NCBI GenBank assembly: GCA_000004985.1
Contig: GG738874.1
Length of the DNA: 64,000 nucleotides
Strand: one strand, 5' to 3'
Source of the DNA: Naegleria gruberi
Taxonomy: Eukaryota
Shown here: positions 1-64,000 of the stretch, piece by piece
How the letters are laid out: each line of letters opens with the position of its first letter
How positions within the stretch are numbered: position 1 is the first letter of the stretch
The notes under the pieces: generated by a model
What the model was told of the DNA's origin: nothing
The model's input: the letters and a program-made list of their open reading frames with translations, nothing else
Database searches by the model: none
Made by a program: the position numbers and the translations under genes

Positions 1-812
1 AGAAATGGCTCCACTCTGTTGTCATTGACATTAATGGAAATTTTGATCGTTTCATTACTGATATTCATCACCCGAATCATTCCTTGTTGTGTTTTAGTCC
101 AAGAGCTCTCAAATTTCACACTGAAAACAATGAAGCTGTTATCAAAAGATATCATCACAAGACAGGAGATCAATGGATTCATCCACAGCATGGTGTTTTA
201 TTCGAAGGAGGGTATTTAAGTAATTCTTCAGTTCTGTATCCTCCAGTTGAGTTATTTAATCCAACTGGATTTACTGTATTATTGAGGGCATTTGCTGAGT
301 CAACTGATAGAGGAGTAATAATCATGTTTGGACGAGGATACAGATGGTTTGGTATTGATCCATTTGGAATTAGTTTGAGCAATGGTGAAAAACATTTCGA
401 GTTTGCAAATCAATTGAAATTAAGACAGTGGAATGATGTGTGGGTTTCGTATAATAATGTACAATCTCCTGGCACATTTAATGAATCATGTCGTGTCTTT
501 ACTCACAAGAATTCGAATACAAAGAAGGAAATATTTTGCATTGTGAATGGAAATGAATACCAATTTGAAGTTCCAATCGATAATAGGGTTCTTTCTCTAA
601 CAGATAATTATTATATAGAAGATGAAATGGGAATGGAATTTATTGATTATTCATGTGCTAATTGCTTTACAGGGTTTTTCTCCAGTTTAGTTTTATTCAA
701 TCAAAGTTGTAATAGTTTTGATGACTTGAAATTGGTTGCCTCAAACTTTTTGGAAAATCATTCCAAACCAACTGAAACCTATCAAGAAGTATTAAAAGAT
801 AAATCCAACTAA
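1..812 (+). CDS. 5'-partial CDS with a ConA-like/LamG-like or pentraxin-like beta-sandwich domain; the reading frame stays open to the window edge (the ORF track starts at a TTG at 84 only because no ATG exists)
   Basis: Frame 3 has no stop from nt 3 to the TAA at 810-812. The translation (...VLFEGGYLSNSSVLYPPVELFNPTGFTVLLRAFAESTDRGVIIMFGRGYRWFGIDPFGISLSNGEKHFEFANQLKLRQWNDVWVSYNN...) has the alternating hydrophobic pattern of LamG/pentraxin sandwiches. The N-terminus lies upstream of the window. Confidence 0.45.
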   Translation, partial: KWLHSVVIDINGNFDRFITDIHHPNHSLLCFSPRALKFHTENNEAVIKRYHHKTGDQWIHPQHGVLFEGGYLSNSSVLYPPVELFNPTGFTVLLRAFAESTDRGVIIMFGRGYRWFGIDPFGISLSNGEKHFEFANQLKLRQWNDVWVSYNNVQSPGTFNESCRVFTHKNSNTKKEIFCIVNGNEYQFEVPIDNRVLSLTDNYYIEDEMGMEFIDYSCANCFTGFFSSLVLFNQSCNSFDDLKLVASNFLENHSKPTETYQEVLKDKSN

Positions 813-863
813 TCTTCCATTTTTATTTTAATAAAGACATTGAATTCATTGAAAGTAGATGAT

Positions 864-1352
864 TTACCAAAGTCCTTCCGAGTGGAATACCAGTAAAAAC
901 ACTCCACCAATTCCGTATGCATTAATTTCATATTCAGAACCTCCAATATGACATTCGTAATATCTATGATATCTGAAAGCTTGTAATCTTCCAACCTTTT
1001 CACATAATTTCTCTAATTTCTTCATCATTGGCTTATGTTCTTCCGGATAATTAAGTGCTTGACGGTCACTCATTGGTTTATCTTTTTTCATTCCTTCCAT
1101 CCGTGCAATTGTTTCAGTATTCAAAAGTTGTGGAACTTGATGCTGGGGATGACAATAAAGTCGAGTCTCAAGTTTTGACATGTAATCAACTGTTCGATAG
1201 CATGGATTCATCTGTTGAATACTCCACAAATAATTCATTAATTCATTGATTCGTATTGTGTGTAGTTGATGGGCTTGTTGTTGTCGGAATTTTCTAATCA
1301 AAAGTGGAGAAGATTGTAAATCATTGAAAATCAGAACAACACATGATGACAT
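864..1352 (-). CDS. hypothetical protein (162 aa), function not recognised
   Basis: ATG-initiated ORF on the minus strand with host-like codon usage, convergent with the upstream gene. No recognisable motif. Confidence 0.4.
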   Translation of the reverse strand: MSSCVVLIFNDLQSSPLLIRKFRQQQAHQLHTIRINELMNYLWSIQQMNPCYRTVDYMSKLETRLYCHPQHQVPQLLNTETIARMEGMKKDKPMSDRQALNYPEEHKPMMKKLEKLCEKVGRLQAFRYHRYYECHIGGSEYEINAYGIGGVFLLVFHSEGLW

Positions 1353-1442
1353 TTTTATGATCTTGTTTTAACTCTTTCGAAAACACAAAACGTTCAATTT
1401 TGACGCTTAAGAAAACAATTTCTTGAGAATCTTTATTTTTTA

Positions 1443-4400
1443 TTAAAGAATGAAAGAAATAAACAATAAGGCAATAGCCAAGATTAAATTGAAAAGAGGA
1501 GTAGTTAAAGGAGAGTTGTTAATTCTTGCTGATTGTTGGGGAATGGTGATTGAACTGGATACTGAAATCAGTTTTTCACAATTGGTTCCAATGAAACCAA
1601 TTGAACATTTGCATGTATCTGTTGAAATGCATTGACCATTTCCTGAACAAACATTTGAAGTATCATTTGACAATTTTCCATAACATTGAATGAGTTTACA
1701 TTCAGGCCCATACCAATCCTTATCACATTTGCACAAGTTAAAATCCATACATTGCCCATGTCCAGAACAAACATTTGGCGTGTCATTTGACAATTTTCCA
1801 AAACATTGAATGAGTTCACAATCAGGGCCATACCAATCCTTATTGCATTGACATGTATCTGTTGAAATACATTGACCATGTCCAGAACAAACATTTGAGG
1901 TATCTGACAATTTTCCAAAACATTGAATAAGTTTACAATCAGGGCCATACCAATCCTTATTGCATTGACATGTATCTGTTGAAATACATTGCCCATTTCC
2001 TGAACAAACATTTGACGTATCATTTGACAATTTTCCAAAACATTGAAATAGCTTACAATCAGGCCCATACCAATCCTTATCACATTTACACAAGTTAAAA
2101 TCCATACATTGCCCATGTCCAGAACAACCCGATGAATTAGAGATACCAAAGCAGATAGGAGTATTGCATGAAGAACCAACCCAAGTCGAATTACATTCAC
2201 ACAAATCTTTTCCGATACATTGACCATGAGAATTGCAAGTGAGTGGATCATTACTTTGAATTCCAAAACAAGAGAAGTATTCACAATTGGCTCCACTAAA
2301 ACCATTATCACAAGTACACTTTTCATAATCTAAACATTTACCCCTCGATTGACAAACAGCAGAATCATTACTTAACAAACCATTACATGTGGTAATGTTG
2401 CAAGTTTCTCCAATCCAACCAATTTCACATTCACACAAATTGACATCAACACAAGCACCTTGGGATGGTCCACCACAAGAATTATTACCAAACTTTCCAT
2501 AACAGATTGGTGTGCATATTAAGGAATTTTCACTCAGACGAAAACCATCTTCTTCACAGTATGGAACTGCCACCCTAACCAAGCCATTACGAAAGATACC
2601 AGTATCTGAATATATTAAATTTCCTTGTTCATCAATGAAGATAGAGTCTGGGCATGAAACAATAGTTTCATTTCCTTTCACATTGTCTCTCATCTCAAAA
2701 CCTGTCTGTCCATTACCAATAATTGTTGAGATATTTCCATCCAATGCTGAAATCTTTCTTATAGCATGGGCATCACAATCAGGAAAAATTACATCACCAA
2801 CTTTGGTTGTAATAACAGATGCAGGATTAATAATAGATGCCAAAAGAGCAGAACCACCATCTCCAGTTGATAGCACAATTCCATTTCCTGTAACAGCATG
2901 AATGATACCGTCTTTGCTTATTCTTCTAATTCTGTTATTTCCTATATCAGTGAAATAAATATCTCCATCCACACTCACTGTAATACCATATGGATTATTG
3001 AGTTTTGCCTTAATTGCCTCAATTTCATCATTGTTATAACCAGCATATATACCACCAGCAATAGTAGAAATAATTCCTGTATCATAAGAAATCTTTCTAA
3101 TATTATTAGCATAACAAGAATCTGTAAAATAAATGTCACCTCTCCATGATACTACCAATCTGTTTGGACATAAATAGGCTTCAGATGCCAATCCACCATC
3201 GCCCAAACCACCAGCTAGAGTACTAATAATTCCATTGGTAGATACTGTTCTGATATAAGCTCTGTCAATTATATATAAATCTCCATTTGGTCCAACCTTT
3301 GAGAATGATGGAACTACACTAGTCATGTTGGCAAGAACATCATTTTCGATATCAGTAGTATTTCCGTTTCCAGCAATAGTTGAAATAACACCATTAGAAA
3401 TCTTTCTTAATCTAGAATTATCTGAAATGTAAATGTCACCATTTTGATCTACTGAAACACTTGTTGGCTTATTGAGTTGTGCATCAGTTGCAAGAATATC
3501 ATCTCCATTGTAACCTTCAACTCCAGTACCACAAATAATTGAATTTTGTAAAGTGGAAAGTGTAATATTGTTCAAAGTGGAATCTGATAGTAATACTAAA
3601 AGATACAATCCATCATTTGTAAGTGCAACATCTAAAGGAGATGCTACATTTTGTACAATGTCAATTATGCCACTTGTCAAATTAACAACTCTAATTGCAT
3701 TATTACCATTACAAGCAACATATAACAATTCTTCATCAGAAGAGAAAGCCATACCATTAGGATTTGAAATTGCTGCCTCGATAGCATTACCTCCATCTCC
3801 ACTATAATCATCAACCCCAGTTCCACAAATTGTTGTGATATTTCCATTGAGTGATATCTTTTGAACTCGATGAGTATTTGTGGAAAAGTAAATTTCACCC
3901 ATCTTGCTAACAAGAACTCTAACTGGATTACCTATCATTGAATCAATAGCTCTTACGTTTTCTCCACTGTATCCTGCAACACCAGGTTTACCAGCAATGG
4001 TTGTTATAATTCCCAAAGTTGAAATCTTTCTAATACATGAGTTTAAACTGTCAGCAATAATCATTTCACTAGTGCTTGGTAAAAAGTCAATTCCAGTTGC
4101 TCTACTGATAACTGAATATTTGGCATTGTATCCATCACCTCCAAATTGACCATTGGTTCCAGCAACTCTTATCAATGTGCCATTCCAAAATAGTTTGTAA
4201 ATTGAATTACTGAATGAAACAAATAACTCTTTTGTAATTGGTGAAACGGAAAGTCCAATAATGCTCTGGATTGATTCGAGCGGATTAATAACGTTAGGGA
4301 CAATAGTAGAGTCATCTAGACGGTTACCGTTACCTGCAATAGTTGAAACAATTTGATTCTTGTCAACCTTTCTAATTCTGCAATCATGTGAAATATATGT

Positions 4401-5618
4401 AATGCCATCAATTGAAACAACTTGACTAATATAGCCCAAAGCTGCTTTTGATGCTGGCAACCCATCTCCTCCATATACATTTGTATTACCAATTACTGTT
4501 TCAATAATTCCAGTTTGTTTTGAAATTTTACGTATCTTCAAATTTCCAGTGTCAGTAACATAAACATCTCCATTTTTAGAAACTGAGATTCCTGTTGGAT
4601 AAGCAAATTTGGCATTGATTGCGGGACCACCATCACCATAATTACCACTATCCATACTTCCACCAATTGTAGAAATGTAACCGCTGCTATTGACCATTCT
4701 AATAACGTTATTATTATCAATAATGTATAATGTACCATCAGGAGTGGAAACGACACCAGTTGGAAAATTCAATGCTGCATTGGTTGCCAAGCCTCCATCA
4801 CCAGAGTATCCTACATCTCCATTACCTGCGATTGTTGAAATAATTGCAGTGCTGCCATCAATCTTTCTAATTCTATGATTAAGTGAATCACAAAAGTAAA
4901 TGTCACCATTAGTGGAATTGACAAATAATCCTGTTGGTGTGTTTATCCTGGCAGTGAGTGCTGGTCTATTATCACCTCCAAAATTATTGATACCATTACC
5001 ACAGATTGTTACAACTGCACCATTTGAGATCTTTCTAATTCTGTGATTATTCCTATCAGCAAAGATTACATCAGAATTTATCAAACCAATACCAAAAGGA
5101 CGTGAAACTTTTGATAACTTAGCTTGTCCATCATTAAATCCTGAAGAACCAGGAATGCCAGCAATTACACTTATCTTTCCACTCTTCATGTCAATTTTTC
5201 TCACCAAATCATTGTAATAATCTGAAAAGTAAATATCACCAGTTTCTTTTGATACTACAATGCCTCTAGGTTCATTAATTTGAGCAAGCAGAGCCAATTG
5301 ATTTGCGCCACCATCACTATAACTACCTGGTAATTCACCTGTACCAGCAATCGCTTTTATCACATTACCAGATGTTGCTTTAATGGTATTAGCATCTGTG
5401 AAAACTAGTTCATCTTGTTCATTGAAGAATAATGCCAAGGGACTGTCGAGGGAAAGAGATGTCAAGTTATAACCATCACCCAGTAAGTTTCCACCTGCAA
5501 ATGTACTGGTTGTGTATTTCACAGGTTTCAAGTTGACCGTTGTCTTGCACAACACCATGTTGTTGGTTAACAACAACAATATTAAACAAACAAAGACATT
5601 GAACCAGAGTGCTGTCAT
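1443..5618 (-). CDS. secreted, probably GPI-anchored surface protein with about 16-18 NHL-type beta-propeller repeats followed by about 9 tenascin-type EGF repeats (1391 aa, intronless)
   Basis: ATG at 5618. N-terminal signal peptide MTALWFNVFVCLILLLLTNNMVLC. Repeated ...GNG..GYSGDGG.A..A.LN.P.G...d..G.lYiaD..N..IRki blades (NHL/YD-like). C-terminal Cys-rich units C.G....d...C.G.G.C.....C.C...W.G..C...C (EGF). Ser-rich stalk plus terminal hydrophobic tail LFNLILAIALLFISFIL immediately before the stop, typical of a GPI signal. Confidence 0.8.
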   Translation of the reverse strand: MTALWFNVFVCLILLLLTNNMVLCKTTVNLKPVKYTTSTFAGGNLLGDGYNLTSLSLDSPLALFFNEQDELVFTDANTIKATSGNVIKAIAGTGELPGSYSDGGANQLALLAQINEPRGIVVSKETGDIYFSDYYNDLVRKIDMKSGKISVIAGIPGSSGFNDGQAKLSKVSRPFGIGLINSDVIFADRNNHRIRKISNGAVVTICGNGINNFGGDNRPALTARINTPTGLFVNSTNGDIYFCDSLNHRIRKIDGSTAIISTIAGNGDVGYSGDGGLATNAALNFPTGVVSTPDGTLYIIDNNNVIRMVNSSGYISTIGGSMDSGNYGDGGPAINAKFAYPTGISVSKNGDVYVTDTGNLKIRKISKQTGIIETVIGNTNVYGGDGLPASKAALGYISQVVSIDGITYISHDCRIRKVDKNQIVSTIAGNGNRLDDSTIVPNVINPLESIQSIIGLSVSPITKELFVSFSNSIYKLFWNGTLIRVAGTNGQFGGDGYNAKYSVISRATGIDFLPSTSEMIIADSLNSCIRKISTLGIITTIAGKPGVAGYSGENVRAIDSMIGNPVRVLVSKMGEIYFSTNTHRVQKISLNGNITTICGTGVDDYSGDGGNAIEAAISNPNGMAFSSDEELLYVACNGNNAIRVVNLTSGIIDIVQNVASPLDVALTNDGLYLLVLLSDSTLNNITLSTLQNSIICGTGVEGYNGDDILATDAQLNKPTSVSVDQNGDIYISDNSRLRKISNGVISTIAGNGNTTDIENDVLANMTSVVPSFSKVGPNGDLYIIDRAYIRTVSTNGIISTLAGGLGDGGLASEAYLCPNRLVVSWRGDIYFTDSCYANNIRKISYDTGIISTIAGGIYAGYNNDEIEAIKAKLNNPYGITVSVDGDIYFTDIGNNRIRRISKDGIIHAVTGNGIVLSTGDGGSALLASIINPASVITTKVGDVIFPDCDAHAIRKISALDGNISTIIGNGQTGFEMRDNVKGNETIVSCPDSIFIDEQGNLIYSDTGIFRNGLVRVAVPYCEEDGFRLSENSLICTPICYGKFGNNSCGGPSQGACVDVNLCECEIGWIGETCNITTCNGLLSNDSAVCQSRGKCLDYEKCTCDNGFSGANCEYFSCFGIQSNDPLTCNSHGQCIGKDLCECNSTWVGSSCNTPICFGISNSSGCSGHGQCMDFNLCKCDKDWYGPDCKLFQCFGKLSNDTSNVCSGNGQCISTDTCQCNKDWYGPDCKLIQCFGKLSDTSNVCSGHGQCISTDTCQCNKDWYGPDCELIQCFGKLSNDTPNVCSGHGQCMDFNLCKCDKDWYGPECKLIQCYGKLSNDTSNVCSGNGQCISTDTCKCSIGFIGTNCEKLISVSSSITIPQQSARINNSPLTTPLFNLILAIALLFISFIL
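1650..2160 (-). repeat. coding tandem repeat: 5-6 near-identical 123-bp (41-aa) EGF units inside the NHL/EGF gene
   Basis: The DNA unit ...ccaatccttatcacatttgcacaagttaaaatccatacattgcccatgtccagaacaaacatttg...caattttccaaaacattgaa... recurs head-to-tail with roughly 90% or higher nucleotide identity. It encodes CFGKLSNDTSNVCSG(N/H)GQCISTDTCQCNKDWYGPDCKLIQ. One copy lacks one codon (KLSDTSNV). Confidence 0.85.
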
Positions 5619-5846
5619 TTTTTTGTTTAGTGAATTTGTCTTTTCGGCTCTTTAGTGCTTGACATTAATACGAAATACTCAACTTTCGGTTTTACGGTGA
5701 ACTCTGTTTATGCGACCAATGAGAAACATTGTAAAGTGAGATTTGGCATCGTTTTATCCCAATTAAATCAACACTTTAGTAAGTGAATCTGCTAATGCTA
5801 CTGTAGAAGGACTTTGTATAAACTACTGTTCAAGAAAAATGTCATT

Positions 5847-7329
5847 CTAATAAAAGGGTGGAGGAAGAATTAAGAATAGCCACTGAATGAATTTTGAGTT
5901 TGAGATATTCCACGGATGATGGTGGTTCTTGTTCAATAAATGCAAGATATTCACATTGGGAAAAAGTAGTGACATTTTTGAATAGGTTTCCTTTCCATCT
6001 TGAAGTATGATCAATTCTGACACATTTGGATTGGAATTAGGATTGTCTGGTATTTCTATTTCCGACATCCAGAATACAGTCTTTAAATTTTTACATGATG
6101 GTAAGGTTGCAATATTATTTGAATTGACATCAATGGCTTCCACAGAGTTGACAAAGTGTTTAACAATATTCCTTGGGGGATCGGTATTTTTTTCTCCAAG
6201 ATCTCCCCAATCTTTAAGATTTGGGGCAAGAGTTTGTAAAGAATTAATTAATTTTTCAAATTGTTCATCAGTGAATTCATATGATGGACCAATATCAACA
6301 AATTCCAAGTTAGGATTTGGTTTTCCTCCAAAATAGATATCTTCTTCTTGTCTTGAATATTCCCCTTCATACCACATTCTTCGAGCTGTGAAACTTTTCA
6401 ATTTTGGAAAGTCTCCCAGTCTTTTCAATATCGCACCAGAGATAAATGAAACAGGTTGTACATCTATTTCTTCAATGTTTGATTGTTTTTCCAAGAATTT
6501 TCCAAGGCCTTCATCAGTAATATCCAATTCTAATTGACCTAAACTATTATCACTATTGATAGAAAGTGTTTTCATTCCACTACCTCCTCCCACTGGAATG
6601 AAAACTTCTTGTTTCAAATTGAGAACCAGTGTTTCTAATTTTCTAGTCTTGGTTAAAATTTTGAAAAGCTTATTCTTTGTGAGAGGTATGTCGTCAAGTT
6701 CCAATTCTTTCAAGTTATAACCCAAAGGTTCATCTTTAATTGTTTTAATTATTCTTGTGGAAGTATCTGAGCTAGTATATGAATTGAATAAATCATCATC
6801 TGTAATTTTAATAGGAAGAGTCTCTACTTGCATTTCAAGTATATATTCTTCATCACTCCTAATATCCAAAAATCCATACACTATTCTAAAATCCATTCTT
6901 TCAAATTTGAGACTGTTTGTTATATCAGTAATTGTAAAAGAGAGCTCTGTTTTCCTTTTCAATTTCCTTCAATAAAACCTCAAGCTGACTCTTCTATCCA
7001 AATACCAGAAAACTTTTGTCTATTTTCATATAAGTTTTAATATTCTAGAAAACAAACCTCAACATATTCACCAGTGATTTTTTCTCAACTCTTGGGTTAT
7101 TCAATGTTGGTTTCTTGGAAAACCCTACACACAGCTGTGTATTTACATGCTCGACTATCCATTCATAATTTGCCTTTGATGTCATGGCAAGCATTAAAAC
7201 ACCTCCGACTGGCAAATATTGTATAATCACAGACCATTCATCTCTTGAAAGATTGGTTATTGAGTAATTTGTTTTACATGATTCGGAAAGTTGTTGTTGA
7301 TCATCAGATTTGATTTTCCCGCTCATCAA
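5847..7329 (-). CDS. F-box protein with a leucine-rich-repeat-like C-terminal region. Two exons: F-box exon 7058..7329, then LRR-like exon 5847..6966
   Basis: Exon 1 (ATG at 7329) encodes the F-box-like ...DEWSVIIQYLPVGGVLMLAMTSKANYEWIV. The GTTTGT donor after ...NMLR and the acceptor ...tattgaag|g restore the frame into the 371-aa ORF (KLKRKTELSFTITD...), which has LxxLxL-rich repeats. Predicted intron about 6967-7057 (91 nt). The join is inferred, not proven. Confidence 0.45.
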
Positions 7330-7672
7330 TTTCCTCTTGGATTACCTTTTCATTTTTTTAAAATTATGAGAAAATATTTTGAAATAATTTTCATGGGTAG
7401 GTTTACACTCTTGAAGATTGAATTCACAACATAGTCAATTAAGATCTCCATTCTTCAAATTTTTCATATGAATTTGGAAGAATCCCAAAGTTGGAAATTG
7501 GTAAAAATTGTTGCGCACTTTTATTGCAATTAAAAACTTGCCTTGCACATTCTAATAATACGCACTCACCGCACCTCCTTAGAAAAAAATCATACGAGGT
7601 GAGAATATTTCAAATAAATAGTCTGTATGAAATATTCATCTCATTCTCCAATTCAAAACAAAACACAAAAAC

Positions 7673-8440
7673 ATGTCCTCAAACAATAATCAATCTAAAC
7701 TCGTCGTTATTACTGGAGCTAGCAGTGGAATTGGTGCTACAACTGCTGTCGAATTTGCTGCCAAAGGTTACAAACTTTTATTGTTGGCCAGAAGATTGGA
7801 CAGATTAGAGCAATTGGTAAAAGATTCAAGCAATAGTTTGTCATTTGAAAATACTGTTATTCATCAATGTGATATCATTCAAGTTGACCAAATTAAGGAA
7901 GGTATTGAAAAGGCCAAAAAGCAATTCAACATTTCTTCTGTTGATTGTTTAATTAACAATGCAGGTGTCATGTTGTTGCAACCACTCCTCACTCAACCAT
8001 TATCCGATCAAAATCAAATGTTTGACACAAATGTAAAAGGTCTCTTGAATGCATCACACGCTGTCCTCAAGGAAATGGTTGAAAACAAACAAGGCACCAT
8101 TATCAACATTAGTAGCATTGCGGGAACTAAATCTTTCCCTTCAGCAGCTGCCTACTGTGGTACCAAACATGCTGTTCATGCAATTTCTGAAACTTTGAGA
8201 AGTGAAGTTGCTGGTTCAAAAGTTAGAGTTGTGATTGTTTCTCCTGGCTTTACAGAGAGTGAATTGTTAGGTCACAATGAAAAGGAAAACTCAGAAGGAT
8301 TTGAAGCAATGGTCAACTCATGGGAGATGGGAGCTCTCAAATCCAAAGATATTGCTGATGCCATTCTTTATGCCTATGAAGCACCAAAGCATGTTTGCGT
8401 AAGAGAAATTAAATTAGCCCCAACAGAACAAACTGTTTAA
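7673..8440 (+). CDS. short-chain dehydrogenase/reductase (SDR) family oxidoreductase, 255 aa
   Basis: N-terminal Rossmann motif VITGASSGIGATTA, an NNAG motif and the catalytic YCGTKHAV (YxxxK). Single exon from ATG 7673 to TAA 8440. Confidence 0.85.
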   Translation: MSSNNNQSKLVVITGASSGIGATTAVEFAAKGYKLLLLARRLDRLEQLVKDSSNSLSFENTVIHQCDIIQVDQIKEGIEKAKKQFNISSVDCLINNAGVMLLQPLLTQPLSDQNQMFDTNVKGLLNASHAVLKEMVENKQGTIINISSIAGTKSFPSAAAYCGTKHAVHAISETLRSEVAGSKVRVVIVSPGFTESELLGHNEKENSEGFEAMVNSWEMGALKSKDIADAILYAYEAPKHVCVREIKLAPTEQTV

Positions 8441-8830
8441 ACAATAAACCTTATTTAAATTCTCAAATAACAGTTACTTCTCCCAACAGCAAGTGAACTG
8501 ATCATGCGACGAGGAATTAATATTTTCCAATTTATTCAAGTCACCAACCTTCAACTGTATGTCAACATTGTTAATTCATTCCCTATCGCATTTCCATCAT
8601 CCAAAAAACCGTAATTCCTTTCCATACTGATATGGTTATGAGGGAAATTTATCATCCCAAAAAAAAGCGCCTCTGTTCACCCTTGATGGCTACGTAGCTC
8701 TTTTGTTTTCGGAAGGTGAACGAGACATCATACCACCATACCATGTATTCAACAGCCATAATTGTATGCACTTTCAACAATGGTGGTGGTCTTGTGGCGT
8801 TCACAGTTGCAATCTTCATTCAAAAGAAAA

Positions 8831-10632
8831 ATGTTTAGAAATCTAGATAGATTCTCTGTTAAATTAATTGCTTCGATATTATTCTTGTTGACTATCACTT
8901 CATTGGTTGTGAATGTTTCAGCTGATACTACCATCACAGAATTAGCTTCGGATGTAGATGCTGGTTGGACTTTGATAAATGGTGCTCTCGTAATGTGTAA
9001 GTATATATTTCAATTGACCCAAAGTCTAACCTTCCATTAAATTGAATTAATAGTTATGCAGGCTGGGTATGTTAAATATTGGAAATGTAATTTCTGAAAT
9101 AATCTAGTTTCGCATTCCTGGAAGCTGGTGGTGTTCGTTCTAAAAACGTTGCCAATATCTTATTGAAAATTGTCATGTCTGTTGCCATTTCAACAATGGC
9201 TTGGTTCTGTATTGGTTATGGAATTGCTTTTGGTGACCAACTTACAGAAACCAGAAATGGGTTCTTTGGAAATTCTGGATTTTTCATGCTTGGAGGAGGA
9301 GAGTCAAACTCACAATTCTTTTTCCAATGGAGTTTTGCTGCCGTTGCCAGTTCGAGTAAGTGTTTCTTGTGAATTTTGATCTGACATGTGCTGTTCCAAT
9401 TAACATCTGTAGTTGTAAGTGGTGCCGTGGCTGAAAGAATGAATTTATCTGCATTCTTCATGTGTTCATTCTTAATGACTGCCTTCATTTATGCACCTGT
9501 TGTCCATTGGATTTGGTCCTCGACAGGTTGGTTGTCAGGATTCAATAAGGTATTTTTCAGAGTGGGAAATGTTGGTGTGGCTGACTTTGCTGGTGGTGTC
9601 GTTGTTCACGTAAGTATTTAGAATTTTGCTGCTTTCTTAATTGTTATAGTTGACTGGAGGAATTTGTGGCCTCGTTGGAGCTGTAATGGTTGGTCCAAGA
9701 ATTGGAAGATTCGTCAATGGAAAAGCTGTCAAGATCGAAGGACACAACAAGACATTAGTTTTGTTGGGTGGCTTGATTTTGTGGTTTGGTTGGGTAAGTA
9801 TTCTCTTCAGTATTTTGATGGCTTACTCTTTAAGTATGGATTTAACGCTGGATCATCCACTCTTAGTGGTGGTTTATCTAAAATTGCTGGTTTTGCCAGT
9901 ACCAACACAACTATTGCTGGTGCTGCTGGAGCCATGATGTGCATGTTGTGGTCTTGTCTCCAAAGTGGACAATATGACCTTACTGAAAGTTTGAACGGTT
10001 GCTTGGCAGGTTGTGTCGCAATCACACCAATATGTGCCTTTGTTGAGCCATGGGCTGCTGTTTTGATTGGTGCCACAGGTGCTATGGTTTATATTGGTGG
10101 AGCCTGGTTATTAGAGGTTTTGCATGTTGATGATCCAGTGAGCGCCGTTCCTGTTCATGCATTCTGTGGTGCTTGGGGATTGTTCTTGGGTGGATTATTC
10201 TCCACAAAATCAAGGTAAGTAAGCTAGTTCATTAATTCCTTAATATCTTCTAGTATTGCTCTCTATTTTGGTCTTGATTCCTCTTCGACATACTATGGTT
10301 TGTTCTACAGTATGAATTGGGAATTGTTGGGTGTGAATCTTTTTGCTATTGCTGTTGTAACTGTTTGGGTAACCTTCGCTTCAGTAATCATGTTCTTCTT
10401 CATTGATATCACCATTGGTTTGAGAGTTCCTCCACAAGATGAATTAGTTGGTTTGGATCACAAGTATGGTGGTGTTGCCTACACCAATGAAGATATTCAT
10501 CATAGTTATGGTTTTGGAGGTGAGTCTGGAACTGAACATTCCTTAACACGTTCAGCCTACAAGACTGCCCGATCCGTCAAGACTAGCAATACTACCTCTC
10601 AACGTTCAAATGGTTCTTCCTCTCGCAAATAG
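8831..10632 (+). CDS. amt: ammonium transporter (Amt/MEP family), tandem copy 1; 7 exons including a 13-nt micro-exon (9054-9066); N-terminal signal-peptide-like leader
   Basis: Spliced translation gives ...DAGWTLINGALVM|FMQAG|FAFLEAGGVRSKNVANILLKIVMSVAISTMAWFCIGYGIAFGD...SSSGAVAERMNLSAFFMCS...VPVHAFCGAWGLFLGGLFSTKSR...NWELLGVNLF...GLRVPPQDELVGLDHKYGGVAY, the canonical Amt signatures. Introns start GTAAGT/GTATGT, are 39-90 nt and end ...AG. Exon 1 is 8831..8996 and exon 3 is 9108..9356. Confidence 0.8.
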
Positions 10633-11066
10633 AGTAGCAATATTATATCCTCTCTAATATTCGTCATCAATTTCCTTCTCCCTTACTACCTATCCTTTTA
10701 CTTCCCAAGTTTTTGTATTTTTAATAGTAAGTTACAAAGCCTCTCATATTTCATCATGTACAAATACTTTGCAACTTTGTAGAATTGCCTTACATCATTT
10801 CTAACATTTCTTTTATCAGCCTTGATATTAGCCTTTCAGTGATTCGCTGTGTTTGCGTACTTTGTCATTTACCGCTTTTTTCTTTAAGAAAGACTTCCAA
10901 TCTTATTATGGCTGTGCGCGCAAATTAATCCAAAAGAAAAAATGTCTCACGTAACTTGGTGTCTCTACGTGGGAGAAGCAACATTACAACATTCTTTCAG
11001 TCTTCATCAAAACAATAATGCTAATGGATTGTCATTTCCGAGTATAAAATTTAGAAAGGACACTAT

Positions 11067-13022
11067 ATGGTTTTGTATGATAATAATGATGATGATTTTG
11101 GAATGAAAATTGTGGAATGTTCGGGACAGACTGAAGGATCATCGACAACTATAACAACAACAGAATTGGCTAGTAGTGTGGATGCTGGTTGGACTTTGAT
11201 GAATGGCGCATTAGTGATGTGTAAGTATGGGTGGTTATTGATTTTAGTTGATGGTTTTGATAGTTATGCAGGCTGGGTAAGTTTAGGAAATTATATCGGA
11301 TTCGAATAATGTCATGATGATAGTTTTGCATTTCTTGAAGCTGGTGGTGTTAGGTCGAAAAATGTGGCCAATATTTTGCTGAAAATTGTAATGTCAGTTT
11401 CCATCTCGACAATGGCTTGGTTCTGTATTGGTTATGGAATTGCTTTTGGTGACCAAAAGACTGAGACGAGAAATGGCTTCTTTGGAAATGCATCCTTCTT
11501 CTTATTGGGTGGAAATGAAGATAATAATTATTTTTTCTTTCATTGGAGTTTTGCTGCAGTGACCAGTTCAAGTAAGTATGAGAGTTCAATAGCAAGTTAA
11601 TGACCTATTTGAAAAGTTGTGAGTGGTGCTGTTGCTGAAAGAATGAATTTGTCTGCATTCTTCATGTGTTCATTCTTAATGACAGGATTCATTTATGCAC
11701 CAGTTGCTCACTGGATTTGGTCTACAACTGGTTGGTTGTCAGGATTCAATGAAACCATGTTCAGACTCGGCTATGTTGGAGTTTCAGATTATGCTGGTGG
11801 TGTTGTTGTCCATGTAAGTATCTGTTATAGCTCAATAACAATTCACAATTCAAGTTGACTGGTGGTATTTGTGGCCTCGTTGGAGCCATTATGGTTGGTC
11901 CAAGAATTGGAAGGTTTGTTAATGGTAAAACTATGAAAATTGAAGGTCACAACAAGACTCTTGTCTTGTTGGGCGGTTTGATTTTGTGGTTTGGTTGGGT
12001 AAGTATTATTTCACTAATTATCATTACAATAATCAATAACAAGTATGGATTCAATTCGGGCTCAGTATTAAAATTGAGTGGTGGAATGTCAAAGATTGCC
12101 AGCTTTGCAAGTACCAATACAACACTTGCAGGTGCAGCAGGTGCCCTTATGTGTATGTTGTGGTCTTGTTTCCAAAATGGGCAGTAAGTAGTTCAATAAG
12201 GTTTACCCTCTCTAATATATCACAAAACTCTACTAAGGTATGACCTTACTGAGAGCTTGAATGGTTGCTTGGCTGGCTGCGTTTCAATCACGCCTATTTG
12301 TGCCCTCATTGAACCATGGGCCTCTGTGATTGTAGGATCAAGTGGAGCAATTGTTTACATTATAGGAACATGGTTGCTTGAATTCTTTCATGTTGATGAC
12401 CCAGTGAATGCAGTACCAGTGCACGCATTTTGTGGAGCTTGGGGATTATTGATGGGAGGATTATTTGCCACTAAGCAACAGTAAGTGTTTCAATTTATCC
12501 AAATCTCCTAACAATGTCCGAACAAATAATTTCCAATTAATTGTTTTCAATAATTAATGTGATTATGAAAGAATGATTCTCCTATATTCTCTTCCAGCCG
12601 ATAACCCATACTATGGAGTATTTTATAGTTATAATTGGGAATTGTTAGGAATTAATTTGTTTGCCATAATTATTGTAACCATTTGGGTTACTTTCTCATC
12701 CGTAATCATGTTCTTTTTAATTGATATCACAATTGGTTTGAGAGTTCTTCCACAAGATGAACTAGTTGGTTTGGATCACAAGTATGGTGGAATGGCCTAT
12801 AACAATGAAGACAATGTCCACATTTTCAGTGCTTCCTCATCAGAAAATACTCTAGCCAAACAAGCTTACAAAACAGTTCAATTCGTCCAACAACAAAAGA
12901 AATACTCAAACACGACTACAGAACTATCAGAACAATTAGATTCCCAACACTCTGTCGGATCATTTAATAGCAAACCTCATCGTCCTTACCAACATCAACA
13001 ACAACAACAACAGTGGAGGTAA
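11067..13022 (+). CDS. amt: ammonium transporter (Amt/MEP family), tandem copy 2; same exon plan plus one extra intron (after ...FQNGQ, about 12187-12237); poly-Q C-terminal tail
   Basis: Same micro-exon ttatgcaggctgg (FMQAG) flanked by GTAAGT introns. Exon 3 encodes GFAFLEAGGVRSKNVANILLKIVMSVSISTMAWFCIGYGIAFGDQKTETRNGFFG... The C-terminal exon encodes ...YNWELLGINLFAIIIVTIWVTF...GLRVLPQDELVGLDHKYGGMAY and ends ...QQQQQQWR* at 13022. No obvious signal peptide (MVLYDNNDDDFGMKIVECSG...). Confidence 0.75.
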
Positions 13023-13344
13023 ATTTTTGTCGTTGGTTCTTTCGTGCTGATTGAAGTTTAGATTGTTCAGTTTAGCAAAGTTTCTACACAAAGAAGGCCA
13101 CAAAAGAACTTGTTTATGTTGAAAATTGAAAGATAGCACCAATCGGTCAAGAAGAATTCGTTCCCGCACATTTTTGCAAAGTGTGAACTGAACATTGGAA
13201 ACCAAAAACAAACAACTTGCCAACAATCGATTGGTTCACCCTTGCCCACCACCACCAACAACAATAATGGATGATGTTGAGTGCCACAATCTTCATTATT
13301 TCGCTTTTTATCATACAACAACAAAAAGAAATAATTAACAACAA

Positions 13345-15232
13345 ATGATAGAGAGAACGAGAAGAAATAATTATTTGGCTGTTGGACTTACTGTGGTAGT
13401 ACTGTTGCTGACGTGCTTTGAGCAGCAAGTAAAAGCACAAACATTATCGGCAGCAGATGTAGATATTGGTTGGACATTGTTGAACGGAGCCTTGGTTATG
13501 TGTAAGTTTTGCTCATCCACACATTGATTGTTGACACATTTATTGTGGCCATTATTGAATTCTCGGTGATTGTTCTTGTAACATTTTAAATCATTTGATG
13601 AAATCAAATCCTAAATAATTAATTAATTTGGACTTGAATAGTTATGCAAGCAGGGTGAGTGATATAATTTAATCCATTATTTCTAATTTGAGCTGTTATA
13701 AAGATTTGCATTTCTTGAAGCTGGTGGTGTTCGTTCTAAAAACGTTGCCAACATCTTATTGAAGATTGTCATGTCTGTTGCCATTTCAACAATGGCTTGG
13801 TTCTGTATTGGTTATGGAATTGCTTTTGGAGATAATGCAATGAGTGAAACTAGAAATGGATTCTTTGGCGTTTCGTCCTTCTTTTTATTGGGAGCTAATG
13901 AATCTCATCATATTTTCTTCTTTCAATGGAGTTTTGCTGCTGTTGCCAGTTCAAGTAAGTTTAGGCTTTTTGAATAATTTTTGACCTATTCGAATAGTTG
14001 TGAGTGGTGCCGTCGCTGAAAGAATGAATTTATCTGCATTCTTCATGTGTTCATTCTTAATGACTGCCTTTATCTATTCTCCAGTTGCTCACTGGATTTG
14101 GTCTACAACTGGTTGGTTATCAGGATTCAATAAGACTTTATTCAGAATTGGTACTGTCGGTGTCACTGATTATGCTGGTGGTGTAGTTGTTCACGTAAGT
14201 ATTTCGATATTCCATGAACATTCCAACATAATTGTGTAAATAGTTGACTGGCGGAATTTGTGGCCTTGTTGGAGCCATTATGGTTGGTCCAAGAATTGGA
14301 AGATTCGTCAATGGAAAAGCTGTCAAGATTGAAGGACACAACAAGACTCTTGTCTTGCTAGGAAGTTTCATTTTGTGGTTTGGTTGGGTAAGTATTATTT
14401 CAATAACTTGTAAATTCTAATTATGGAATAGTATGGTTTCAATGGTGGTTCAACTACTGCATTGAGTGGTGGCTTGTCCAAGATTACAAGTTACGCCAAT
14501 ACTAACACAACCATTGCTGGTGCTGCAGGTGCTCTCATGTGTATGTTTTGGTCTTGTCTTCAAAGTGGACAATATGACCTTACTGAAAGTTTGAACGGTT
14601 GTTTGGCAGGTTGTGTCTCAATTACACCAATTTGTGCCTTTGTTGAGCCATGGGCTGCTGTTCTGGTTGGTGCCACAGGTGCTATGGTTTATATTGGAGG
14701 TACTTTATTATTGGAATATTTACATATTGATGACCCTGTAAGTGCTGTTCCTGTTCATGCATTCTGTGGTGGATGGGGATTGTTCTTGGGAGGTTTCTTT
14801 GCCACAAAGGATTTGTAAGTACTTGTTCTCAAATATTAATACTGACCTAATGTTTCTCAAAATAGACTCATACTCTTCTATGGATTGGACAGTACCGATT
14901 TTGTGACCTATGGTGTCTTGTACAGTTTGAATTGGGAAATTTTGGGTGTTAACATGCTCGGTATTGCAGTTACCACCATTTGGGTTGCATTCTCTTCAGT
15001 AATCATGTTCTTCTTCATTGACATTACCATTGGTCTGAGAGTTCCTCCACAAGATGAATTAGTTGGCTTGGATCACAAGTATGGTGGTGTTGCCTACAAT
15101 AACGAAGATGTTCACCACTATGGTTTCTCAAACAGTGCCTCAGAGAGTACACTCGCTAACTCTGCCTATAAATCAGCCAGAAGTGCTGGTAGTAAAAGAT
15201 CTCACAGAAGAAAATCAGTTGCTAAACCATAA
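13345..15232 (+). CDS. amt: ammonium transporter (Amt/MEP family), tandem copy 3; micro-exon ttatgcaagcagg; N-terminal signal-peptide-like leader
   Basis: MIERTRRNNYLAVGLTVVVLLLTCFEQQVKAQTLSAADVDIGWTLLNGALVM|FMQAG|FAFLEAGGVRSKNVANILLKIVMSVAISTMAWFCIGYGIAFGDNAMSETRNGFFG...SGAVAERMNLSAFFMCSFLMTAFIYSPVAHWIWST...C-term ...LYSLNWEILGVNMLGIAVTTIWVAFSSVIMFFFIDITIGLRVPPQDELVGLDHKYGGVAY... Stop at 15232. Confidence 0.8.
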
Positions 15233-15901
15233 TTGTCATTGTGACAATACGAAACAATTCGATTTATCTGATTATGTATTATAAACTAATCATTCTTAAT
15301 ACTCAATATCGATTAATAGTCAATTACCATATGCAATTTTACAACAATACTTTACAATATCAATATGAAACTCTTTACTAGTAACTTAATCTTTTTGGAT
15401 TGACCTCATGGTCAGCACAAACTCCATAAACAATTTCAACAAATTATTGATCGCATAACATTGATTTCAACTCTTGATTATTTAAATTGTCAACTCTCCA
15501 TATTTTTTAGGAACTTTCTTAACCAATTGCTTTCAATAATCATCTTCCTCAATCGGACGAAAGTCAGAAAAAGAGTTTTACAAAAAATGAGCATTTTCAC
15601 CCAGAGCGAAGATGGCTATTATTATCAATCTCTTTATTTTGTATTGAGTTTCGAGTATTTAATCTGAAACAGTTTTTCAAAGTAAAGAAGAAAAAAAACG
15701 AAACTCTGGTGAAACTATTTTGTGGATTAGTGACCATCATTCTTTTGAGTACTATTAACGCAGTAATTGAACAATAACTTTCTAATACCTCTCCGAAACA
15801 CCGTTCATTTTAAAAGGAACATTGTTAACGAACTCATTTTTCAAACAATTAGAACATTAAGTTAAGAATCTAGACGAAACTATCAAAAAAAAGGAGAAAC
15901 A

Positions 15902-17199
15902 ATGCCCAATAATCAGCAGTTTAGAGCAATTCCTTCATCTTCATCACGAGCACTCGACATTTCTTCATCTACAGATCAAATACTTAACGGAGATTCGAAT
16001 AACAAGTTTCCAACAAGAGATTGTACCTCCTCAAACAGTACATCCACAACAACTGAAGATTATTCAGGGGAAGATGGTGCTGACTATCAATATGAAGATG
16101 GAGCTCTTCAAGAAGAAACAGAAGAAACTAATGGAGACGAAACTTATTCTAATCTTGATTTGAATACTGTCAAGTTATTTGTTGGACAAATTCCATACTC
16201 TTATGGTGAAGATAATTTATATCCATTATTTTCACAATTTGGTCCAGTTGCTGAAATTGTTGTGATTAGAGACAGATTTACATTCAAGTCAAGAGGATGT
16301 GCTTTCGTCTCATTTCGTAGTAAGCAAGATGCGGACACATGCATTAGAGAACTCAATCAAAGATTGAAACTGCCACCTGTAAGTATATTTGATATGTGAT
16401 AATTTTAACTTATTCGAATGGTTTCAATTGAACACCTTTTTTATTCGAAACTTAGTTAAATACCCCTCTCAGAGTTAAATATGCCTACACTGAGCAACAA
16501 TTAGATATTGTTAATGATAATTTTGTAAATAATGCTCCAAATCTAACTACTTCATCCTCGCCTAATGATTCCAATAGTGAAAAATCTCAAGATTTGACAA
16601 TTGCCTCAAATTTCCTCTCCTGTCTCAATATAGATAAGTATGAAATTGGCGTGCCTCATCCAGAAAACAAGCTCTTTATCAGAAATATTCCAAAGAATGT
16701 TACTGAAGATGAGCTCTCAACTCTATTCGAAAGTTTTGGCGAAATTCTTGACGTTGTCGTATTGAGAACGACCATTCATACTTCAAAGGGATGTGGTTTT
16801 ATCAAATTTACCAATTCAGAATCAGCTGATATGGTCATTAACACCTTCAAGAGAGAAATCATTTCACCAATTCAAGAATATCAACAAGGAGCTCAACAAG
16901 AAGGAACAACTATTGGTGGACCTTCTAATCAAAGATTGGTCGAGTTGACTAACAAGCTCCTAGAGAGTAGTTTCCTTATGAAGGGAGCTATCACTCCTCT
17001 ATTGGTTAGATATGCTGATAAGGATTATGTACCAAGTCAATCAACACAAGATGAACATGTCTATAATTCAACAACTACTGGTGGTCATGATTATCACTCT
17101 ACAAATGGAAATCATGGAGGTCATTACAATCCAAGAAGAAGGAAATCTTATCCATTGTCTTATCATAATAATAATAATAATAGAAGAGGATCCTATCAT
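15902..17199 (+). CDS. RNA-binding protein with at least 2 RRM domains (CELF/Bruno-like), 3'-truncated by the assembly gap; exon 1 15902..16378, intron 16379..16455, exon 2 16456 to the gap
   Basis: RRM1 is LFVGQIPYSYGEDNLYPLFSQFGPVAEIVVIRDRFTFKSRGCAFVSF (RNP2/RNP1). RRM2 is KLFIRNIPKNVTEDELSTLFESFGEILDVVVLRTTIHTSKGCGFIKF. PLRVKYAYTEQQ and PLLVRYADKD linkers resemble the ELAV/CELF 'VKFAD' motifs. The reading frame runs into the N run at 17200. Confidence 0.7.
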
Positions 17200-17991
17200 N
17201 NNNNNNNNNNNNNNNNNNNNNNNNNNNNNNNNNNNNNNNNNNNNNNNNNNNNNNNNNNNNNNNNNNNNNNNNNNNNNNNNNNNNNNNNNNNNNNNNNNNN
17301 NNNNNNNNNNNNNNNNNNNNNNNNNNNNNNNNNNNNNNNNNNNNNNNNNNNNNNNNNNNNNNNNNNNNNNNNNNNNNNNNNNNNNNNNNNNNNNNNNNNN
17401 NNNNNNNNNNNNNNNNNNNNNNNNNNNNNNNNNNNNNNNNNNNNNNNNNNNNNNNNNNNNNNNNNNNNNNNNNNNNNNNNNNNNNNNNNNNNNNNNNNNN
17501 NNNNNNNNNNNNNNNNNNNNNNNNNNNNNNNNNNNNNNNNNNNNNNNNNNNNNNNNNNNNNNNNNNNNNNNNNNNNNNNNNNNNNNNNNNNNNNNNNNNN
17601 NNNNNNNNNNNNNNNNNNNNNNNNNNNNNNNNNNNNNNNNNNNNNNNNNNNNNNNNNNNNNNNNNNNNNNNNNNNNNNNNNNNNNNNNNNNNNNNNNNNN
17701 NNNNNNNNNNNNNNNNNNNNNNNNNNNNNNNNNNNNNNNNNNNNNNNNNNNNNNNNNNNNNNNNNNNNNNNNNNNNNNNNNNNNNNNNNNNNNNNNNNNN
17801 NNNNNNNNNNNNNNNNNNNNNNNNNNNNNNNNNNNNNNNNNNNNNNNNNNNNNNNNNNNNNNNNNNNNNNNNNNNNNNNNNNNNNNNNNNNNNNNNNNNN
17901 NNNNNNNNNNNNNNNNNNNNNNNNNNNNNNNNNNNNNNNNNNNNNNNNNNNNNNNNNNNNNNNNNNNNNNNNNNNNNNNNNNNNNNNNNNN
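17200..17991. other. assembly gap (792 N); it truncates the 3' ends of two convergent genes
   Basis: Uninterrupted run of n characters from 17200 to 17991. Confidence 1.
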
Positions 17992-18464
17992 ATTTCATTT
18001 TCCGATTTCTTCTTGTATACCTTTGATGGAAGACCAATGACAGTTTCCTTTTCCTTATTCCACACTCTGAATTTGCTAAATACTTCTGGATTGCACAAAT
18101 CAGGCATTTGAAGCCCAATTCCTGATGTATATAATGCTCGCAGTGATTCCTTTTGCAATCTCAAGTTTGGTGTAAGTTTTGGATGTTTTTTATCAAATTC
18201 TTTATCGGAATGTTCCAAATATTTATCAATCAATTCAATCATTTCCTCCTCAGTACAACAAGTTTTCTTTACTCTAATATCTGCACCGAAAATTTGTTCG
18301 TGAATATAAAGATATCTCTTGAATGTTGGCACAACTTTAGTATCTCTGATTTGTTTTTGTTCCTTCTTTTTAAAGTCGTGAATACCCTGCTTCTTCATAT
18401 CGATAGCCTTTCGGGATTTTGGATGAACTGGTTTGGTGGTTGTGGCGTTTGCTCCTTTGGTCAT
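17992..18464 (-). CDS. TMA16: TMA16 (translation machinery-associated protein 16) homolog. The N-terminal ~158 aa are present; the C-terminus is lost in the gap
   Basis: ATG at 18464 gives MTKGANATTTKPVHPKSRKAIDMKKQGIHDFKKKEQKQI...CTEEEMIELIDKYLEHSDKEFDKK...GIGLQMPDLCNPEVFSKFRVWNKEKETVIGLPSK. This matches the TMA16 pattern (HP.SRKA...ELIERYL...G.GL.IPD..N...K.FREW) recalled from memory. The ORF runs into the gap. Confidence 0.55.
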
Positions 18465-18728
18465 TTTTTTTTTGAACTTCAAATAAAAAAATTTTCTTGT
18501 ATTTTTGATGATGAATTGTTATGCAAGCAAGAATTGCCTTCGGATTCGAGATGCTTTTCAATTTAGAGATGAATTTCTTTAATATTGGAGAGATGGATTG
18601 TTGTTGGAGGTGAGTGGAAGAGAAAATTATGCACTTGTCAATTTAATTTTGTTGTAAGAGGTTCAACAATGGAGAGAGTTAATAGCACTGTGTCGAGACA
18701 TTTTGTGATCAAAAAAGCTTTAAAAAAA

Positions 18729-19405
18729 ATGTCAGGACAATCTGCTCTCCGTCTCGCAAAGGAATTGAAAGAATTGCAAAAGAATCCAGTCGAAGGTTTC
18801 AGTGCTGGTTTGAAAGAGGACTCAAATATGTATGAATGGGATATTTTAATTGGTAGGTGTTGTTTGGAGTAGAATTATTAGAATTTTTTCATCATTGTTA
18901 TTTGAATTTATTTAATATTATTAATTGTTGCGATTGATGATTTTATTATTTTACATAATAATAATACAATAACAACATCAGTCGGACCACCTGAAACACT
19001 CTATGAAGGAGGAATGGTAAGCTTCAAGATCTTTGTATATTTATTTAAATGTTTCTTTATAGTTCCGTGCTATTATGACCTTCCCAGAAGACTATCCAAA
19101 CAGTCCACCAAAGTTGCAATTCACTACTCCAATTTGGCATCCAAACATTTATTCAGATGGTAAAGTTTGTATTTCTATTCTCCATCCACCAGGTGAAGAC
19201 GTACGGATACGAAAAGGCCAGTGAACGTTGGTTGCCAATTCACTCTGTTGAATCTATTTTAATTTCAGTTATTTCCATGTTGTCTGTTCCAAATGATGAA
19301 TCACCTGCCAATTTGGATGCTGCTAAACAATGGAGAGAAGACAAGGAAGGATACAAGAAGAAAGTCAAGAGACTTGTTAATGACTCTATTGAAAACTTTT
19401 ATTAA
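18729..19405 (+). CDS. UBC7: ubiquitin-conjugating enzyme E2 of the UBC7/UBE2G type; 3 exons (18729..18852, 18982..19016, 19063..19405) with an apparent +1 frameshift at about 19201-19206
   Basis: Exon 1 [41 protein letters not shown]; exon 2 [12 protein letters not shown]; exon 3 [47 protein letters not shown]. The frame must then shift by 1 nt to continue [52 protein letters not shown]...ENFY* (UBC7 consensus HPPGDDP.GYE...ERW.P..SVE.IL.SV.SML.EPNDES.AN.DA). The active-site Cys in HPNIY..G.VCISIL is intact. Confidence 0.75.
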
Positions 19406-21504
19406 GGGATATTATTGGCTCTCTAATGTCAGAAATGAACATATTTCGGGCTCGGGAGCATGAGTAATGCAAATGTCTGACTCAATAGCAAGTGCTGCAA
19501 TTGAGCTTGTAACACCACCTAAATTATAATTAATGTAAAAAAACAATTTCACACCATTAAAAACTTACATGCCCAAAAACATAGGAATCTCATCTTTATG
19601 TACTGTAGCTGAGTCTCCAAAGTCAACCTTACTCAAATCTCTTTAGGATCCGCAATGAATTGGTCCTCAGTGAGTTGTTGTGAATTGATCATTTGTCTGG
19701 AATTGATTGATTCAAATATTTCAAGTTTGGTTGTATCTTTCCAAGTTGTCGGCTGTTCCTGAAATTACTAATTTCTGTAGTTTGAAACGTCCTTGTTTGA
19801 GAGGACTCCAATACTGGACATGGCTAATGATTTAGCTTACAAAATTCTTCAAATTCTGTTACATACTGCAGGCAGAATGACTAAATCTTTACAAAATTAA
19901 AACTGCCCACAGCTCGGTTTTTACGCTGGTGTTTTTTCAATGTTGTTGGTGCATGAGAATCTGTGTGAAGAAGATTCAAGAATCCGTCAACCAGTGCGAT
20001 GACAGGTGCGAATGAAATTTGGCCTTTGAAACTTGGGGAAATAACTCGAAAATTAGTCCACAACATCAAAATCCAAAACATAGTAGTACTAACATACAAA
20101 AACCACCTCTTTAGGATGGTTTCATGTAGGTTTTGGAGAATATGAATTGGTGTTAGAATTACAGTACTTTAACCTATGGGTTAGAGTTGGCTTTCAACCA
20201 ACACTAATGTATGACAAATAAAAATTTAGCTTGTTGTTTGTAAAAATTCTTGTTTTATTTTTGTGGGTTGGAAGCAAGCTGGAAAGTGGGAAATAAATTT
20301 TTTCCTCAACTGATGGGTAAATGTTGAATCTAGTGAACGTAAACCACACAAGCAAACAAACCAGCTAGAAATTGCTAGCTGTGGGTTACCTTTAATTTTG
20401 TAAAGAAATTGGCCTGAATAAAGCCTTTAATCATTACAAAATAAATAATAAAATTCTCAATAAAATTCATATCCTGATGATACAATGCTCAAACTGTCCA
20501 TTCCGAATCAATCGACGAAATTGATAATAGGAGAATATCTTTTGCATTTTTTTTGTAAATTAAAATTGATTCGGCCAATCAAATTGAATTCACATCTACA
20601 GTAACAAGTTCATCAAAATGTTTGCAATTTTCCTTAATATGCCAAATTTCTGAAAAATAAAACTGTAATTGATAAATGTTACAAGTAACTTGAGAAACTC
20701 AAAGACTGTTCTTTCACTACCATTTTCGAATACAAGACAAGCATTTCTGGAAACCGTCTTACTGCTCATTACTGCCAATAATTCCTTCGTTCACAAATTT
20801 TCTAAAGTATCAACTTGCATTTCTTGTCGCATTCACAACTTACCTAAATAATTTATAATTACACGCCATCTTCAATAACTTTCGAATATTGTCATTAGCA
20901 ACACCCTATTTAGCAAGAAAGTTTTTATACAACCAGATATTCATGTTGGTACCCACTACCTCTAAATATTCATTTGTTGATGATAATTTGAGCATACCCG
21001 GGTACAAAGCAAAATCCCTTAAACCTCATCTTCACACAAACAATGAAGAGTATTGAGCACTTGCCTGATGAATCATTTCTCTAACAAAGCATTCCCGCTA
21101 TCAATTCTGACAATTGGTTAATAAAATTGTGCATCAGTCCAAAAAGAATTTCACGCCGGTATCTAATTTGAAACCGCTTACCATTTCCATGTTCATGCTT
21201 TCCTTTTCCATGTCGCAACATTTCTTCAATTTTCCCAAATCAACTTTTCCCTCCAAAACTGAATGGAAAAGAAAAAGTAAATTCATGTCGTGAAATTTAT
21301 TGTTTGAGGTACGTGAAGAAGAATCTTAAGCTTCTGTCTGTATTTGACTTTTATAATTGTTTTTGTTGAGGTGCATGAAGCAACTGTTTCATCATCTGCA
21401 ACGAAATCTTATTGTGAAAAAAACAACTCAAAATCCCCCTCTATTTCAAACACTACTCATTGCGAGTTTTGAAATTCAAATTTACCTCAACATACAACTA
21501 CAGA

Positions 21505-22503
21505 ATGACCCTATTAGATTCCGCCAATTTATTCTCCTCCTTTTCCATTCATACATTCAATACCACTGCCGCCAATGATTCCTCATCTGCTGCCTACTCA
21601 CCAACTCCCGCCAATTCTCGTGCTTGTTTAGCTTGTCGAATGGCCCATAAATCATGTGATAGAGCCAAACCTGCATGTTCGAGATGTATTTCGAGAGGCA
21701 TTGCTCATCTGTGCTGTGAACCATCGACTAAGAAGAGAGGACGACCAAGAAAATGGAAAGATTCTGAAAAACAAGACTCACCTCAAGAACAATATGAAGA
21801 AGAAATTAATTTCAATGCTAATAGTTCACCTCAACCTTCAAATAATGAATCATCATTGAGTCATAGTGAATCTGGAGTTTCGTCTCCAAGTGAGTTGAGT
21901 GCTCAATTGGGAGGTAATTCATCTCCACTCGTTTATAATGTTATTCCATCAAGTACATGCAAGTCACCTGTCGAAGAAGCCTTACTGACAGAAACTTTGA
22001 AAAAGACACAATCTAAAAAACTCAAGTTTATCAAGATTATGAACTATAACCCAAATCATAGAGAAACTTTCTCACCAAGATTTACAATTACTTCCTCAGA
22101 AAAGAAACATACTCTTTCCACACCTCAAGATAATCAACCTTCTCAAAAGAAGAGAAAGACCAAGTCAACTAATCCAATTCTTTCCTCTACTAACTACCAA
22201 ACCTCAACTGTCAGCCAACCAAGTCAACCACTTGTTGAAATTAATGTGAAATCTGTTCAATCCTCTCCTGTAACATCACCAAGTTCAGTTCCTACCCAAT
22301 TTTCTCCAATTCCTTCACCAACAGTTATATATTCGCAAACACCTTTCACTCAACCAACATTTATCCCAAACAATTCTCAATTTTACTATCCTACTGCCAT
22401 TTCTACTAACCAACCTCGTCATTGTGATGAGGGGCGAATTGTCAACAACAATCAAGTGAAATTACCTTCAATTTATAGCTTGCTTTCATCGCTCCAAGAA
22501 TAA
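21505..22503 (+). CDS. Zn(II)2Cys6 binuclear-cluster (fungal-type) transcription factor, Ser/Thr/Pro/Gln-rich C-terminus, 332 aa
   Basis: ATG at 21505. CLACRMAHKSCDRAKPACSRCISRGIAHLCC fits C-x2-C-x6-C-x6-C-x2-C-x8-C, followed by the basic linker KKRGRPRKWK. Low-complexity S/T/P/Q-rich remainder. Confidence 0.8.
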   Translation: MTLLDSANLFSSFSIHTFNTTAANDSSSAAYSPTPANSRACLACRMAHKSCDRAKPACSRCISRGIAHLCCEPSTKKRGRPRKWKDSEKQDSPQEQYEEEINFNANSSPQPSNNESSLSHSESGVSSPSELSAQLGGNSSPLVYNVIPSSTCKSPVEEALLTETLKKTQSKKLKFIKIMNYNPNHRETFSPRFTITSSEKKHTLSTPQDNQPSQKKRKTKSTNPILSSTNYQTSTVSQPSQPLVEINVKSVQSSPVTSPSSVPTQFSPIPSPTVIYSQTPFTQPTFIPNNSQFYYPTAISTNQPRHCDEGRIVNNNQVKLPSIYSLLSSLQE

Positions 22504-22658
22504 ACCATGGTTTTTTTCTCAACTTATTTTACAACTTTATTTTCATTATAACATAGACAACTGTAGTTGTTTATTGTTGTGAGATTTGGATTCTCCATTG
22601 TTCATGATCATCATGAGATCTTCTTTATCTATCTTCCTTGTTAAAAACAATTCTAAGG

Positions 22659-24674
22659 TCACTTCTTTGGTATTCCCAAAACCCTTCCTAGCTTCTTGTA
22701 GAAATCTTTGAAATGATCCAAACTGAAAAGAACATAGGTAGCCATCCAAATAACAATTCCAATAACGTAAGATCCAATTCTATGCTTCCAACAAACAGAC
22801 CACATTGATTCCCAATCCACAGAAAATGTAATAAATCCAATCTCAGTCACTGCTTCGTAAATCAAATAAATCATTGCAAATGAAATAACTAAGAGATATT
22901 GGGAGAATTTGAATTGAAGAAAGAAAACATTTTTCTTCTTTTTCAACATGATATAAATCTTGATGGAATAGCTCAATATAATGGCCCAAGAAATTGCAAA
23001 AAACAAAAGGGAGAACCCAATAATTAACACTCTAATGATGCCCCCAGTTACTCTATTAAAGAAAGCAGCTATTACACAGGCCAGGATGAAGATTATTAAA
23101 ATTATGGACACAGCAGAAGCAATTATTCTTCAATAAAGTTAATGCAATAACTCCCAATAACACTTACAATCCATGAATAGAAACTTTCTTATTATTTCCA
23201 GAAAGTTTGAGCAAAACTTCAACAAACAATCCAGCCAGTGGGATATTTGCAACACACAAGAATGCTACTGAGGCAACAATAAGAGTTGGTGTGGGATAAA
23301 CAGCACCTCCTTTTGATTCGGCTGTGTGTTGGATTGCTGAGCCAAGTAAGCAAAGAATTGAGAATTCTAAACTGATACCTGCCAACAATTTCAAATCACA
23401 AATAACTCTCACCAATTCATGGCTCAATTGTTCTTTCATTGAGTTACGATTTGATTCTTTCTTATTACTTCTATTACTGGTGCACAGTTGAGACTGGGTA
23501 TTATCTATTACTACATCTATTTTGACTTGGTTGGGATTTGTATTTTGCTCATTATTGGAAATAGTATTCTTTTCCTTCTCAGATGGTTCTTGTTGTCGTG
23601 GAGTTTTCATCCCCTTTTCAATCGTGTTTAAGGTTCCTCGTGATTTCATGTGATCTTTCCATTTGATTCCTGATCGAAAAATTATTGGAAACAAGCACAA
23701 GATTGGTAAGGTGATAGATTGAATAAAATAGAAAACTATTTCAATGACTTTCAAGGACAAATGGTTTGCTGCTGGAACCCAGAATAATTCCATTGATCCA
23801 GCACATTTATCGCCCATCATTGAACGAAATGTAATCGAATCATTGCTGGAAGTACTATAATCACTACAAAGGCAAAGAAGAGTTCTGTTGTAAAATGTCA
23901 ATTCTGTCTTTCCACAAAATTGAACAATATTCATTCCAAATAAAACGTCCAAGGTTTGTACTCGTTCATATTTTGAGAATTGAGCCATGAAAGGAAGAGA
24001 AACACTCCTAAACTCATAAAAATGTGGATTATTCTCTTTGCAAAACAAAAAGTAATTGAAATAATTAATCCACATATCAAGTGTTATCTTGACATCTTCC
24101 ATTGAAATTTCAACATCAAATCCTGTGTAGTAATATCTCATTGGGTTTGTGTAATTCTTCTCCACCAATAATCCATCCAAATAGGTTGTCAAATATTTCC
24201 TCACCAAAGTTTCATTGCTAAATAATTTAAAACTATTGATTGCCTGCTCATAAAATACAGAATTGCCATTAGTATAATTGCAAAACAGCTTGTCATTGTT
24301 AAATTCCAATAGTCCAGTATATTTGTTAAATGACATAATAACGCCTAAACACATGAGCATTCAATTGAACGGAAATATCTCATACCTTGTATTCTATTGT
24401 AATCCTTATAGAACATGTTTGGCATTGATTCACACCAATAAAAGTCTGGATTCGAAATGACATCTTGAGTGTAATTGAAAGAAGAGATACCATCTGTTGT
24501 TGCGGGTAGTACAGTAAGCATCCTAGTGTGGAGTGGGCAGTTTTGAATTGATACAGTCAAAGCTGTAACCGAAACAAAGCTCATCTCCATTACTATTATC
24601 ATGATGCCAAACAACATGATTGTTATGTTGTTATCATAGCTCTTTAACAAACTGTTGATGCTTGCAGTTGCCAT
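22659..24674 (-). CDS. multi-pass membrane protein: signal anchor + ~250-aa Cys-containing ectodomain + about 7 predicted TM helices (receptor-like). Three exons: 24674..~24392, ~24348..~23168, ~23127..22659
   Basis: Exon 1 (ATG 24674) MATASINSLLKSYDNNITIMLFGIMIIVMEMSFVSVTALTV...YNRIQ| plus a GTATGA intron (about 43 nt), then exon 2 ...GVIMSFNKYTGLLEFNNDKLFCNYTNG... Reading through ends ...SIHGL*. A 40-nt GTAAGTG...TTGAAG intron would join in frame to IIASAVSIILIIFILACVIAAFF...GIVIWMATYVLF (ORF 22659-23111), adding 4 more hydrophobic helices. The last splice is inferred. Confidence 0.45.
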
Positions 24675-25236
24675 CTTTTTTTAAAATGTTTGAGAATAAC
24701 CTGAATGTCATGATGGAAAACCGATGACATTTCTGATGCAGTATCAATTCATAGATGATATTAATTAGATATTATTTCCTTTTCAAAGCAACAACACTTC
24801 GATTGTAATCACTCGTTTAGACAAGGTGAATCTGGACCATTCGGGTTCGAATACAATTTGTGTAAACGTTACTCGATGAGTGTGTATTCAATTAAACACA
24901 AATCATCTTTCGATAATTGATTTGCTTAGTGTCGTTGAATTTTTCAAAAGAAAGGCTGTAGATAACGTTTGTTGTTTTTTTAGTAAATTTTGGCGCCAAC
25001 TTTTTGGCTAAAGCTATCTCAGTCAATGAACAAGGAACTTGATGGTCAAAATTATTGGTCAAATGAAAGACCAATCTTTCAACATTCAAATTTCAATACT
25101 AAACTGTAAATGGTTCCAATTTCATTGAAGCAGTTTGTGAGGTAACTTGAAGATTCTTTACAAAGTATTGATTTTCAATTGAAAAACACTTTAAAAAAAA
25201 TACCTCAACTGCGACAAGCCAAATTCTATCACCAAC

Positions 25237-26619
25237 ATGCTGAGTCAGAGTAATACAGTTGATCATCACGAGGATCGATCGGAACATGATCATCATTCTA
25301 ATAATAATAATGGCACCAGTTTATCCATTGATTGCATTGAACACATCTTGTCATGCATGAGATTGAAGGACAGAATATCAATTTCGTTAATTAATCACGA
25401 TTGGAATAGAGGTTTTGAAAAGAGCGTCAAGACACTCATGATTACAAAAACCAAAAGTAAGGCTTGGTTACAAGATTTTAAAAAGTTTAGAGGTTTTATT
25501 AAGAGATTCCCAGAAATTCAAAACTTTACTTTAGAATCACCTATTGAAGTTTCGAGGGCTAAGGATGAGACGACTATGTGGTTCTCGATGAATGTTGTTC
25601 AAACATTATTGGATGAGTTGCCTTCATCACTGAAGAGTTTTACATTGTCACATTTTGCTTTGGGATTGTCATCGAAAACATTCGAATTGGTAATTCCTGA
25701 ATCGAAACAATTGAGAGAGTTGACTTTTATTAATTGTAAACGAGCACACGGTTTGACTGTTTCAAATTGTGGAAATTTGAGAAGTTTGTCAGTTTCATGG
25801 GGAAGCTTCTTTATCAAGAACTCTGGGTTTGAAGAATTGAAGAATTTGAGATATTTGAACTTGTCTAATAATAAGGTGGTCACTGATGAATTGTTGGATA
25901 ATATTGTAAAGAACTGTCCTTCTTTGGAAAAACTAGTGTTGGTTGGCTGTCTTAACATTCAGTCTCCGTTCAAAGATGTCAATTTGAATTGTTTGAAATA
26001 TTTAGATCTCTCAGCTACCAATATTAGAGATTCATGTATTGAGAATATTTGTTCTGGAACAGCACTCAATTTGGAAGAGTTGAGATTGAGAACTTGTATG
26101 GGCTTGGTCTCTCCATCATTTAAAGACATCCCTTCCATTAAAATTATTGGCTCACAATTCAATGCAGGAATTCAAACAGCAAGTTTCCACAAATTAAGAA
26201 GATTGGAAAAGATTGATTTGGACGGAAATATTTGCCTTAAAAAGATTTATATTTCTCAATGTAAAAGTATCATATATTTGGATGTGAGTAAGACTTTGAT
26301 TAATGATGAGGCGCTCGAAGAAATATTTTCAGAATGTCCAGAATTGAAACAATTCTTTGCTATCAAATGCTACAAATTGAAGAGTCCTAAACTTGTCCAC
26401 TCCAAATTGGAGGAAATTAGATGTACAAACTCGTGTTATCTCACTAAGAATACTGTCTTTGATTGTCCAAACATTATTTCTCAACATTTCATTGGTACTA
26501 TTCTCGGTCCAGGAGAGTTTACAGTTCCTCTTGTGTTGAGAGAAGATGTGGCAGAGGCCGCAGAACTTGCAAAAGCTGGCATGGTAAAGAATCATGTTAA
26601 TCGGTTAAATAAGTTCTAG
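25237..26619 (+). CDS. F-box / leucine-rich-repeat protein (460 aa)
   Basis: N-terminal F-box IDCIEHILSCMRLKDRISISLINHDWN, followed by about 12 LRR-like units (L..L.L..C..I.D..L..L...C..L..L.L). Confidence 0.7.
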   Translation: MLSQSNTVDHHEDRSEHDHHSNNNNGTSLSIDCIEHILSCMRLKDRISISLINHDWNRGFEKSVKTLMITKTKSKAWLQDFKKFRGFIKRFPEIQNFTLESPIEVSRAKDETTMWFSMNVVQTLLDELPSSLKSFTLSHFALGLSSKTFELVIPESKQLRELTFINCKRAHGLTVSNCGNLRSLSVSWGSFFIKNSGFEELKNLRYLNLSNNKVVTDELLDNIVKNCPSLEKLVLVGCLNIQSPFKDVNLNCLKYLDLSATNIRDSCIENICSGTALNLEELRLRTCMGLVSPSFKDIPSIKIIGSQFNAGIQTASFHKLRRLEKIDLDGNICLKKIYISQCKSIIYLDVSKTLINDEALEEIFSECPELKQFFAIKCYKLKSPKLVHSKLEEIRCTNSCYLTKNTVFDCPNIISQHFIGTILGPGEFTVPLVLREDVAEAAELAKAGMVKNHVNRLNKF

Positions 26620-26660
26620 AATAATCTTAATAAATATGTACAGATTGACTAGTGTCAATA

Positions 26661-27723
26661 TTAAACAAAAATCAAAGCTTGTTGTGAATCAGGTGAGCCT
26701 TTTGTAATAGATGCAATAAAAGCATCACTCTTTGAACTCAAAAATTGTTTAAAAGTTGGCCAATTATAAACAAATCTTGGAAATGAATCAGTTTTCAAGT
26801 GAAGTTTCACTGCATTGGTAGCTGGTTGAAGAACTGACTCAAGTTGACCATTCCACATGACCAAATCTGTTTGTGTAGACAATGTATTCTTTAAATCTTC
26901 CCAATCCTTCAACAGTTTACTTCTCGTTCTATTATCAATATTAATTTCTCTACTCGATCCATGTTCAACAAATTCCTGTATTACCAATCTATCAAATTCC
27001 TCAATAAGAATTGATCCTTGTTTCTGAATTTGAAAACACGACTCCAAAAATTCGAATGGTTCAATATTATGTTCCTCGATAAGAAATTGTTTAAAGGTAT
27101 ATTTCATTTCCTCATTTTTCAATACACTGGAGAATTTAAACTTGACACTCGATGGAATATCCTTATGTTTTGATGGTGGAACAAGGTGAGTCTGAGCTGG
27201 TATTGAAAGAAATAACTTTAAATTCTGATTATTCAACAATACTGGATTATCAACAAATTCCAAAAGTAAATGTTGAAAGGCCTCTTTACGTTCAGCAATT
27301 AATTTCTCATTAAATTCTTTAAATTTATGAAATATGGTCCATATTTAAATATTATCAACTCTCTTACTTACTTTTGAAACTCTTTGGTGGAAAGATTGTT
27401 TTAAAATCTGAACTGGTCAACTTTCTACATTCATCGTGTAATAATTTAAAATCACTATAACGTTTTCTCGAGTTGTACACAATTCTAGTCTCTGGAAACC
27501 CCGATTTGACAACTTCTGTCTGTATTAAATAGGTAGTCTTGGCACCTAATCCCTTTCCTTTGACATTCGAATAATTTTAACATTATATTCGAATCATCAA
27601 AAATTAAAACAATAACTAACCTTCTTTCATAGGATCGCCAACTACAAGCGAGAAAATTCTGCAAACGCCCGAAGATGAATTTTTGGATGAAAAAGCCTCC
27701 ACGGGCTGTTGCTCTTTCATCAT
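26661..27723 (-). CDS. PX-domain plus RGS-domain protein (sorting-nexin-like). Three exons: 27723..27621, 27557..27372, 27316..26661
   Basis: Exon 1 MMKEQQPVEAFSSKNSSSGVCRIFSLVVGDPMKE; exon 2 GKGLGAKTTYLIQTEVVKSGFPETRIVYNSRKRYSDFKLLHDECRKLTSSDFKTIFPPKSFK (PX signature R[RK]RYSDF...FPPK); exon 3 ...FKQFLIEEHNIEPFEFLESCFQIQK... (RGS-box-like). Introns of 63 and 55 nt with GTTAGT/GTAAGT donors. Confidence 0.65.
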
Positions 27724-28008
27724 TTTTTTTTATTGTTCGAATCAAAATAAATGTCACTTTGATTTTCACATTAAGAACTCTTCAAAATGTGTGATTATAA
27801 TAGGTTGTTTCTGAATAGGATTTGCATTCCTTCTTTAGAATCATCATTCTTTTACAAAAAAACTGTAAATGCCAAATAACCACTGAATGTACTGTAATAT
27901 AACAACTTTGGTACTGAGTAGCCCAGTGGTCGAATGTTCAATTCCTTCCTAACCACATCCTAATTTTTATCACCGCCAAAATGACTTCGAATAAACACTG
28001 GAAAAAAA

Positions 28009-31000
28009 ATGGTTCAATGTGATTGTGGAGAGGAGGCTGCAAGTTTGATTGTTCGGAAAGAAGGACCAAACAAGGGACGTTCTTTTCATTCATGTGCTTC
28101 GAGAAGTTGTCAGTTTTTCAAGTGGGGTTCTGCAGAAAGTCAGCAACAGCAACAACCTTCATCATCAATCGGAAGAGTTTCATCTGCAAGTAATAATAAT
28201 AATAACAATGGAAAATCAACAACAATTAATAGGAATAATACAAGTAATCATACTCGTAATACAAACAGTATTGATGGCGATAATGATGATGATTTTGCAA
28301 CAGTGGATTTTTCTGCACCACCTTCTAGGAGAATTGTTGTCTCTAATAATTCATCAGCCAACAAAACAACAACAACAAATACAACAACAACCTCCAAATC
28401 AACCAATAATAGGCAAGCAGGGACATCATCCTCAACAAGTACTAATTCTTCATCACAAAAATCAAGTCGAGTAGATGATGTTTCGAGTGATGGGAAAACC
28501 ATTCCGAAATGTAAACATGGATTGGATACAATTCTGTTAAAGGTGAAGAAAGAAGGACCAAACCAAGGAAAGTTGTTTTGGTCTTGTACTGAGAAGGAAG
28601 ACTCTTGTCAATTCTTTGAATGGTTGAAAGGAAACGAAAATGATTATCTTCATCTATTGAATGTAAATCCAAACAAGAAGAAGAAGACAAAAGAATCCAG
28701 TAGTGATGAAGGTAGTAGCTCATCTGGCTCTGGAGAAAAGAAAAAATCATCCAACCATATTGAATTTGAAATTTGTACATTAGAGGTAAATGGTGACCAT
28801 GAATTGACAGTGAGAGAATTTGAAGATGATAATGCTCCAAACTCAGAAGGAATTACAGAAGATTATTCAAGGATGATGCAAAATTCTCTCGCTCTTAGAG
28901 TGTTAGTCTCTAAACGAATTGCTTCAAAAGTTGCTGAAGCTTTGAATGAATTCAATTGTTTGAATAAGCTTAAGGAAACAGAAAATGAAGACTCTGAGGA
29001 CGAAAAAAAGAAAGTTGATCTCTATTTTGAATATAAGAACTATTCAGCTATTTTGAAAAAAATCAAAAAACATGAACTTGCCTCCAAATGTAATATTGTG
29101 GAACTTCCTGATTTTGTTATTCGATTGTTAAAGAATTACTCTGAATTGACAGATAAGAATAGCAATATTGACCCTTGGAAACGTATTCCAAAACAATTAC
29201 AAAACTCATTCCTTCCCTTCCAAAAAATTGGTGTCGAGTTTGGAATTAAAAAAGAAGGCCGTGTTTTGATATCAGATGAAATGGGTCTTGGTAAAACCAT
29301 TCAATGCATTGCCATTGCTACACATTTCTCAAATGATTGGCCATTGTGGATTGTATGTCCAGGATCTTTAAAAGCTAATTGGAAAAAGGAAATTTTAAAG
29401 TGGATGGGAGGGCAAACTGTTAAAGTGGATGGTTCTGATGAATTTATAACTTCCATGCAAATTAATGTCATTGACAATAGCAGTCAAGTCAATAAGGGGT
29501 TTTCCCTTATCAATATTATTTCCTATGATTTGTTAGCGAAGGACAATATTATTTCATTGGTTGAAAAGGAATTTGAAAAGAAAAAGAAAGGTGTCATGGT
29601 TTGTGATGAGTCTCACTTGTTAAAGAGTTTATCTAGCAAGAGATCACAATCATTGGTACCACTTTTAGAGCAAGCTACTAGAACTATCCTTGCAAGTGGT
29701 ACAAGTTGCATGTCGAGACCAATTGAGCTTTTTTCTCAAATTAAGGCCATCATTGGAAAGAACAGTATCAAGAAGCTTGAATTTGGCTATAGATATTGTG
29801 GTCTTACTCAAAAACCAAAATATGACTCGGATTACAAAGGATCTAGTAGATTATCTGAGCTATATTGCCTACTTTCCAATACAATAATGATAAGAAGATT
29901 GAAAAGAGATGTTTTAACAGAGTTACCACCTAAAAGGAGGTCCAAGTACTATTTACATGTAAAGGAAGAAGATCTCAAACAAATTAATGGCATTGGAGGT
30001 GATTCTAAGAAAAAGTTCTACCAAAAAGATTGGGGTAAACTCCAGAAAGATAAGGATGTTATTGCTAAATATGTGAAAACTGCTGAGGCTAAAATAGATG
30101 GAATCAGGTCTTACCTCAGAAAAATTATTCCCAAGAAGGAGAAGTTTCTCATATTTGCTCACCATAGGCGTGTGATGGATGCAATAGAAGAAACTGTGAA
30201 ACAAGAGCTGTCATATTTAACAAAATATAGTCACTCAAGTGTTAGTGATGATATTCTGGAGGAGGATATTTTCACTACTAAGGGCTCTACACATGACGAC
30301 ATTGAGGAATTTGAGGATGATGATGTAAAAACTTACGAGTATATTAGAATAGATGGCGAGACAAAGGACAGAGAGGGATTAGCTCATCACTTCAGATCAA
30401 CTGAGAATTGTCTCGTTGCCATCCTATCTATGAATGTAGCAGGTTGTGGTCTTAACTTTGTGCCATGCTCTACTGTTGTATTTGCAGAACTGTGTTGGAA
30501 TCCAGCCTTACTCAATCAATGTGAAGATCGTTGTCACAGAATTGGACAAAAAGGAGCTTTTGTGGATATCACGTACTTATTGGCAAAGAAAACCTTGGAC
30601 GATTTCATGTGGGATTTATTAACCAAGAAGGCTGACATTACAGACCTTGCATTAAATGGTCAAAAAGAAGAGAAGTCATCTCACTTAACAAGAAGTGTGC
30701 AGGACATTACAACACCCAAAAAGAAGTCACTCTCCTTGGGGGGTAGTAGCTCAATAGAAAAGTATTTGAAACCCTCACCAACCACTTCAACAACCACAGT
30801 TACTGAATCCACAAGTTCATCACCTCCTAAGCTAGACGATTCTGTCATTATGTTAGATGATGACGATGATGATATTTCACTTAATTCAAATACAATCCAT
30901 TCCAAAAAGACAGATTCAAAAGAAGACAAATCATCATCCAGTAAGAAACGATCTTCCTCAACCATAACACCTCCTAACAATACCAAGAAGAAGCTTCTCT

Positions 31001-31047
31001 TCCCTACACAAAAGAACACCCTCTTCTCCTATTGTACAAAGAAGTAA
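28009..31047 (+). CDS. SNF2-family ATPase/helicase with two N-terminal GRF-type zinc fingers (1012 aa, intronless); SMARCAL1/ZRANB3-like subfamily is tentative
   Basis: GRF fingers CDCGEEAASLIVRKEGPNKGRSFHSCASRSCQFFKW and CKHGLDTILLKVKKEGPNQGKLFWSCTEKEDSCQFFEW. SNF2 motif I LISDEMGLGKTIQ, DESH box VCDESHLLKS, helicase-C motif VI ...QCEDRCHRIGQKGAFVDI. Long Asn/Thr/Ser low-complexity N-terminal stretches. Confidence 0.85.
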   Translation: MVQCDCGEEAASLIVRKEGPNKGRSFHSCASRSCQFFKWGSAESQQQQQPSSSIGRVSSASNNNNNNGKSTTINRNNTSNHTRNTNSIDGDNDDDFATVDFSAPPSRRIVVSNNSSANKTTTTNTTTTSKSTNNRQAGTSSSTSTNSSSQKSSRVDDVSSDGKTIPKCKHGLDTILLKVKKEGPNQGKLFWSCTEKEDSCQFFEWLKGNENDYLHLLNVNPNKKKKTKESSSDEGSSSSGSGEKKKSSNHIEFEICTLEVNGDHELTVREFEDDNAPNSEGITEDYSRMMQNSLALRVLVSKRIASKVAEALNEFNCLNKLKETENEDSEDEKKKVDLYFEYKNYSAILKKIKKHELASKCNIVELPDFVIRLLKNYSELTDKNSNIDPWKRIPKQLQNSFLPFQKIGVEFGIKKEGRVLISDEMGLGKTIQCIAIATHFSNDWPLWIVCPGSLKANWKKEILKWMGGQTVKVDGSDEFITSMQINVIDNSSQVNKGFSLINIISYDLLAKDNIISLVEKEFEKKKKGVMVCDESHLLKSLSSKRSQSLVPLLEQATRTILASGTSCMSRPIELFSQIKAIIGKNSIKKLEFGYRYCGLTQKPKYDSDYKGSSRLSELYCLLSNTIMIRRLKRDVLTELPPKRRSKYYLHVKEEDLKQINGIGGDSKKKFYQKDWGKLQKDKDVIAKYVKTAEAKIDGIRSYLRKIIPKKEKFLIFAHHRRVMDAIEETVKQELSYLTKYSHSSVSDDILEEDIFTTKGSTHDDIEEFEDDDVKTYEYIRIDGETKDREGLAHHFRSTENCLVAILSMNVAGCGLNFVPCSTVVFAELCWNPALLNQCEDRCHRIGQKGAFVDITYLLAKKTLDDFMWDLLTKKADITDLALNGQKEEKSSHLTRSVQDITTPKKKSLSLGGSSSIEKYLKPSPTTSTTTVTESTSSSPPKLDDSVIMLDDDDDDISLNSNTIHSKKTDSKEDKSSSSKKRSSSTITPPNNTKKKLLFPTQKNTLFSYCTKK

Positions 31048-31163
31048 TTTCTTTAATCAATAAACTTTACCTGCACTGTATGAGAATGCTGATAATTGTG
31101 TTCAAATGTTTACAATTGAGTTCATGATCAAATCACCATCAAAAAAAATATCATCACAGTTAG

Positions 31164-33094
31164 ATGTCTTTTCTTCCACCACCACCAGTTACTTCAGCAG
31201 CTTTACCGTTTGGATCTGCTGCAATAGTGCCAACAATGCCTCCTCCTCACCCTCTTGTATCAGCAACAATAACAGCAACAGCAACAACAACAACAACAAA
31301 TTCTGTTGATGTTTCGGCAGAAGTAAAACCAATTGATACAACAAAGAGATATCAACAAGATAATCGGGTGGATATTAATACAAAGGATGCTTTTGCGAAT
31401 GGATTTTCAAAATACTTTTTAAACGATTTATTTTCTGATATTTCGATCAATCACATTCCAACAAATAGGAGTTATAGATGCCATCGTATTATTTTAGCTC
31501 ATCAATCCCAATTCTTTGAAAGTTTATTCACTTGTGCTTTTAGAGATTCGAGTGGATCTGTTGAAGTTCATTTTGAGGATACGGAAAGTGTTTTTGAAAA
31601 GGTTTTGGAATATTTGTATACAGGAAAAGTTAATATTCCAGTGACTTCAATTGTTGCACTTCATGTTGCTGCTGATCAGTTGATTTGTCCCGATCTTTCA
31701 AATAGTGTGATGAATTTGTTGGATCAATTTATTTCCAACGAGAATGTATTTTCATTCTTGGATGATTCTTTGAAATTGTATGATGATGGAATTTTAGAGA
31801 AGGCATGTGGATATATTGCTCTCAATTTTGTACAATTAATTGATGAGTTTAATTTAATTTTTCTTGATCTTCCTCCTCAAGTATTTTTCGGAATAATTGC
31901 TCATGAAAACATTGGAAAGGGGCCAGGAGCCAAGACCAAGAAGTGTGCTCTTATTACTGAATGTGTAAATGAATTTTGTAAGAAGAATAATGTTTTGGAA
32001 AATGTTGAAATGCTCAAGATGTGTATTGATGCAATGGCAGCAACAGAATCCATTACACCAGACTCAGCTGCATTCTATCTGATGGAATGTGAAAAACATG
32101 GACTTGTTGAACATCAATCTGCCTGTACAAGAATTCTTGCCGCTAATTTCAATGATATTAAGGATACCACCATTATTAACCAATTCAATCCAGATACTTT
32201 CTCAGAGTTGGTTGATCTTGATGAGTTGAATGTCAAGAATGAAGATCAAGTATTTGTAAGTATCCATTTTTAAGTTGAATAACTTACAATCCATTATTAT
32301 TATTTTAGGAAATTGTCTTATCTTTCCTTGTCAATAAGAAGGGTTTGGATTTGGAAAAGAAACAAGTTATCGGTCAAAAGATTAGAATACCCTTCCTCTC
32401 GTATGATAAATTACAAATTATCATGGAAAAGAAGGAACCAATCTTGATAGAATCTATACCACATGATGTTCTCAGTGAATCTCTACTTGAAAGAATAAGA
32501 AAGTTGGAAAAGAAGGGTCTTTACAAGATTTGTGGTGATGAATCTCCAAAATATTTGAGACCAAGAACTGCAAGATTATTTACACACACTTCTGATTTTG
32601 ATGAAGGAGGTGTTCTCTATTGGCTTGGAACTTTATATCATACTGAAACTTATTCTTCTCCAATAGGTAGAGGACTCTTAAAGGTTACAACCAGTATTGG
32701 TTTTGAAGCTGGTAGTGATGAAGACGTCATCAGTAGAGTTCCTGTTTCTTGTAATTTAATCAATAGTCCTAATACCACCATAACATTTGAGTTTGTGTCT
32801 AATATGATTTTACCATCAGCATATACCATTCGTCACACCAATGCCAGAGATACTGAATGTTTGCGTACTTGGAGATTCCAAGGATCTATTGATGGTTTGA
32901 CATTTACTGATCTTAAAGTTCATAACAATGATTCAACACTCACCACAAAATCCCAAAGTGCCACTTTCCCAATAACTGACTGTAATGAATATTACAAGTA
33001 CTTTAGAATACTTCAAGATGGTCCAAATAGTAGTAGCAACAATTATTTGAGTTTTGGTGGTTTTGAAATTTATGGAGCTGTAAAATTAATTTAA
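31164..33094 (+). CDS. BTB/POZ-BACK-PHR domain protein (BTBD1/2/3/6-like); 2 exons (31164..32255, 32309..33094)
   Basis: BTB is ...DISINHIPTNRSYRCHRIILAHQSQFFESLFTCAFRDSSGSVEVHFEDTESVFEKVLEYLYTGKVNIP. A 53-nt GTAAGT intron preserves the frame into EIVLSFLVNKKGLDLEKK... The C-terminal ~150 aa beta-rich region (…VTTSIGFEAGSDEDV…FEIYGAVKLI) fits a PHR domain. Confidence 0.7.
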
Positions 33095-33418
33095 TAATTT
33101 GTATTAAACAATTTTTGTAATTATTGTATTGAAATATCAGAAAGTTTGAAACGATTAACTTTTACCAGCATTCTCTAATTAGTTTTCGAAATATTGTAAT
33201 GTCTTAATTCTTCCGTAAGTTTCTACTTCTTGTTCATCTTTTCCTAATAACAAGAAAATCTGTAAATAAAGAAAAACCAACCATTTCCTCATCCTACATC
33301 TCCAAAATCACATATCCCTTACAATGATGAAAAACTCAAATATGAACCAATTGACTATTAAGAAGGAATATCACAGATAATTAGTTCATAAATATTTCAT
33401 TGATTTCACATCAAAAAA

Positions 33419-34235
33419 ATGTTTAGCTCACTTTTCACACGATATTCCCAACTCTTAATAGAACATCCCATCAAAACAAAGGCAATCACCTGTGGCTTCA
33501 TCACAGCTGCCTCCGATGGCATCACACAACACATGCTCTCTCGAAATTTACCTCCCGAACATCAACACTTCTCTCTCATTCGTTCCTTCAAGATGTTTTC
33601 ATATGGGCTACTGGCACTTGGACCCATCCTACATAATTGGTTCAGAATTGTCGAGTATTGTCTACCATTCAAGGCAAATGCCACTCCACGACAACGATTG
33701 GTGAATATTGTCAAGAGAGTGGCCTTTGAGTCGATCACATATAATCCCTTCATTATTACCACATTCTATACGATCAATACAATGATGGATTATTACATGC
33801 CCGATGATAAGACACCACCCTTTATTATGGAACAGATTGTACGAGGTGAATCATCATTAAAGGTGTTGAGGAGTAAGTTTGAGAGGGATTTTGCTGATAG
33901 CTATGCTTTTGGATTGAGATTGTGGCCAGCTGCTCAGGCTATTAATTATTATTGTAAGTTATTGTTGTTAGTAATTATTCCGAATATGATGATTTTGATT
34001 TTGATTTTGAATAATAATTTTCTAAAATGATTTTGATTAATTGATGATAATCATTACTTATAATAATAATATAATACTATGAATCATATTGTATTATTTC
34101 CTCTCTATTAATTCTTAAATAATTCATTGGTCATATATGCTGATATTAGTAATTCCTCCGATTTATAGAGTTTTATTCGTTAATATGGTAGCTGTGGGCT
34201 GGAATTGGTTCCTATGTACAAAACAACAACAATAA
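33419..34235 (+). CDS. Mpv17/PMP22-family peroxisomal/mitochondrial membrane protein; 2 exons (33419..33953, 34150..34235)
   Basis: ...CGFITAASDGITQHM...W...LPFKANATPRQRLVNIVKRVAFESITYNPFIITTFY...LRLWPAAQAINYY|GTAAGT intron (~196 nt)|LIPPIYRVLFVNMVAVGWNWFLC... fits the Mpv17/PMP22 consensus (..aaq.iNf..vP...Rvlfvn.v.l.Wn.yLS). Confidence 0.7.
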
Positions 34236-34637
34236 ATTAATTAGTAGTGGTGGCTGCTGGAGCTCTACGAACAAAGATCTTTCCTACAACTTGTGGTGCA
34301 AAGAGTTTTACATATCTCAAAACTAGAGAAAGTGCTGGTACAGTTTCTATAAAAACATCACATACTCCTCTAACACATCCTTCCAAAAATCTACTAAGAA
34401 AAGTTTCTCCGAGCGAGAGTGGTTGTTGTGCTGCTTGTTTTTTATCCATTTTTTAAAGTTTATTTATTTCCAATTAGAAGTGAAACACCACAATATTTCA
34501 TCCCACTAAACAACAACAGTATGGCTCATCATTACAAAAATTTTGGCTGGAAAATAAGCACAGCGCCCCTCAAGTCGTTTAATAAGAAAGTGGCCAGAAA
34601 AATATTGTAGTGTAATAGATTTTCATAAATTAATAAA

Positions 34638-37600
34638 TTACATTTGGTGGTTGTGAATAAACTCTTCCATGGATCTTTGATTTTCATCTCTTTGTGGAGC
34701 TTTGAGTTTGATAATCTTAACAAACTCTGGATCCTTATCGACAATGGAAACATCTTGTGGAGTAATGATAATGAGCTGTCTTGTTGGATGTTTGGCTTTA
34801 GCTGTTTTCAAAATCAAATCCATGGCAGTCTTTCTGTACATATTATCCATGAACACATCAAATTCGTCTACAGCTCTAAATGGAGTTTCAACAAGTTCCC
34901 AAATTGAAAGTAAAAAGCTCACAGTTGTGAAAGATTTTTCTCCACCAGACAAAGACTTGGCATCTTTAACAGTTACATGACTACCATGAGTAGCCATATG
35001 AATAATAAATTTAAGGTCTCCATCCTCAACTTCTATTTGCCCAGAGTGACCCTTTTGACTCATGTAACGACCAAAGAATTGAGATACAGTAGAAATAGCA
35101 GAGGATCTAATTGCCAGCATGGTTCTAGTTCTGGAATTAACACCCTCTTTGGCCATTTTAAGGGCATCACGGCAAACCTCTAAGTGTAGTTTCTTTTCGT
35201 CATATGTGCGTTTATAGTCAAGATAATCTTTCTTGACATCTGAAGCATTGATATTTCCAAGTCTTTGTTGTTCTCTATCTATCAACTTTTTAATTGCATC
35301 AATTCTATTTCCCAGTACTCTAGGATCTGCATTGGTTTCTATATATGGACAACCATCTGAAGCAGTATCATGACTTCGATCCATCAACTCCTTGCTTAAG
35401 GTCACTTCTCTTTCCTTCTTTTCTAGTTCTTGCCTGTAACTGAAAATCTCATTATCCATTGTACGACTATTACGATTCTCATCTTCAATTTGTTTCAAGA
35501 TGTTAAGTACCTCTCTATCACGGGTTTCTTTTTCTTGTTGTGCCTCCATAACACTTTGTCTGCTTTCTGCTGCTTGTTGGTTGAGTTCATTCAATTCAAT
35601 CTTTAAATCCTCCATTTTCTTCTCTTCCTCTTTAAGTCTTTCTCTATTAGAGGCAATCTTGTCTTGGCAAATTTTAATTTTACCCTCAAGCTCTTCAATA
35701 AACTGTTGATCGTTGTCTTCCTCATTTGCTATTTCATCGATATCCTTCTTTTTCTTGTTTATAACTACTTTCAGTGAATCGATTTTTTTTGAGGAAGTTT
35801 TAATGCTATCAGTCAACTTGGAAAGACTTTCATATAGCCTATCTGCTTCAGAACGGAGTCTTTTCTCTGTCACCTCTACTTCTTTAACCTTTTTTCTGAG
35901 TTCTTCGGCAGCTTTCACTCTTGCTTGAATTTCTTCTTCCACACTCTTAGTCCATAATTTACTTCTTGGAGCATTAGCAACATCTGTCACAGCACTTCCA
36001 CCTTTTCTAAAAACTCTTGTACCTGTAATGGTAATAGCCTCATATTGTGGGTATTGATCTATAAATGATTGTGCTTCTTTAAGATTTTGAATGAGCACAT
36101 TTCTTTCAACTCTAGACTGGTTAATAAGCATATTAATTAATGTTGATCTGAGAACCTCAGTATCATCATACTTCAAAGGAGTGCTCCTAAGTGCATTCAA
36201 ATCTACATCTAATGTATGATAAATAGTGGTATGACCGTGAGGGAGAACCTTACTTAAATCATAAACCGAGTTGGTATATTGCTGAATGATGTGCGTAAAT
36301 TTGACACCAGTTTTCTTCTTGATTCTGTTCAATTCTTCTCCGTCTTTGAAATTATCAACAATAAATCCATTTAAATTTTTGATAAGAAATTGCTCAATTG
36401 CAGCGGCCCAATCTAAATACTCTTCTTTAACGCTTAAAAGCAATCCCAAAGGTCCTATTGGCGGCTTAGAAAAATTCTTGCTCTTGCTTAGTTCAGAAAG
36501 GAAATTTTTCATTTGTGCTCCTCCCACCATTGCAAATTTATCAGTTCTACTTTGCTTGAGTTTACTCTCTTCATCTTGTAATTTTCTAATATCTTCCTCT
36601 ATACTGCCTCTTTCATGTCTTGTCTGATTTTGTTGAGTAGTCAATTTCTCCCTGTTGACCTTAATGCCTGTGGCTTCTTCTTCGTATTGTTTCTTATTTT
36701 CTTCTATTTTGTCGATATCTGATTGAATTTTATCTATTTCCTCCTGTTTGCTCTTGATAGCTGACTCTTTATCAGTCTTATTCTTTGAAAGTGTTTCATT
36801 TTTGTTTCTGTCGAAAAGTTGAATTTCTTGTTCCAGAGCAGTTATTTCTCTATTGATTTTTTGTCTAGTTTGCTGAGAATTTTTTGCTCTAGTTTCAATA
36901 TCCCTTTTCTTGTTAAGCACATTGCTAGCCTCTTGGTTTAGCAGGTAAATTTTTTTGCCAATACTTTCAATCTCTTCATCAATTTGGAACTTCCTAGTTG
37001 TTAACTCTGAAATCCTAGTCCCTGAAGATGAGTTTTTCTTCTCAATTAGTTCATCTAAACTTCTTTTAAGTGCATCTCTCAATTTGACCTCACCTTCATA
37101 CTGAACCCTGTTTTTATGGTAGATAGCCCAACCCCTTTCAGATTGTAAAGCAGTCATATCATTTCTAAGCTCATCTATCCTTGTTGTTTCTTTGTAAAGG
37201 TCTTCTCTTTTTTTTAATTCTTCTGTTGATTCTTGAAAAGCGCTTATTTTATCAGCATACATATCTTCCATAATCTTATTGTTCTTGTTTGCTTGAGCAA
37301 TATTTTCCTCCATATCTTTAATTTGAGTCGCACGCAGGAAAAATTGATATTTCTTGGCCTCAGAAGATCCGGCCAAAAATTCTCTACTGATATCTTGAGT
37401 CATGCAGGTGGTAGGATTTTCTATTTGAATATTGAAAGAGTGTAAAATGATTGCCAATTCCTTGCTAGATTTTGAAATGGTCTTTCCTTGACTATTTTGA
37501 ATTTTGAGAGTAGTGCTACCTGCCTTGGAAATACCCTTTACAATAATAATGGATCTTCCATATAGTTCTTTCTTGTATGCATCTCTTCCTTGATTTCTGA

Positions 37601-38003
37601 GTCTAATCATAATTTCAGCATGTTCTTTTCCTGACATGACTAGATCCTTAATGGAATTACCTCTGTTAGTATTCTTAGCCTTCGATCCAAGCCCAACTTG
37701 GATTGCTGTAAGAACAGCACTTTTACCACTACCGTTCTCACCGTGAATAATAGTTGTTCTGTCATGAAATTCCACTTTAAAGTTAGGGTGACACATAAAG
37801 TTCTTCAATTTAATTTCTTCAATAATACCTGCTTCAAGGTTTTTTCCATCTTCTGCATCAAAAGCAGTTTTATCTTTCCTTTTCTTACTTTTTTGTGTTA
37901 ATTTTGGTGCTTCTTCCTCATCCGATTCCTCTATTTGTGTATTTGGTATTTCCTCCTCTTCATCAGATTCAATTTCTTGTTGTCTTTTTCTCTTGCTTGT
38001 CAT
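34638..38003 (-). CDS. SMC6: SMC6 (structural maintenance of chromosomes protein 6), 1121 aa, intronless
   Basis: ATG 38003. Walker A IIHGENGSGKSAVLTAIQVGLG near the N-terminus, long coiled coils with a central hinge, and C-terminal signature/Walker B LSGGEKSFTTVSFLLSIWELVETPFRAVDEFDVFMD. N-terminal acidic/KRK-rich tail. Confidence 0.9.
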   Translation of the reverse strand: MTSKRKRQQEIESDEEEEIPNTQIEESDEEEAPKLTQKSKKRKDKTAFDAEDGKNLEAGIIEEIKLKNFMCHPNFKVEFHDRTTIIHGENGSGKSAVLTAIQVGLGSKAKNTNRGNSIKDLVMSGKEHAEIMIRLRNQGRDAYKKELYGRSIIIVKGISKAGSTTLKIQNSQGKTISKSSKELAIILHSFNIQIENPTTCMTQDISREFLAGSSEAKKYQFFLRATQIKDMEENIAQANKNNKIMEDMYADKISAFQESTEELKKREDLYKETTRIDELRNDMTALQSERGWAIYHKNRVQYEGEVKLRDALKRSLDELIEKKNSSSGTRISELTTRKFQIDEEIESIGKKIYLLNQEASNVLNKKRDIETRAKNSQQTRQKINREITALEQEIQLFDRNKNETLSKNKTDKESAIKSKQEEIDKIQSDIDKIEENKKQYEEEATGIKVNREKLTTQQNQTRHERGSIEEDIRKLQDEESKLKQSRTDKFAMVGGAQMKNFLSELSKSKNFSKPPIGPLGLLLSVKEEYLDWAAAIEQFLIKNLNGFIVDNFKDGEELNRIKKKTGVKFTHIIQQYTNSVYDLSKVLPHGHTTIYHTLDVDLNALRSTPLKYDDTEVLRSTLINMLINQSRVERNVLIQNLKEAQSFIDQYPQYEAITITGTRVFRKGGSAVTDVANAPRSKLWTKSVEEEIQARVKAAEELRKKVKEVEVTEKRLRSEADRLYESLSKLTDSIKTSSKKIDSLKVVINKKKKDIDEIANEEDNDQQFIEELEGKIKICQDKIASNRERLKEEEKKMEDLKIELNELNQQAAESRQSVMEAQQEKETRDREVLNILKQIEDENRNSRTMDNEIFSYRQELEKKEREVTLSKELMDRSHDTASDGCPYIETNADPRVLGNRIDAIKKLIDREQQRLGNINASDVKKDYLDYKRTYDEKKLHLEVCRDALKMAKEGVNSRTRTMLAIRSSAISTVSQFFGRYMSQKGHSGQIEVEDGDLKFIIHMATHGSHVTVKDAKSLSGGEKSFTTVSFLLSIWELVETPFRAVDEFDVFMDNMYRKTAMDLILKTAKAKHPTRQLIIITPQDVSIVDKDPEFVKIIKLKAPQRDENQRSMEEFIHNHQM

Positions 38004-39257
38004 TTTACTATGTACAAATAAATAAATAAATTAATGATGATATTCCGTAAAGTGATAATTGTAGTAGAAAGTTTAATCAACTTTAATAGGCTTTTGATGT
38101 CCTCTATGATGTGATGTTGTCTCCACACAATTAACGTATTTTTTTTGTTCTTCCTCCTGCTGGATTTGTGCAACGAAGAAAACGAATAGATTTGTTTTTT
38201 TGTTTTGGCGCCAATCACATTTTTATGTCTATCCATTAACTCTTATCTAACATAACTTTTTAATCTCACTATACTAAGCACCTTGTAACAACAGGACAAT
38301 TTTAATAACCTTCAATACTTCCAAGTCCCTACCGATGCTATGTAAAGCAAAATAGTCGTGCTTCATCATCACTTCCTTCAAATCAGAGAAAAAAAAGCTT
38401 TGTGTGCATACCGTTCACTGTTTTTGTAAGCACCAAAGAAATTGATTAACAACCACAAAACCAACAACAATTAATATCATCGTCATCATAATAGTACAAT
38501 CTTATCTCGAATATATTAATATATTTATTATTACATAATAGTGGAGATGAGTAATAATCAAGCAGTTGTAGCTGGAGGTAAAAGAAATCAACAAGATGAA
38601 AAAACAAATGTAACAACAAATAATAATAATAATAGAAAGGAGAATGGTAAACAACATACTGATGATCATAGGAGTGATGATAACGCTTCATCTGAAAAAC
38701 ATTATATTGTTAAAAAAGGTGATTTTTCCTCCGATAGAACAATTTGTCATATGATGACTGAGAAGAAGTAGGTTTTAATCTAATTGAATTTAAATCTTGA
38801 ATATTTGTTTAGAAATAATGATAGAGTATTTTCAGTGATAGTAGAACAATCAGTTGTGTGTGGAATTATTGATCATACATATTCCGATCATAATAACGAG
38901 GTTAGTTTGACAAATATTCAATTCGAATATTCATTATTTGTTGAAGGTTATTGGATTGCTAGGTGGATTTTTCGATGAGAAGAGTTATGTTGTGTACATT
39001 AGTTGCTTCAAAGCTCTCAAGAGGGATATTGGAAATATTGCAATTGATGGTGTTGAATGTGATCCAAATGAGCTAATCAAAGCCCAAGAGTTTTTCCAAG
39101 AAAAGTAAGTTATTTACAATTTGTGAATTTCTAATTTAATGAAATTAATAGAGATTTGATTTTTTGTGGATGGTATCACTCTCAGTAAGTACAATATATT
39201 GACGACAATTTAATATTTAATATTATATAAAGTCCAAGGATACCACCTTTTCCATCT

Positions 39258-40499
39258 ATGAAAGATTTACAAATGCAATTTGAAATGCAAACACAAGCAC
39301 AATATGCAGTTGGATTAATTTGCTCTGCATACTATAACGAGGGAACAACTATGAAAAAAAGTGAAAAGCATAGTTTTTATATGAATTGTTTTAGAGTGGA
39401 AGAAAAGAAGGGAAAGTACGAGGCCTTAAAAGTTTCCTACACTGTTAATAACACTGGTGTTCTGCAATACGAAACCCAAAATGAAATGGTAAAAACTCTT
39501 AATACTGGACTTGCTGAGTCTAAAGATACTTTCACAAGACTATTTGAGCAAGCTGTGAAGGAAAACAACAAATCAAAACAGCTGTATATTATGTCAAAAT
39601 ATCAATCATTTTTATTTGATTTTTGGAATAATTCCATAAATACAAGATCAAGAGTACTTAGGCAAGATATTGAAAATTTGAGAGCACAAAATACATTTTT
39701 GAAAAAGAAACTAGACGATTTAAATAGAAAGAAGGATGTTTTAGAACCTAGAGAGCCAAAAGAGAAGAAAACAAAACATTATGGCAATGCTAAATTAATT
39801 CATGGAAATAAGTCTGTCTCACTCAGTTCTGTTCATGTCGTAAACAGTCCTTCATTTAATCATATTGATTTTATTGAAAATGAAAGAGAAACTCTCAGAT
39901 TAATTGATGAGGAAGAGGAAATTAGTGAAGAATCAGTGATAGAACAACCTCCACCACCTCCTTCAATAGAATTTCTAGAAAATCCAAGAATCAGACATCA
40001 TAATAATGCAGCCTATCATTGTTACAATAAGGCAATTGTAAATGGAATGACATACAAGATTGGTGATCATATCAGAGCAGAAACCATAAGTAATGGGAAT
40101 GTTACAGTTCAACCAGCAAGGATACAGGATATCATTTGCTTAGATATCAAGAATCCAGATAGATTCTCAGTTACATTCTTCCATGTTTTATATTATTATG
40201 GAATTGGTGTGGTGAGGACATGTATTCCAAAAGATGTTGCAGATAAGCATTTCTCTGATTCTGGTGAAGAAGAAATAGTTCTCTACACAAATCCATTCCA
40301 ACTATTCCTACAACCAAACAAGGTTTATGAAAAGATTTTCATTTATGATTATGAGGCATGCATCAATTTGAAATATGGTGGAAGAGCTCTCAGTCCCAAT
40401 CAACAATTATACTATTGTAGATATCAATTACGACATGTTGAAAATGCCTTTGTAGTGGAAGATATTGACCCAACAACATTGGACAAATTGGCTCATTAG
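39258..40499 (+). CDS. protein with a C-terminal BAH-like domain (413 aa ORF); additional 5' exons may lie in 38541-39240
   Basis: C-terminal ...YKIGDHIRAETISNGNVTVQPARIQDIICLDIKNPDRFSVTFFHVLYYYG...EEIVLYTNPFQLFLQPNKVYEKIFIYDYEACINLKYGG fits the BAH pattern (Y.vGD.V........a.I..i......wfyrp.E.......E.f.s......). Upstream ORFs 38541-39120 carry GTAAGT/…AG signals but could not be joined cleanly. Confidence 0.45.
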   Translation: MKDLQMQFEMQTQAQYAVGLICSAYYNEGTTMKKSEKHSFYMNCFRVEEKKGKYEALKVSYTVNNTGVLQYETQNEMVKTLNTGLAESKDTFTRLFEQAVKENNKSKQLYIMSKYQSFLFDFWNNSINTRSRVLRQDIENLRAQNTFLKKKLDDLNRKKDVLEPREPKEKKTKHYGNAKLIHGNKSVSLSSVHVVNSPSFNHIDFIENERETLRLIDEEEEISEESVIEQPPPPPSIEFLENPRIRHHNNAAYHCYNKAIVNGMTYKIGDHIRAETISNGNVTVQPARIQDIICLDIKNPDRFSVTFFHVLYYYGIGVVRTCIPKDVADKHFSDSGEEEIVLYTNPFQLFLQPNKVYEKIFIYDYEACINLKYGGRALSPNQQLYYCRYQLRHVENAFVVEDIDPTTLDKLAH

Positions 40500-40722
40500 A
40501 TGAAATTCAATTCTTTCAATCTCCAATTCTCTATTATTTATTTAATAATAGATCTATTCTCTCGGAATTTGCATGGAGTACACCAATTTAATGCAAACAA
40601 TTTAACAATAGTTACCCTTGTGAAAAACATCAAGGATCCAAAAAGTAGTGAAATTCAACAATAATTTTTCACCCAACATCATTAAATTTAATTTTATTTT
40701 TAAAATTCACAACTTCAAAAAA

Positions 40723-41553
40723 ATGTCTGAGCAAAACACCAAGAAGAATAAACCAATCAAAGCCAAAAAGAGTGCTGATAAGAAACTTGAACAAAAAACC
40801 GATGAAGAAATTCAAGATATGATCACAACAACACAATCTGGAGATGTTATGGGAGAAGTTGAAGAATTGGATTTTCCAGAAGATGATTTCTTGAAGGAAA
40901 TTGAAGAACAATTTGAAATGGTTTCTGCTCAACAAGCTTCGGAAGCTGCTGAATCGAGGAAAAAGAATAAAGTAGCTATCACTGAAGAACCAGTTCCAAA
41001 GTCAGATGCTGAATTAATTATGCAATCCGAGAATTCAGTGAAATATCAAAAGGCTCCAGTTTCATTCAGAGTTAATATTGTCAGAAAGACGATAAAGATG
41101 GTTATTATTCTTCACAAGATTCCAGAAAAGTATATTAAACTCGATGTTGAGGATGACCATTTCACAGTTGATACTCTTGGATATACTAGGAAATTATGGT
41201 TACAAAGAAAGTTCCCAGGTTTGATTAAAGTTAACAAGGAAAAGGTTGCTGCTCAATTTTTGAAGAATGGATTGGTTTTGGTAACTCTGCCAATTGTATC
41301 AATTCCAAAGGAAACATTTGACCATCATTTAGGATTAATCAAAAAAAAGCATGAAAGTAGAAAGATCAAATTCCCAACACCTGTCAAACAAAGTATTATT
41401 AAGAGTGCTATCAATTTGGAAAAGAAACGTAAACGAAGAGAAAGACAAAAGGAAAAGAAGGAGTTTATTGCACAAAATATGGACTTGAAGCAAAAGAAGA
41501 AGAAGAAGAAAAAGACCAATACAACTGAAACAACAACTGCTGAACAAAAGTAA
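40723..41553 (+). CDS. acidic protein with a CS/p23-like (HSP20-like) domain, Lys-rich C-terminus
   Basis: ATG 40723. Central ...APVSFRVNIVRKTIKMVIILHKIPEKYIKLDVEDDHFTVDTLGYTRKLWLQRKFPGLIKVNKEKVAAQFLKNGLVLVTLPIV resembles a CS domain. Family assignment is tentative. Confidence 0.4.
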   Translation: MSEQNTKKNKPIKAKKSADKKLEQKTDEEIQDMITTTQSGDVMGEVEELDFPEDDFLKEIEEQFEMVSAQQASEAAESRKKNKVAITEEPVPKSDAELIMQSENSVKYQKAPVSFRVNIVRKTIKMVIILHKIPEKYIKLDVEDDHFTVDTLGYTRKLWLQRKFPGLIKVNKEKVAAQFLKNGLVLVTLPIVSIPKETFDHHLGLIKKKHESRKIKFPTPVKQSIIKSAINLEKKRKRRERQKEKKEFIAQNMDLKQKKKKKKKTNTTETTTAEQK

Positions 41554-41583
41554 AAAGTGTGAATCAAAATTTTTATAGAAATT

Positions 41584-44500
41584 CTACTCTTTCTTGGATG
41601 AAGGAATGAAAACTTCCTTAGCTGGGGCTCTATTATTGTAATTGGACGACATACTGAATCCATAACTTCCTGCTGTACAAATGCAAAGAACATCACCTTC
41701 ACGTGTTTCACTAGATATTGGTCTATCATTACCAAAAACGTCACCACTTTCACAAATTGGTCCCACAATATCGGCAACCATTGTACTTTCAGCTGGATCA
41801 TCACTATCAGGATTGCTGATCTTGGACAAGTTGACAATTTCATGATGGGAATTGTACAAGGTTGGTCTGATGAGTGAGTTCATACCAGTTTCAATACCAA
41901 TAAATAATTTGAAATTCTTATTCTTAATTTGTGTAACACGAGCTAACAAGACACCAGCATTGGCTGTCAAAAATCTTCCAGGTTCCATACAGAGCTTGAC
42001 ATTTGTTGGATTATTATTTAACTTGAATTCGGTCATAGCTTTAGCAACTTCGCCCAAATCCAATTCAGTTTGCTTGTAAGGCACATAAGGAACACCAAGA
42101 CCACCTCCACAGTCAATTAATTTAACATCTTTAGCCAATTTTGGATATTCTGAAATGAGTTGAGTCAATGTAGTAGCAGTCTTCTTCCATGCTTCAGCTT
42201 CATCCAAAATACCACTTCCAACGTGAGCATGCAATCCCATAACTGTAATACTAAATTGTTCACACAATTCAATGGCTTGAGGAATGTCACTAATGTGAAT
42301 ACCAAACTTGGATTGAACACCACTTGTTTTAACCTTAGCATGGTGACCCTTACCTGCACCTGGATCAATTCTCAATAGAACAGACTTACCCCTCAGTAAT
42401 TCTGACCAATTCATGAGTGGATAAAGAGAATCAATGGTTAACATGACTCCCAATGAGATAGCTTCTCTATATTCCTTCTTTGGAGCAAAGTTTGGAGTGA
42501 ACAAGATTCTACTCTTATCAATATTAGGGAAGAGATTACAGACCATTCTCACTTCATCAATGGAGACACATTCCAAACCGAAACCGATACCTTCGAATAT
42601 CTTGAGAATTTCAACATTTGGATTGGACTTGATAGCAAAGAAAATGGTATCAACTGGTCCTCCACACTTAGTTGAAATATTGATGAGCTTTTGAGCATTG
42701 GCATAAAATTGATCAACATCATAAACATAGAGAGGTTGATCTTCAGCTTGCATCAATTCGAGAAGTTGATTTTGCTTGACACGCCACCAAACATGTTTAC
42801 CACTGACATCGTTAATCTTTTGTTTTTGAGTTTCGAAAAGTTCAGTCCAAGATGGTCCAATATATTGGGAATCAATGGCTTGCTTAATAAAGACCCAATC
42901 GTGTAATTCTTTCAATAATTGTTCATTGGAATTGTTTTGATCGAGCAAGAAAGTCAAATTGACATCAGAGGCAGCCAAGGCAACAGAATGAATCTTTTGT
43001 CCAGAGAAATACTTCAAACCAGATGAAAGACGAGGCAAGAATGATCTAATATTCTTACCAATCAATGACAAGGCAGCACATGGTCCAATAATTTCAACTC
43101 TGCAATTCATAGATCTTAAATCATTAACAAGCTTGTTCAAAATATCATTGTCCAACTTGGCTGTAGCATCAAAAGTGATGGTAATATTGGCCTCAGAGGT
43201 TGTAACAAAATCTACAGAAATATTATACTTTTTGAATTTGGAGAAAACATCGGCCAAGAAACCAACTTTTTGCCACATATCCAATGTATCAATAGATACC
43301 ATAAGAATGTCTCTTCTGATACAGATGCACTTGACGTGTGGTGTCTTTTCTTCATAGGTTAAACTTGTGACGTGTTCTTCTGATGACTTTTCTTCATCAT
43401 TTTCACTTTGAATGAGAGTAATATATTCCTTATCAATTTGCCCAGATTGGAAACGTTTCAAAAGCTTGACAGATCTAATTCTAATTTGAATATCGAATTC
43501 TTGTAAGAGCTTGAGACTTCTTGGTTGTAAAATCTTAAAGTTATCAGAGGTGGCAATTTCTAATGCTTCATGATAAGATAATTCCAAAACAAACTTGGCA
43601 TTTGTTGTTTTCATGTCAGAGGATGTGTAAATTCCACCAGTATTTGTCCAAAAGTCCACTGAACCAATATCAAGTTTAGTAGCATAAATTGCCACAGAGA
43701 GGTCAGAATTTGAACCTCCAACTCCAAAGAGAACAACATCACCCTTTCCATCACAACCCATATTTCCTTGAGTGATGAGAATGTCTGCTTCACTGGTTTT
43801 TAATTCTTCAATTAAATCAGTATCAACGAGTGGAGAATCATAATTGGCTCTCAAATATTGGTCTTGCTTTCTTTGCTCGTAAATGGTAAAGTTGACCTTA
43901 TCACTGTGGGTCACTTCTTCAACAGCCGTAGTTAAATACTTCTTGCTATCTAACAAGGCAGCTGAAAATGAATGATTAATTTCTTCAGATTGTAAGAATT
44001 CTAACAAGAAATTGCAAACCATTTCACTATAATATCCAATAATTTTAGCAATAACCTTTGGTGTAGATTCTGATAATAAATTAACTCCAATAAGGGATTG
44101 TTTCATCTTTGCTCTATATTCATTAAAAGTAACAGTTTCAAGAGCTGGATATTGCTTGTACAATTGACAGAGTGGTTCTAAAAATTCAGTCAAATATCTT
44201 TCAACAATACTTTCAGATTGAAGTGATTCAAATGAATCATCATCCTTCTTTTGTGATAATGATTGAATATATTTCAACATTTTAGTACCTTCATCTTCAT
44301 TCAATGTAGAAGGAGCAACAATAATAATCTTTGCATTTTCATCCAATTCATGTAAACGTTTCTTCTCCGATACAATTTGGGACAAGATAAAATTCAAACC
44401 CTTCTTTTTAGTTAATAAACCAGAATCAAACGTGCACAAGTAAAATTTAGAATGATGATGAGTTTTCATCAATGAAAGAGTGTTTGATAAAACGGAACCC

Positions 44501-44646
44501 GAAGCAAAAACAGGAGAAGTTGAATATGATGATAAACTATTTATATGATGTGATGATGATTCAACTCCTTCAAATACTGTATTCTCATCCAACAAACGCT
44601 CCTCTCTTCTGAAGAAACTATCCGAACTATCAGAATTGTTCATCAT
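41584..44646 (-). CDS. lysAC: bifunctional aspartokinase / diaminopimelate decarboxylase (LysC-LysA fusion), about 1020 aa, intronless, with a ~100-aa Ser-rich N-terminal extension
   Basis: First ATG at 44646 (the ORF track starts at an upstream TTG). Aspartokinase core ...VVLFGVGGSNSDLSVAIYATKLDIGSVDFWTNTGGIYTSSDMKTTNAKFVLELSYHEALEIATSDNFKILQPRS... plus an ACT region. C-terminal PLP-dependent DAP decarboxylase (AIKSNPN Lys-PLP site, ...CESGDVFG..., ...CICTAGSYGFSMSSNYNNRAPAKE). Confidence 0.85.
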   Translation of the reverse strand: MMNNSDSSDSFFRREERLLDENTVFEGVESSSHHINSLSSYSTSPVFASGSVLSNTLSLMKTHHHSKFYLCTFDSGLLTKKKGLNFILSQIVSEKKRLHELDENAKIIIVAPSTLNEDEGTKMLKYIQSLSQKKDDDSFESLQSESIVERYLTEFLEPLCQLYKQYPALETVTFNEYRAKMKQSLIGVNLLSESTPKVIAKIIGYYSEMVCNFLLEFLQSEEINHSFSAALLDSKKYLTTAVEEVTHSDKVNFTIYEQRKQDQYLRANYDSPLVDTDLIEELKTSEADILITQGNMGCDGKGDVVLFGVGGSNSDLSVAIYATKLDIGSVDFWTNTGGIYTSSDMKTTNAKFVLELSYHEALEIATSDNFKILQPRSLKLLQEFDIQIRIRSVKLLKRFQSGQIDKEYITLIQSENDEEKSSEEHVTSLTYEEKTPHVKCICIRRDILMVSIDTLDMWQKVGFLADVFSKFKKYNISVDFVTTSEANITITFDATAKLDNDILNKLVNDLRSMNCRVEIIGPCAALSLIGKNIRSFLPRLSSGLKYFSGQKIHSVALAASDVNLTFLLDQNNSNEQLLKELHDWVFIKQAIDSQYIGPSWTELFETQKQKINDVSGKHVWWRVKQNQLLELMQAEDQPLYVYDVDQFYANAQKLINISTKCGGPVDTIFFAIKSNPNVEILKIFEGIGFGLECVSIDEVRMVCNLFPNIDKSRILFTPNFAPKKEYREAISLGVMLTIDSLYPLMNWSELLRGKSVLLRIDPGAGKGHHAKVKTSGVQSKFGIHISDIPQAIELCEQFSITVMGLHAHVGSGILDEAEAWKKTATTLTQLISEYPKLAKDVKLIDCGGGLGVPYVPYKQTELDLGEVAKAMTEFKLNNNPTNVKLCMEPGRFLTANAGVLLARVTQIKNKNFKLFIGIETGMNSLIRPTLYNSHHEIVNLSKISNPDSDDPAESTMVADIVGPICESGDVFGNDRPISSETREGDVLCICTAGSYGFSMSSNYNNRAPAKEVFIPSSKKE

Positions 44647-45062
44647 TTTTTTTAATTTCAATTTTTATTTAAAAACGAAAATTATAATTGTTAATACCCA
44701 AATATTAGATGTGATGATATCCAAGATGAAGTAATGACCTGTTTAATATTATTATAATTTAATCATGGTGATGACCTATTCATCTCAGAAAGTGGCCCTA
44801 ACCTTTTTTGGATATCTATTACAGTGTAACATTACTATGGGGATATCAAGAGATGATTTTGGCGCCAAATTTCAAAGCTTTGAAAATATCAAGGCTTTGT
44901 TAATTTAAAGTTTAACTCAATAATAGCAAGTAAAGGGAAACAAACTTTGTGCAAAGTAAAAAAAACAAACACAACATCACTCTCCATCATTCTCCTGATT
45001 GAGTCAATTCAAACAAGCCTTTCAGCACAAGATACAACACAGCAATCGTTCTCATCATTAGC

Positions 45063-45719
45063 ATGAATACATTTTCCTATCCACATACATCTTCGGTAAC
45101 TCTTCCTATCATTACCTATGGTGAGGTTGAACAATTTGTTAAAGATTGGATTTCAACAGGCTGTTCAGACTATTTACAACATGTACCAAAGAATGAGTTG
45201 ATGGCTCATTGTTATATGGTCGGAGTGGATAAACAACTGATCAAGAGAGCTTTTCTTTCGAGTGGAAAAGATGAATTGATAAAGGCTTTGATTTCAGCAT
45301 GTCCAATTGTTGGTTCGTCTAGTGCAATCACTGAAGATTTACAAACATTCCTGAATCGATCACATGATTTGTATTGTGTTATTCATGCAAGGGGAAGAAT
45401 CAATTCGGTAAGACAAGTTGACAATCAACAGCTATCCTTTGACGATGACAAATCAACAATTCTAATCACTAACCATCAAGAGGGCCAACATAACGAGCTC
45501 CTCACCAATTCTTCTAGCAAGGGTTTGCAACCAATTTCTATTCCAAGTCAAACAATAGTTAAGGATTCATGTAAGGAAGAAACAATTTTGAACTCCAATG
45601 CCTCATCAATGGACGAAATCAACTCGCCAGAACTTTCCTCACGACCAAGAAGAAAAATCAGAACCTCTCCTAAAGACAAATACAGATTGAAAAGGATTGG
45701 CCAAAACTACAGGAAATGA
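45063..45719 (+). CDS. hypothetical protein (218 aa), basic C-terminus
   Basis: ATG-initiated ORF with host-like composition. No motif recognised. Confidence 0.35.
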   Translation: MNTFSYPHTSSVTLPIITYGEVEQFVKDWISTGCSDYLQHVPKNELMAHCYMVGVDKQLIKRAFLSSGKDELIKALISACPIVGSSSAITEDLQTFLNRSHDLYCVIHARGRINSVRQVDNQQLSFDDDKSTILITNHQEGQHNELLTNSSSKGLQPISIPSQTIVKDSCKEETILNSNASSMDEINSPELSSRPRRKIRTSPKDKYRLKRIGQNYRK

Positions 45720-46337
45720 TTTGAAACTGGTCAATCTCTTCAGTAAACTGTAATTTCTCTCAACAATAAAAAACAAGCTCAATACAATGCAGGAAGAAAG
45801 CATCATCACGACGACATCATCTAATGAATCAACTACTCATATTCATGATGAGATTTATGCTCCGAGATTGAAAACAGCAAGAGAAATACAGGAATTTATT
45901 GAGGCGTACAGACAAATAATGATAGCCAGAAAGAGAATGGTCTTGTCGACCCTGCAGCGAAAACTCATTCAAAAAAGATCTAAACCATTGTAAAATTAGT
46001 AACAAAATATAAAACTAGGGAGAATTAAATCTAATTCTTAATAAAAGAAGCAATTTCTTATTCTTATTCGAATGAAAACGAAAGATTATTGTATTGAATA
46101 CTCAATACCCAGATCTTGTAACAAAGGATCATAAAACATCATCTAGTAAAACCAATCCAATTACAACTATATGATTACCATTTCAATATTCACATCAAAC
46201 ATCAATAGTGGAAAAACAAAACAACAAAAAAAAAGTTCACTACATTTGCCACACTTTATAACGGTCATTTCGAATTTTAAAAAACCATCATCACAAATAA
46301 TAATACCTAAACTAAACTATTCTAATTATTATTCGAA

Positions 46338-48275
46338 ATGGGTCAACATCACACCTCCAATAATTCTGATGTAGCAACAATTCAAAATCCAGAAACATCA
46401 ACATCATCACTCGCTTCCAGTAGTCAGAATTTGATAGAACCAACACCACCTCTCACTCCCCGAAGTAGAAAACAAAGAGCAATATCAAATTTAAATTTAT
46501 CAACTGAATCCCTGTCAAGTCAAACGTCAAATTCATCAACACAAAATGTTAAAATATTATTACTAGGACTTAATGGAGCAGGTTTGTTTTTTCTCTTAGT
46601 TTTTAATATTTACTTTTGGATCCAAAATAGGAAAATCAACAATTATTAAAAAGTTGAAGGAATATATAACAGAAAAGAATTCATTACACGATGAAAATCT
46701 TGTAGATCATCTTGCTCTGAACAAAACTTTTAGAGATATTATTCATTTCCATGCATTGAATGGAATTAAACAATTAATTTTGGCATCTGAAAAGCTTGAC
46801 ATTTCCATTCTACCAAGACACTCTGAACAAAAGAATGATATTGAATTTGCCATCAGTTATTTGAGTAATTTACATTTTCGTTATGGAGAACATGTGTTGA
46901 CAAGTGAAGTTGCAAGATTAATGAAATTATTGTGGGAACAACGTGGAGCTAAGGAAATTCATTCGGAATTTATTGAATATAGAAATCAACAAGCACAATT
47001 GTTGCAACAGAAACAATTGAACGAAGCTGTTTCTGAAAATGCAACTGAAAATCATGAAAATCAAGAAAATCATGATGAAAAACAAAACGAAACTAGTACA
47101 AATGAAACTAATGCCAGTGCAACAACTGAAACTGCTAATTTGAATGAAACAGCAACTGAACCTTCAGCAGCTACTGTTGCCGAAACCGAAACAACTGAAA
47201 CCAATAATGAAGTGAACGAAACTGTTGCCGAAACTCCACAAGTCAGAGTTGATACTGAAGAAGAAGATGTAAGAGCAGTTGCCATCAATGACAAACACTT
47301 CAACGCAGGTGAAATCAATTGCTTTACTCTCTATAAGGATTTGTATAATTTGGACTTTTTCATGAGTAATATTGACAGAATTTCAGAGTTTGACTACGTA
47401 CCAACCGATGAAGATGTAAAATATTGTCAAACTCACTTGAAAGAAGAAAAGAAAGGTATTGAAGAAATTGAATTTGACTTTAGTGGTTCTAAATATACAA
47501 TTTATTGTGTGGAAGGTCAGAATAATGATGGAAGAAAGTGGCTCTTCCTCTTCCAAGGTGTGGACATTGTCTTATTCTTGTGTCCAATTGGTGATTTTGA
47601 TGTCATTCCATCATCACTCGATAGAAAGAATATTGTTCGTGAGAGGTAAGTGAAAATGATCTTGTTTTTATTGAACTATTTATTGTAAAATTATACTCAA
47701 CATACAGTTTGGACTTTTTCAGTAAAATGTGTAATAGTAAATGGTTCAGAAATACACCTGCCATCCTACTCCTCTCCAAATGGGATTCATTCCGTGAAAA
47801 GATTACCAATACTCCTCTAACTTTCTGTTTTGAAGATTACGATGGCGATCATCACAGTTATCAACATGCTCTCAAATTTCTCATTTCAAAATTCAATCAT
47901 GTGAGAGATAAGGAAGGAAAAGGACTCATCAATACCAATATTTATCAACAATTTTCCACAATGGACATGACTCACGAAGAGTTGGCCAATAATTTGGGAG
48001 GAACCATTAAGAATATTCGAATTGAACAGAAAGAAATGGAAAGAAAACAAAAGAGAGAATCCACTCATCGATTAGCTGGCGATCCAAACTCACCCAATAT
48101 TAGCTCAGCAGGTAGTCACACCCATTCCAATTCAAGTGGTGAGGCCATTTCACCAAAAAGTCCAGCTAGGTCAAATAGTGTGAATTCTTCGCCCTCTTCT
48201 GTCTCTACATCAGGAACTGAAAATATCAAACACAAATTATTTGCAGGACTTTTACAAAAATTAAAGAAAAAGTAA
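46338..48275 (+). CDS. heterotrimeric G-protein alpha subunit (divergent). Three exons: 46338..46581, 46631..47645, 47708..48275
   Basis: MG... N-terminus (myristoylation-type). P-loop KILLLGLNGAG|GKSTIIKKL. Switch/NKxD region ...YVPTDEDVKYCQTHLKEEKKGIEEIEFDF...YCVEGQNNDGRKWLFLFQGVDIVLFLCPIGDFD...RER|S|LDFFSKMCNSKWFRNTPAILLLSKWDSFREKI... and C-terminal ...FSTMDMT... The middle exon holds an acidic/Thr/Asn-rich insertion (ENHENQENHDEKQNETSTNETNASATTE...). Introns of 49 and 62 nt with GT..AG. Confidence 0.75.
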
Positions 48276-48443
48276 AAATTATTTACAATCATGATTTTTG
48301 AGATTTGAGAAATACAATTATCATTAAATTAATCCAAAGAATATTTGTGCATTGACTCCAAATCTCTTTTCAATTTGATTTGCAAATCAGTTTGTATTTC
48401 AAAATTATATCAAAAATAAAATTCTATTCAAAAATTAAAAAAA

Positions 48444-49238
48444 ATGCTTTCATTTCGTGCAAGCCAACTCAGACCACAAACTTTGTGTATTGTTACAGGT
48501 GCTTCTAAAGGCATTGGGAGGGAAATTACAAAACAATTATCGGAATGGGGAGTACATTGTGCAACGATAAGTAGATCGGAAATTGAGGCTAAGGATTTAT
48601 TTCCTAATCAATATCATTTTCCATGTGATGTTTCCAATGCTAAACAAGTCTCGGAGACAATTAAACAAATTTCGCAACAATTTGGTAAAAGTCATGCAAT
48701 GAATATGTTGGTGAATGCTGCTGGAATTTCCAAAGACGGACTATTGTTGAGGTTTTCTCAAGAGGATGTGGAGGAAATTATGAATATTAATTTGATGGGA
48801 ACTATTAATGTTTGTAAGAGCTCTCTCCGATACTTTATGTTGAGTCATTCGAGTGGTGAAATGCCTTCATCAATTGTTAATATTTCTAGTGTGATTGGTG
48901 GAACTCATATGACCAATGTTGGACAATCAGTTTATGCAGCATCTAAGGCAGGAGTTGTTGCCTTCTCTCAGAATTTATCTCGTGAGTTGCTTGGAAGAGA
49001 TGTCAGAGTTAATGTTGTTAGTCCTGGATTCATTGAAACTGAAATGACCAAACACATTTCGGATTCCATTTCAAAAACATCAAGTGAACAAAAGAATGAA
49101 ATGGTTCAAAAGATTGAAAAGGTGAGAATGGGAAAGCCAAAAGATGTTGCCAGTATGGTTCGATTCCTTCTTTCAGAGCAATCAGAATATATTAATGGAC
49201 AAAATCTTGTTGTGGATGGTGGATTATCGTTATTGTAA
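48444..49238 (+). CDS. 3-oxoacyl-ACP reductase-like SDR (FabG/CBR4-type), 264 aa, possible mitochondrial presequence
   Basis: CIVTGASKGIGREIT Rossmann motif, NAAG, and catalytic S...YAASKAG (YxxxK). N-terminal MLSFRASQLRPQT is basic and hydroxylated. Confidence 0.8.
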   Translation: MLSFRASQLRPQTLCIVTGASKGIGREITKQLSEWGVHCATISRSEIEAKDLFPNQYHFPCDVSNAKQVSETIKQISQQFGKSHAMNMLVNAAGISKDGLLLRFSQEDVEEIMNINLMGTINVCKSSLRYFMLSHSSGEMPSSIVNISSVIGGTHMTNVGQSVYAASKAGVVAFSQNLSRELLGRDVRVNVVSPGFIETEMTKHISDSISKTSSEQKNEMVQKIEKVRMGKPKDVASMVRFLLSEQSEYINGQNLVVDGGLSLL

Positions 49239-49245
49239 AAATTTA

Positions 49246-50292
49246 TTAATGCTCCTCTTTAGGGAAAAGGAAATCGGTAGTTAATGCCAATTTGACATTG
49301 TCTAACAGTGTCTTTTTCAGTTCAGGAGTATTAACAACCCAAACGTTTGTCACGTATCCTCTCTTTTGCAAACTCTTCAGGTAATCCACTGTTGCAAGAG
49401 AAGCATCAAAACCTAAAACAGCACTTCCAATAAATGCTGGAATAACTGTAATATTGGCATAATACCACATCTTGTCCAAAATCTTGGTAAGAGCTTCTAA
49501 TGATGAATAGATAATCTTATCTTTCAAATTCTTATTAGAACCTTCACTCAATTCACACAATACTGTTGGGAAGTCACCAGAATAAACTCTCTTCAAACCT
49601 GGACCTTTAGATTCCGTTGGTCTACTGTGCTTCATCCAATCACCCAATAATCCTCTCTTGAAAAGTAAATTGGTGACAACCTTTGGATTCAACTTTCTCA
49701 TGACATACAATAAAATTGGATTGAAACTGGCTACTGTTGATTGACGATAAAGAGATGGATACTTCTTATATAATTCGTCTAACTTTTTAGCCATGAGTGC
49801 CAATCTAGAATATTGTTTGACTTCAATCATAATGACTTGTTTTGGATCCAAAGAAAAGACAAAATTGATATATTCTTCAAGTGTTGGGATTTGTTCCTTT
49901 CCACTTTCATCATCAATATATCTGTAATATTTCTTAACTTCCTCAAGAGTCAATTGACCAATTCCAATACTATTCTTTCCTTCCATTTTATCAATACCAT
50001 AACAAACTCTTTGCATGGCAAGAGTATCATGGAATACTACAATTTCTCCATCTTTAGTAAGTTGACAATCAAGTTCAACACCATCAGATCCATGCTCAAT
50101 TGAGTAACGAACAGCACTAAGAGAATTTTCTGGAATGCTCTTAGTCTTTATATAACGACAACCTCTGTGTCCAATCAAAATATCATTAAAGAATGATGCA
50201 TCAGGTGACTTTGGTGCTCGGAACAAATAAAACAAGGCAACCAATACCAAAGCAACCACACAACCCAATAGAGCCAATGTAATCAAACACAT
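49246..50292 (-). CDS. glycerophosphodiester phosphodiesterase (GDPD family) with an N-terminal TM anchor, 348 aa
   Basis: ATG 50292. MCLITLALLGCVVALVLVALFYLF anchor. GDPD catalytic motif ILIGHRGCRY...PENSLSAVRYSIEHGSDGVELDCQLTKDGEIVVFHDTL. Tail-to-tail with the preceding SDR gene, 7 bp apart. Confidence 0.8.
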   Translation of the reverse strand: MCLITLALLGCVVALVLVALFYLFRAPKSPDASFFNDILIGHRGCRYIKTKSIPENSLSAVRYSIEHGSDGVELDCQLTKDGEIVVFHDTLAMQRVCYGIDKMEGKNSIGIGQLTLEEVKKYYRYIDDESGKEQIPTLEEYINFVFSLDPKQVIMIEVKQYSRLALMAKKLDELYKKYPSLYRQSTVASFNPILLYVMRKLNPKVVTNLLFKRGLLGDWMKHSRPTESKGPGLKRVYSGDFPTVLCELSEGSNKNLKDKIIYSSLEALTKILDKMWYYANITVIPAFIGSAVLGFDASLATVDYLKSLQKRGYVTNVWVVNTPELKKTLLDNVKLALTTDFLFPKEEH

Positions 50293-50800
50293 CCTAAATT
50301 ATGTATTCGTCTATACGTATATTATTTGAAATCCAATAAACACAATCCTATCGAGGAGATTTAGTATCGATAGTAGATGCACAACTAGTCAAACACTCTG
50401 CTCTCTGAAAAGAAAGATGCTTTTAGAAATTGGAGAAAACCACTCGAGTGGATAAGAGAATGGATTTTTTTTGCTTGTTGTTCAACGACCAGTCATAACG
50501 TTGTTATCAAGGGCGCGGATAACATGATGGAACCAATAAAGTCACTTTGAAAGAATAGTGGATAATATGGTGGTACCACCATCAGCTGATCATCATCTTT
50601 TCCTTTACCAAATTTGTTTCGAATTTGTATGCTGAATAATTATCTACTCGAATTGGTTGAAGTGGATATTAATAAAATTAGAATTGTCATTGTAAAATTC
50701 TCGCGGATGATGATATCATTCATTGTTAAATCTTTCCGTAGGGTACCATGATCACCGTTATCAAATAATTATTTCATCATCAGTAATTTTTATAATTTTT

Positions 50801-51105
50801 TTATTGTTGTTGGTTTTGCATCACGAGAGAAATTTCCTTTTGGGCATCAAAGAATTTATCAACACATGAATCAATACACTTCTTTTCATAGTCATCCAAA
50901 TCCTTTCCGTAAGCAGTCAAACACTTTTTATTGCAGACTGTGAGCATACTATTTTGATAAAATGGAAAAATAATCATCACAACAAGTGTGATTTGCACAT
51001 TAAATAAAATCATCAATATTTAGATACATACTTGAAGTAGAGAGTTCGGAAAGCTTCCAATTCAACCATAGACACTTGTCCACCCATTGGGTTCATTTGA
51101 TTCAT
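50801..51105 (-). CDS. TIM10: small Tim (Tim10-like) mitochondrial intermembrane-space chaperone, twin CX3C. Two exons: 51105..51033 and 50949..50801
   Basis: Exon 1 MNQMNPMGGQVSMVELEAFRTLYF(N) plus an 83-nt GTATGT...AG intron, then exon 2 MLTVCNKKCLTAYGKDLDDYEKKCIDSCVDKFFDAQKEISLVMQNQQQ*. Twin C-x3-C motifs and an overall Tim10-like pattern ([21 protein letters not shown]...CLDRCVAKYF). Confidence 0.7.
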
Positions 51106-51263
51106 TTTTTTATTTAAATTAATTTTTATATAAAATTTCAATCAATTTGAGAAGAAAAGTCACAAAGCAGAAAAGTGTCATGTTGATTAGAATTGCAAGT
51201 CAATTTGATTAGTGGCCTGCTTAATGGTCTTATGATTTGAAAAATTTAATGTGAACTAGTTTA

Positions 51264-53147
51264 TTAAACAATTTCAACAGTTCCCATGTTGAATCCACAG
51301 TCCCCATTTCTTCCTCCTTGCGTACCAACAGATACAATGACGAAATCTAATCTAATTTTGGTTCCATTCAAAGTTCCCTTATAAGTGGCAACTCTACCAT
51401 CTTCCCACTTTGCAGTGACATCCATGAAATTGTTCAAGAAGGTTCCAGAGTATGTCTTGGCATATGATTGTCCAGCATTCTTATTCTTTCCTGAAACATT
51501 ACCAAATTCTACAAAATTCAATATAAATTTCTTAGAGCTAAAACTTACTATCAACATTGAAAGTCATCTTCCAACCATCTACTTCAGAATTCTATAAACC
51601 TTATTAGTTTTGAATAATCCTTAAAAAACTTACACATGATGAGCCATTCCATTTAGTCCAAAATGTTTTACCACTGATATTGAAAGACTTGGTTTCTGAT
51701 GGACTGCTACTAGTTTCAAATAATGTTCCAGTATTAAATCCACAATCTCCAACATGACCACCTTGAGTACCAACAGCAGTAATGGTAAAATCAAGTCTGA
51801 CCTTATTTCCAGTGACAGTTCCTTTATATGTGGCTGTTCTACCATCATCCCATCTAGCAGTAACATCCATGATATTATTTCTAAAAGTTCCACTATAATG
51901 CTTTCTGATGGAATTTTTACTATCATTCTTATTACTTCCAGAAACATTTCCGTTTGCTTAATATGTGTAAGTCCGAATAAAGATGAAAATAACCTACCAT
52001 CAACTTCAAATACCATTTCCCAACCCTCTACAGCAGAATTACAACCTAAAAGATGTAAATTAGAAATATAAATCTTAATACTTACCAGCCCCATTCCAAC
52101 GAGTCCAATTTGTAATTCCGTCCTTTCCACCTCCAATTCTGTAAAACTTATTCTTTTGTTGAATTGGTTGTACCATAGGTTGAACCATTGGTTGAACTAC
52201 AGGTTGTACTATTGGTTGTTGTTGATATACAGGTGGTTGTTGATACATTGGTTGTTGCATTTGGGGTTGCATTTGTTGTTGATATGGTGGTTGTTGACCA
52301 TATGGAGGTTGCATTGGATAAGAAGGTGCAGTAGGTTGTCCAAAAGGTTGATAAGGATTAAAGTTTTGTTGAGGAACAGTTGGTTGTTGTGGAAACATTG
52401 GTTGATTGGTAGTTGGATAAATTGGTTGATACATTGGTGGCTGTTGTTGCATTGGTTGTTGTTGTCCAGTTCTTCTAAAACAATCACCATTAGGCAATTG
52501 CCATGTATTAATATCCATAGTTTCAACCTTAAGAATTTGTTCACTTCCTTGATTTTGGAAAACCAAATACAATACAAATACATTTCTATTGTTATCACGA
52601 ACAGTGTAGGTATCACAAATTCTTCCATCGGTTTGATTTTTCAAAACAAAATGTCCTCCTTCATGCATAGTACATTTCCAAACCTTTAATTTATACAAAA
52701 TGTATAAAACAACAATTATTTCAAATACCTACCTTTCCAGAATTTTCGGTAAAATCAGCTCCGATCAAAGGAGGAACATCTTGAATAACAGTTGAAGCTG
52801 GTTGAGACAATCCAGTTGAATAATTCATAGAATGAATTCTAGTAAAGGTCTCATTAGTTGCTACTAATTGTGACCCATCAACTGAAGGAACAAACTTCAT
52901 ATTGGCATGTCCATCAAATCTTTGTAAATTAATATATAAATTTTAAAATTGTCATCAAACTATGAAACACCTACGTTGCAAATAAGACCCATTGTAATCC
53001 CCCGTTCAATGGCACAGCTATACCAGTAGCATTTCTATTAGTACCATCTTGAACCCATTGGAAGGTATTACCGAATTGTGTGGCTCTCCAAATTCTTCCT
53101 GATCTTTCAATCCACTCACCATCTAGTCTTGGTGCAACATTACCCAT
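51264..53147 (-). CDS. modular protein of unknown function with about 7 exons: N-terminal MG... domain, Q/P/Y-rich prion-like linker, then two copies of a [short exon + ~107-aa domain exon] module
   Basis: First ATG 53147 (MGNVAPRLDGEWIERSGRIWRATQFGNTFQWVQDGTNRNATG...). GTAGGT/GTAAGT introns of 41-58 nt. Exon 3 ...VWKCTMHEGGHFVLKNQTDGRICDTYTVRDN...QQPMQQQPPMYQPIYPTTNQPMFPQQP...NWTRWNGA. Exon 4 GCNSAVEGWEMVFEVD. Exon 5 ANGNVSGSNKNDSKNSIRKHYSGTFRNNIMDVTARWDDGRTATYKGTVTGNKVRLDFTITAVGTQGGHVGDCGFNTGTLFE...FWTKWNGSSC. Exon 6 VDGWKMTFNVD. Exon 7 KFGNVSGKNKNAGQSYAKTYSGTFLNNFMDVTAKWEDGRVATYKGTLNGTKIRLDFVIVSVGTQGGRNGDCGFNMGTVEIV*. Confidence 0.6.
52150..52480 (-). repeat. low-complexity coding region: Q/P/Y/M-rich (prion-like) linker
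   Basis: Translation QQQPMQQQPPMYQPIYPTTNQPMFPQQPTVPQQNFNPYQPFGQPTAPSYPMQPPYGQQPPYQQQMQPQMQQPMYQQPPVYQQQPIVQPVVQPMVQPMVQPIQQ. DNA rich in caa/cca repeats. Confidence 0.8.
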
Positions 53148-53401
53148 TTTCAAAGTGTTGTTGATATTTTTTTAATATATGATTTTAAGGAGAAACAAGT
53201 TGTTTCCGGTTAGTGTGCTCAAGTTCATCTTTCATCTCCCTTAAGATGTAATAATAACTCAATAACTTATGAGGGAGATAGAACAGGTAACGTTTGTTGT
53301 GTTTTTCAGAAAGTACAAAGTCCTTCATCATCCGATGAAGAATCTTTATTTAAGGTTACATATTGTAGAATGTTACATAATAAATATAATAATATTTATT
53401 A

Positions 53402-55417
53402 TTAAACTTGTTCGATTGGAATGGCCACCGATACTCTTGGTGAGATATCATCTTGTAGTGCCTCTTCCTTAGTGATGTTTTCAATTCCATCATCTTCTGA
53501 TATATTGTTGGCGGCAATGATTTGTTGATTTGGATCCATGTTTTGGAATTTGAGATGATCCTCAGAGAGTGACTTGGCAATTTGTCTTTCAACTTCATTA
53601 AATAAATCATCTGGGAGAATATCAAAGTATTGGTATTCTTCTAATTGATTGTTGAAAGAGTCAATCTCTTTGACTAGTAGTTCAACATCTGAAACTGACA
53701 CCCTGGAGAGAATAGTTCTAATTTCAGTGTATGGTTCGAGAAATTGGGACCAGATTTCAAAGACAAGATTTTGCTTCTCCTTTTCAATCTTTTTAAGCTT
53801 CTTCTCACTTTTACGAATACTGTGGATCTCAGTTTCTGAGGGTTGATTTTTGATAGAGTCCCTATTCTTTTCTAAAGTCAAGTATTGTTTTGATTTTTCA
53901 AACAAGTCAACTTGTACCTGTACGGATTGAGAGGAAACTTCCTTATATTCACTGACCAAATCAAGGAATAAGAAACTCACTTCCAATTCTGAGGAGTTGG
54001 AGCAATATTGTTTAAATCTTTGCTTTTGGGTTGGATCTTTCAATGTGTCGAGAACCATCGCTGCATTCACTTGTTGTAACTTTTTCTGGTTCTGCTGTGA
54101 GGTCTTTAAACTGATACCAAATATTATGATCACTAAGGGTATGACAATTAAAATGGAGAGACCTAGAAGTGCCAAAGAGGTTACGTTACTGTAAAAACCA
54201 ATGTCTGTCGCATAGATACTTTCATTGAATAACCTATCAAGGAAATCTCTAAACAAAACGCCGTCAGCCATCTCTGCATTCACAAAGTCTGACGAATTCA
54301 TATAGAATTGAGCTACCAATTGATTAGTCACAGATGGAAGTTGTTGCTGATCATTCTTAGTTCCATTCTTTGGTCCTCCTCCACCTCCTGGTGGCTTAGT
54401 ACCACCTCCACCTCCTCCACCTGGAGGTTTAGTACCTCCTTGATTTCTGTCTCCATCTCTGTGAGTTTCGTTTGTGAACTTATTTCCCCAGTCCATGTTT
54501 GTTCCATTGAATGTTAAATTCATGGTCAATTCCCAGACTCTCAAAACATCTAAACTATAAATTGAATTGGGATCTCTTGAACCATTCAGATACATGTACT
54601 CTGTTTCAATGGATGGAATGTTATTCAAAATATTGGTCAATGAATTGGTGAATGATGTTTTGCCATTCCTGAACAATTCTAATGGATACTTGGCTTGTAC
54701 AGAACCTCTATTAAAAGCACCTAATCTCACAGCTGTCTTCATATCATTGTAGGAAGATATGGCTGTAGCTCTATTTGTTAGCAACTGAGCGACTGGAACT
54801 TGGCTCACATAAAAATATTGAAGAATGGTAACTGCTGCAATAGCCATCAACACCACAATATTCAAAACTAAAGCCATCACTGATAACAACGAAACTAATC
54901 CAAACTTGACATCTCTATATCTGGTTGGCAAACAAAAACAGCAGCAAAACACTGAAAACTTGGTACTCTCAATCTTATTAAGAAACTTGCCAAACAATAC
55001 TAGAGTTCCAAACAAGATAATTGCAAGAAAGGATGGTTCTTGGGAGTTGTGATTTGAATCAGTACCTTGACTGCAAGTCTCATTAGCAATGTCCTTCTCA
55101 TTGATTTCCTTCGCTCCTGTTCTACCTTTTCTCTTGAGTGAGTCAATGAATGGAGTTGGTTTCATTGTATTTCCATACATGATTTCATCAATGGCCACAA
55201 CACTGTCATCATTATCATCCATTGAATCGAGAGAACAATCTGTGTTTTGGGAGGAATCTTCAGCAGTGATTGAATTTTCTCTACCTCGCATGCAATGTTT
55301 TGGATCAAGATATTCATTGTTTTGATTGACCTCAGTTGTATTTGTGAGTTGTGGAGCTGAAATGTCATTAGTCCTTTCAACACTAGGTGTTGACTCGGCA
55401 ACACTGTCAGTAATCAT
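53402..55417 (-). CDS. multi-pass membrane protein with a cytoplasmic RGS domain and a glycosylated Gly/Pro-rich loop (receptor-like RGS protein), 671 aa, intronless
   Basis: ATG 55417. Hydrophobic helices FLAIILFGTLVLF, LVSLLSVMALVLNIVVLMAIAAVTIL and VTSLALLGLSILIVIPLVIIIFGISL. A ~250-aa loop with many N-x-S/T sites and GGTKPPGGGGGGGTKPPGGGGGPKNG. RGS-box-like ...MVLDTLKDPTQKQRFKQYCSNSSELEVSFLFLDLVSEYKEV... followed by a coiled-coil/acidic tail. Confidence 0.65.
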   Translation of the reverse strand: MITDSVAESTPSVERTNDISAPQLTNTTEVNQNNEYLDPKHCMRGRENSITAEDSSQNTDCSLDSMDDNDDSVVAIDEIMYGNTMKPTPFIDSLKRKGRTGAKEINEKDIANETCSQGTDSNHNSQEPSFLAIILFGTLVLFGKFLNKIESTKFSVFCCCFCLPTRYRDVKFGLVSLLSVMALVLNIVVLMAIAAVTILQYFYVSQVPVAQLLTNRATAISSYNDMKTAVRLGAFNRGSVQAKYPLELFRNGKTSFTNSLTNILNNIPSIETEYMYLNGSRDPNSIYSLDVLRVWELTMNLTFNGTNMDWGNKFTNETHRDGDRNQGGTKPPGGGGGGGTKPPGGGGGPKNGTKNDQQQLPSVTNQLVAQFYMNSSDFVNAEMADGVLFRDFLDRLFNESIYATDIGFYSNVTSLALLGLSILIVIPLVIIIFGISLKTSQQNQKKLQQVNAAMVLDTLKDPTQKQRFKQYCSNSSELEVSFLFLDLVSEYKEVSSQSVQVQVDLFEKSKQYLTLEKNRDSIKNQPSETEIHSIRKSEKKLKKIEKEKQNLVFEIWSQFLEPYTEIRTILSRVSVSDVELLVKEIDSFNNQLEEYQYFDILPDDLFNEVERQIAKSLSEDHLKFQNMDPNQQIIAANNISEDDGIENITKEEALQDDISPRVSVAIPIEQV

Positions 55418-55876
55418 TTGGTTTTTTTCAATGAGCTGCAGATTTCATCGACCTGCCAAATAGTGCTCGTTGTATTCTTTCTATTGACTTGAAAAATACC
55501 AGTTCAAACATGAATAAACAAAAAGAGAGTTATCCTCTTTTGCATCCAGATATCCACAACAAGAAGAAAGAACAGACATTTAAATAACAGGGATATCAGA
55601 GAGGAATTATAAAGTGCATCCAGGGCAAGTCTGTTTACCACAATCAAAATTAATGCACAAAAGGGTCTAACGAACAAAAGGATAAGAGTATCTCTTTAAC
55701 CACTCATTTGGTCAACCAATTGAATAAAGTTCAAAGCAAAGAATAAAATGCAAGCACCAATTTACAACAATAATTGAATGTTTGATTGGCTGATTCAAAT
55801 TCCACCTTCAGGTAGATTTTGCCTTTGACAGAGGAAAAATTCAGGTCGGGCAAATAAAAAAACAAATTCAAAAAAA

Positions 55877-57616
55877 ATGAGCAACAAACAAGTGCGGAAG
55901 AAACGGTCGGCATCGTCTTCAAAGAGGAAACGTGTTACACTGCCACATCAACCTTCGACTGAGGAGGAACAACCAACAATAGAGGAGGATATTGAATTGG
56001 ATCATACACCTAAGAAGGTGAAATCGGATGTTGCATTAGAGCCGGAGATTGAAACACCAACAGAAACTGAAGAACCTATAGTAGCAAAAGTAACTTCTGA
56101 TGATTCCGATGATGATCTGTTGAATGATACTTCATTTGCTCAATTTTGTGATCCATCTATTGTTAAGAAAGTAGGATTTAATGAAAATTGCTTGATTGAC
56201 TATGAATATGAGAGGAAATTAATTGAGCAACAGAAAAAGGATATGGATGAAACTTTAAGAGTAAAGAGGATCAATGATGAATTAAATAGATTGATACAGG
56301 AAGAAATTAATAACTCCAACACAAGAATTGATTTGAACAGTTTAACTAATGATCAAAAGAAAGATCACTTGAAGAAATTGATGGAAGGAACAGGTAATGA
56401 AATAGAAATATCGATACTTGAACATGTAAATAACGAAGGGAGTTATGATCAATATTATAAGGATCTTAGAATACAGTTATTTTGTGAGGAAATGAGTAGA
56501 TTCAATGTATTTAAAATTGCGGGCTATGTTTCTGTTAAATCTATTAATGCAGACAATTTTATTTCCGAGTTTGTTCAGTTCTTACAACCAAAATATGAAT
56601 ATTGTGCAGAAAGATATGATTTATTTTGCAATACTATTGAATATTCTGTGCAAGAAATTGGGTCAAATGATATTTTAGATGACTTAGGACTTGCTTGCTT
56701 GCAACCAACAAAGGAAATGAATCAACCTTTTGTTTCAGTTGAAGAGGCTGTTATAGTGCTTGGATTACTTGATAAGAAAAAGTGCATACGCCTACAACGT
56801 TTAATAAGAAAAACAGTAGACTCTTATGTAAATGGAAGGGAAATTGATATTAGTGAACATGATTTAGCTTGTCTAGCCATTCATTTTCTAATTTCTCAAT
56901 ACTTTAATTTCGGTAATTATATAAGCAAGCCAGACACGACTTTAAATCCATATTCAATCTATAGCTCCCTTTCAAAGACAAAACTTATTAATACTACAGA
57001 ATTAACTTTTATTTTGAAAAGTTTGGAAGGCGACTATGCCACGTTAATAACCAATTTATTCAATCTATTTGGTTTCTCTCAAGGAGAGGAAGATTCCACT
57101 CTTCAAGGTGAAACTACCATTGATTCTTTGAATTCAGTTATTCAAAAATATTTTCCTCCCACTTTTTCCAAGTTTTTAATTTCCAGACCATTTTACAATA
57201 CCAGTAAGACAATAATAACTTTTTACAAGAAGTTCTTTGCTTGTATGCTGATTAATGTAACTGGTATTACGGAAATTTCACATGAGGAGATATTTTCCAC
57301 TGATTACGAGTTCAACAACACAACCAATCGTAAATTAGTTACCTCTGTCATACCTATATTGGAACGTCTACTGGAACAATGTAAGGAAAGAAAAGAATTT
57401 GAATTCCCTCTTCTTCATCTCATCAAAAATGTTCTCTCTATTTTTGATATTTGTGCAGATCTTGGAAGAGATTCATCTTTTGTCAGAGATGAATTACTTA
57501 AACTTTCTACAAGTTTAAGACCTCATTTCCAATATTCTGATTTTACATTCCTCAAACTTCAATTCCCTTACCTAGATGCTTCGTTCATGCAAAATTTGAC
57601 TGATGAAGACAGTTGA
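55877..57616 (+). CDS. hypothetical protein (579 aa) with a basic N-terminus (KKRSASSSKRKR, NLS-like) then an acidic region; function unknown
   Basis: Single ATG ORF with host-like composition. No motif recognised. Confidence 0.45.
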   Translation: MSNKQVRKKRSASSSKRKRVTLPHQPSTEEEQPTIEEDIELDHTPKKVKSDVALEPEIETPTETEEPIVAKVTSDDSDDDLLNDTSFAQFCDPSIVKKVGFNENCLIDYEYERKLIEQQKKDMDETLRVKRINDELNRLIQEEINNSNTRIDLNSLTNDQKKDHLKKLMEGTGNEIEISILEHVNNEGSYDQYYKDLRIQLFCEEMSRFNVFKIAGYVSVKSINADNFISEFVQFLQPKYEYCAERYDLFCNTIEYSVQEIGSNDILDDLGLACLQPTKEMNQPFVSVEEAVIVLGLLDKKKCIRLQRLIRKTVDSYVNGREIDISEHDLACLAIHFLISQYFNFGNYISKPDTTLNPYSIYSSLSKTKLINTTELTFILKSLEGDYATLITNLFNLFGFSQGEEDSTLQGETTIDSLNSVIQKYFPPTFSKFLISRPFYNTSKTIITFYKKFFACMLINVTGITEISHEEIFSTDYEFNNTTNRKLVTSVIPILERLLEQCKERKEFEFPLLHLIKNVLSIFDICADLGRDSSFVRDELLKLSTSLRPHFQYSDFTFLKLQFPYLDASFMQNLTDEDS

Positions 57617-58011
57617 TACATCAGTAAGGAGCAATACTAATAGCAGTGTAATTATACAACAACAATTATACCTTACAAATTCGCATCAACCATTTTTGTG
57701 TTTAAAACAGTAGTTTTAATTTCAATTACGAAATGTATTTACTAAAAGGTGACATATGGATGACAGAATGCTGCAGAAATAATTCCACTACAATACTGAA
57801 TATTGGCGGGAGAAGTAAATCAAATCACATCAAACAAGAAATACTCTTCAGTCAACTCTTGTATTGCAGTGTATTCCTATAAATACAAAGCCAATTTTCT
57901 ACTAAAGTGAACTAAACAAAAAAAAGATACAACTCTTGTATTGTATATCTGTAAATTAATTGTAAACAACCTGTACATTCTAGGATTTTGTAAAATAATC
58001 TACTGTATTCA

Positions 58012-61000
58012 ATGAGAACAAGTGCTGTAAAGAATGAGACATGGAATCGTGCAATGATTCCTCGCTCTCTACTAATGCTAAGTTTGATTTTACTTTGGAC
58101 TGTTGCCTTTGTCGAGTCAAAGAAACAACAAACCAAGCCAACTAAATTTGCCAAGATTGTTTGCCCACCTAATTCAAACCTCACTTACACGTTCAAAACC
58201 ACTTCCTTAATTGGAAATCGTGGTCTTGCTTCAAGTAAGAAGGGTTCTTCTGGAAATGTTGAAACTCAACTTTCTGGTGAATTGGTTTTAACTTGTCCAT
58301 CCAGAAAAACCAATGAAAAGTCAGGTCTCATTGATAAGAGTGCTAAGAATAAGAATGTTATTCTCCTCACTTTCAATCAAGTATCCTTCCTCCAATTTCA
58401 AGGTTCTTCAAAGGGTGTCAGTGGTAGAAAATATCGTCGTCTTTTAACTTCAAAAGATATGACCAAGAAAATGAACGAATTTCCAATGATTTTCATTCAA
58501 TCAAAGACTGGTCATATTCAAAAGATGGTTTTCAGACAATCTGAAACTCGTTATATTCGTTCTTTAAAGAAGGGTATTCTCAGATTATTCACTACTGAAA
58601 CTAGACGTCAATCTCGTTCTCAAACTGATGGTGTATTGGGCAAGTATCGTCAAAATTATCACAAGCAATTTAGACGTGGAGTTGTCTCTAAGAAACGTAA
58701 AGGATTGGCAATTTATCAAAAATTCACTCAAGATGATTTCATTTCATTCCTCCCTCCAAGTAAGAGACATTTACATTATGAAGGTGCTCATCTTGTTAGT
58801 GTTTCCTTGAAAAAGAAGGTGATTAGAAAGGCAGGTTTGAGATTGAAGGTCACTTTTGGTCCATCAAAGGAAGTTCACTATGCTTTTAAGGAATTTGAAA
58901 GAATTGCTCATTCAAAGATTAAGAAGGATGATTTAGTTGATAATGAATCCAAGTCAAATGAATTGGAAACTCTATTTGTTGGATCTGTAAAGCTCAAAAA
59001 GGCAGAAAAGACAAGTCAAGATTTGAAAGAAGAAATTGGACAAGTAATTATCAATTTGGAAAAGAATGGTCGTGATGCCAAGTTGGGTTCTCAATTCCAA
59101 TTTGAGAATTCTTTCATGACTAACAAGTATGATAAGAAAGCTATGAATCAAATCAATAGAAGACGTTTCTCTACTAAATTCTTCCGTCGTTTGCTTAATG
59201 CTGCCAAGACAGATCCATCCTTGTCAAGAAATGCTAATTCCTTACTTTCAGCTCTTGCCAAGTATAGCAAATTGCATCCAATCAAGTCTGCCAAGATTTT
59301 GTTAAATGAATTGAAGAAGGGTGTTGACAAGTTACTCAATTCAAATGACATGACAGAAAAGCAAAAGATTTCTCTCAAGAATTATTTGGAAAGCGTTCAA
59401 AACTTGGTTGCTACTATTAGATCTACTCCAATTCAAGAAAAACTTATCAAACTCTCTACTTTGCATCCATATTTGGCTAAAAATTACATTTACTCATCCG
59501 TAGTTGTTCCAACTCCACCAAAGTCTGCCTTCTCTTTCTTAAAGCTATTGAAATCAAAGGGCCTTAGCGCATTCTCTCGTAGAGGAAACAAAAAGTTCAA
59601 ATTCTCATCTCAAATGAATGAAGATGTCAAGAAGAACGCCTTCATGGCCTATGCTGACCTCGCTCACAGAATTAGAGATAACAGAGTTCAACAACATATT
59701 GTCAAGGAAATTCTTACCAAGATTTCTGCTTCAACCAATTTGAATGAACTCCAAACTTATATTCATGCTTTGAATAATGCTGGTAAAGGTGTTGATATTG
59801 AAATTATCAGATCATTCTTGACTGATAAGAGAATTCCAGACACTATTAAGGTTTTACTTGCTGACAATTTGAAGAAGCGTCAAACTGATGAAAGTGCTGT
59901 CGATAGTTTGATCAATTCATTGGTTGTTACTAAGGGTTTGAGCTCTGTTGTTAAGGCCTCTCTCATCAATGCTCAAACTGAAAGAGAAAAGCATCTCAAA
60001 TCGGGTGCTTCAGTTACCCACTTTTCTAAGGCCCATAAGAAGAATAAGAGCGAGGAAATTAGAACTGCTGTCAAGAATTACTTGTACACTGTTGGTACTA
60101 AACAATCAGGTGAACAACTTTCAAAGGCATTAAAGATCAAGAATAAGACCTCTAATGCTCTTGCTAAAAAGGTCAAGAAATTCCAATCCAGCATTGAATC
60201 CCGTGCTCTCCTTTCTCATGAAGATTTGACACTTTTAGAAGCCTTTGATGAAATGGAAAGAGCTCAAGTTTTGGGTATTGGAAGATTTTTCAGAAGATTG
60301 GGTTCCAGAATTAAGAGTGCTGCTAGAGCTGTTGGTGGTGCTGTCCGTAGAGCTGCAAGGGTTGTTGGTAGAGGTGTTGCAAGAGCTGCCAGAGCTGTAG
60401 GTAGAGCAGTTGTTACAGGTGCCAAAGCTGTTGCTAAGGGTGTTGTTAAAGCAGCCAATTGGGTCAAAGAAAAGGTTGAAGCAGCTATTAATGCTGTAAC
60501 GAATGTTGTCAATAAGATTAAGAGCTATTTCGGTCCTGCCACCTTTGCAAATCAACAAGCTTGCATCAAAGTTAGTGTTGACAGTGAAATGTGTTTGAGA
60601 GAATCAACATTCATTGAATTCATTAGAAAACAAGGTGACATGAGTACAATTAAGAAGGCCAAACATTTCAGTTTCGAAGCCCTAGTCGGATGTCAAAGTA
60701 TTAATGTTTACACTGGTTTCCTTGTCTATGCAGGTGCTTCATTCGAATGTAGTGCTGAAAATAGTGGAATTGATATTCTCTTGTTGGCTAAAGCCAAGTT
60801 AAATGCTAAGCTTTTCAGTAAGGAATTTGTTGTCATTGATGGTAGTGCTGAATTGACCAAGAGAGGTGAACAACCATTAACTGATAACATTTATCTCAAA
60901 GTTTTCCAAACTACATTTGTAAATGGTAACTTTGTTCCTGAAAAGATTAGAAAGGTCATTGATGCATGTTTCTCTGAAACTAAACCAATCTTTGAAAAGA

Positions 61001-62409
61001 GATTCCCAAAGCTTTTCAGTTACAATATCCAAATAATGGCTGGACCTATCCCAATATCCTTCAATTTTAATACTGCTTTAAACACAGGAGTTGAGTTGAA
61101 ATATGGTATCTGTCTTGCAAAATTGGAAGCCAGTTCTTCATTGGAGCCATACGTTTCATTGGAACTTACAGGTTCTGCCTCAGTTGGAGTGCCAGTTGCC
61201 AAAGCTGGAATCAAATTGACTGCAACCATTACTTACAGAATTATTCCACGTATTGCTTTTGAAAAGTGTAATTTGTGTGCCATGTTGCAACAACGTTTAG
61301 ATGGTGTGAAGTTTGATGTAGGTTTGTCTGCAACATTCATGAAATGGACAAAGAATTGGGATTTCTACTCAAAGCAAACAAAGCCATACGTCAAGACCTT
61401 ATTCGAAAAGTGTGTTAGCTCAACTGGATATAAGCCATCCAGCAACGATTCTCCTCTCCAATTTACTAACAAACGTGATTCAGAACAACCAGAAGCTGCT
61501 GCTTCTACCGATAGTAGTGCTCCAGAACAGAATCCACAAGGATACAATACTGAAGGTGCCCCAAGTACTAAGAATGTTGCTACTGAAGGTCCAAGTAAAT
61601 TGAGAAAGAAGGTTGGTAGTGCATTGTCAAAGAAGGCCACTTCCTATCAATCCATGTTTGGTCCAAATGCTGAAAAGATTGCAGTTTCTGGAGGTGCTCC
61701 ACCAAAACCAAGCAAGCAAACTTTGAGAAGTCCAGTCACCAGTCAAAGAGATGTTGTCTGGTCAACTGCATTCTTGAAGCAAAAGGTTCCAGCTGCAGCT
61801 ATTAAGGATCTAGGACTTGAAAAGTTGAGAAGACTTCCAAAGGAATACTTTGAGATTAAGAGTGAAGATAGAGCAAAGATTCCAAATGAAATTTTGCTTC
61901 TCCCACCTGCTGATTTCATTAAATTCCTTGGAAAATTACCAGATCGTTATCAAAAGTCAACTGAAACTGAAATACCAAGCAATGCATCTGTCAAGGTTTG
62001 GTCTTCTGAAGTTTTAGAAAAGCAAATTCCAAAGCAAATTTATAGTAAGGTTCCACTCAGATATTTGAGACACTTGTATCCTGATATTCTTCAAATCCGT
62101 AAACGTGTCATGTTACAAATCCCATCAACATCCTATACTCAAGGAAATAAGGGAATTGTCACTTGGGTCTGTAAAAATTATGGTGATTTGTGTAAGACTT
62201 TAGTTGAATCTATCAAGAAGAACGAAGAGGTTGACTATTCTGATTTGCTCAGTTTGATTCCAGCCGAACAACCAAAAGTTGTCTCCTCGAAATCATCACC
62301 AAAATCAAACAACTCAACTAAGGCAAGCAGAAATCCTAAAGGAAGAGATTATTTCTCAAGAGGAAGACCAGTTGAACTCGACATCGAATTCCATAGAATT
62401 AAACAATAG
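58012..62409 (+). CDS. secreted large lipid transfer protein-like (vitellogenin-N / apolipophorin-type N-terminal domain), 1465 aa, intronless, with an internal Ala/Arg/Val/Gly amphipathic repeat
   Basis: Signal peptide ...MIPRSLLMLSLILLWTVAFVES. N-terminal ...NLTYTFKTTSLIG...ELVLTCPS...NEFPMIFIQSKTGHIQKMVFRQSETRYIRSLKKGILRLFTTE matches the LLTP lipovitellin-N signature (E.P..F....G.i.......E....N.KRGI.S..Q). A helical middle then a C-terminal beta-rich region. The true start may be the second Met (MIPRS...). Confidence 0.6.
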   Translation: MRTSAVKNETWNRAMIPRSLLMLSLILLWTVAFVESKKQQTKPTKFAKIVCPPNSNLTYTFKTTSLIGNRGLASSKKGSSGNVETQLSGELVLTCPSRKTNEKSGLIDKSAKNKNVILLTFNQVSFLQFQGSSKGVSGRKYRRLLTSKDMTKKMNEFPMIFIQSKTGHIQKMVFRQSETRYIRSLKKGILRLFTTETRRQSRSQTDGVLGKYRQNYHKQFRRGVVSKKRKGLAIYQKFTQDDFISFLPPSKRHLHYEGAHLVSVSLKKKVIRKAGLRLKVTFGPSKEVHYAFKEFERIAHSKIKKDDLVDNESKSNELETLFVGSVKLKKAEKTSQDLKEEIGQVIINLEKNGRDAKLGSQFQFENSFMTNKYDKKAMNQINRRRFSTKFFRRLLNAAKTDPSLSRNANSLLSALAKYSKLHPIKSAKILLNELKKGVDKLLNSNDMTEKQKISLKNYLESVQNLVATIRSTPIQEKLIKLSTLHPYLAKNYIYSSVVVPTPPKSAFSFLKLLKSKGLSAFSRRGNKKFKFSSQMNEDVKKNAFMAYADLAHRIRDNRVQQHIVKEILTKISASTNLNELQTYIHALNNAGKGVDIEIIRSFLTDKRIPDTIKVLLADNLKKRQTDESAVDSLINSLVVTKGLSSVVKASLINAQTEREKHLKSGASVTHFSKAHKKNKSEEIRTAVKNYLYTVGTKQSGEQLSKALKIKNKTSNALAKKVKKFQSSIESRALLSHEDLTLLEAFDEMERAQVLGIGRFFRRLGSRIKSAARAVGGAVRRAARVVGRGVARAARAVGRAVVTGAKAVAKGVVKAANWVKEKVEAAINAVTNVVNKIKSYFGPATFANQQACIKVSVDSEMCLRESTFIEFIRKQGDMSTIKKAKHFSFEALVGCQSINVYTGFLVYAGASFECSAENSGIDILLLAKAKLNAKLFSKEFVVIDGSAELTKRGEQPLTDNIYLKVFQTTFVNGNFVPEKIRKVIDACFSETKPIFEKRFPKLFSYNIQIMAGPIPISFNFNTALNTGVELKYGICLAKLEASSSLEPYVSLELTGSASVGVPVAKAGIKLTATITYRIIPRIAFEKCNLCAMLQQRLDGVKFDVGLSATFMKWTKNWDFYSKQTKPYVKTLFEKCVSSTGYKPSSNDSPLQFTNKRDSEQPEAAASTDSSAPEQNPQGYNTEGAPSTKNVATEGPSKLRKKVGSALSKKATSYQSMFGPNAEKIAVSGGAPPKPSKQTLRSPVTSQRDVVWSTAFLKQKVPAAAIKDLGLEKLRRLPKEYFEIKSEDRAKIPNEILLLPPADFIKFLGKLPDRYQKSTETEIPSNASVKVWSSEVLEKQIPKQIYSKVPLRYLRHLYPDILQIRKRVMLQIPSTSYTQGNKGIVTWVCKNYGDLCKTLVESIKKNEEVDYSDLLSLIPAEQPKVVSSKSSPKSNNSTKASRNPKGRDYFSRGRPVELDIEFHRIKQ
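60295..60450 (+). repeat. coding imperfect repeat encoding an Ala/Arg/Val/Gly amphipathic segment (a GC-richer island within an AT-rich gene)
   Basis: gctgctagagctgttggtggtgctgtccgtagagctgcaagggttgttggtagaggtgttgcaagagctgccagagctgtaggtagagcagttgttacaggtgccaaagctgttgctaagggtgttgttaaagcagcc encodes AARAVGGAVRRAARVVGRGVARAARAVGRAVVTGAKAVAKGVVKAA. Confidence 0.8.
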
Positions 62410-62806
62410 ATAACGTTTCATGAATAAATTTCAATTAAATTCATATTAGCTAGAATTATTATTGGACTTGAAATCTTTGATATGCAACATTCCATTGTTG
62501 TTTCAAAGCCAAAACGAATTGATCAATGTTACCATCATAGGTTTGGTCCAATTGTTGGGGAAGTCATCAAAATTACACACCCCGTGTTTTTACCACCCTC
62601 TCCCCTCAATGTTATTTCCCTGTTCAATTCCTGTTGCAGGAATGAATTTTCATTGTAAAATCTCCCACCACCAAAACCCGTTACATCAATAAATATTTTG
62701 ATGAGAAAAAATTCATCAAAGCACTCCACACCAACATTCACCATCTTTTATTATTTATCTGCACTCATGTAATAAGTACTCCATCCTTCAGGTGGATTTC
62801 TTCTCA

Positions 62807-63091
62807 TCATTCTGTTTCTTCTTCGCCAGTTTTCAAGCCAAGTCGACATTTCCTACCAAATTCCACAAGTACCAAAAGGTTAAAGTTGAGGGTAGGTTCT
62901 CCACCTACAATTACATCCAATGGTGATGTGTTTGGTGGTTTGCCTAAGTGCTGGTAGAGAAAACATACTCGGGTGGTAAATCTTCCATGCAGCCAACTGT
63001 TGTTCACCTCCAACAAGATGTTCTTGAAATTACTACTTTTCTTGCTTTCAACAATCTCACAACCATCAAGATGCTGTTTTGGGAGCAACAA
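62807..63091 (-). CDS. hypothetical small ORF (94 aa); weak call
   Basis: ATG ORF downstream of the LLTP gene. A possible continuation (…MMRRNPPEGWSTYYMSADK*) could not be joined in frame. No motif. Confidence 0.2.
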   Translation of the reverse strand: MLLPKQHLDGCEIVESKKSSNFKNILLEVNNSWLHGRFTTRVCFLYQHLGKPPNTSPLDVIVGGEPTLNFNLLVLVEFGRKCRLGLKTGEEETE

Positions 63092-63792
63092 CCATAATTT
63101 CGGTCATTTCATCGAAAAATCTACCTGAACAAACAATCAATTTCCTGAACGTTTTCACATTTCATGCTATTTCCAAATAATAAACATGACTTTGAATTAG
63201 TAGTATTATTAATTATTTAATTAATTTAAGAATTATTTTAATTTTGTAATTATATTATTTATTAATATTAATTATTTCCTTTTTTAATTTTTCTCAACCA
63301 CCCTCATGTCCGACGTATTAAAAGATACCCAATTTTCAAAACACCCCTCCTCCAAGTGTAATTTTGATGACTTCCCTTGTCGTTTTCGTCTTTTGCAGTT
63401 TAGTTAAAGTAATTTTAGCAAAACAACTGAATACATATTATCTACTAATATTAAAATAAGTGGTCCGAATGTTTATGTAATATGGAGGAGGAGATTATTG
63501 ACAACAATTGCTTAAATTTTCATCATCATTAAAATTATTTCCCGCCATCACAAGCCATTAAAATTTTTTTTAGAGAATTTGACTACCAAATAAAATGAGG
63601 TATTTTGTTGTTTCTCAATTACGGCAGTATATTGTGTTATGATGTTTTCGATGTGGCATGATGAGAGGAATGTAATCAGAGATTTGCCATCAAAGGAGGT
63701 CAAACAAGAAAGCAAATGGTGCTTTCCTTGCAGGGCCAAATTTCATGTATATTATTAATTAATTATTATTAGAAAAAGAATTTTATGATGAC

Positions 63793-63842
63793 NNNNNNNN
63801 NNNNNNNNNNNNNNNNNNNNNNNNNNNNNNNNNNNNNNNNNN
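63793..63842. other. assembly gap (50 N)
   Basis: Run of n characters. Confidence 1.
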
Positions 63843-64000
63843 GCAATTAATCAGATACAATCTGCTTTTATTAATGCTATGATTAGTTTAAAAGAGTCGA
63901 ATAGCAACACAGAGAGAAATTGGAAGCTGTACATATTATTTACTATTGTCCATATTCATGTTTGGATAACAACAATCATTGTTGGAATACAAGGAAACTT

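What the first reader, a model, noticed from the sequence alone, without database searches (positions are those of the whole stretch)
1443..5618. GPI-anchored NHL-propeller/EGF giant whose EGF module is expanding by near-identical 123-bp tandem duplication
The domain combination is a signal peptide, about 16-18 NHL/YD-like blades, about 9 tenascin-type EGF units, a Ser-rich stalk and a GPI-type C-terminal signal. It is reminiscent of teneurin/tenascin-class adhesion molecules. Five or six of the EGF units are almost identical at the nucleotide level (period 123 bp, with one 120-bp variant). That implies very recent unequal crossing-over or concerted evolution. It also makes the copy number in this assembly unreliable. 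Such repeat-length polymorphism could tune surface adhesion.
Basis: partly seen in the sequence, partly recalled or inferred. Interest (0 to 1): 0.55.

Follow-up and report, generated by a model that had tools for sequence, protein, structure and literature searches.

The report
Naegleria NHL-propeller/EGF surface protein gene

Summary
The ORF at 1443-5618 (minus strand, 1391 aa) is real and belongs to Naegleria gruberi. It has a signal peptide, 18 NHL blades (enough for three six-bladed propellers), 8 six-cysteine EGF units, a short disordered Ser/Thr/Pro linker, and a hydrophobic end with no cytoplasmic tail, as in a GPI-attachment signal.

The repeat claim is only partly right. The period is 120 bp, with 117- and 111-bp variants, not 123. 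Only EGF5 and EGF6 are about 93% identical. A 164-nt tract is about 92% identical at a three-unit offset. Other pairs among EGF4-8 are 56-82% identical, and EGF1-3 about 55-60%. Synonymous divergence in the best tracts is 0.13-0.24, so the duplications are not very recent, and nothing suggests assembly collapse.

EGF4-8 are still a lineage-specific expansion inside this gene. Each is closer to another of the five than to any of 530 EGF units from relatives.

The public model (XP_002676110, 1218 aa) drops the signal peptide. It also splices EGF4-8 and the anchor signal out as a 1038-nt "intron", which is almost certainly an error.

The protein is not a teneurin or a tenascin. Its function, probably surface adhesion or recognition, is inferred only.

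The parts
1443..5618 (-). Complete single-exon CDS, 1391 aa plus the TAA stop at 1443-1445. Naegleria gruberi locus NAEGRDRAFT_49822, re-modelled here.
   Evidence: ORF list. It is 100% identical to P0001/XP_002676110.1 over aa 21-1146.
5547..5618 (-). Signal peptide, aa 1-24 (MTALWFNVFVCLILLLLTNNMVLC|KTT). It is absent from the public model, which starts at M21.
   Evidence: Hydrophobicity scan. P0001 aligns only from aa 21.
4491..5441 (-). NHL blades 1-6 (aa 60-376). Proposed first six-bladed propeller.
   Evidence: Blade motif segmentation, AF2 strands at pLDDT mostly above 90, Pfam TEN_NHL/NHL. The grouping into 6+6+6 is inferred.
3531..4430 (-). NHL blades 7-12 (aa 397-696). Proposed second propeller. 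It holds the most degenerate blades and a low-confidence loop at aa 433-450.
2568..3467 (-). NHL blades 13-18 (aa 718-1017). Proposed third propeller.
   Evidence: A stretch of about 350 residues of the model superposes on the six-bladed NHL propellers 6g7w and 7djj (TM 0.82 and 0.81, rmsd 2.6 and 3.0 A).
2505..2567 (-). NHL-to-EGF junction with two Cys (aa 1018-1038, PYCEEDGFRLSENSLICTPI). It is conserved in N. fowleri FDP41_011322.
   Evidence: BLASTP alignment to P0056.
2154..2504 (-). EGF1-EGF3 (aa 1039-1155), each 117 nt. These are old, diverged units, 53-63% nt identity to all others.
   Evidence: Cys pattern, identity matrix, Pfam EGF models and DUF7949.
1566..2153 (-). EGF4-EGF8 (aa 1156-1351; 111, 120, 117, 120 and 120 nt). 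This is the lineage-specific tandem expansion.
   Evidence: TRF, the repeat finder, identity matrix, alignment A1, nearest-neighbour test, AF2 pLDDT above 90.
1784..2015 (-). Most similar adjacent copies: 1901-2015 versus 1784-1898 (offset 117, 115 nt, 93.9%). This is EGF5/EGF6.
   Evidence: pS 0.13, pN 0.05.
1611..2131 (-). Three-unit-offset tract: 1968-2131 (3' half of EGF4 plus 5' half of EGF5) versus 1611-1774 (3' half of EGF7 plus 5' half of EGF8), about 92% over about 164 nt. It gives the array a mosaic pattern.
   Evidence: Family D2. pS 0.24, pN 0.05.
1497..1565 (-). Short Ser/Thr/Pro-rich linker (aa 1352-1374) holding the best omega-site candidate, N1367-N-S.
   Evidence: Composition. 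AF2 pLDDT is below 50 for aa 1357-1372. The omega site was assigned by rule of thumb only.
1446..1496 (-). C-terminal hydrophobic segment LFNLILAIALLFISFIL (aa 1375-1391). It runs to the last residue, so there is no cytoplasmic tail, as in a GPI-attachment signal.
   Evidence: Hydrophobicity. AF2 helix at aa 1375-1390.
1143..2180 (-). The 1038-nt GT..AG 'intron' of the public gene model. It removes the end of EGF3, EGF4-8, the linker, the anchor signal and the stop codon, and joins the gene to the downstream ORF 864-1352.
   Evidence: Tail of P0001 mapped to the window. The frame stays open for 245 codons past the 'donor' (P about 4e-7; 0 of 20000 shuffles).

Best explanation
The region is one intron-free protein-coding gene of the amoeboflagellate Naegleria gruberi. 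It encodes a secreted-pathway, heavily N-glycosylatable (20 sequons) cell-surface protein.

Shown:
- an N-terminal signal peptide;
- 18 NHL blades;
- a conserved Cys-containing junction;
- eight six-cysteine EGF modules that model as a confidently folded array;
- a disordered linker of about 20 residues;
- a 17-residue hydrophobic C-terminus with no cytoplasmic tail.

Inferred:
- The blades form three six-bladed propellers that act as the membrane-distal ligand-binding head.
- The disulfide-rich EGF array is a semi-rigid spacer that holds the head away from the membrane.
- The C-terminal signal is exchanged for a GPI anchor, most likely at N1367.
- The protein serves adhesion or recognition, of substrate, prey bacteria or other cells.

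The membrane-proximal five EGF units (EGF4-8) arose inside this gene by tandem duplication. They also show exchange of sub-unit tracts, by unequal crossing-over and/or gene conversion. One adjacent pair and one 164-nt tract at a three-unit offset remain about 92-94% identical. Since then the copies have accumulated mostly synonymous change, so they are maintained coding modules and not a very recent or ongoing burst.
For: - ORF and organism.
- Domains: Pfam TEN_NHL 198 bits, NHL 114 bits, EGF_Teneurin 119 bits and EGF_TEN 99 bits, all above their curated cut-offs.
- Blades: 15 strict plus 3 degenerate motif blades, and 18 groups of three or four strands in an AF2 model of mean pLDDT 84.9.
- Propeller fold: the model superposes on the six-bladed NHL propellers of NHLRC2 and SOQ1 with TM 0.81-0.82 and rmsd 2.6-3.0 A over about 355 columns.
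- EGF array: AF2 pLDDT 84.8, with eight repeated hairpin units above 90, a disordered linker and a terminal helix. Foldseek hits are DLL1, Jagged, Notch and integrin EGF arrays.
- Anchor and signal peptide: the only two hydrophobic segments are at the two termini.
- The same architecture recurs in relatives. P0079 has signal peptide, NHL, EGF and a hydrophobic C-end. N. gruberi P0109 and P0129 also end in a hydrophobic stretch without a tail.
- The junction and EGF1-4 are collinear with N. fowleri FDP41_011322.
- Expansion.
- Age and selection: pS 0.13 and 0.24 against pN 0.05.
- Coding status of EGF4-8: no stop in 245 codons, P about 4e-7.
Against: - No expression, localisation or binding data exist for this protein or any relative. 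The literature library holds nothing linking Naegleria to NHL, EGF or teneurin-like proteins.
- GPI attachment rests on sequence rules only. No dedicated predictor was available, and the N. gruberi GPI transamidase was not checked here.
- The 6+6+6 grouping of blades was not verified in three dimensions. pTM is 0.48, so inter-domain geometry is unreliable.
- The pS/pN figures rest on few substitutions (3-7.5 synonymous, 5-6.5 nonsynonymous).
- The public annotation disagrees about the 3' end of the gene.
Confidence: 0.62

Rival explanations
1. The public gene model is right. The protein ends after EGF3, and EGF4-8, the linker and the hydrophobic tail are intronic sequence spliced to the downstream ORF 864-1352. 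The product would be a 1218-aa protein without a signal peptide or membrane anchor.
For: GenBank/RefSeq carry this model (XP_002676110.1, D2VII7). The proposed intron has GT..AG ends.
Against: - The 'intron' keeps the reading frame open for 245 codons (P about 4e-7; 0 of 20000 shuffles).
- It encodes five EGF units with every cysteine in place, and these fold at pLDDT above 90.
- It shows pN below pS between copies.
- It ends in an anchor signal like those of relatives.
- The downstream ORF has no Pfam domain.
- The model's start at M21 discards the hydrophobic leader.
Confidence: 0.04
2. The protein is not GPI-anchored. The C-terminal hydrophobic stretch could be a true transmembrane anchor with no tail. 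Alternatively the protein could be released and built into an extracellular layer such as the cyst wall or a matrix.
For: AF2 models the last 16 residues as a helix. The N. fowleri relative P0056 has a classical transmembrane segment followed by a charged cytoplasmic tail, so the family uses more than one anchoring mode. No GPI predictor or experiment was available.
Against: - The hydrophobic run is only 17 residues, starts after a Pro, ends at the C-terminus and has no flanking basic residues.
- It is preceded at the usual distance (spacer of 5) by small residues N-N-S.
- The same layout recurs in P0109, P0129 and P0079.
Confidence: 0.22
3. The propellers are catalytic, of the lactonase or lyase type, as in SMP-30/gluconolactonase, Vgb lyase or PAL. 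The protein would then be a surface-displayed enzyme acting on bacterial or environmental small molecules, not an adhesin.
For: There are weak Pfam hits to SGL (40.8 bits against a cut-off of 26.3, but no single stretch is significant), Vgb_lyase, Arylesterase and Str_synth. Many bacterial homologues carry the automatic label 'sugar lactone lactonase YvrE'.
Against: - These hits are far weaker than the NHL/TEN_NHL hits, and none is supported by a single significant stretch. From general knowledge these are related six-bladed-propeller families, so weak cross-matches are expected.
- The closest solved relatives by sequence and fold are non-catalytic NHL domains: bacterial teneurin-like protein, teneurins, SOQ1 and NHLRC2.
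- Active-site residues were not examined.
Confidence: 0.08
4. The similar EGF units are an assembly artefact (collapse or mis-join), so the array in the window does not reflect the genome.
For: The window is a draft scaffold with at least one gap, at 17201-17992. Tandem repeats are a classic source of mis-assembly.
Against: - Copies differ by at least 6% even in the best tracts, and by 18-44% elsewhere. That is ample to place reads uniquely.
- The related block is about 590 bp and keeps a perfect reading frame and Cys pattern.
- The block contains no N run.
- The N. gruberi draft was Sanger-sequenced (own knowledge, not checked here), with reads comparable in length to the block.
Confidence: 0.04

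Closest known systems
Teneurins (metazoan) and bacterial teneurin-like proteins (e.g. Bacillus inaquosorum TLP, PDB 9IFO/9PT5; PMC13018210)
   Same: - The NHL blades give the best matches to solved structures: 9pt5_A E 7e-60 and teneurin-2 E 3e-28 by sequence, and 9ifo_A ranks first by Foldseek.
- The EGF units match Pfam EGF_Teneurin and EGF_TEN, and the teneurin-2 EGF region at E 3e-11.
- Like teneurins it has eight EGF units next to the membrane and NHL propeller(s) further out.
   Different: - It has no N-terminal intracellular domain and no type II transmembrane helix.
- It lacks the Cys-rich/TTR/FN-plug domains, the YD/RHS shell and the ABD/Tox-GHH domain (no such Pfam hits).
- It has 18 blades instead of one six-bladed propeller.
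- Domain order along the chain is reversed (NHL before EGF).
- All eight EGF units have six Cys, so there is no teneurin-style free cysteine for dimerisation.
- The anchor is at the C-terminus and of GPI type.
Uncharacterised Naegleria paralogues: N. fowleri FDP41_011322 (P0056), N. lovaniensis C9374_011613 and C9374_005899 (P0125, P0160), N. gruberi NAEGRDRAFT_53411 (P0109)
   Same: - They use the same blade type and the same EGF type.
- P0056 shares the exact NHL-to-EGF junction motif and collinear EGF1-4.
- P0109 has about 18 blades, a Ser/Thr stalk and a hydrophobic C-end.
   Different: - Identity is only 36-37%, and no one-to-one orthologue was found.
- P0056 has about 6 blades, many more EGF units, an extra domain and a classical transmembrane segment with a cytoplasmic tail.
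- P0109 has no EGF units.
Large bacterial NHL-repeat surface proteins (often auto-labelled 'sugar lactone lactonase YvrE')
   Same: They are the highest-scoring database relatives of the blade region: 28-35% identity over 60-74% of the query. Their blade consensus is nearly the same (GDGGPA..A.L..P.GVAVD..GN.YIAD..N.RIRKV).
   Different: They lack the eukaryotic signal peptide, EGF array and GPI-type end. They carry Ig, FN3, T9SS or other bacterial modules instead (Pfam columns).
LDL-receptor family ectodomains (LRP2/megalin, LRP4, LRP6): arrays of six-bladed propellers plus EGF modules
   Same: They are also multi-propeller plus EGF cell-surface receptors, and rank high in Foldseek for the propeller model (E 1e-28 to 1e-26).
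   Different: The blades are of YWTD type, not NHL, at 11-14% identity. Propellers alternate with single EGF modules instead of three contiguous propellers followed by an EGF array. They are transmembrane receptors with cytoplasmic tails.
Tenascins and other protist/animal EGF-array proteins (DLL/Jagged/Notch, MEGF10, 'ComC'-labelled proteins)
   Same: They also carry arrays of six-Cys EGF modules. Pfam EGF_2 scores 3e-30, and the EGF model matches DLL1, Jagged and Notch arrays.
   Different: There is no tenascin assembly domain, FN3 repeat or fibrinogen globe, and no DSL/C2 domain. The first inter-cysteine loop is longer (8-11 residues), giving 37-40-residue units.

Membership tests
NHL-repeat six-bladed beta-propeller proteins | Repeated NHL sequence motif recognised by the family HMM | tested here: met
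   Pfam NHL 1.3e-33 (113.7 bits, cut-off 20; 6 stretches). TEN_NHL 2.9e-58 (198 bits, cut-off 27.1; 12 stretches).
NHL-repeat six-bladed beta-propeller proteins | Four-stranded blades that close into a six-bladed propeller | tested here: met
   The AF2 model (pLDDT 84.9) has 18 groups of three or four strands. About 355 columns superpose on the NHLRC2 (6g7w) and SOQ1 (7djj) propellers at TM 0.82 and 0.81. That all 18 blades form three closed propellers is inferred, not seen directly.
EGF-like domain arrays | Six conserved cysteines per unit of about 30-40 residues, recognised by EGF HMMs, with the EGF fold | tested here: met
   Eight units with C-x8-11-C-x5-7-C-x5-C-x-C-x8-C spacing. EGF_Teneurin 1e-34, EGF_2 3e-30, EGF 1.4e-9. 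AF2 pLDDT is above 90 across the array. Foldseek matches DLL1, Jagged and Notch EGF arrays.
Teneurins | Type II membrane topology with an N-terminal intracellular domain | tested here: not met
   The N-terminus is a cleavable-type signal peptide. The only other hydrophobic segment is the extreme C-terminus. There is no Ten_N hit.
Teneurins | YD/RHS-repeat shell with FN-plug, plus C-terminal ABD/Tox-GHH | tested here: not met
   No RHS/YD, FN-plug, TTR or Tox-GHH family appears among the Pfam hits at E up to 1. The whole chain is accounted for by blades, EGF units and linker.
Teneurins | Eight EGF repeats, two of which lack a cysteine and give covalent side-by-side dimers (PMC3278476) | tested here: not met
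   The count is eight, but every unit has all six Cys.
Tenascins | N-terminal assembly domain, FN3 repeats and a C-terminal fibrinogen-related globe | tested here: not met
   No FN3 or fibrinogen_C hits.
GPI-anchored proteins | N-terminal signal peptide plus a C-terminal signal: small omega/omega+2 residues, a spacer of 5-10 residues, then 15-20 hydrophobic residues ending the protein | tested here: met
   Signal peptide at aa 1-24. N1367-N-S, then the spacer PLTTP, then 17 hydrophobic residues to the C-terminus. This is rule-of-thumb inspection only.
GPI-anchored proteins | A positive call by a trained predictor (big-PI, PredGPI, NetGPI), and biochemical proof (PI-PLC release, anchor mass spectrometry) | not testable with these tools
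   No GPI predictor or experimental data were available. One pangenome paper only mentions 'evidence of GPI-anchored proteins' in Naegleria (PMC9928731).
SMP-30/gluconolactonase/LRE-like and Vgb-lyase propeller enzymes | A family-specific HMM match with a contiguous significant domain, and catalytic metal-binding residues | tested here: inconclusive
   SGL scores 40.8 bits in total (cut-off 26.3) but with 0 individually significant stretches. Vgb_lyase scores 38.1 bits, below its cut-off of 50. Catalytic residues were not examined.

The most novel reading that the evidence does not exclude
Naegleria, a member of Discoba and very distant from animals, carries a family of surface proteins that pair NHL propellers with teneurin-type EGF arrays. 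The propellers are most similar to those of bacterial and teneurin-like proteins, and the layout is the same as in teneurins: EGF stalk near the membrane, propeller head further out. In this reading the NHL-plus-EGF pairing is not a choanoflagellate/metazoan invention. It is either older or repeatedly assembled from bacterial NHL modules in bacterivorous protists, perhaps for prey recognition. That would bear directly on the horizontal-transfer model for the origin of teneurins.
Probability: 0.1. Interest if true: 0.6.

Novelty: new member of a known kind. Interest (0 to 1): 0.3.

Why it matters
There are three practical points.

1. The public N. gruberi gene model for this locus is almost certainly wrong. 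It loses the signal peptide, five EGF units and the anchor signal, and fuses the gene to a neighbouring ORF. The protein would therefore be missed in any surfaceome, secretome or GPI-ome prediction.
2. It documents an uncharacterised Naegleria family of NHL-propeller/EGF surface proteins. The family includes members in the pathogen N. fowleri. These are plausible candidates for adhesion or prey/host recognition.
3. It is a small, clean example of an EGF stalk lengthened by intragenic duplication with mosaic exchange between units.

None of this overturns current understanding. NHL and EGF modules, GPI signals and exon-free repeat expansion are all well known.

Tried and rejected
- Exact-sequence look-ups of the full ORF product and of the public model in the contig index found nothing. 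No independent assembly could be compared.
- A protein search with the EGF/tail region found no relative above about 50% identity. A metagenome scan with the same region found no confirmed relative. Allelic repeat-number variation is therefore untestable here.
- Literature searches for Naegleria with NHL, EGF, teneurin or tenascin returned only conference abstract books or teneurin papers that do not mention Naegleria.
- Searches for GPI anchoring in Naegleria gave only indirect remarks.
- A search for N. gruberi intron statistics, to judge the 1038-nt 'intron', gave nothing usable. I relied on the open-frame statistics instead.
- Neighbouring large ORFs in the window are unrelated: SDR, SNF2/GRF, SMC-like, LRR and a kinase-decarboxylase fusion. 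This is therefore not a tandem gene cluster of the family.
- The 252-aa ORF at 1568-2326 (minus strand) is another frame of the repeat, and the 129-aa ORF at 2512-2901 (plus strand) lies antisense. Both were dismissed as by-products.
- Recent horizontal transfer of the NHL region from bacteria was considered and set aside. Bacterial hits score higher only because they have many blades, whereas Naegleria paralogues are more identical (36-37% against 28-35%).

Full report
**What is in the sequence.** The minus strand carries an uninterrupted ORF from 5618 to 1443, 1391 codons long, starting at the first ATG after an upstream stop. The best database match is a Naegleria gruberi "predicted protein" (EFC43366.1 / XP_002676110.1 / D2VII7, locus NAEGRDRAFT_49822). 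It is 100% identical over aa 21-1146. The window is therefore N. gruberi nuclear DNA (Discoba, Heterolobosea). Its GC content of about 33-35% is not unusual for such a genome.

**The public gene model is almost certainly wrong.** The deposited 1218-aa product starts at M21 and leaves the ORF after W1146, inside EGF3.
- Its last 92 residues map to a separate downstream ORF (864-1352, minus strand). The join uses a GT..AG "intron" spanning window 2180 to 1143, 1038 nt long.
- That "intron" contains 245 more in-frame codons with no stop. The chance expectation is about 4e-7 from the window's stop-triplet frequency, and 0 of 20,000 shuffles stayed open.
- Those codons encode five further EGF units with every cysteine in place. 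The units fold with pLDDT above 90 and show fewer nonsynonymous than synonymous differences between copies.
- The stretch ends in a membrane-anchor signal like those of relatives.
- The downstream ORF has no Pfam domain.
- Starting at M21 also deletes the hydrophobic core of the signal peptide.

**Anatomy.**
- *Signal peptide.* Residues 1-24 form a typical leader (MTALWFNVFVCLILLLLTNNMVLC|K).
- *Blades.* Residues about 60-1017 consist of 18 NHL blades. Fifteen match a strict "hydrophobic-Y/F-hydrophobic-x-D ... I-R-K-I" anchor spaced 51-61 residues apart. Three double-length intervals each hide a degenerate blade.
- *Pfam.* TEN_NHL scores 2.9e-58 in 12 stretches and NHL 1.3e-33, both far above their curated cut-offs.
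- *Propeller model.* An AlphaFold2 model of aa 25-1040, built on a 45-sequence alignment, has mean pLDDT 84.9 and 18 groups of three or four strands. Its pTM is 0.48, so the relative placement of domains is not reliable.
- *Fold match.* A stretch of about 355 columns superposes on the six-bladed NHL propellers of human NHLRC2 (6g7w, TM 0.82, rmsd 2.6 A) and plant SOQ1 (7djj, TM 0.81, rmsd 3.0 A). That is about a third of the query (TMq 0.29). Three six-bladed propellers is therefore the natural reading, but the 6+6+6 grouping is inferred.
- *Junction.* A two-cysteine junction (aa 1018-1038) leads into the EGF array.
- *EGF array.* There are eight units with six Cys each, at aa 1039-1351. They are supported by EGF_Teneurin 1e-34, EGF_2 3e-30 and EGF_TEN 5e-28. 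A second AF2 model has pLDDT 84.8, and its best structural matches are the EGF arrays of DLL1, Jagged, Notch and integrin beta.
- *C-terminus.* The "Ser-rich stalk" is only 27 residues (12 S, T or P) and is predicted disordered. The last 17 residues (LFNLILAIALLFISFIL) are hydrophobic and end the protein. With N1367-N-S as small omega residues and a five-residue spacer, this is the layout of a GPI-attachment signal. I could check this only by rule of thumb.
- *Glycosylation.* There are 20 N-x-S/T sequons.

**The repeat.** TRF reports period 120, 4.2 copies and 83% matches.
- Unit lengths are 117, 117, 117, 111, 120, 117, 120 and 120 nt. The "123 bp with one 120-bp variant" is therefore wrong.
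- Whole-unit nucleotide identity is 92.5% only for EGF5/EGF6. It is 56-82% for the other pairs among EGF4-8, and about 53-63% for EGF1-3 against everything.
- The longest high-identity ungapped tracts are 115 nt at 93.9% at a one-unit offset (1901-2015 versus 1784-1898) and about 164 nt at about 92% at a three-unit offset (1968-2131 versus 1611-1774). The latter is the 3' half of EGF4 plus the 5' half of EGF5, against the same parts of EGF7 and EGF8.
- The array is therefore a mosaic. This is what unequal crossing-over and/or gene conversion between units would produce.
- In these two best tracts the proportion of synonymous differences is 0.13 and 0.24, against 0.05 for nonsynonymous (small counts). 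The copies have been diverging under purifying selection for a considerable time. "Very recent" and "near-identical" are not justified.
- With at least 6% divergence and a related block of only about 590 bp, there is no particular reason to distrust the assembled copy number. The window's only N run is 11.6 kb away, at 17201-17992.

**The expansion itself is real.** Each of EGF4-8 has its nearest relative among the other four (0.70-0.93 aa identity). None is closer than 0.57 to any of 530 EGF units from 240 related proteins. EGF2 and EGF3 are at least as close to foreign units (0.54) as to their own neighbours (0.45-0.47). In five relatives examined, within-array unit identity never exceeds 0.74. 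The N. gruberi paralogue P0129 has its own three-unit block duplication.

**Relatives.** The blade region has thousands of relatives (6587 with E at most 1e-3 among the 8000 candidates scored).
- Most of the top-scoring ones are large proteins on contigs of up to several Mb. Those that carry names are bacterial (Bryobacterales, Verrucomicrobiota, Chloroflexi, Paenibacillus and others). They are 28-35% identical and share a nearly identical blade consensus.
- Naegleria paralogues are somewhat more identical: P0109 at 37% and N. fowleri P0056 at 36%. I therefore see no evidence for a recent transfer.
- The NHL-plus-EGF architecture recurs in N. fowleri (FDP41_011322), in N. lovaniensis (two proteins), and in unassigned assemblies: ERZ27315067 (two genes) and GCA_037189345.1.
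- The junction motif PYC..(D/N)G(F/Y)....NS..C.PICYG...N..CGGP.QG.C and EGF1-4 are collinear with the N. fowleri protein. The fusion therefore predates the split of these Naegleria species.
- Anchoring varies within the family. The present protein, P0109, P0129 and P0079 have GPI-type ends. P0056 has a classical transmembrane segment plus a tail.

**How it most likely works (inference).** The protein enters the secretory pathway and is glycosylated and disulfide-bonded. It is then attached to the outer leaflet by a GPI anchor. The EGF array acts as a semi-rigid spacer, and the three propellers form a distal binding head. The likely role is adhesion or recognition of substrate, prey bacteria or other cells.

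No experiment or paper bears on this. Rival readings each receive low to modest probability:
- a tail-less transmembrane or shed/wall protein;
- a surface-displayed lactonase- or lyase-type enzyme, suggested only by weak Pfam hits to SGL and Vgb_lyase with no significant single stretch;
- the public spliced model;
- an assembly artefact.

**Comparison with known families.**
- By sequence, the closest solved structures are the NHL domain of the Bacillus inaquosorum teneurin-like protein (9PT5/9IFO, E 7e-60; PMC13018210) and animal teneurins (E 3e-28 and weaker). SOQ1, NHLRC2 and the designed "Pizza" propellers follow.
- The EGF part matches the teneurin-2 EGF region (3e-11) and WIF-1.
- The resemblance to teneurins includes eight EGF units placed next to the membrane.
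- Every feature that defines a teneurin is absent or different: type II topology with an intracellular domain, FN-plug, YD shell, Tox-GHH, and cysteine-deficient EGF units for dimerisation (features as listed in PMC3278476 and PMC13018210).
- Tenascin features (FN3 repeats, fibrinogen globe) are also absent.
- It belongs with NHL-propeller and EGF-array proteins in general, and specifically with an uncharacterised Naegleria family.

**Verdict.** The "near-identical 123-bp, very recent, assembly-unreliable" part is not supported.

I rate novelty as a new member of a known kind and interest at 0.3. The most novel reading still open is that bacterivorous protists far from animals pair bacterial-type NHL propellers with teneurin-type EGF stalks, which would bear on the origin of teneurins. 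I give it about 0.1.

Noticed in passing
window 17201-17992: There is an assembly gap of 792 N, preceded by Asn-rich (AAT)n-like coding sequence. It explains the GC 0.207 bin and the spurious overlapping multi-frame 'ORFs' listed between 16594 and 18482.
   Followed up: yes
window 864-1352 (-) and 1143-2180: The public model XP_002676110.1 fuses the NHL/EGF gene to this 162-aa downstream ORF through a 1038-nt 'intron'. The downstream ORF has no Pfam domain and is probably a separate small gene, or not a gene at all.
   Followed up: partly
window 41584-44661 (-): A 1025-aa ORF combines an amino-acid-kinase domain with an Orn/DAP/Arg decarboxylase (N- and C-terminal domains). This looks like a kinase-decarboxylase fusion enzyme.
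   Followed up: no
window 28009-31047 (+) and 34638-38003 (-): The first ORF is an SNF2-family helicase with two N-terminal GRF zinc fingers. The second is a 1121-aa AAA_23/SMC_N (Rad50/SMC-like) ORF. Neither is related to the finding.
   Followed up: no
window 1568-2326 (-): This 252-aa ORF lies in another frame of the EGF repeat. It stays open only because the repeat has few stops in that frame (3 stops in the frame-1 scan of the segment). It is not a gene.
   Followed up: yes
P0129 (N. gruberi, 550 aa; not in the window): This is another N. gruberi protein with a signal peptide, an EGF array and a hydrophobic C-end. It has its own three-unit block duplication (units 2/5 at 72% and 3/6 at 74% aa identity). 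Block duplication of EGF units therefore recurs in this family.
   Followed up: partly
L002 3001-9328 (ENA ERZ27315067 contig k141_1699405): An unassigned metagenome contig carries a 1776-aa NHL+EGF gene followed directly by a 319-aa EGF-only gene on the same strand. A second contig from the same assembly (L001) carries the 1155-aa protein P0079 with a signal peptide, NHL, EGF and a hydrophobic tail. The organism is unknown.
   Followed up: no
window 5847-6962 (-), 84-812 (+), 53402-55417 (-), 55877-57616 (+), 58012-62409 (+): Several long ORFs, including one of 1465 aa, have no Pfam match at the thresholds used. They may be lineage-specific Naegleria genes.
   Followed up: no

Follow-up and report, generated by a model that had tools for sequence, protein, structure and literature searches.

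Three tandem ammonium transporter genes of Naegleria gruberi with a genus-conserved 13-nt exon and probable paralog-specific intron loss

Naegleria fowleri (FDP41_013479; KAF0980265.1 / XP_044564978.1), Naegleria lovaniensis (C9374_013302; KAG2391817.1), and Willaertia magna (ABK040_012834), the heterolobosean outgroup, each carry one ammonium transporter (Amt) gene at a locus where three such genes, termed amt1, amt2, and amt3, are found in the stretch of Naegleria gruberi DNA analyzed here (64,000 nt of contig GG738874.1; the window). Genes that neighbor the Amt locus in N. fowleri and W. magna also match the window at 21.6–27.3 kb. N. fowleri gives the best protein matches (79% identity between amt1 and FDP41_013479), followed by W. 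magna (67%), with all others at or below 47%. The N. fowleri and N. lovaniensis orthologs, at 74–79% protein identity, share six of eight intron positions with all three copies and a seventh with amt2, along with a 13-nt micro-exon in the same phases, a signal-peptide-like leader, and the gene neighborhood. They differ in being single genes, in an extra intron between AVP and (I/V)HAF that amt1–3 lack, and in introns roughly two to three times longer (56–206 nt versus 39–140 nt here). The single-copy W. magna gene likewise encodes a leader peptide and has in common with the Naegleria genes the introns before FMQAG (phase 1) and between AS(S/T) and IVSG, whereas six of its eight introns are private. 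Because it is uninterrupted at the second Naegleria intron site, with a private intron 16 nt further on, its second exon is 29 nt long.

At greater distance, the whole membrane domain aligns with Archaeoglobus fulgidus Amt-1 (PDB 2B2F; E = 2e-54) and Escherichia coli AmtB (9CS5, 1U7G; E = 1e-49), with conservation of the twin histidines (DFAGG-VVH and VH-x-FCG), the DFAGG aspartate, GFNAGS, and the C-terminal RVPxxxExxGLD. These prokaryotic proteins are encoded by intron-less genes and have short tails, whereas the Naegleria proteins end in extensions of 47–76 residues that differ among the copies. AmtB has a cleaved signal peptide. The micro-exons of other eukaryotes are likewise very short, conserved, frame-critical coding exons, but the Naegleria exon appears constitutive, lies between introns of 41–140 nt, and shows no sign of alternative use. 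No metagenome contig matched the exact pattern running from the micro-exon across intron 2 to exon 3, and a protein-guided scan of these contigs found relatives at 34–41% identity only, none Naegleria-like. Another gene of the window (55877–57616) matches the metagenome contig ERZ929261 at 100%. The next closest eukaryote-like homolog (P0004, a Logan contig) was uninformative on intron age, being intron-less. A collection of 15 billion proteins does not contain the exact amt1–3 protein sequences, and our search of the literature on Naegleria microexons, ammonium transporters, and intron loss found no paper on this locus.

The three genes lie head to tail on the plus strand between 8831 and 15232 and are intact, encoding proteins of 508, 529, and 503 aa, respectively. 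The seven exons of amt1 (8831–10632) span 8831–8996, 9054–9066, 9108–9355, 9413–9609, 9650–9793, 9835–10214, and 10254–10632, and the spliced frame is open from ATG to TAG. In amt2 (11067–13022), eight exons occupy 11067–11220, 11264–11276, 11324–11571, 11617–11813, 11855–11998, 12044–12183, 12238–12480, and 12572–13022. The seven exons of amt3 (13345–15232) are 13345–13501, 13642–13654, 13704–13954, 13998–14194, 14244–14387, 14432–14814, and 14866–15232. Splice junctions were assigned from reading frame, splice consensus, and conservation; every intron is canonical (GT..AG), and all three spliced frames are open. A tblastn search located exactly three Amt copies in the window, in agreement with a preliminary description of this DNA as holding three tandem, same-strand Amt paralogs, all of which prove to be full-length PF00909 genes. 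That description placed the start (8831, ATG), the end (15232, stop), and the first micro-exon exactly, while its second and third micro-exons (11259–11271 and 13641–13653) require shifts of 5 and 1 nt. Rfam, tRNA, and tandem-repeat scans gave no matches. The low GC at 16–18 kb was rejected as biology, being an artifact of a run of N.

Each protein matches Pfam PF00909 in one stretch covering profile positions 2–399 of 399 (E = 1e-111 to 1e-114; 1.5e-113 for amt1) and scores 373–382 bits, relative to a curated cut-off of 23.2 bits. Aligned to AmtB and Amt-1, amt1 keeps FQWSF, HWIW, DFAGGVVVH, GFNAGS, and PVHAFCG; amt2 and amt3 carry these motifs as well, with D[FY]AGG and GFN[ASG]GS as variants. 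In AmtB the pore and recruitment residues are the twin histidines H168/H318, the Phe gate F107/F215, the Trp/Ser binding site W148/S219, and D160 of DFAGG; these are kept in all three Naegleria proteins. We infer that the three proteins are functional ammonium or ammonia channels with diverged leaders and cytoplasmic tails. The leaders were judged by hydropathy and the −3/−1 rule. Maximum 12-aa Kyte–Doolittle values are 2.8 for amt1 and 3.0 for amt3 versus 0.48 for amt2, whose leader is acidic and non-hydrophobic with a net charge of −6; the initial impression of signal-peptide-like leaders on copies 1 and 3 and an acidic one on copy 2 thus held. Candidate cleavage sites fall between VSA and D in amt1 and between VKA and Q in amt3, with no fit in amt2. 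A hydrophobic h-region followed by small residues at −1/−3 is found in amt1, amt3, and the N. fowleri, N. lovaniensis, and W. magna proteins but is absent from amt2. No upstream signal-peptide exon for amt2 was found in any of the three frames of 10640–11066, and the amt2 ATG is preceded at a distance of 5 codons by an in-frame TAG. By this comparison, copy 2 has evidently undergone a separate loss of the ancestral cleavable-type, signal-peptide-like leader. Its Q-rich C-terminal tail ends in HQQQQQQWR, the poly-Q tail reported previously.

The second exon is exactly 13 nt in all three genes, preceded by AG and followed by GT. In amt1 (9054–9066, TTATGCAGGCTGG) it is flanked by introns at 8997–9053 (57 nt, phase 1) and 9067–9107 (41 nt, phase 2); in amt2 (11264–11276, TTATGCAGGCTGG) by introns at 11221–11263 (43 nt) and 11277–11323 (47 nt); and in amt3 (13642–13654, TTATGCAAGCAGG) by introns at 13502–13641 (140 nt) and 13655–13703 (49 nt). 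An earlier characterization of both neighbors as tiny fits amt1, amt2, and the downstream side of amt3 (41–57 nt), while the upstream intron of amt3 is considerably longer. The exon supplies the final two bases of a Phe codon, the codons for Met, Gln, and Ala, and the first two bases of a Gly codon, within LVM-FMQAG-FAFLEAG of transmembrane helix 1. A search pattern running from the micro-exon through intron 2 into the first bases of exon 3 matched three times in the window and in none of 100 shuffles. Orthologous exons occur in N. fowleri (TTATGCAAGCAGG, L001 10252–10264) and N. lovaniensis (TTATGCAAGCTGG, L003 10272–10284), with phases 1 and 2 as in amt1–3. Across these five genes from three species, 11 of the 13 bases are invariant, and the two variable bases are synonymous third positions; the bodies of the surrounding introns cannot be aligned, and no conserved intronic elements were seen there beyond the splice sites. 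Present in the same phases, and annotated, in the single-copy orthologs of both N. fowleri and N. lovaniensis, the exon is conserved in the genus and not new. All three copies probably inherited it from the Naegleria ancestor. Splice sites can be paired across introns instead of exons (intron definition), and because both flanking introns are very short, such pairing may explain how an exon of this size is tolerated.

If the micro-exon is skipped, or either neighboring intron is kept, a stop follows within about 20 codons (by aa 70–75 in amt1). Judged from its bounding AG and GT, this frame dependence, and its conservation in relatives, the micro-exon appears to be constitutive and, as first proposed, a coding exon needed for the frame in all three copies. 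The accompanying expectation that its omission breaks the reading frame holds for plain skipping; alternative acceptors within exon 3, ending at 9124, 11340, and 13720, keep the frame open without the micro-exon at a cost of 11 residues. On this basis, the 13 nt could be non-exonic and part of one longer intron that runs from the exon 1 donor to an AG within exon 3, giving proteins without FMQAGFAFLEA, and the frame is indeed open under such a model in all three copies. We regard this as extremely improbable: the deleted residues belong to the most conserved part of helix 1 and are present in every homolog inspected, the AG/GT-bounded 13 nt are conserved, synonymous changes apart, amid otherwise unalignable introns, and public gene models of the orthologs include the exon. 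It is also most unlikely that the exon is kept as a splicing switch whose regulated skipping turns Amt paralogs off post-transcriptionally. Such silencing is conceivable because skipping shifts the frame to a stop about 20 codons later, and a switch of this kind might respond to nitrogen status or to amoeba–flagellate–cyst transitions, with copies that could differ in their switching. The frameshift consequence is the sole support found for it, and no conserved elements were seen in the introns. Contrary to the suggestion that gene callers easily miss the exon, FMQAG is present in public annotations for N. fowleri (KAF0980265.1, CAG4717415.1) and N. lovaniensis (KAG2391817.1), although the risk of its being missed is still real.

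The second structural feature is an intron found in copy 2 only, as the preliminary description had noted. This 54-nt, phase 2 intron (12184–12237) lies in the Gln codon of NGQ-YDLTES and, if retained, reads CAG TAA, an immediate stop. amt1 and amt3 are uninterrupted at the corresponding codons (9970–9972 and 14570–14572), with the intron site falling between 9971 and 9972 and between 14571 and 14572, respectively. The local sequence is GGA CAA TAT GAC in amt1 and amt3 versus GGG CAG TAT GAC in amt2, where the intron follows CA; the coding sequence is undisturbed. The proposed comparison with related species located an intron of the same phase in the same codon of the N. fowleri (127 nt) and N. 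lovaniensis (73 nt) genes. Because these orthologs share its position, the amt2 intron is evidently ancestral and was probably lost precisely from amt1 and amt3; of the "gain or loss" originally left open, loss is retained and gain is set aside. The change was also described as recent, which does not agree with dS values of 0.7–1.1 between copies, about the same as those versus other species.

A 135-nt tract with its 5′ edge roughly 8 nt (no more than 3 codons) ahead of the loss site is near-identical in amt1 and amt3 only (9964–10098 and 14564–14698, plus strand), spanning the lost-intron site in both. Within it (codon columns 324–368), amt1 equals amt3 at 32 of 38 polymorphic sites, a score reached in 0 of 3000 permutations of a purpose-written, GENECONV-like test that is not the published program. 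In the tract, dS is 0.17 between amt1 and amt3 versus 2.6–2.9 for pairs with amt2, and bootstrap support for grouping amt1 with amt3 is 98% in a tree of the tract by itself versus 23–34% elsewhere. The pattern points to gene conversion. Weaker perfect-run signals, on which we do not rely, were seen for amt2–amt3 at columns 194–203 (P = 0.007) and for amt1–amt3 at columns 251–259 (P = 0.05).

Pairwise identities among the copies are 73.6–76.8% at the nucleotide level and 76–80% at the protein level, and dS between them is similar to that versus N. fowleri. With dN/dS of 0.11–0.15 for all paralog pairs, the three copies are evidently under purifying selection. No inter-copy similarity was found in leaders, tails, UTRs, or intergenic DNA; as similarity stops at the coding core, the boundaries of the duplication units are unrecoverable. 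Neighbor-joining trees support monophyly of the three copies at 23–30% with amino acids and at about 71% with codon positions 1+2, and neither data set resolves the order of duplication and speciation. Since the placement of the three copies against the N. fowleri/N. lovaniensis gene is poorly supported, the duplications may be older than the split between the species, in which case copies would have been lost from the other lineage. Dating the duplications by pairwise identity, as had been suggested, gives no clean date, as conversion-like tracts make mosaics of the copies.

We propose that the ancestral Naegleria gene had an intron in the Gln codon of SGQ-YDLTES, which copy 2 would have retained. 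Copies 1 and 3 would have lost it cleanly, the outcome expected when a gene recombines with a spliced cDNA or with a paralog that already lacks the intron. Because the 135-nt tract starts so close to the loss site and is near-identical in these copies only, the most economical course would be a single loss in one of them, after which gene conversion transferred the intron-less state to the other, which is not its neighbor. The tract itself shows an exchange of sequence between copies 1 and 3 at the loss site that may have come before or after the loss and need not be what removed the intron, and two independent losses, or one in a copy 1/3 ancestor, fit it equally well. Loss without conversion is thus a substantial, if less favored, alternative, in which the intron disappeared twice independently or once in the amt1/amt3 ancestor and the tract arose in a later, unrelated exchange eased by the shared absence of the intron. 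It gains from overall dS being lowest for amt1–amt3 (0.71, or 0.82 outside the tract) and from further short amt1–amt3 and amt2–amt3 tracts away from any intron difference. The low bootstrap values for an amt1–amt3 clade outside the tract argue against it, as does the proximity of the tract's 5′ edge to the loss site, and the two genes are not adjacent, which fits poorly with their being the product of a simple, most recent tandem duplication.

Gain of the intron in amt2 is, by comparison, very unlikely, whether amt2 is the true ortholog of the N. fowleri/N. lovaniensis gene or the same site received a parallel insertion. The Willaertia outgroup has no intron of the amt2 type, so polarity rests on a poorly resolved ingroup tree; however, the sole tree allowing gain, with amt2 grouped with N. 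fowleri and N. lovaniensis, appears in 0–0.5% of 1000 bootstraps with each of three distance measures; of the three copies, amt2 lies farthest from N. fowleri (dN 0.177 versus 0.142–0.146), and it is improbable that an intron was inserted in parallel at exactly this nucleotide and in this phase. Equally doubtful is the idea that at least one copy is a pseudogene in decay or was duplicated in assembly. In its favor, amt2 has no such leader, its low-complexity tail is longer, and the draft assembly has an N gap nearby; against it, none of the three frames is broken, every splice site is canonical, and the low dN/dS extends to every pair. The difference of about 25% of nucleotides, with no flanking similarity, rules out an assembly duplicate, in keeping with the original judgment that the copies are not an artifact. 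We therefore hold it probable that the locus as a whole comprises three Amt paralogs with an ancestral micro-exon, intron loss and conversion in copies 1 and 3, and leader loss in copy 2. It is an ordinary gene-family expansion with tidy intron evolution, and the gene structure, while correct, is unsurprising.

These findings pose no challenge to current understanding; their value is mainly for annotation and as a small case study. Gene models for amt1–3 must include the 13-nt exon, since an open frame that omits it and lacks 11 helix 1 residues would pass superficial checks. The locus is also a clean example of what is probably paralog-specific intron loss, with its direction fixed by two outgroup species, and the conversion tract over the loss site bears on how intron-less states may spread within gene families. 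How Naegleria handles ammonia is of some interest, since its urea cycle is incomplete and mouse passage of N. fowleri up-regulates ammonia transporters (PMC8296547). The three diverged Amt copies of a free-living relative, versus one in the pathogen, are therefore a reasonable start for functional comparison.

Exon models of the three ammonium transporter (Amt) genes were built by hand from window positions 8500-15600, and each was verified by translation. The genes amt1 (8831-10632, 7 exons, 508 aa), amt2 (11067-13022, 8 exons, 529 aa) and amt3 (13345-15232, 7 exons, 503 aa) are arranged head to tail, all on the + strand. Each protein covers positions 2-399 of the PF00909 (Ammonium_transp) profile unbroken (E 1e-111 to 1e-114), which, with the translated models, bears out the preliminary description of three tandem same-strand Amt paralogs. 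A tblastn search of the whole 64 kb window found no fourth copy, and an exact look-up in the protein collection found no sequence identical to any of the three proteins. In the alignment to AmtB and Amt-1, the twin histidines and the aspartate of DFAGG are retained, as are GFNAGS, FQWSF, HWIW and the cytoplasmic RVPPQDELVGLD motif. Every intron is GT..AG, most begin GTAAGT, and lengths run from 39 to 140 nt (median ~45 nt). A genome-wide mean intron of 203 nt and 1.7 exons per gene have been reported for N. gruberi; the Amt introns are far shorter than this mean, and the Amt genes, with 7-8 exons, are far more intron-rich.

Protein searches gave Naegleria fowleri FDP41_013479 (79%) as the top match and Willaertia magna ABK040_012834 (67%) as the next, with the rest at or below 47%; the N. 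fowleri protein clusters with another annotation from its own species and with N. lovaniensis C9374_013302. One Amt gene is present in the 22 kb fetched around the locus in each of N. fowleri, N. lovaniensis and W. magna. Genes flanking the N. fowleri copy (an F-box/LRR gene and another ORF) match the window within 21.6-27.3 kb, as does a PX/RGS gene flanking the W. magna copy (26685-27317). These matching flanks indicate that the locus is orthologous and that its neighborhood is conserved yet locally inverted or rearranged. Window 21619-22107 and 25234-26139 correspond to positions 1-4157 of the N. fowleri locus, where the genes lie upstream of Amt on the opposite strand; their window counterparts lie downstream on the + strand.

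All three copies contain a 13-nt exon 2, as proposed, at + strand positions 9054-9066 (amt1), 11264-11276 (amt2) and 13642-13654 (amt3); the first interval is as originally placed, while the second and third had been off by 5 and 1 nt. This micro-exon encodes the end of a Phe codon, then Met, Gln and Ala, then the start of a Gly codon, in LVM-FMQAG-FAFLEAGGVRSKN. Alignment to the Amt-1 and AmtB structures places it within the first transmembrane helix, as had been suggested. If the 13 nt are left out, the frame changes and a stop is reached by residue 71-75; retention of either flanking intron introduces one by residue 57-75. The frame also stays open in one alternative model, where the exon-1 donor is spliced straight to an AG within exon 3 (9124, 11340 or 13720), which removes 11 helix-1 residues and leaves LVM-S-GGVRSKN; a gene caller missing the micro-exon would probably output this deleted model. 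The pattern of micro-exon, intron 2 and exon 3 start has three matches in the window and none in 100 shuffles. The 13-nt exon occurs in all five Naegleria genes compared (TTATGCAAGCAGG in N. fowleri, TTATGCAAGCTGG in N. lovaniensis), and three public gene models already include it. Across the five-gene alignment, 11 of its 13 bases never vary, and changes at the other two, each a third codon position, are synonymous; the bodies of the introns on either side are not alignable. The micro-exon appears constitutive, and is presumably tolerated because the introns on both sides are short enough for splice sites to be paired across them.

Annotated orthologue proteins were mapped onto their own loci with an exact splice mapper, giving eight intron positions (I1-I8; slashes outside parentheses mark the intron position, and lengths in nt follow the order amt1, amt2, amt3, N. 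fowleri, N. lovaniensis). Six are common to all five Naegleria genes: I1 (LVM/FMQ, phase 1; 57, 43, 140, 64, 102), I2 (MQA/G, phase 2; 41, 47, 49, 68, 56), I3 (ASS/IVSG, phase 1; 57, 45, 43, 125, 126), I4 (VVH/L, phase 0; 40, 41, 49, 206, 148), I5 (FGW/YGFN, phase 0; 41, 45, 44, 129, 92) and I8 (after TK(S/Q), phase 2; 39, 91, 51, 118, 75). I6 (SGQ/YDL, phase 2) is present in amt2 (54), N. fowleri (127) and N. lovaniensis (73) and absent from amt1 and amt3, and I7 (AVP/(I/V)HAF, phase 0) is found only in N. fowleri (86) and N. lovaniensis (113). W. magna shares I1 (61 nt) and I3 (51 nt) and lacks I2 and I4-I8; it reads through the I2 site, so that its exon 2 is 29 nt, as against 13 nt in Naegleria, and ends at one of six private introns. 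At shared positions, the introns of the N. gruberi window (typically 39-57 nt) are 2-3x shorter than their N. fowleri and N. lovaniensis counterparts (56-206 nt).

I6 is indeed the one intron confined to copy 2 among the three genes, and had been attributed to recent gain or loss. Its codon and phase are identical in amt2, N. fowleri and N. lovaniensis, which marks it as an ancestral intron lost from amt1 and amt3. A gain would need amt2 to be sister to the two orthologues; that clade appears in 0-0.5% of 1000 neighbor-joining (NJ) bootstraps under three distance measures, and amt2 is the copy farthest from N. fowleri. The loss was exact, leaving GGA CAA TAT GAC in amt1 and amt3 versus GGG CA/G TAT GAC in amt2, where removal is obligatory because read-through gives CAG TAA. 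I7 was either lost before the three copies arose or gained on the branch leading to N. fowleri and N. lovaniensis; its absence from W. magna fits both.

Nor does the event appear recent. In the conserved core, dS is 0.71 for amt1-amt3, 1.12 for amt1-amt2 and 1.10 for amt2-amt3, close to the 0.96-1.35 between the copies and N. fowleri or N. lovaniensis, which argues that the duplications are old, dating to roughly the time when the N. fowleri lineage separated. Similarity among the copies stops at the coding core and does not extend into leaders, tails, UTRs or intergenic DNA; dN/dS is 0.11-0.15 throughout. Monophyly of the three copies receives 23-30% in NJ trees of amino acids and ~71% with codon positions 1+2.

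At third codon positions, amt1 and amt3 are locally 0.87-0.93 identical, versus 0.37-0.6 for pairs with amt2. A maximal-segment test, applied to the sites that differ among the three copies, delimited a 135-nt tract (codon columns 324-368; + strand, 9964-10098 in amt1 and 14564-14698 in amt3), with agreement at 32 of 38 sites and a score reached in 0 of 3000 permutations. Inside it, amt1-amt3 dS is 0.17 versus 2.6-2.9 for pairs with amt2, and in a tree from the tract alone these two copies group together in 98% of bootstraps. The tract spans the I6 site, starting at most three codons from it; other, shorter tracts occur elsewhere in the copies. We read it as gene conversion between the non-adjacent, intron-less amt1 and amt3, by which the absence of the intron may plausibly have spread.

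The copies also differ at their termini. As described, amt1 and amt3 carry signal-peptide-like leaders, a hydrophobic stretch followed by VSA/D, VKA/Q or similar, found likewise in N. fowleri, N. lovaniensis and W. magna; the amt2 leader is acidic (net charge -6) and lacks that stretch. Since all three orthologues have the leader and a search upstream of amt2 found no exon able to provide one, its absence would be a derived loss. The C-terminal tail is S/T-rich in amt1, basic in amt3 and Q-rich in amt2, whose HQQQQQQWR end matches the poly-Q tail noted earlier. That targeting or regulation has diverged functionally is a reasonable inference.

Several other features of the window were recorded. 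The 434-nt amt1-amt2 spacer contains the start of a 54-codon upstream ORF (MSHVTWCLYVGEATLQ..., 10943-11107), which begins 5' of the amt2 ATG in another frame and overlaps the amt2 start. A ~790 N assembly gap (17201-17991) breaks a gene with at least two RRM domains (PF00076, E 1e-18 and 4e-16; exons 15902-16378 and ~16594-17199) and accounts both for an apparent fall in GC to 0.21 in the 16-18 kb bin and for the many overlapping mechanical ORFs there. Window GC is ~0.34, a better fit to the value published for N. gruberi NEG-M (33%) than to that for N. fowleri (35-36%; PMC8296547). A 1391-aa ORF (1443-5618, - strand) combines teneurin-like NHL repeats with EGF domains (PF25021, E 3e-58; PF23106, E 1e-34), an extracellular type of domain architecture that looks metazoan, here in a heterolobosean. 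ORF 21460-22503 weakly matches PF00172 (E 5e-5, barely over the cut-off), the fungal-type Zn(2)-Cys(6) binuclear cluster domain, which is unusual outside fungi, and a 1012-aa ORF (28009-31047) joins N-terminal GRF zinc fingers (PF06839, E 1e-21) to an SNF2-family helicase (PF00176, E 6e-25). The 579-aa ORF at 55877-57616, with no Pfam domain on record, has a 69% relative on a Logan contig and matches, at 100% identity, a protein from a 2-kb ENA metagenome contig (ERZ929261, PRJEB11402), and therefore the same or a near-identical Naegleria strain was in that environmental sample.

All elements of the Amt locus are of known kind (the Amt family, a micro-exon, tandem duplication, intron loss and gene conversion), and the micro-exon, already annotated in relatives, is not new; our literature search found no paper on the locus itself. 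Its practical value lies mainly in annotation. Together, amt1-amt3 are predicted to be three functional Amt channels from an old local triplication, in which precise loss and conversion between paralogues would explain the intron difference. The biological setting is ammonia handling in an organism whose urea cycle is incomplete; in mouse-passaged N. fowleri, ammonia transporters are up-regulated (PMC8296547).

Follow-up and report, generated by a model that had tools for sequence, protein, structure and literature searches.

The closest described relatives of the E2 considered here are human UBE2G1 (PDB 6D68, 2AWF) and S. pombe Ubc15, with which it shares the UBC fold, the HPN motif, the catalytic Cys and the acidic loop specific to UBE2G enzymes, HPPGEDxYGYExxxERW. 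UBE2G2 and yeast Ubc7 have the same features and are more distant. Three heterolobosean proteins, from Naegleria lovaniensis (C9374_013292, 170 aa), Naegleria fowleri (FDP41_013467, 170 aa) and Willaertia magna (ABK040_012888), can be assigned as its orthologues by similarity and synteny. Their genes agree with the N. gruberi gene in all catalytic motifs and in the positions of the first two introns but, unlike it, keep one continuous frame, in which codon 100 is GAA, and they contain an additional intron after ...ERWL that the N. gruberi gene lacks. Two other kinds of described system resemble the locus in their reading frames. In the known cases of programmed +1 frameshifting (Ty1, with CUU-AGG-C, Ty3, ABP140 and EST3; antizyme, with UCC-UGA; Euplotes, with AAA-UAA) two conserved halves of a protein are separated, as they are here, by a +1 offset. 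Frameshift-patching micro-introns, on the other hand, are common in automated gene models: in draft genomes, conserved coding sequence is cut out as very short GT-AG "introns" at an indel, and the resulting protein is shorter and lacks conserved residues.

We analysed a stretch of 64,000 nucleotides from N. gruberi (contig GG738874.1 of assembly GCA_000004985.1), referred to below as the window, in which the E2 gene lies on the plus strand (Table 1). Once the frame is repaired, the gene encodes a protein of 167 aa in three exons (18729-18852, 18982-19016 and 19063-19405) that matches Pfam PF00179 (UQ_con) over positions 1-139 of 140 with 173 bits, the cut-off being 27. No single uninterrupted frame covers this domain, since frame A runs into its stop codon at 19222-19224, and the literal frame-A product reaches only positions 1-87 of 140. 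Start and stop codons, both pairs of splice sites and the family motifs are all intact. In the spliced frame, the HPN motif (H79-P80-N81) is encoded at 19138-19146, the TGT codon of the catalytic Cys89 lies at 19168-19170 and HPPGED at 19183-19200; the columns of H79-P80-N81 and C89 are invariant or nearly so in an alignment of ten sequences. The acidic loop in its UBE2G form, HxPGxDxxGYExxxERW, is found at 19183-19231, though split by the frame break.

Table 1. Positions in the window of the parts of the E2 gene, of the segments removed as introns in its public model and of the upstream gap
Feature	Positions	Strand	Remarks
Scaffold gap	17200-17991	.	792 N; 1,210 nt between its downstream end and the break; truncates the RRM-protein and Tma16 genes
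E2 exon 1	18729-18852	+	ATG at 18729; ends DILI; same boundary in N. lovaniensis, N. fowleri and Willaertia
E2 intron 1	18853-18981	+	129 nt, GT...AG; position conserved in the orthologues
E2 exon 2	18982-19016	+	35 nt; same length in N. lovaniensis and N. fowleri
E2 intron 2	19017-19062	+	46 nt, GTAAGC...TATAG
E2 exon 3, frame A part	19063-19200	+	HPN, Cys89, HPPGED; 100% identity to residues 54-99 of the repaired protein (tblastn)
Artefactual "intron" 1 of XP_002676022.1	19165-19192	+	28 nt, GT-AG; removes VCISILHPP, including the catalytic Cys
Orphan G	19201	+	codon remnant between GED and YGYE; two bases missing, GAA in relatives
Artefactual "intron" 2 of XP_002676022.1	19201-19221	+	21 nt, GT-AG; removes the stretch coding for YGYEKAS
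E2 exon 3, frame B part	19202-19405	+	ends IENFY, then TAA stop at 19403-19405; 96% identical to N. lovaniensis and N. fowleri
Premature TGA in frame A	19222-19224	+	product of 106 aa

The frame break is confirmed as a property of the sequence, and the initial annotation had placed it correctly. The letters of the window across 19192-19206 are GAAGACGTACGG. Frame A is coding up to 19200 and then continues as GTA CGG ATA CGA AAA GGC CAG TGA, that is, VRIRKGQ followed by the early stop that had been noted seven codons on; frame B, which opens one G later at 19202 and thus has the +1 offset that had been described, runs for 67 codons before its TAA. When the repaired protein was compared with the window by tblastn, both halves were recovered at 100% identity in different frames. 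The high conservation claimed for the two halves was also borne out, each being 93-96% identical to the Naegleria orthologues. A break between two such halves is far beyond what chance would produce.

The initial annotation described the lesion as a single-nucleotide one, and here the comparison with relatives leads to a different result. At the site, where the window reads GAA GAC G TAC GGA, N. lovaniensis has GAA GAT GAA TGG GGT, N. fowleri has the same except for a synonymous GGC as the final codon, and Willaertia has GAA GAC GAA TAT GGA, so that every heterolobosean relative examined has Glu (GAA) as codon 100. Measured between the acceptor of intron 2 and the conserved ...TGG TTG, the exon is 172 nt long in the window and 174 nt long in the three relatives. 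Further, the loop between G-x-[D/E] and G-[Y/F/W]-E consists of two residues in all 178 of the motif-matching sequences among the 197 homologues retrieved, and it also has two residues in those non-matching homologues, fragments and variants at the G position, in which the region can still be seen. Since the orthologous DNA, the exon length and the loop length all indicate that two bases are missing and that no surplus base is present, the lesion is, on this comparative evidence, a deficit of two nucleotides in codon 100 and not an insertion of one. As to the codon that was lost, GTA, with one TA lost from GTATAC, is an equally simple alternative to GAA.

The proteins closest to the E2 are those of N. 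lovaniensis (95% identity), N. fowleri (93%) and W. magna (87%). Against solved structures, it scored 250.9 bits with S. pombe Ubc15 (5KNL) and 249.4 bits with human UBE2G1 (6D68), compared with about 202 bits for UBE2G2 and 178 bits for S. cerevisiae Ubc7 (2UCZ). Judged by these scores only, the E2 appears closest to the UBE2G1/S. pombe Ubc15 branch of the UBE2G family. The earlier label "UBC7-type" thus holds at the level of the family only, because the similarity to UBE2G2 and to yeast Ubc7 is weaker, and its nearest counterparts (near 250 bits) are UBE2G1 and Ubc15 rather than Ubc7. In all this, the gene is an unremarkable representative of a familiar enzyme family.

The order RRM protein, Tma16, E2, D-Glu cyclase is common to the window, N. 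lovaniensis and N. fowleri, while the Willaertia locus has only the upstream RRM gene in common with the window. The intron after ...ERWL measures 49-65 nt and has its boundaries at 10604/10668 in the N. lovaniensis locus (L001), 10640/10706 in that of N. fowleri (L002) and 10468/10518 in that of Willaertia (L003). In the window the corresponding positions, 19232-19237 (TGG TTG directly followed by CCA ATT), 36 nt downstream of the frame break, contain no intron; since all three relatives have it, we conclude that this intron was lost in N. gruberi. Willaertia has, in addition, an extra intron that splits exon 2.

The convergent downstream neighbour of the E2 gene is a relic of a D-Glu-cyclase gene (PF07286; 19401-20523, minus strand), the last piece of which overlaps the E2 stop codon. 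It contains in-frame stops at 19826-19824, 19669-19667 and 19645-19643, a change of frame between 19451 and 19445 and about 120 codons without counterpart between 19806 and 19687, at least 5 lesions in total. Both N. lovaniensis (L001, 10992-11923) and N. fowleri (L002, 11774-12961) have an intact gene at this place beside the E2, and the N. gruberi copy looks like a genuine old unitary pseudogene. On the upstream side, the gap of 792 N truncates the gene of the RRM protein (16088-17175, plus strand) and the 3' end of Tma16 (18009-18464, minus strand), and it is also the reason for an apparent dip in GC to 0.21 in 16001-18000.

Elsewhere in the window, a second run of N (63793-63842, 50 nt) marks another scaffold gap. 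A short-chain dehydrogenase/reductase gene (PF00106, E = 1e-51) occupies a single ORF at 7631-8437 on the plus strand, and five very long uninterrupted ORFs (1,020-1,471 aa) are located at 57994-62406 and 27985-31044 on the plus strand and at 41587-44664, 34641-38030 and 1446-5651 on the minus strand. ARAGORN found no tRNA gene in the 64 kb, and no Rfam family reached its gathering score there. A G-protein alpha subunit gene (PF00503; 46600-48272, plus strand) is split over two long ORFs. This was the only split domain among the ORFs of the suspicious junctions searched with Pfam (see below), and a frame error at its junction was rejected because the two ORFs are joined by a normal GT-AG intron of 61 nt (47647-47707).

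The break is already present in the public record of the gene. The N. gruberi "predicted protein" XP_002676022.1 (EFC43278.1, UniProt D2VIJ3, NAEGRDRAFT_83191) has 150 aa and is near-identical to the protein of the window wherever the two align, with a hole of 17 residues. It was rebuilt exactly by joining 18729-18852, 18982-19016, 19063-19164, 19193-19200 and 19222-19405, that is, only with the two mini-introns of Table 1, and the break must therefore sit in the public assembly of N. gruberi NEG-M. Could this model be correct, with introns of 28 and 21 nt that are truly spliced and give a cysteine-less, UEV-like E2 of 150 aa? The segments do have GT...AG ends, the spliced ORF is open, and the protein still matches UQ_con with 156 bits. 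However, the residues they would remove, VCISILHPP and YGYEKAS, are among the most conserved of the family, and all of the 197 homologues retrieved contain the segment, except for fragments and obvious artefacts of modelling. In the 11 codons from TGT to GAC (19168-19200), a stretch that spans the first "intron" together with the mini-exon of 8 nt that follows, the gene differs from that of N. lovaniensis at six places, every one of them synonymous, and the real introns of the gene and its three orthologues range from 39 to 182 nt. We consider a genuine enzyme of this form hardly credible. The deletion of Cys89, the six synonymous differences and the size of the real introns show that the mini-introns are artefacts; XP_002676022.1 is in no respect different from the frameshift-patching models described above, of which it is a textbook case.

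In principle, the sequence as it stands could also give a full-length E2 by programmed recoding, either through a +1 shift (e.g. at GUA-CGG-A) or through a shift of -2. The offset and the codon CGG, which is the second frame-A codon past the break and has a frequency of just 0.6 per 1000 codons in the long ORFs of the window, recall the known sites; rare A-site codons mark the frameshift sites of yeast Ty1, ABP140 and EST3. Against this, rare codons are what any out-of-frame reading produces, and the site GAC-GUA-CGG-AUA differs from the known ones in offering no slippery P-site codon able to re-pair, no stop codon and no homopolymer. Nor does the RNA of 19190-19290 form a stimulatory structure, its minimum free energy being -16.1 kcal/mol (z = +0.95), with 172 of 200 shuffled sequences folding as well. 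The orthologues do not share the shift, their frame being continuous at this site in N. lovaniensis, N. fowleri and Willaertia alike, and a +1 shift would leave a loop of one residue against the two found wherever the loop is readable among the 197 homologues. Programmed recoding is accordingly a very improbable reading, and so, in its lineage-specific form, is an event at GAC-GUA-CGG, be it a +1 shift stimulated by the rare CGG or a -2 shift giving ...GEDVYGYEK..., to which we would give scarcely any weight.

Several other ways of reading through the break were considered and rejected. A tiny intron does not help, as removal of the 21-nt GT-AG segment keeps the reading in frame A and leads to TGA. 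Transcriptional slippage was ruled out by the lack of a homopolymer at the break. RNA editing was dismissed because the editing known from Heterolobosea, which is mitochondrial and of the substitution (C-to-U) type, would not restore the frame. An alternative genetic code fails on the many stops that frame A meets after 19222, and a paralogous copy does not exist in the window.

The selective history of the gene bears on whether the two bases are missing from the organism itself. We estimated dN/dS by the method of Nei and Gojobori. Against N. lovaniensis, for which dS was above 1 and saturated, it was 0.054 in the part upstream of the break and 0.037 in the part downstream; against N. fowleri, 0.062 and 0.014; and against the more distant Willaertia, about 0.11 on both sides. 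There is only about one N. gruberi-specific replacement at a variable position. The low dN/dS values indicate that strong purifying selection has acted on the half now out of frame during practically its whole history, and the lesion must therefore be extremely recent, if it is real at all. A gene in decay would show several lesions or a dN/dS near 1, and neither was seen: no second lesion was found in the E2 gene, and the downstream half remains strongly constrained.

A very recent, real loss of function is thus one of the readings to be weighed. In this case the 2-nt deletion would be carried by one haplotype of a heterozygous strain, or would have become fixed in the long-cultured axenic NEG-M, and the gene, as a nascent pseudogene, would give a truncated protein of 106 aa or an mRNA that decays. 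Deletions of 2 nt are ordinary mutations, laboratory strains accumulate such lesions, and yeast can do without UBC7-family E2s. The D-Glu-cyclase relic beside the gene is a case of gene decay, and the clean state of the ORF junctions tested elsewhere in the window, described below, suggests that sequence quality is not generally poor. Moreover, Naegleria has been described as being, for the most part, a heterozygous diploid, and heterozygosity has been reported for N. gruberi (PMC9928731). On the other side, the lesion is single and accompanied by no other sign of relaxed constraint, the gene is kept under strong constraint in every relative examined, and the nearby scaffold gap makes a local error likelier. 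There is also no intact annotated second copy to compensate. The intact paralogous UBC7 whose presence elsewhere in the genome the initial annotation had proposed to check was not encountered, as no second annotated N. gruberi copy appeared among the best homology matches, where it would be expected first, and a tblastn search with the repaired protein found no second copy within the window. A real, homozygous lesion would consequently leave the strain without an annotated copy of a conserved enzyme. We regard a real deletion as possible but rather unlikely.

We also looked for independent sequence across the break. Among the versions looked up in a collection of 15 billion proteins, only the annotated XP_002676022.1 was present; no exact match was found to the frame-B ORF, to the product that ends early or to any of seven repaired forms, in which codon 100 was E, D, G, A, V or K or was left out. 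A homology search with the whole frame-B ORF retrieved no fragment derived from N. gruberi. In the JGI metagenomes there were 0 matches to the exact DNA pattern with a gap of 0-2 nt at the break, and a protein-guided scan gave no match closer than 79%. A literature search for the locus tag and accessions of the annotated protein found no mention.

The reading that we favour, and hold to be fairly probable, is a base-level assembly or sequencing error at codon 100; we infer that the two bases are present in the DNA of the organism. The locus would then carry a functional, single N. gruberi orthologue of the UBE2G1/Ubc15-type E2, of 167 aa. In the 2010 Sanger draft of NEG-M, two bases of codon 100 would have been dropped from the consensus, turning an expected GAC-GAA-TAC into GAC-G-TAC and throwing the C-terminal 67 codons out of frame, and the automated model would have reopened the frame by inventing the GT-AG mini-introns of 28 and 21 nt, at the price of a protein of 150 aa without its Cys. 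The organism's DNA would read GACGNNTACGG, expected GACGAATACGG, at the break. Two features of the locus argue indirectly for such an error: there is one lesion only, in a gene that is otherwise strongly constrained, and the D-Glu-cyclase relic next to it, which seems to be a real pseudogene, is damaged many times over, while the E2 gene shows nothing alike.

The context, a Sanger draft with a gap of 792 N lying 1,210 nt upstream, is one in which errors are to be expected. Since this gap, 1.2 kb away, cuts into two neighbouring genes, coverage is poor at this end of the contig. For the NEG-M genome, which was assembled from Sanger sequence and measures 40.9 Mb, the scaffold-count row of Table 1 in a pangenome study gives 1,977, and it is the only N. 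gruberi genome that the study used (PMC9928731). Some observations point the other way. At 1.2 kb from the contig end, the break is beyond the reach of a single terminal read. We found no frame error in the RRM-protein and Tma16 genes by tblastn with the orthologous ORFs of the three syntenic loci, and none at other ORF junctions when ten ORFs of the most suspicious junctions, taken from 204 overlapping ORF pairs, were searched with Pfam; the junctions tested being clean, the window is not error-ridden, which speaks against an error. A clean loss of 2 nt outside a homopolymer is also not the commonest error of a Sanger consensus, in which 1-nt errors dominate. On balance, we arrive at the order already proposed in the initial annotation, with an error ahead of a young pseudogene and programmed frameshifting last.

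What the finding means depends on which of these readings is true. Indels of draft assemblies that micro-introns conceal are a familiar phenomenon, and the locus would be biologically new only if the deletion were real, which would be a minor novelty, or if it were bypassed by recoding, which is very unlikely. If the deletion is real, with GACGTACGG as the only sequence of the organism in case it is fixed, a laboratory strain carries a fresh null allele of a conserved and probably dispensable E2, a matter of minor interest. If recoding were true, it would have no reported precedent as a programmed frameshift in heterolobosean nuclear genes. The main value of the finding lies in curation, as XP_002676022.1, EFC43278.1 and D2VIJ3 describe an E2 of 150 aa that lacks its catalytic Cys, and surveys in which N. 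gruberi serves as the reference discoban could mis-score it as a dead, UEV-like E2 or as the loss of the UBE2G1 orthologue.

Follow-up and report, generated by a model that had tools for sequence, protein, structure and literature searches.

A candidate diaminopimelate-salvage enzyme of bacterial ancestry in Naegleria gruberi: an intact decarboxylase half joined to a kinase-dead aspartokinase half

The window analysed here is a 64,000-nucleotide stretch of contig GG738874.1 from Naegleria gruberi, which is a heterolobosean and not part of the Amoebozoa in whose terms the locus was originally framed. Its minus strand contains an uninterrupted reading frame (41584..44661) coding for a fusion of aspartokinase (LysC)-like and diaminopimelate (DAP) decarboxylase (LysA) sequences. 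The intronless frame described from sequence alone stands, but its length of 1025 aa, counted from a TTG in the ORF list, does not: the ATG at 44646 is both the annotated and the conserved start and yields 1020 aa, with the TTG at 44661 merely extending the mechanical ORF. The product corresponds to XP_002676115.1 (100% identity over 100% of its length), a match that sits on a 401.6-kb contig. Its domains follow the order kinase N-lobe, C-lobe, ACT1, ACT2, 'WW' linker and LysA (Table 1).

Table 1. Features of the fusion gene and its downstream neighbour; dN/dS values are for N. fowleri against N. lovaniensis.
Feature	Residues	Coordinates	Strand	dN/dS	Remarks
NAEGRDRAFT_68709 / XP_002676115.1 CDS	1-1020	41584..44646	(-)		Single exon, complete; 1020 codons plus stop (41584-41586)
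N-terminal extension	1-64	44455..44646	(-)	0.35	Ser/Thr-rich; absent from bacterial fusions in alignment
Aspartokinase N-lobe-like domain	65-270	43837..44454	(-)	0.085	Without catalytic motifs
Aspartokinase C-lobe-like domain	271-400	43447..43836	(-)	0.023	Sole part matching Pfam AA_kinase
Acidic low-complexity insertion	401-432	43351..43446	(-)		Naegleria-specific in alignment; between kinase-like domain and ACT1
Two ACT domains	433-590	42877..43350	(-)	0.005	Most constrained part of the protein
Inter-domain linker	591-625	42772..42876	(-)		Fusion-type 'VWWR' motif; Willaertia stand-alone LysA begins here
LysA	626-1020	41587..42771	(-)	0.037	Fold-type III PLP enzyme
Downstream neighbour		40648..41553	(+)		Convergent, ~300 aa, no Pfam domain; synteny anchor

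The C-terminal half has the hallmarks of a complete PLP-dependent DAP decarboxylase, as originally proposed. It matches Pfam Orn_Arg_deC_N (1.5e-42) and Orn_DAP_Arg_deC (1.1e-22), clears the 297.9-bit cutoff of the TIGR01048 lysA equivalog with 310.8 bits, and finds only DAP decarboxylases among its top 14 solved relatives, with other specificities scoring much lower. The PLP and substrate motifs are all invariant in alignments, namely Lys673 (AIKSN), His806/His808 (HAHVGSG), GGGLG (847-851), EPGR (888-891), Arg927/Tyr931 (IRPTLY), CESGD (965-969) and Tyr995 (GSYG), and the three motifs initially singled out (AIKSNPN, CESGD and GSYGFSMSSNYN) are each present in the translation. All catalytic motifs are shared with the stand-alone LysA enzymes of Aquifex (2P3E), Escherichia coli (1KNW/1KO0) and Arabidopsis (6N2A), with E values of 5.5e-53 and 1.1e-49 and TM scores of 0.78-0.79 (0.79 for the modelled half against 1KO0); in contrast to these, the Naegleria LysA follows a 625-residue non-catalytic N-terminal module, and by sequence its nearest relatives are the LysA portions of fusions, not the LysA of plants or algae. 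This half alone still appears to be an enzyme, and it looks fully active as a meso-DAP decarboxylase producing L-lysine.

By its residues, the N-terminal half is a pseudo-kinase, in which the fold and both ACT domains are kept and the residues that bind the ATP phosphates and aspartate are lost. In the N-lobe, KFGGTS is replaced by (Y)LCTFDSGL, with Lys8 changed to Thr and the Gly-Gly pair gone, SAxxGxTN is replaced by APSTLNEDEG, and Ser207 occupies the Glu119 position, adjoined by Glu208. The C-lobe has FGVGGSNSD for LGRGGSD (Arg198 lost, an insertion added), WTNTGG for WTDVPG (Asp222 to Asn) and SDNFKILQP for GAKVLHP, and retains Asp202, Thr221, Tyr227 and Lys257. Across all four Naegleria-type sequences, Lys8 is Thr/Ser, G10-G11-T12-S13 is D-S/A-x-L, S39 is P, T45 is D/N, F184 is N, R198-G199-G200 is G/S-S/P-N and D222 is N/K. 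The catalytic and allosteric positions considered here are those of E. coli aspartokinase III (AKIII), as reportedly described by Marco-Marin et al. (2003), by Kotaka et al. (2006) and by Kikuchi et al. (1999). A Pfam search returned no match across residues 65-270, and the AA_kinase match, which passes the gathering score over the C-lobe, covers only profile positions 111-234 of 234; all aspartokinase equivalog and subfamily HMMs fall far below cutoff (e.g. TIGR00657, 109 vs 208.7). The 'complete aspartokinase' of the sequence-only reading must therefore be abandoned: with catalytic and substrate-binding residues gone, the protein would not be bifunctional, and the gene cannot be counted as support for a DAP pathway operating de novo.

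The fold itself appears to have outlasted these losses. The N-lobe-like domain is modelled at pLDDT 80-90 and superposes on full-length aspartokinases, and Foldseek aligned the model with 2CDQ (TM 0.83 over 540 columns) and 2J0W (TM 0.75 over 537 columns), though the model has a mean pLDDT of 68.8 and was built from an alignment that included intact bacterial fusions, a possible bias towards the aspartokinase fold. E. coli AKIII (LysC; 2J0W, 2J0X) is matched in predicted fold and at all ten allosteric-region positions, but the replacement of Lys8, the Gly-rich loop, Arg198-Gly-Gly and Asp222, together with Glu119 to Ser, means that the Naegleria protein cannot be filed as an aspartokinase. The retained Asp202, Thr221, Tyr227 and Lys257, and the Glu beside the Glu119 position, make it conceivable that the kinase-like half still binds nucleotide or has some unusual activity.

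Substitution rates were compared between N. fowleri and N. lovaniensis (dS ~0.5-0.7), with dN/dS rising from the ACT pair through the C-lobe and LysA to the N-lobe (Table 1). This pattern indicates that the dead aspartokinase half is under strong purifying selection and still functional. The ACT region aligns to AKIII residues 294-448 (E = 1.8e-14), and AKIII M318, G323, F324, L325, S338, V339, D340, T344, S345 and E346 are identical in Naegleria (10/10). These ten positions presumably line the AKIII lysine site. The other kinase-dead lineages examined likewise keep 8-10 of the ten ACT-site positions while having lost catalytic ones. Since the ACT pair is the most constrained region and retains every presumed lysine-site position, the dead half may act as a lysine-sensing and/or dimerizing module for the decarboxylase; a regulatory role, as lysine sensor or scaffold, is most likely. 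A parallel exists in the ACT-only beta subunits of the alpha2-beta2 aspartokinases of Corynebacterium and Bacillus (AKII), which are also aspartokinase-derived regulatory modules without catalysis. However, these arise from an internal start in an active kinase gene and regulate the kinase, whereas Naegleria retains a whole dead kinase fold fused to a decarboxylase.

The N-terminal extension, originally put at ~100 aa, spans ~64 residues by alignment and pLDDT. Residues 1-63 are predicted to be disordered (pLDDT < 30), its dN/dS indicates weak constraint, and what the Naegleria sequences share here is limited to a short 'S-P-x-S-T-S-P ... K-T-H-H-H-S' stretch. With this disorder and poor conservation, and with its first 25 residues net acidic in N. 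gruberi (charge -3), the extension looks unlike a mitochondrial presequence. Confidence is also low in the acidic insertion (pLDDT < 50 for residues 402-423).

By sequence, the Naegleria gene is a member of a LysC-LysA fusion family whose carriers are overwhelmingly bacteria. The fusion is found in at least 590 bacterial genomes at 33-41% identity, and an exhaustive search yielded 12771 matches, of which the top non-eukaryote-type ones are bacterial fusions. The bacterial bifunctional aspartate kinase/diaminopimelate decarboxylase (NF006515 / PRK08961), exemplified by Legionella massiliensis (P0005), Xanthomonas, Lysobacter and Steroidobacteraceae, has the same collinear order (33-41% identity over ~830 residues) and shares the ACT and LysA motifs. 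In contrast, these bacterial proteins keep 14-16 of the 16 scored kinase positions and Naegleria only 4-5, and the Naegleria gene is nuclear, adds three lineage-specific insertions and the 64-residue disordered N-terminus, and scores 750.6 against the NF006515 cutoff of 802, covering only profile positions 95-860. Naegleria, Willaertia and three further contigs with similar kinase-dead fusions, at least one of them clearly eukaryotic, form a small eukaryote-type clade (bootstrap 76-89% with the ACT region included). The sequence-only reading had treated nesting among eukaryotic fusions as evidence against a transfer; such a clade does exist, but it lies inside the bacterial family, which dates the transfer further back rather than refuting it.

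The surroundings of the gene are eukaryotic, as was first reported: its neighbours are a gene of the SMC family, a G-alpha gene broken up over several ORF pieces, and Mpv17/PMP22. Host-like codon usage is likewise borne out, with an RSCU correlation of r = 0.93 against seven neighbouring ORFs (controls 0.84-0.92) and a GC3 of 0.29 equal to that of the neighbours. The N. fowleri and N. lovaniensis orthologues are single-exon and syntenic, with downstream genes in common, and synteny extends to a Naegleria-like metagenome contig and Willaertia. The convergent neighbour holds the same place in N. fowleri, N. lovaniensis, contig L004 and Willaertia, identifying the genes at the locus as orthologues. 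In Willaertia magna, the syntenic orthologue (KAL9654824.1; P0017) is a 422-aa LysA alone that starts at the fusion linker; it is 62-63% identical to the Naegleria protein across the LysA half and clusters with Naegleria at 100% bootstrap, but differs in having no kinase-dead half, of which there is no trace within 10 kb on either side. LysA is accordingly the core function, and the N-terminal half is dispensable for it.

Bacterial contamination or mis-assembly would account for the closest non-eukaryote-type relatives being bacterial, but its probability is negligible: gene order at the locus is identical in four independent assemblies, a synteny result that rules it out, the adjoining genes are eukaryotic and spliced, codon usage matches theirs, and the best bacterial identity is just ~40%. 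The bacterial family, eukaryotic neighbours, host codons and Naegleria synteny together support the old horizontal acquisition of an intronless, since ameliorated fusion, and the best reading is that a bacterial LysC-LysA fusion is now resident in a eukaryotic chromosome. A truly bifunctional enzyme, pairing an active lysine-sensitive aspartokinase (first step) with an active DAP decarboxylase (last step) in de novo lysine synthesis, would agree with the layout collinear with bacterial enzymes, the AA_kinase match in the C-lobe, the presence of Asp202, Thr221 and Lys257, and purifying selection on the kinase-like region. It is nevertheless very doubtful, as Lys8, the whole Gly-rich phosphate loop, Arg198-Gly-Gly, Ser39/Thr45 and Asp222 are replaced in all four Naegleria-type sequences while bacterial fusions keep almost all scored positions, every aspartokinase equivalog model falls far short, and the sister genus Willaertia has deleted this half outright. 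Scarcely more probable is a fold-type III decarboxylase whose substrate is not meso-DAP but, for example, ornithine, arginine, D-ornithine/D-lysine or carboxynorspermidine; the family holds many specificities and the lysA equivalog score barely exceeds its cutoff, but the top solved relatives are all DAP decarboxylases, and the Arg/Tyr (IRPTLY), EPGR and CESGD residues typical of these enzymes are all present.

A stronger competitor, plausible though not favoured, is that the dead half is purely structural, a scaffold for dimerization or stability that came with the fusion and senses no ligand. ACT domains drive dimerization in aspartokinases and DAP decarboxylase is an obligate dimer, so ACT conservation could stem from dimerization rather than ligand sensing; the strong constraint fits an interface role, and the Willaertia LysA stands alone. 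Against this, 8-10 of the ten presumed lysine-site positions are kept in every independent kinase-dead lineage, and dN/dS is lower in the ACT pair than in the enzyme half. That an active LysA, beside its dead kinase half, instead completes a full DAP pathway whose other genes are unlinked and possibly also transferred, and so supports de novo lysine synthesis, is unlikely: aspartokinase loss fits a lineage no longer feeding the pathway from aspartate, and defined Naegleria media contain lysine. Further dap genes may lie in other parts of the genome, and whole transferred DAP pathways are reported in other phagotrophs, as in Monosiga (PMC4046809), but LysA by itself, or accompanied by DapF only, is common among related Discoba (PMC7052976).

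Naegleria feeds on bacteria, and a single LysA step could turn the meso-DAP set free from the peptidoglycan of its prey into lysine. The same phagotroph logic, from cell-wall DAP to lysine and often with DAP decarboxylase alone, has been proposed for the euglenozoans Bodo saltans, diplonemids and Rhabdomonas, and a bacterial-type murein-recycling etherase occurs in N. gruberi (Butenko et al. 2020, PMC7052976). Among the sequences analysed, the sole candidate of this kind is P0060 (Pigoraptor transcriptome set); it too is kinase-dead, but it does not group with Naegleria. A bacterial fusion may have entered the ancestor of Naegleria and Willaertia, or possibly an earlier and wider eukaryotic group, and would since have become fully domesticated. 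The Naegleria protein is therefore probably, on balance, a DAP-to-lysine salvage enzyme with a putative pseudoenzyme sensor or scaffold, descended from an old bacterial LysC-LysA transfer, in which decarboxylase activity, lysine binding and salvage are each predicted.

The gene under study is an uninterrupted minus-strand ORF, the translation of which (1020 residues from the first ATG) matches an annotated Naegleria gruberi protein encoded on a 401.6-kb contig with 100% identity over the full length (XP_002676115.1; EFC43371.1; NAEGRDRAFT_68709; UniProt D2VIK3). The host is a heterolobosean (Discoba), not an amoebozoan. Neighbours in the window include an SMC-family ATPase, a G-alpha gene in several ORF pieces and an Mpv17/PMP22 gene, and GC content is flat over the fusion gene and its flanks. 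The horizontal acquisition proposed in the sequence-only reading is upheld by physical linkage to bona fide eukaryotic genes, by synteny kept in related species and by a narrow eukaryotic spread within a broad bacterial family. Its description of the codon usage as host-like is likewise borne out: relative synonymous codon usage (RSCU) correlates at r = 0.93 between the fusion gene and seven neighbouring ORFs (0.84-0.92 among the neighbours themselves), and the GC3 of 0.29 equals the neighbours' value. Two short ORFs that overlap the long ORF are taken as its by-products rather than as genes (Table). Elsewhere in the window, the splitting of the G-alpha gene is consistent with short introns, in contrast to the single-exon LysA fusion.

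Table. Coordinates of the fusion gene, of other features in the window and of related loci
Feature	Sequence	Position (strand)	Remarks
LysA fusion ORF	window	44661-41584 (-)	TTG at 44661; first ATG at 44646
Short ORF	window	41325-41843 (-)	overlaps fusion ORF
Short ORF	window	42434-42694 (+)	overlaps fusion ORF
G-alpha gene	window	46338-48275 (+)	at least three ORF pieces: 46338-46649, 46654-47649, 47709-48275
Short-chain dehydrogenase	window	48444-49238 (+)	compact, apparently intronless; convergent with next gene, 7 bp apart
Glycerophosphodiester phosphodiesterase	window	49246-50292 (-)	compact, apparently intronless
Low-GC segment	window	16001-18000	GC 0.207 over 2 kb, markedly lower than rest of window (~0.33-0.38)
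Willaertia magna LysA	L005, JBEGDK010000039.1	10001-11269	LysA only
P0014 fusion	L006, Logan SRR23962323 contig	6139-8955	kinase motifs lacking
P0016 fusion	L007, JGI 3300062347 contig	1278-4193	kinase motifs lacking
Legionella steelei LysA	L083, NZ_LNYY01000021.1		aligned to Naegleria residues 620-1014

The C-terminal half has the features of a complete diaminopimelate (DAP) decarboxylase, as the sequence-only reading had held. It passes the lysA equivalog model TIGR01048 (EC 4.1.1.20; 310.8 bits against a cutoff of 297.9, residues 627-1020), contains two strong Pfam decarboxylase domains (1.5e-42 and 1.1e-22), and retrieves DAP decarboxylases in a search of solved structures (Aquifex 2P3E, 5.5e-53; E. 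coli 1KNW, 1.1e-49). All motifs are present. Lys673 aligns with the PLP Schiff-base Lys54 of E. coli LysA and His808 (HxHxGSG) with His191, while the cofactor motif GGGLG (847-851) is invariant across the aligned fusions, as are the substrate and partner-subunit residues in EPGR (E888-R891), RPxxY (R927/Y931), CESGD (C965-D969) and GxYG (Tyr995). The corresponding half of the predicted model superposes on DAP decarboxylase 1KO0 (TM 0.79). Judged by its sequence, the LysA half is intact.

The N-terminal half had been read as a complete aspartokinase, making the protein a bifunctional LysC-LysA fusion. The architecture stands: kinase, ACT, ACT and LysA follow one another in a single polypeptide, as in the fusions described by NF006515 (bifunctional aspartate kinase/DAP decarboxylase). 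This is the best NCBIfam model, but its score of 750.6 bits lies under the cutoff of 802 and the match is limited to profile positions 95-860 of 861. Dedicated models for aspartate kinase, EC 2.7.2.4, fall far under their cutoffs (TIGR00657, 109.1 vs 208.7; TIGR00656, 119.1 vs 402; NF006570, 149.5 vs 455). Pfam AA_kinase reaches its threshold, yet the match spans only profile positions 111-234 of 234; the ACT matches are sub-threshold. In the solved-structure search, alignment to E. coli lysine-sensitive aspartokinase III (AKIII) begins only at residue 147, and the phmmer match covers AKIII residues 294-448.

The loss is concrete at the active site. AKIII positions were mapped on an alignment of E. 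coli LysC, seven bacterial fusions and four Naegleria-type sequences (N. gruberi, N. fowleri, N. lovaniensis and a Naegleria-like metagenome contig). In AKIII, Lys8 and Asp202 are reportedly catalytic, and Glu119 and Arg198 are said to bind aspartate. The catalytic-lysine loop K-F-G-G-T-S reads T-F-D-S-G-L in N. gruberi; across the Naegleria-type sequences Lys8 is replaced by Thr or Ser (4/4), and Gly10-Gly11-Thr12-Ser13 by Asp-Ser/Ala-x-Leu. Ser39 has become Pro, Thr45 Asp or Asn, Phe184 Asn and Asp222 Asn or Lys, while Glu119 aligns to Ser, with a Glu adjacent. Arg198-Gly199-Gly200 is replaced by Gly/Ser-Ser/Pro-Asn plus an insertion, leaving Ser201 and Asp202 alone of the G-R-G-G-S-D loop. 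Also retained are Thr221, Tyr227 and, in three of the four sequences, Lys257. Overall, Naegleria keeps 4-5 of 16 kinase positions and the named bacterial fusions 14-16. Kinase activity has probably been lost from the fusion, and the protein is thus unlikely to be bifunctional, because active-site residues are gone. The fold nevertheless appears to have outlived the catalytic site: in an AlphaFold2 model (mean pLDDT 68.8; confident at residues 65-240; input alignment including intact bacterial fusions), the N-terminal half is predicted to keep the amino-acid-kinase fold and two ACT domains, matching full-length aspartokinases by Foldseek (2CDQ, TM 0.83 over 540 columns; 2J0W, TM 0.75 over 537 columns). 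The most fitting description of the protein is a LysA fused to a pseudo-aspartokinase/ACT module.

This dead kinase half is still under selection, the ACT pair most of all. Region-by-region Nei-Gojobori comparison of N. fowleri with N. lovaniensis gave dN/dS values of 0.35 for the N-terminal extension, 0.085 for the kinase N-lobe-like region, 0.023 for the C-lobe-like region, 0.005 for ACT1-ACT2 and 0.037 for LysA; dS ranged from 0.47 to 0.74, so there is no saturation. Ten AKIII positions (M318, G323, F324, L325, S338, V339, D340, T344, S345 and E346), which we take to be those of the lysine site and of feedback resistance, are all identical to E. coli LysC in Naegleria (10/10). Each of the other kinase-dead lineages examined retains 8-10 of the ten, and intact fusions average 9.1. 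Here what was once a catalytic domain survives as a non-catalytic module under tighter constraint than the enzyme fused to it. The N-terminal 64 residues are predicted to be disordered and are poorly conserved. The extension had been suggested to be a possible organellar targeting or regulatory addition; mitochondrial or other organellar targeting is unlikely given the disorder, the poor conservation and the net acidic charge in N. gruberi (in N. fowleri this end is more basic).

Single-exon orthologues occur in N. fowleri (1085 aa), in N. lovaniensis (1057 aa) and on the Naegleria-like metagenome contig, with downstream genes common to all. Willaertia magna encodes a LysA-only protein of 422 aa that adjoins the same downstream genes, is 62-63% identical to the Naegleria LysA half and joins Naegleria in the tree with 100% bootstrap. 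The protein starts exactly at the fusion linker, to which its N-terminal sequence (…VSGSHVWWRKKRNELL) is equivalent; upstream, the end of another gene lies at ~290 bp, and no trace of the kinase/ACT half was found within 10 kb on either side. Since this syntenic LysA begins at the linker with no such trace nearby, Willaertia has deleted the dead half. It shows that the module is dispensable in one sister genus, and such outright deletion provides a natural control.

The wider family is overwhelmingly bacterial. Intact fusions are present in the genomes of at least 590 bacterial species, all at 33-41% identity to the Naegleria protein, among them Xanthomonadales/Lysobacterales, Steroidobacteraceae, Woeseiaceae, Legionella and Coxiella, with scattered Myxococcota, Rhodothermaceae, Bacteriovoracaceae and others. 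An exhaustive search returned 12771 hits, including three low-GC fusions without kinase motifs (P0014, P0015 and P0016). P0014 has NIF-phosphatase and HEAT genes as neighbours and P0016 has UCH and EMC7 genes, and neither locus has synteny in common with Naegleria; TPPII, another neighbour of P0014, is not eukaryote-specific, because the best named matches share only ~37% identity with it and Planctomycetes are among them. The three group with Naegleria on ACT plus LysA (NJ bootstrap 82-89%; 76-87% in a second set with named bacteria), and at only 23-30% on LysA alone. A profile search with an alignment of the eukaryote-type sequences brought back just 8 proteins, none new. The eukaryote-type sequences are confined to Naegleria, Willaertia and P0014-P0016, plus one separate sequence from a Pigoraptor set. 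One further ENA contig encodes an apparently intact LysC-LysA fusion (P0024, 1338 aa) with ~470 extra N-terminal residues that look like a multi-pass membrane transporter.

Transfer from a bacterium to a eukaryote, before the split of Naegleria and Willaertia and possibly earlier, is well supported; the identity of the donor is not. Legionella infects amoebae, making it a biologically plausible source, and it is always nearest by distance as well as closest by identity, yet NJ bootstrap for a sister relation is ~2% or less, and no bacterial sister group exceeds about 20%. A Legionella-like donor is therefore not adopted. As a separate observation, L. steelei (L083) encodes the bacterial sequence most similar to the Naegleria LysA half among those seen (50% identity); it apparently lacks the kinase/ACT half, and an upstream 'PWWE' linker-like motif suggests that a Legionella may have undergone a comparable truncation.

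Kinase-dead, ACT-intact fusions are also scattered over the tree beside intact ones (P0010/P0013, P0030, P0031, P0042, P0048, P0055, P0056, P0059 and P0060). They include proteins of Bacteriovoracales (P0042, MDC0254261.1) and Riflebacteria (P0031, MFC1744242.1) and the sequence from the EukProt Pigoraptor chileana set (P0060), which might derive from Pigoraptor's kinetoplastid prey. Predatory habit as the rule behind this state was considered and rejected: the Bacteriovoracales fusion is degenerate, but one Bacteriovoracaceae and two Myxococcota genomes carry intact fusions. A tentative alternative, which we consider possible but somewhat less than probable, is that the dead half is a pseudoenzyme switch, in which lysine sensing by the ACT domains, once used for kinase feedback, has been re-wired onto the fused DAP decarboxylase, this state having arisen repeatedly (Naegleria-type, Pigoraptor-set, Bacteriovoracales, Riflebacteria and elsewhere).

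In the mechanism considered most likely, the decarboxylase half would convert meso-DAP to L-lysine, and the ACT/kinase-like half would bind lysine, perhaps together with nucleotide because Thr221, Tyr227 and Lys257 remain, and would regulate the decarboxylase dimer or serve as its scaffold. The DAP would come from the peptidoglycan of digested bacteria. Such salvage has a direct precedent in the sister phylum Euglenozoa, where several bacterivores have DAP decarboxylase only and are proposed to produce lysine from cell-wall DAP (Butenko et al. 2020, PMC7052976 supplement); lysA is also among the prokaryote-to-anaerobic-ciliate transfers of a 2026 survey (PMC13198582). Both the acquisition of LysA by phagotrophs and the salvage of DAP are known themes. 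A literature search by gene identifiers found no paper naming NAEGRDRAFT_68709, and literature on Naegleria with DAP or lysine biosynthesis yielded no direct mention; as far as these searches show, neither the conserved kinase-dead module nor its repeated occurrence in other lineages nor the Willaertia deletion has been described.

Databases name such proteins 'predicted protein', 'ACT domain-containing protein' or 'bifunctional aspartate kinase/diaminopimelate decarboxylase', the last also being applied to some kinase-dead bacterial ones. With the kinase dead, 'bifunctional' overstates function and would mislead metabolic reconstructions by supplying a false entry step to the aspartate pathway. 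Humans lack the enzyme and the pathogen N. fowleri has it, but brain tissue should contain little DAP, which makes the enzyme a doubtful drug target. For Naegleria, the conversion of cell-wall DAP to lysine offers a testable tie between bacterivory and amino-acid supply that parallels the euglenozoan proposals. If the switch reading is true, Naegleria would be a bacterivorous eukaryote with product-regulated lysine salvage from prey peptidoglycan, and the kinase-dead fusions would form a recurrent, unrecognised 'pseudo-LysC-LysA' subfamily.

Follow-up and report, generated by a model that had tools for sequence, protein, structure and literature searches.

Does the Gα-like gene at positions 46338-48275 of this stretch of Naegleria gruberi DNA (contig GG738874.1; the whole 64 kb analysed is referred to here as the window) encode a GTP-hydrolysing switch, or a protein that has kept the Gα fold for some other use? 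The gene runs on the plus strand from an ATG at 46338 to a TAA stop ending at 48275, with an intact spliced open reading frame of 1827 nt. The two-intron model of the initial annotation, both introns being of GT..AG type, is exact: joining 46338-46581, 46631-47645 and 47708-48275 yields a 608 aa product identical, residue for residue, to XP_002676030.1 (EFC43286.1, D2VIK5), which is annotated as a G(i) alpha subunit. The gene is real and previously annotated, an atypical member of the N. gruberi heterotrimeric G-protein α family. Its parts are as follows.

46338..46581, plus strand: exon 1, aa 1-81 plus 1 nt, with the start codon, strand β1 and the first half of the P-loop.
46338-46358, plus strand: MGQHHTS, an N-myristoylation-type signal at the N-terminus, in exon 1.
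46582..46630, plus strand: intron 1, 49 nt, GTTTGT...ATAG, GC 0.22, interrupting the P-loop codons (GLNGAG/KST).
46631..47645, plus strand: exon 2, aa 82-420, with the remaining P-loop, the helical domain and its insertion, switch I, G3/switch II and α3.
47646..47707, plus strand: intron 2, 62 nt, GTAAGT...ACAG, GC 0.23.
47708..48275, plus strand: exon 3, aa 421-608 plus the stop, with G4, a degenerate G5, an extended α5, a Ser-rich disordered linker and the C-terminal motif.

Two metagenomic ORF calls, P0010 and P0011, extend into sequence matching intron 2. Retention of intron 1 leads to a stop codon (ORF 46338-46649), and the ortholog proteins run uninterrupted across this junction (GLNGAGKSTII); the intron 2 junction, NIVRE/SLDFF, is likewise colinear with the orthologs, and Willaertia has an intron at roughly the same site. 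The colinearity of both junctions bears on the suggestion that we are dealing with a decaying pseudogene or a faulty gene model, whose odd motifs and insertion would stem from relaxed constraint or an unrecognised intron. Such a reading could appeal to the long low-complexity stretch and to the number of otherwise invariant residues that have been substituted, but the intact 1827-nt frame and the existence of full-length orthologs in three other species argue, with the junctions, against it, and we regard it as extremely improbable.

That the protein is a divergent Gα, as had been proposed, is borne out. The Pfam Gα model (PF00503) matches it with E=6.6e-65 and 219.9 bits (gathering cutoff 48.8), and its best PDB matches by phmmer are Gα-i1 and Gα-i3, with E of about 1e-36 to 1e-37. 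The AF2 model, which is ligand-free and thus speaks to the fold only and not to the binding pocket, predicts a GTPase domain of the Ras type into which, between α1 and β2, an all-helical domain is inserted; β1-β6, α1-α5 and αA-αF are all present, the core has pLDDT above 90, and 301 residues reach at least 90. Every top match of the model in a Foldseek search of the PDB is a Gα chain (E about 1e-17, probability 1.00), the global TM score being only about 0.55 because of disordered segments and domain orientation. The disordered, low-complexity segments are three, namely the N-terminus, an insertion in the αD-αE loop and the C-terminal linker. The first of these, residues 1-64, is Ser/Thr-rich (AF2 pLDDT <50) and gave no domain in a Pfam scan; no αN helix is predicted in the model. 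With canonical Gα proteins (PF00503) the N. gruberi protein shares the two-domain fold, 27-30% identity to typical members, the P-loop GxxxxGKS, the Gly-Gln of G3, the Trp of switch II, the Lys and Asp of NKxD and a lipid-modification signal beginning MG. It differs from them in having no predicted αN helix and in carrying, in place of the receptor-binding C-terminus, a long linker and a KLFxGLLxKLKKK helix.

The nucleotide-handling motifs were examined in MAFFT alignments of 6 and of 82 sequences, the frequencies given below being those in 71 canonical Gα proteins.

46566..46641, plus strand, across intron 1: G1 or P-loop, GLNGAGKST, aa 77-85, with GxxxxGK[ST] retained.
47416..47472, plus strand: linker 2 and switch I, VKYCQTHLKEEKKGIEEIE, aa 344-362, four residues longer than canonical.
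47506..47562, plus strand: G3 and switch II, CVEGQNNDGRKWLFLFQGV, aa 374-392, with CVEGQ replacing DVGGQ.
47775-47786, plus strand: G4, SKWD (in LLLSKWD), with Asn269 replaced by Ser and Lys270 and Asp272 retained.
47952-47966, plus strand: degenerate G5, FSTMD, with the TCAT box lost and STM replacing TCA.

The readings of the P-loop, CVEGQ and LLLSKWD in the initial annotation all hold. The P-loop keeps the equivalents of Lys46, Ser47 and Thr48 and agrees with the general form GxxxxGK[ST]; it departs from the stringent Gα form, G[ATQP]G[ED]SGK[ST], because Gly42 (G in 64/71) has become Asn79 and Glu43 (E or D in 60/71) Gly80. Switch I, QTHLKEEKKGIEE, has neither the Arg nor a Ser or Thr at the conserved Thr position, and reads HLKEEKKGI where RxxTxGI is expected of G2. 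Loss of the switch-I Arg had been proposed and is confirmed: the position of Arg178 (R in 68 of the canonical proteins, K in the other 3) is held by Lys352 in both MAFFT alignments, or by His350 in the HMMER pairwise alignment, and by Arg in the Willaertia ortholog. With Lys in Naegleria and Arg in Willaertia, this loss is, on the sequences compared, the mildest of the catalytic changes. Thr181, T or S in 71/71, is replaced by Lys355, and Thr182 by Lys356, Gly183 being kept as Gly357. In G3, Asp200 and Gly202, each invariant in 71/71, have become Cys374 and Glu376; Gly203, Gln204 and Trp211 are retained as Gly377, Gln378 and Trp385. Alignment with reference Gα proteins thus places substitutions at Arg178 and Asp200 and leaves the Gln204 equivalent in place. 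Neither Mg2+ ligand survives: the Thr of switch I (Thr181) is Lys and the Asp of G3 (Asp200) is Cys. The Asn269 replaced in G4 is N in 70/71, and the G5 triplet varies among orthologs (STM, FTK, VTK). The two switch-I Thr to Lys changes, Gly42 to Asn, the loss of TCAT, the four-residue lengthening of switch I and the new C-terminal tail had gone unremarked in the initial annotation, which is otherwise largely correct and in part confirmed.

These peculiarities are shared by full-length orthologs in N. lovaniensis (P0001), N. fowleri (P0166, XP_044559855.1) and Willaertia magna (P0002). Five features common to all of them and the N. gruberi protein, by which we define a heterolobosean atypical Gα orthogroup, are the MGxxx[ST] start, a switch I of the form HL[KR]E[ED]KKGIEEIEF, CVEGQNNDGRKWLFLFQGVDIV, [ST]KWD and a C-terminal KLF[AS]GL[LI]xKLKK. 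Between the N. gruberi protein and its three orthologs, identity is 100% in G3/switch II and 79-89% in switch I, figures difficult to square with the decay of a pseudogene. Such conservation, as seen in these four proteins, is that of odd motifs under purifying selection. The flanking genes differ from those in Willaertia, with no sign of conserved synteny.

The helical-domain insertion, put at about 100 residues in the initial annotation, is real and coding, and measures slightly more.

46984..47328, plus strand: insertion of about 115 aa, aa 200-314, in the αD-αE loop of the helical domain.

Its core, aa 205-283 (46999-47235), is a low-complexity E/T/N/A segment of about 80 residues with a net charge of -16, and residues 239-308 are predicted to be disordered (AF2 pLDDT <50). 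The low-complexity part is just 1-13% identical to the orthologs, all of which have an insertion at the matching site; the tail, VDTEEEDVRAVA...FNAGEINCFTLYKDLYNL, is conserved within Naegleria. An origin by tandem repetition was rejected, since the DNA contains only a 9-bp repeat of 3.3 copies. So was the notion of an unrecognised intron, the form in which the faulty-model explanation would apply here: the GC content is 0.37, against 0.22-0.23 in the introns, the codon positions are strongly asymmetric (GC 0.54/0.37/0.20), no donor-like hexamer was found within the insertion, and every ortholog carries an insertion there. The insertion would be a fast-evolving disordered loop rather than an element of the functional core. 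A low-complexity insertion is also present in N. fowleri Gα6, of the canonical series, there directly N-terminal to switch I.

What, then, would such a protein do with GTP? The initial annotation expected impaired hydrolysis from the loss of Arg. The impairment stands as an expectation, since the catalytic machinery is altered and comparable changes in known mutants of Gα-i1 and Gα-s impair intrinsic GTP hydrolysis. The ground given for it was too narrow: the replacement of Thr181, Asp200, Gly42 and Gly202, that is of both Mg2+ ligands and two glycines besides, points to a non-canonical nucleotide state and not merely to slow cycling. Because the motifs that handle GTP are altered, and conserved as such in related amoebae, the protein probably is no normal GTP-hydrolysing switch. 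We consider the best explanation, held as a whole with about even confidence, to be an atypical Gα that binds nucleotide, is impaired as a GTPase and does not switch. The intact P-loop, with [ST]KxD, would still hold a guanine nucleotide; hydrolysis of GTP would be very poor or nil, and the canonical switch driven by Mg2+.GTP would not be possible. Poor or absent hydrolysis and the lack of a canonical switch suggest in turn the role of a static or permanently 'on' signalling adaptor, tethered to the membrane, whose invariant, non-canonical switch I/II surface would contact a partner. Regulation would lie outside the GPCR/RGS cycle, for example in phosphorylation of the Ser/Thr-rich disordered segments or of the C-terminal helix. 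Lys352, which is Arg in Willaertia, could together with the surviving Gln378 still sustain some hydrolysis, and the part of the lost Asp in metal binding might fall to Glu376. There are mechanistic parallels, though only by analogy and in different GTPase families: the SEPT6-group septins, which lack the switch-I Thr, and Rnd/RhoH have lost catalytic residues and kept the P-loop, and are constitutively nucleotide-bound and non-cycling.

The degenerate G5 and the loss of Asn269 may, on the other hand, lower nucleotide affinity, perhaps so far that no nucleotide is carried in vivo, a state proposed for Arabidopsis XLG2 (review PMC8584482). Taken to its end, this becomes a distinct explanation, that of a pseudo-GTPase which binds no guanine nucleotide at cellular concentrations and is purely a scaffold. 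It could draw on the XLG2 precedent, on a TCAT box both lost and variable between orthologs, on the change of Asn269 to Ser and the loss of both Mg2+ ligands, and on three distant relatives (P0003, P0015, P0016) in which the P-loop Lys has gone (GLPGSGVMN, GLQDSDRML, GLPSSGGTI) while the fold is otherwise kept, a loss which suggests that the core function of the family may not require nucleotide. Against it, GxxxxGK[ST]T and the Lys and Asp of [ST]KWD are strictly conserved throughout the Naegleria/Willaertia orthogroup while neighbouring non-functional segments drift, for which continued nucleotide binding is the simplest explanation. We therefore see the nucleotide-free scaffold as possible but rather doubtful, and retain the nucleotide-binding adaptor as the preferred reading.

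A further alternative, close to what the initial annotation proposed, is a slow-cycling but conventional Gα whose GTP hydrolysis depends on GAPs of the RGS type, perhaps on those encoded nearby. Several RGS-domain genes had been placed within 30 kb. Pfam scans of the ORFs and a phmmer scan covering every six-frame ORF of at least 30 aa in the 64-kb window found just one RGS domain (PF00615, E=5.5e-11), in a PX-RGS gene (ORF 26664-27344, minus strand) 19 kb upstream. Its presence there could be counted in favour of GAP dependence, but it stands alone, its architecture is sorting-nexin-like, and gene proximity need not imply a functional link in this eukaryote. The residues of the protein itself are likewise divided. 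Gly377, Gln378 and Trp385 are kept, the residue at the Arg position is basic, and RGS proteins are said (Berman et al. 1996) to be able to speed hydrolysis by Arg-finger mutants of Gα-i1. RGS proteins contribute no arginine finger, however; in the RGS4-Gα-i1 structure the RGS domain reportedly docks on switch I with Thr182 as the central contact, and the N. gruberi protein has Lys356 in place of Thr182, Gly183 being kept; with a Lys at this position RGS dependence is unlikely, and with Thr181 and Asp200 gone as well the RGS-stabilised transition state could not form in the canonical way. Naegleria Gα proteins are nevertheless known to use 7TM-RGS GAPs (PMC9283941). Given the Lys356 substitution, the lost Mg2+ ligands and the single RGS gene nearby, we consider the slow-cycling, GAP-dependent reading unlikely.

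The absence of a predicted αN helix and the altered tail are indirect signs as to Gβγ binding and receptor coupling. The N-terminus keeps an MGxxx[ST] start of the N-myristoylation type, and the canonical receptor-coupling tail is absent, a conserved basic amphipathic helix standing in its place.

48225-48272, plus strand: basic amphipathic C-terminal motif, IKHKLFAGLLQKLKKK, at the end of exon 3, conserved in orthologs.

From these signals we infer that the protein is myristoylated and membrane-tethered, and the composition of the C-terminal helix suggests that it too would bind membrane.

How far the features extend beyond the orthogroup was assessed by an exhaustive HMMER profile search, by which the wider clade is defined; a search with the full protein (8000 candidates, 5 matches) was dominated by low-complexity words and one with the core only returned fragments. 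The profile search separates a distinct group scoring above about 225 bits from two tandem or partly duplicated canonical Gα proteins at 203-213 bits and single-domain canonical ones at about 180 bits or less. Common traits of the high-scoring group are xVEGQ or xVKGK, [ST]K[FYWH][DE], a lengthened switch I without Thr, MGxxxS starts and C-termini of the FFSxL..K type. The contig carrying P0003 has 26% GC, and the best matches of its SF3b1 neighbour, about 70% identical, are scattered over unrelated eukaryotes. The positions of Thr181 and Thr182 have a conserved basic residue, Lys or Arg, and that of Gly202 a conserved Glu, which together could replace the Mg2+ site. The orthogroup and its distant, taxonomically unplaced relatives might form an undescribed family of myristoylated 'pseudo-Gα' proteins, binding nucleotide independently of Mg2+, possibly with Lys-based catalysis, and coupling through the invariant switch II and the family-specific C-terminal amphipathic helix to partners other than GPCRs, Gβγ or RGS proteins, a conjecture that we rate as quite improbable in its entirety.

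Biochemical work on Naegleria Gα proteins has, to our knowledge, been confined to N. fowleri Gα1-7. These are described in Bosch et al. 2022 (PMC9283941). Thirteen Gα proteins are reported in N. fowleri, and the Naegleria repertoire is reportedly among the largest known; the figure quoted for N. gruberi is 44 (Anantharaman et al. 2011, by way of the review PMC8584482). That review, again citing Anantharaman et al. 2011, describes deviant catalytic motifs in some Gα proteins of Naegleria, and of Dictyostelium, those of Naegleria being read as reduced or lost nucleotide-dependent activity; this is the phenomenon seen here, in the same organism. The accession numbers of the N. gruberi protein are not mentioned in the literature searched. 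Plant XLG1-3 provide a worked example of Gα-type proteins acting regardless of nucleotide state: they are derived from Gα, their nucleotide-binding motifs are weakly conserved, and they are proposed to be independent of the nucleotide cycle and regulated by phosphorylation (PMC8584482). The parallel is one of analogy and not of membership, the origins being separate. The N-terminal extension of the XLGs, with its nuclear localization and export signals (PMC8584482), has no counterpart in the N. gruberi protein beyond 64 residues of Ser/Thr-rich disorder; the Naegleria protein has an intact P-loop and odd switch regions that are extremely conserved; and for the XLGs an interaction with Gβγ has been shown.

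Since the gene had been annotated before and the general phenomenon is in the literature, and since the functional reading draws on sequence and model, the significance of the finding is limited. Within these bounds the gene offers a specific and well-conserved candidate for a Gα outside plants that does not cycle, and its N. fowleri ortholog, XP_044559855.1, is part of the signalling repertoire of a pathogen. Because the non-canonical switch regions are more constrained than the rest of the protein, it would make a clean test case for the reuse of the Gα scaffold after loss of the GTPase cycle.

Three in-frame ORF pieces make up the gene at 46338-48275 (+), joined across two GT..AG introns of 49 and 62 nt (GC 0.22-0.23, versus 0.345 in the exons):
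46338-46581 (+), first exon
46631-47645 (+), second exon
47708-48275 (+), third exon, completing a 1827-nt CDS for 608 aa

The spliced product matches N. gruberi XP_002676030.1 (EFC43286.1; UniProt D2VIK5) at every residue, and the gene model of the initial annotation is thus the public one, whose database entry reads 'guanine nucleotide-binding protein G(i) subunit alpha'. The downstream neighbour, 48444-49238, is N. gruberi XP_002676031.1; the two matches therefore identify the window as N. gruberi. Both exon junctions (GLNGAG/KSTII and NIVRE/SLDFF) are colinear with the ortholog proteins, and Willaertia has an intron at about the same position as intron 2. The feature is real, correctly located and already annotated.

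By profile and by fold the protein belongs to the G-alpha family. The Pfam G-alpha profile PF00503 matches it at 219.9 bits (E=6.6e-65; cutoff 48.8), and the best phmmer matches among PDB sequences are G-alpha-i1 and G-alpha-i3 (~1e-36 to 1e-37). The AlphaFold2 model, for which an 82-sequence alignment was used, reaches pLDDT>=90 at 301 residues and contains all the canonical elements, beta1-beta6, alpha1-alpha5 and helices alphaA-alphaF of the helical domain; all of its 50 top Foldseek matches in the PDB are G-alpha chains (E about 1e-17), with TM-scores of only about 0.55 owing to disorder in one third of the chain and a different domain orientation. Taken motif by motif, it lacks canonical G2 and G5 and keeps only half of G3 and of G4. 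We compared these motifs in an alignment of the protein, its relatives and 71 canonical G-alphas, numbered by one canonical entry that carries the human G-alpha-i1 sequence.

Nucleotide-handling positions in the 71 canonical G-alphas and in the N. gruberi protein
P-loop: canonical GAGESGKST (Gly42, G in 64; Glu43, E/D in 60); here GLNGAGKST, GxxxxGKST kept, Gly42 and Glu43 replaced by Asn79 and Gly80
Arg178: R in 68, K in 3; here Lys352
Thr181: T or S in all 71; here Lys355
Thr182: T in 57, S in 5; here Lys356
Gly183: G in 67; kept, as Gly357
Asp200: D in all 71; here Cys374
Gly202: G in all 71; here Glu376
Gly203, Gln204, Trp211: G in 71, Q in 70, W in 71; all kept
Asn269: N in 70; here Ser443
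Lys270, Asp272: each in all 71; both kept
G5 TCAT: mostly T-C-A-T; here STM..

Linker 2/switch I exceeds its canonical counterpart by four residues (DVKYCQTHLKEEKKGI here, DVLRTRVKTTGI canonical). The HMMER pairwise alignment spreads this gap otherwise and places His350 opposite Arg178; under either alignment residues 344-362 in N. gruberi are free of Arg, and the sole Thr there, T349, is not conserved among orthologs. The initial annotation had described altered catalytic motifs, and at the level of residues it was right. The loss of the Arg finger that it stressed stands in so far as the N. gruberi switch I has no Arg, but the position holds a conservative Lys, and in Willaertia an Arg. More drastic changes were absent from its account: both Mg2+-ligand residues, Gly42 and Gly202 are lost. 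In this conserved and intact G-alpha-fold protein the lysine/serine that binds phosphate and the Lys/Asp that gives guanine specificity are still present; missing are those residues responsible for Mg2+ binding, for sensing the gamma-phosphate in switch I and for stabilising the transition state.

Orthologs were found in two other Naegleria species, in Willaertia and as environmental fragments:
N. lovaniensis C9374_011416, 615 aa, 57% identity
N. fowleri XP_044559855.1, 615 aa
Willaertia magna ABK040_009791, 479 aa

Conservation among them peaks in the least canonical parts of the protein.

Identity to the N. gruberi protein (N. fowleri/N. lovaniensis/W. magna)
G3/switch II, CVEGQNNDGRKWLFLFQGV (374-392): 100%/100%/100%
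Linker 2/switch I (344-362): 89%/89%/79%
C-terminal motif (593-608): 75%/75%/62%
Low-complexity insertion (200-283): 8%/13%/1%

This pattern excludes a pseudogene or annotation artefact, a reading to which we leave almost no probability. All the orthologs begin with MGxxx[ST], in keeping with the consensus for N-myristoylation, and end in a variable Ser-rich linker followed by K.KLF[AS]GL[LI].KLKK, where AlphaFold2 predicts a short terminal helix.

The low-complexity insertion reported in the helical domain is indeed present, and lies in the alphaD-alphaE loop:
46984-47328 (+), insertion relative to G-alpha-i1, aa 200-314, about 115 residues

About 80 of these residues are E/T/N/A-rich, with a net charge of -16, and pLDDT falls below 50 over aa 239-308. 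The insertion is coding rather than intronic, judging from its GC content (0.37), its codon-position GC (0.54/0.37/0.20) and the absence of any donor-like hexamer within it; a check for repeats led us to reject a DNA tandem repeat. Every ortholog has an insertion at this site. Among Naegleria the C-terminal part of the insertion (VD.EEEDV.AVA ... FNAGEINCFTLYKDLYNL) is conserved; the low-complexity core, just 1-13% identical across species, is rich in Gln in N. fowleri and N. lovaniensis, and in Willaertia its length is about 30 residues. In Naegleria such insertions are apparently tolerated in this loop, since a different paralog, N. fowleri G-alpha6, also carries one, directly N-terminal to switch I (PMC9283941).

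Replacement of Arg178 lowers GTP hydrolysis in G-alpha and Ras mutants, and Mg2+.GTP binding and the conformational switch need the switch-I Thr and the G3 Asp. Of the Gly42 replacements, G42V is GTPase-deficient and G42R cannot reach the active conformation (PMC9283941). From this mutant knowledge, the best explanation, to which we give an even chance, is that the protein would be a membrane-tethered G-alpha that still holds nucleotide, with very poor hydrolysis or none and no canonical switching. Its invariant switch I/II surface could then let it serve as a static or constitutively 'on' adaptor, and control might come from elsewhere, for example phosphorylation of the disordered segments rich in Ser/Thr or the basic amphipathic helix at the C-terminus.

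The GAP-dependent slow cycling proposed in the initial annotation now appears improbable. Thr182, the main RGS contact on G-alpha, is Lys here, and the several RGS-domain genes said to lie within 30 kb reduce to a single RGS domain:
26664-27576 (-), PX-RGS gene of sorting-nexin-like architecture, 19 kb upstream

Its ORF 26664-27344 (-) starts with the C-terminal part of a PX domain (PF00787, E=7e-4) and contains the RGS domain (PF00615, E=5.5e-11); by eye, the upstream exon, 27367-27576, resembles PX, but alone it gives no Pfam match. No further RGS domain was found in the 64-kb window by Pfam scans of all large ORFs and the concatenated small ones, nor by phmmer searches of every six-frame ORF of at least 30 aa with one Naegleria and one human RGS domain. 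The genes adjoining the G-alpha are unrelated: a kinase-ACT-decarboxylase fusion, an unknown ORF, an SDR and a GDPD.

Other features of the window were recorded in passing:
1446-5651 (-), 1402-aa protein with teneurin-type NHL and EGF repeats (PF25021 E=3e-58, PF25024, PF23106), here in a heterolobosean amoeba
about 8600-16400 (+), apparently three tandem multi-exon ammonium transporter genes (PF00909 in ORFs 9622-10215, 11831-12184 and 14432-14815, E=1e-17 to 1e-34), whose near-identical exon peptides point to recent tandem triplication
17200-17991 and 63793-63842, N runs of 792 and 50 bases, assembly gaps; the first is flanked by real RRM and Tma16 domains, and long 'ORFs' on both strands across 16594-18482 are artefacts where they cross it
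21460-22503 (+), ORF that marginally matches the 'fungal' Zn(2)-Cys(6) binuclear cluster domain (PF00172, E=5e-5, 23.7 bits, cutoff 21)
28009-31047 (+), SNF2-family helicase with two N-terminal GRF zinc fingers (PF00176, PF06839, PF00271)
41587-44661 (-), 1025-aa single ORF with amino-acid kinase, ACT and PLP-dependent Orn/DAP/Arg decarboxylase domains, a possible aspartokinase-diaminopimelate decarboxylase fusion that would link the first step of lysine synthesis to the last
50804-51019 (-), small ORF with a Tim10/DDP zinc finger (PF02953, E=5e-9), probably a small Tim chaperone gene

When 1.84 billion representative proteins were searched exhaustively with a profile, a small, distinct group scored above about 225 bits; canonical G-alphas lay below it, two tandem or partly duplicated ones at 203-213 bits and single-domain ones at about 180 at most. 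The members added to the group, P0015, P0016, P0017, P0018 and P0020, together with P0003 from a separate homolog search, share a lengthened, Thr-less switch I, DVGGQ changed to xVEGQ or xVKGK, NKxD changed to [ST]K[FYWH][DE], MGxxxS starts and FFSxL...K-type C-termini; on these sequence features they may form a wider 'pseudo-G-alpha' family. P0003 lies at 6001-7071 of L001, an intron-poor contig with 26% GC, and in two of these distant relatives Lys replaces the catalytic Gln. Loss of the P-loop lysine in three of the six is the main point for a nucleotide-free protein like XLG2; strict conservation of GK[ST]T and K.D within the orthogroup is the main point against it, and we hold this reading possible, at roughly one chance in four. 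Plant XLGs (PMC8584482) may be functionally similar to the N. gruberi protein, but their N-terminal domain is absent from it and the origins are independent.

N. gruberi has perhaps 44 G-alphas, and in some Dictyostelium, Naegleria and plant G-alphas the conserved catalytic motifs deviate (PMC8584482, citing Anantharaman et al. 2011). Bosch et al. 2022 (PMC9283941) listed 13 in N. fowleri, made six (G-alpha1-3 and 5-7) recombinant for biochemistry and did not clone G-alpha9-13, among which the ortholog described here may be; we found no mention of the N. gruberi gene's accession numbers in the literature searched. The protein is a new, well-defined case of a known class, the atypical G-alphas with degenerate catalytic motifs. 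Its details, an invariant non-canonical switch II, loss of both Mg2+ ligands, a family-specific C-terminal helix and distant relatives without the P-loop lysine, would not surprise specialists, but are modestly interesting and open to clear experiments.
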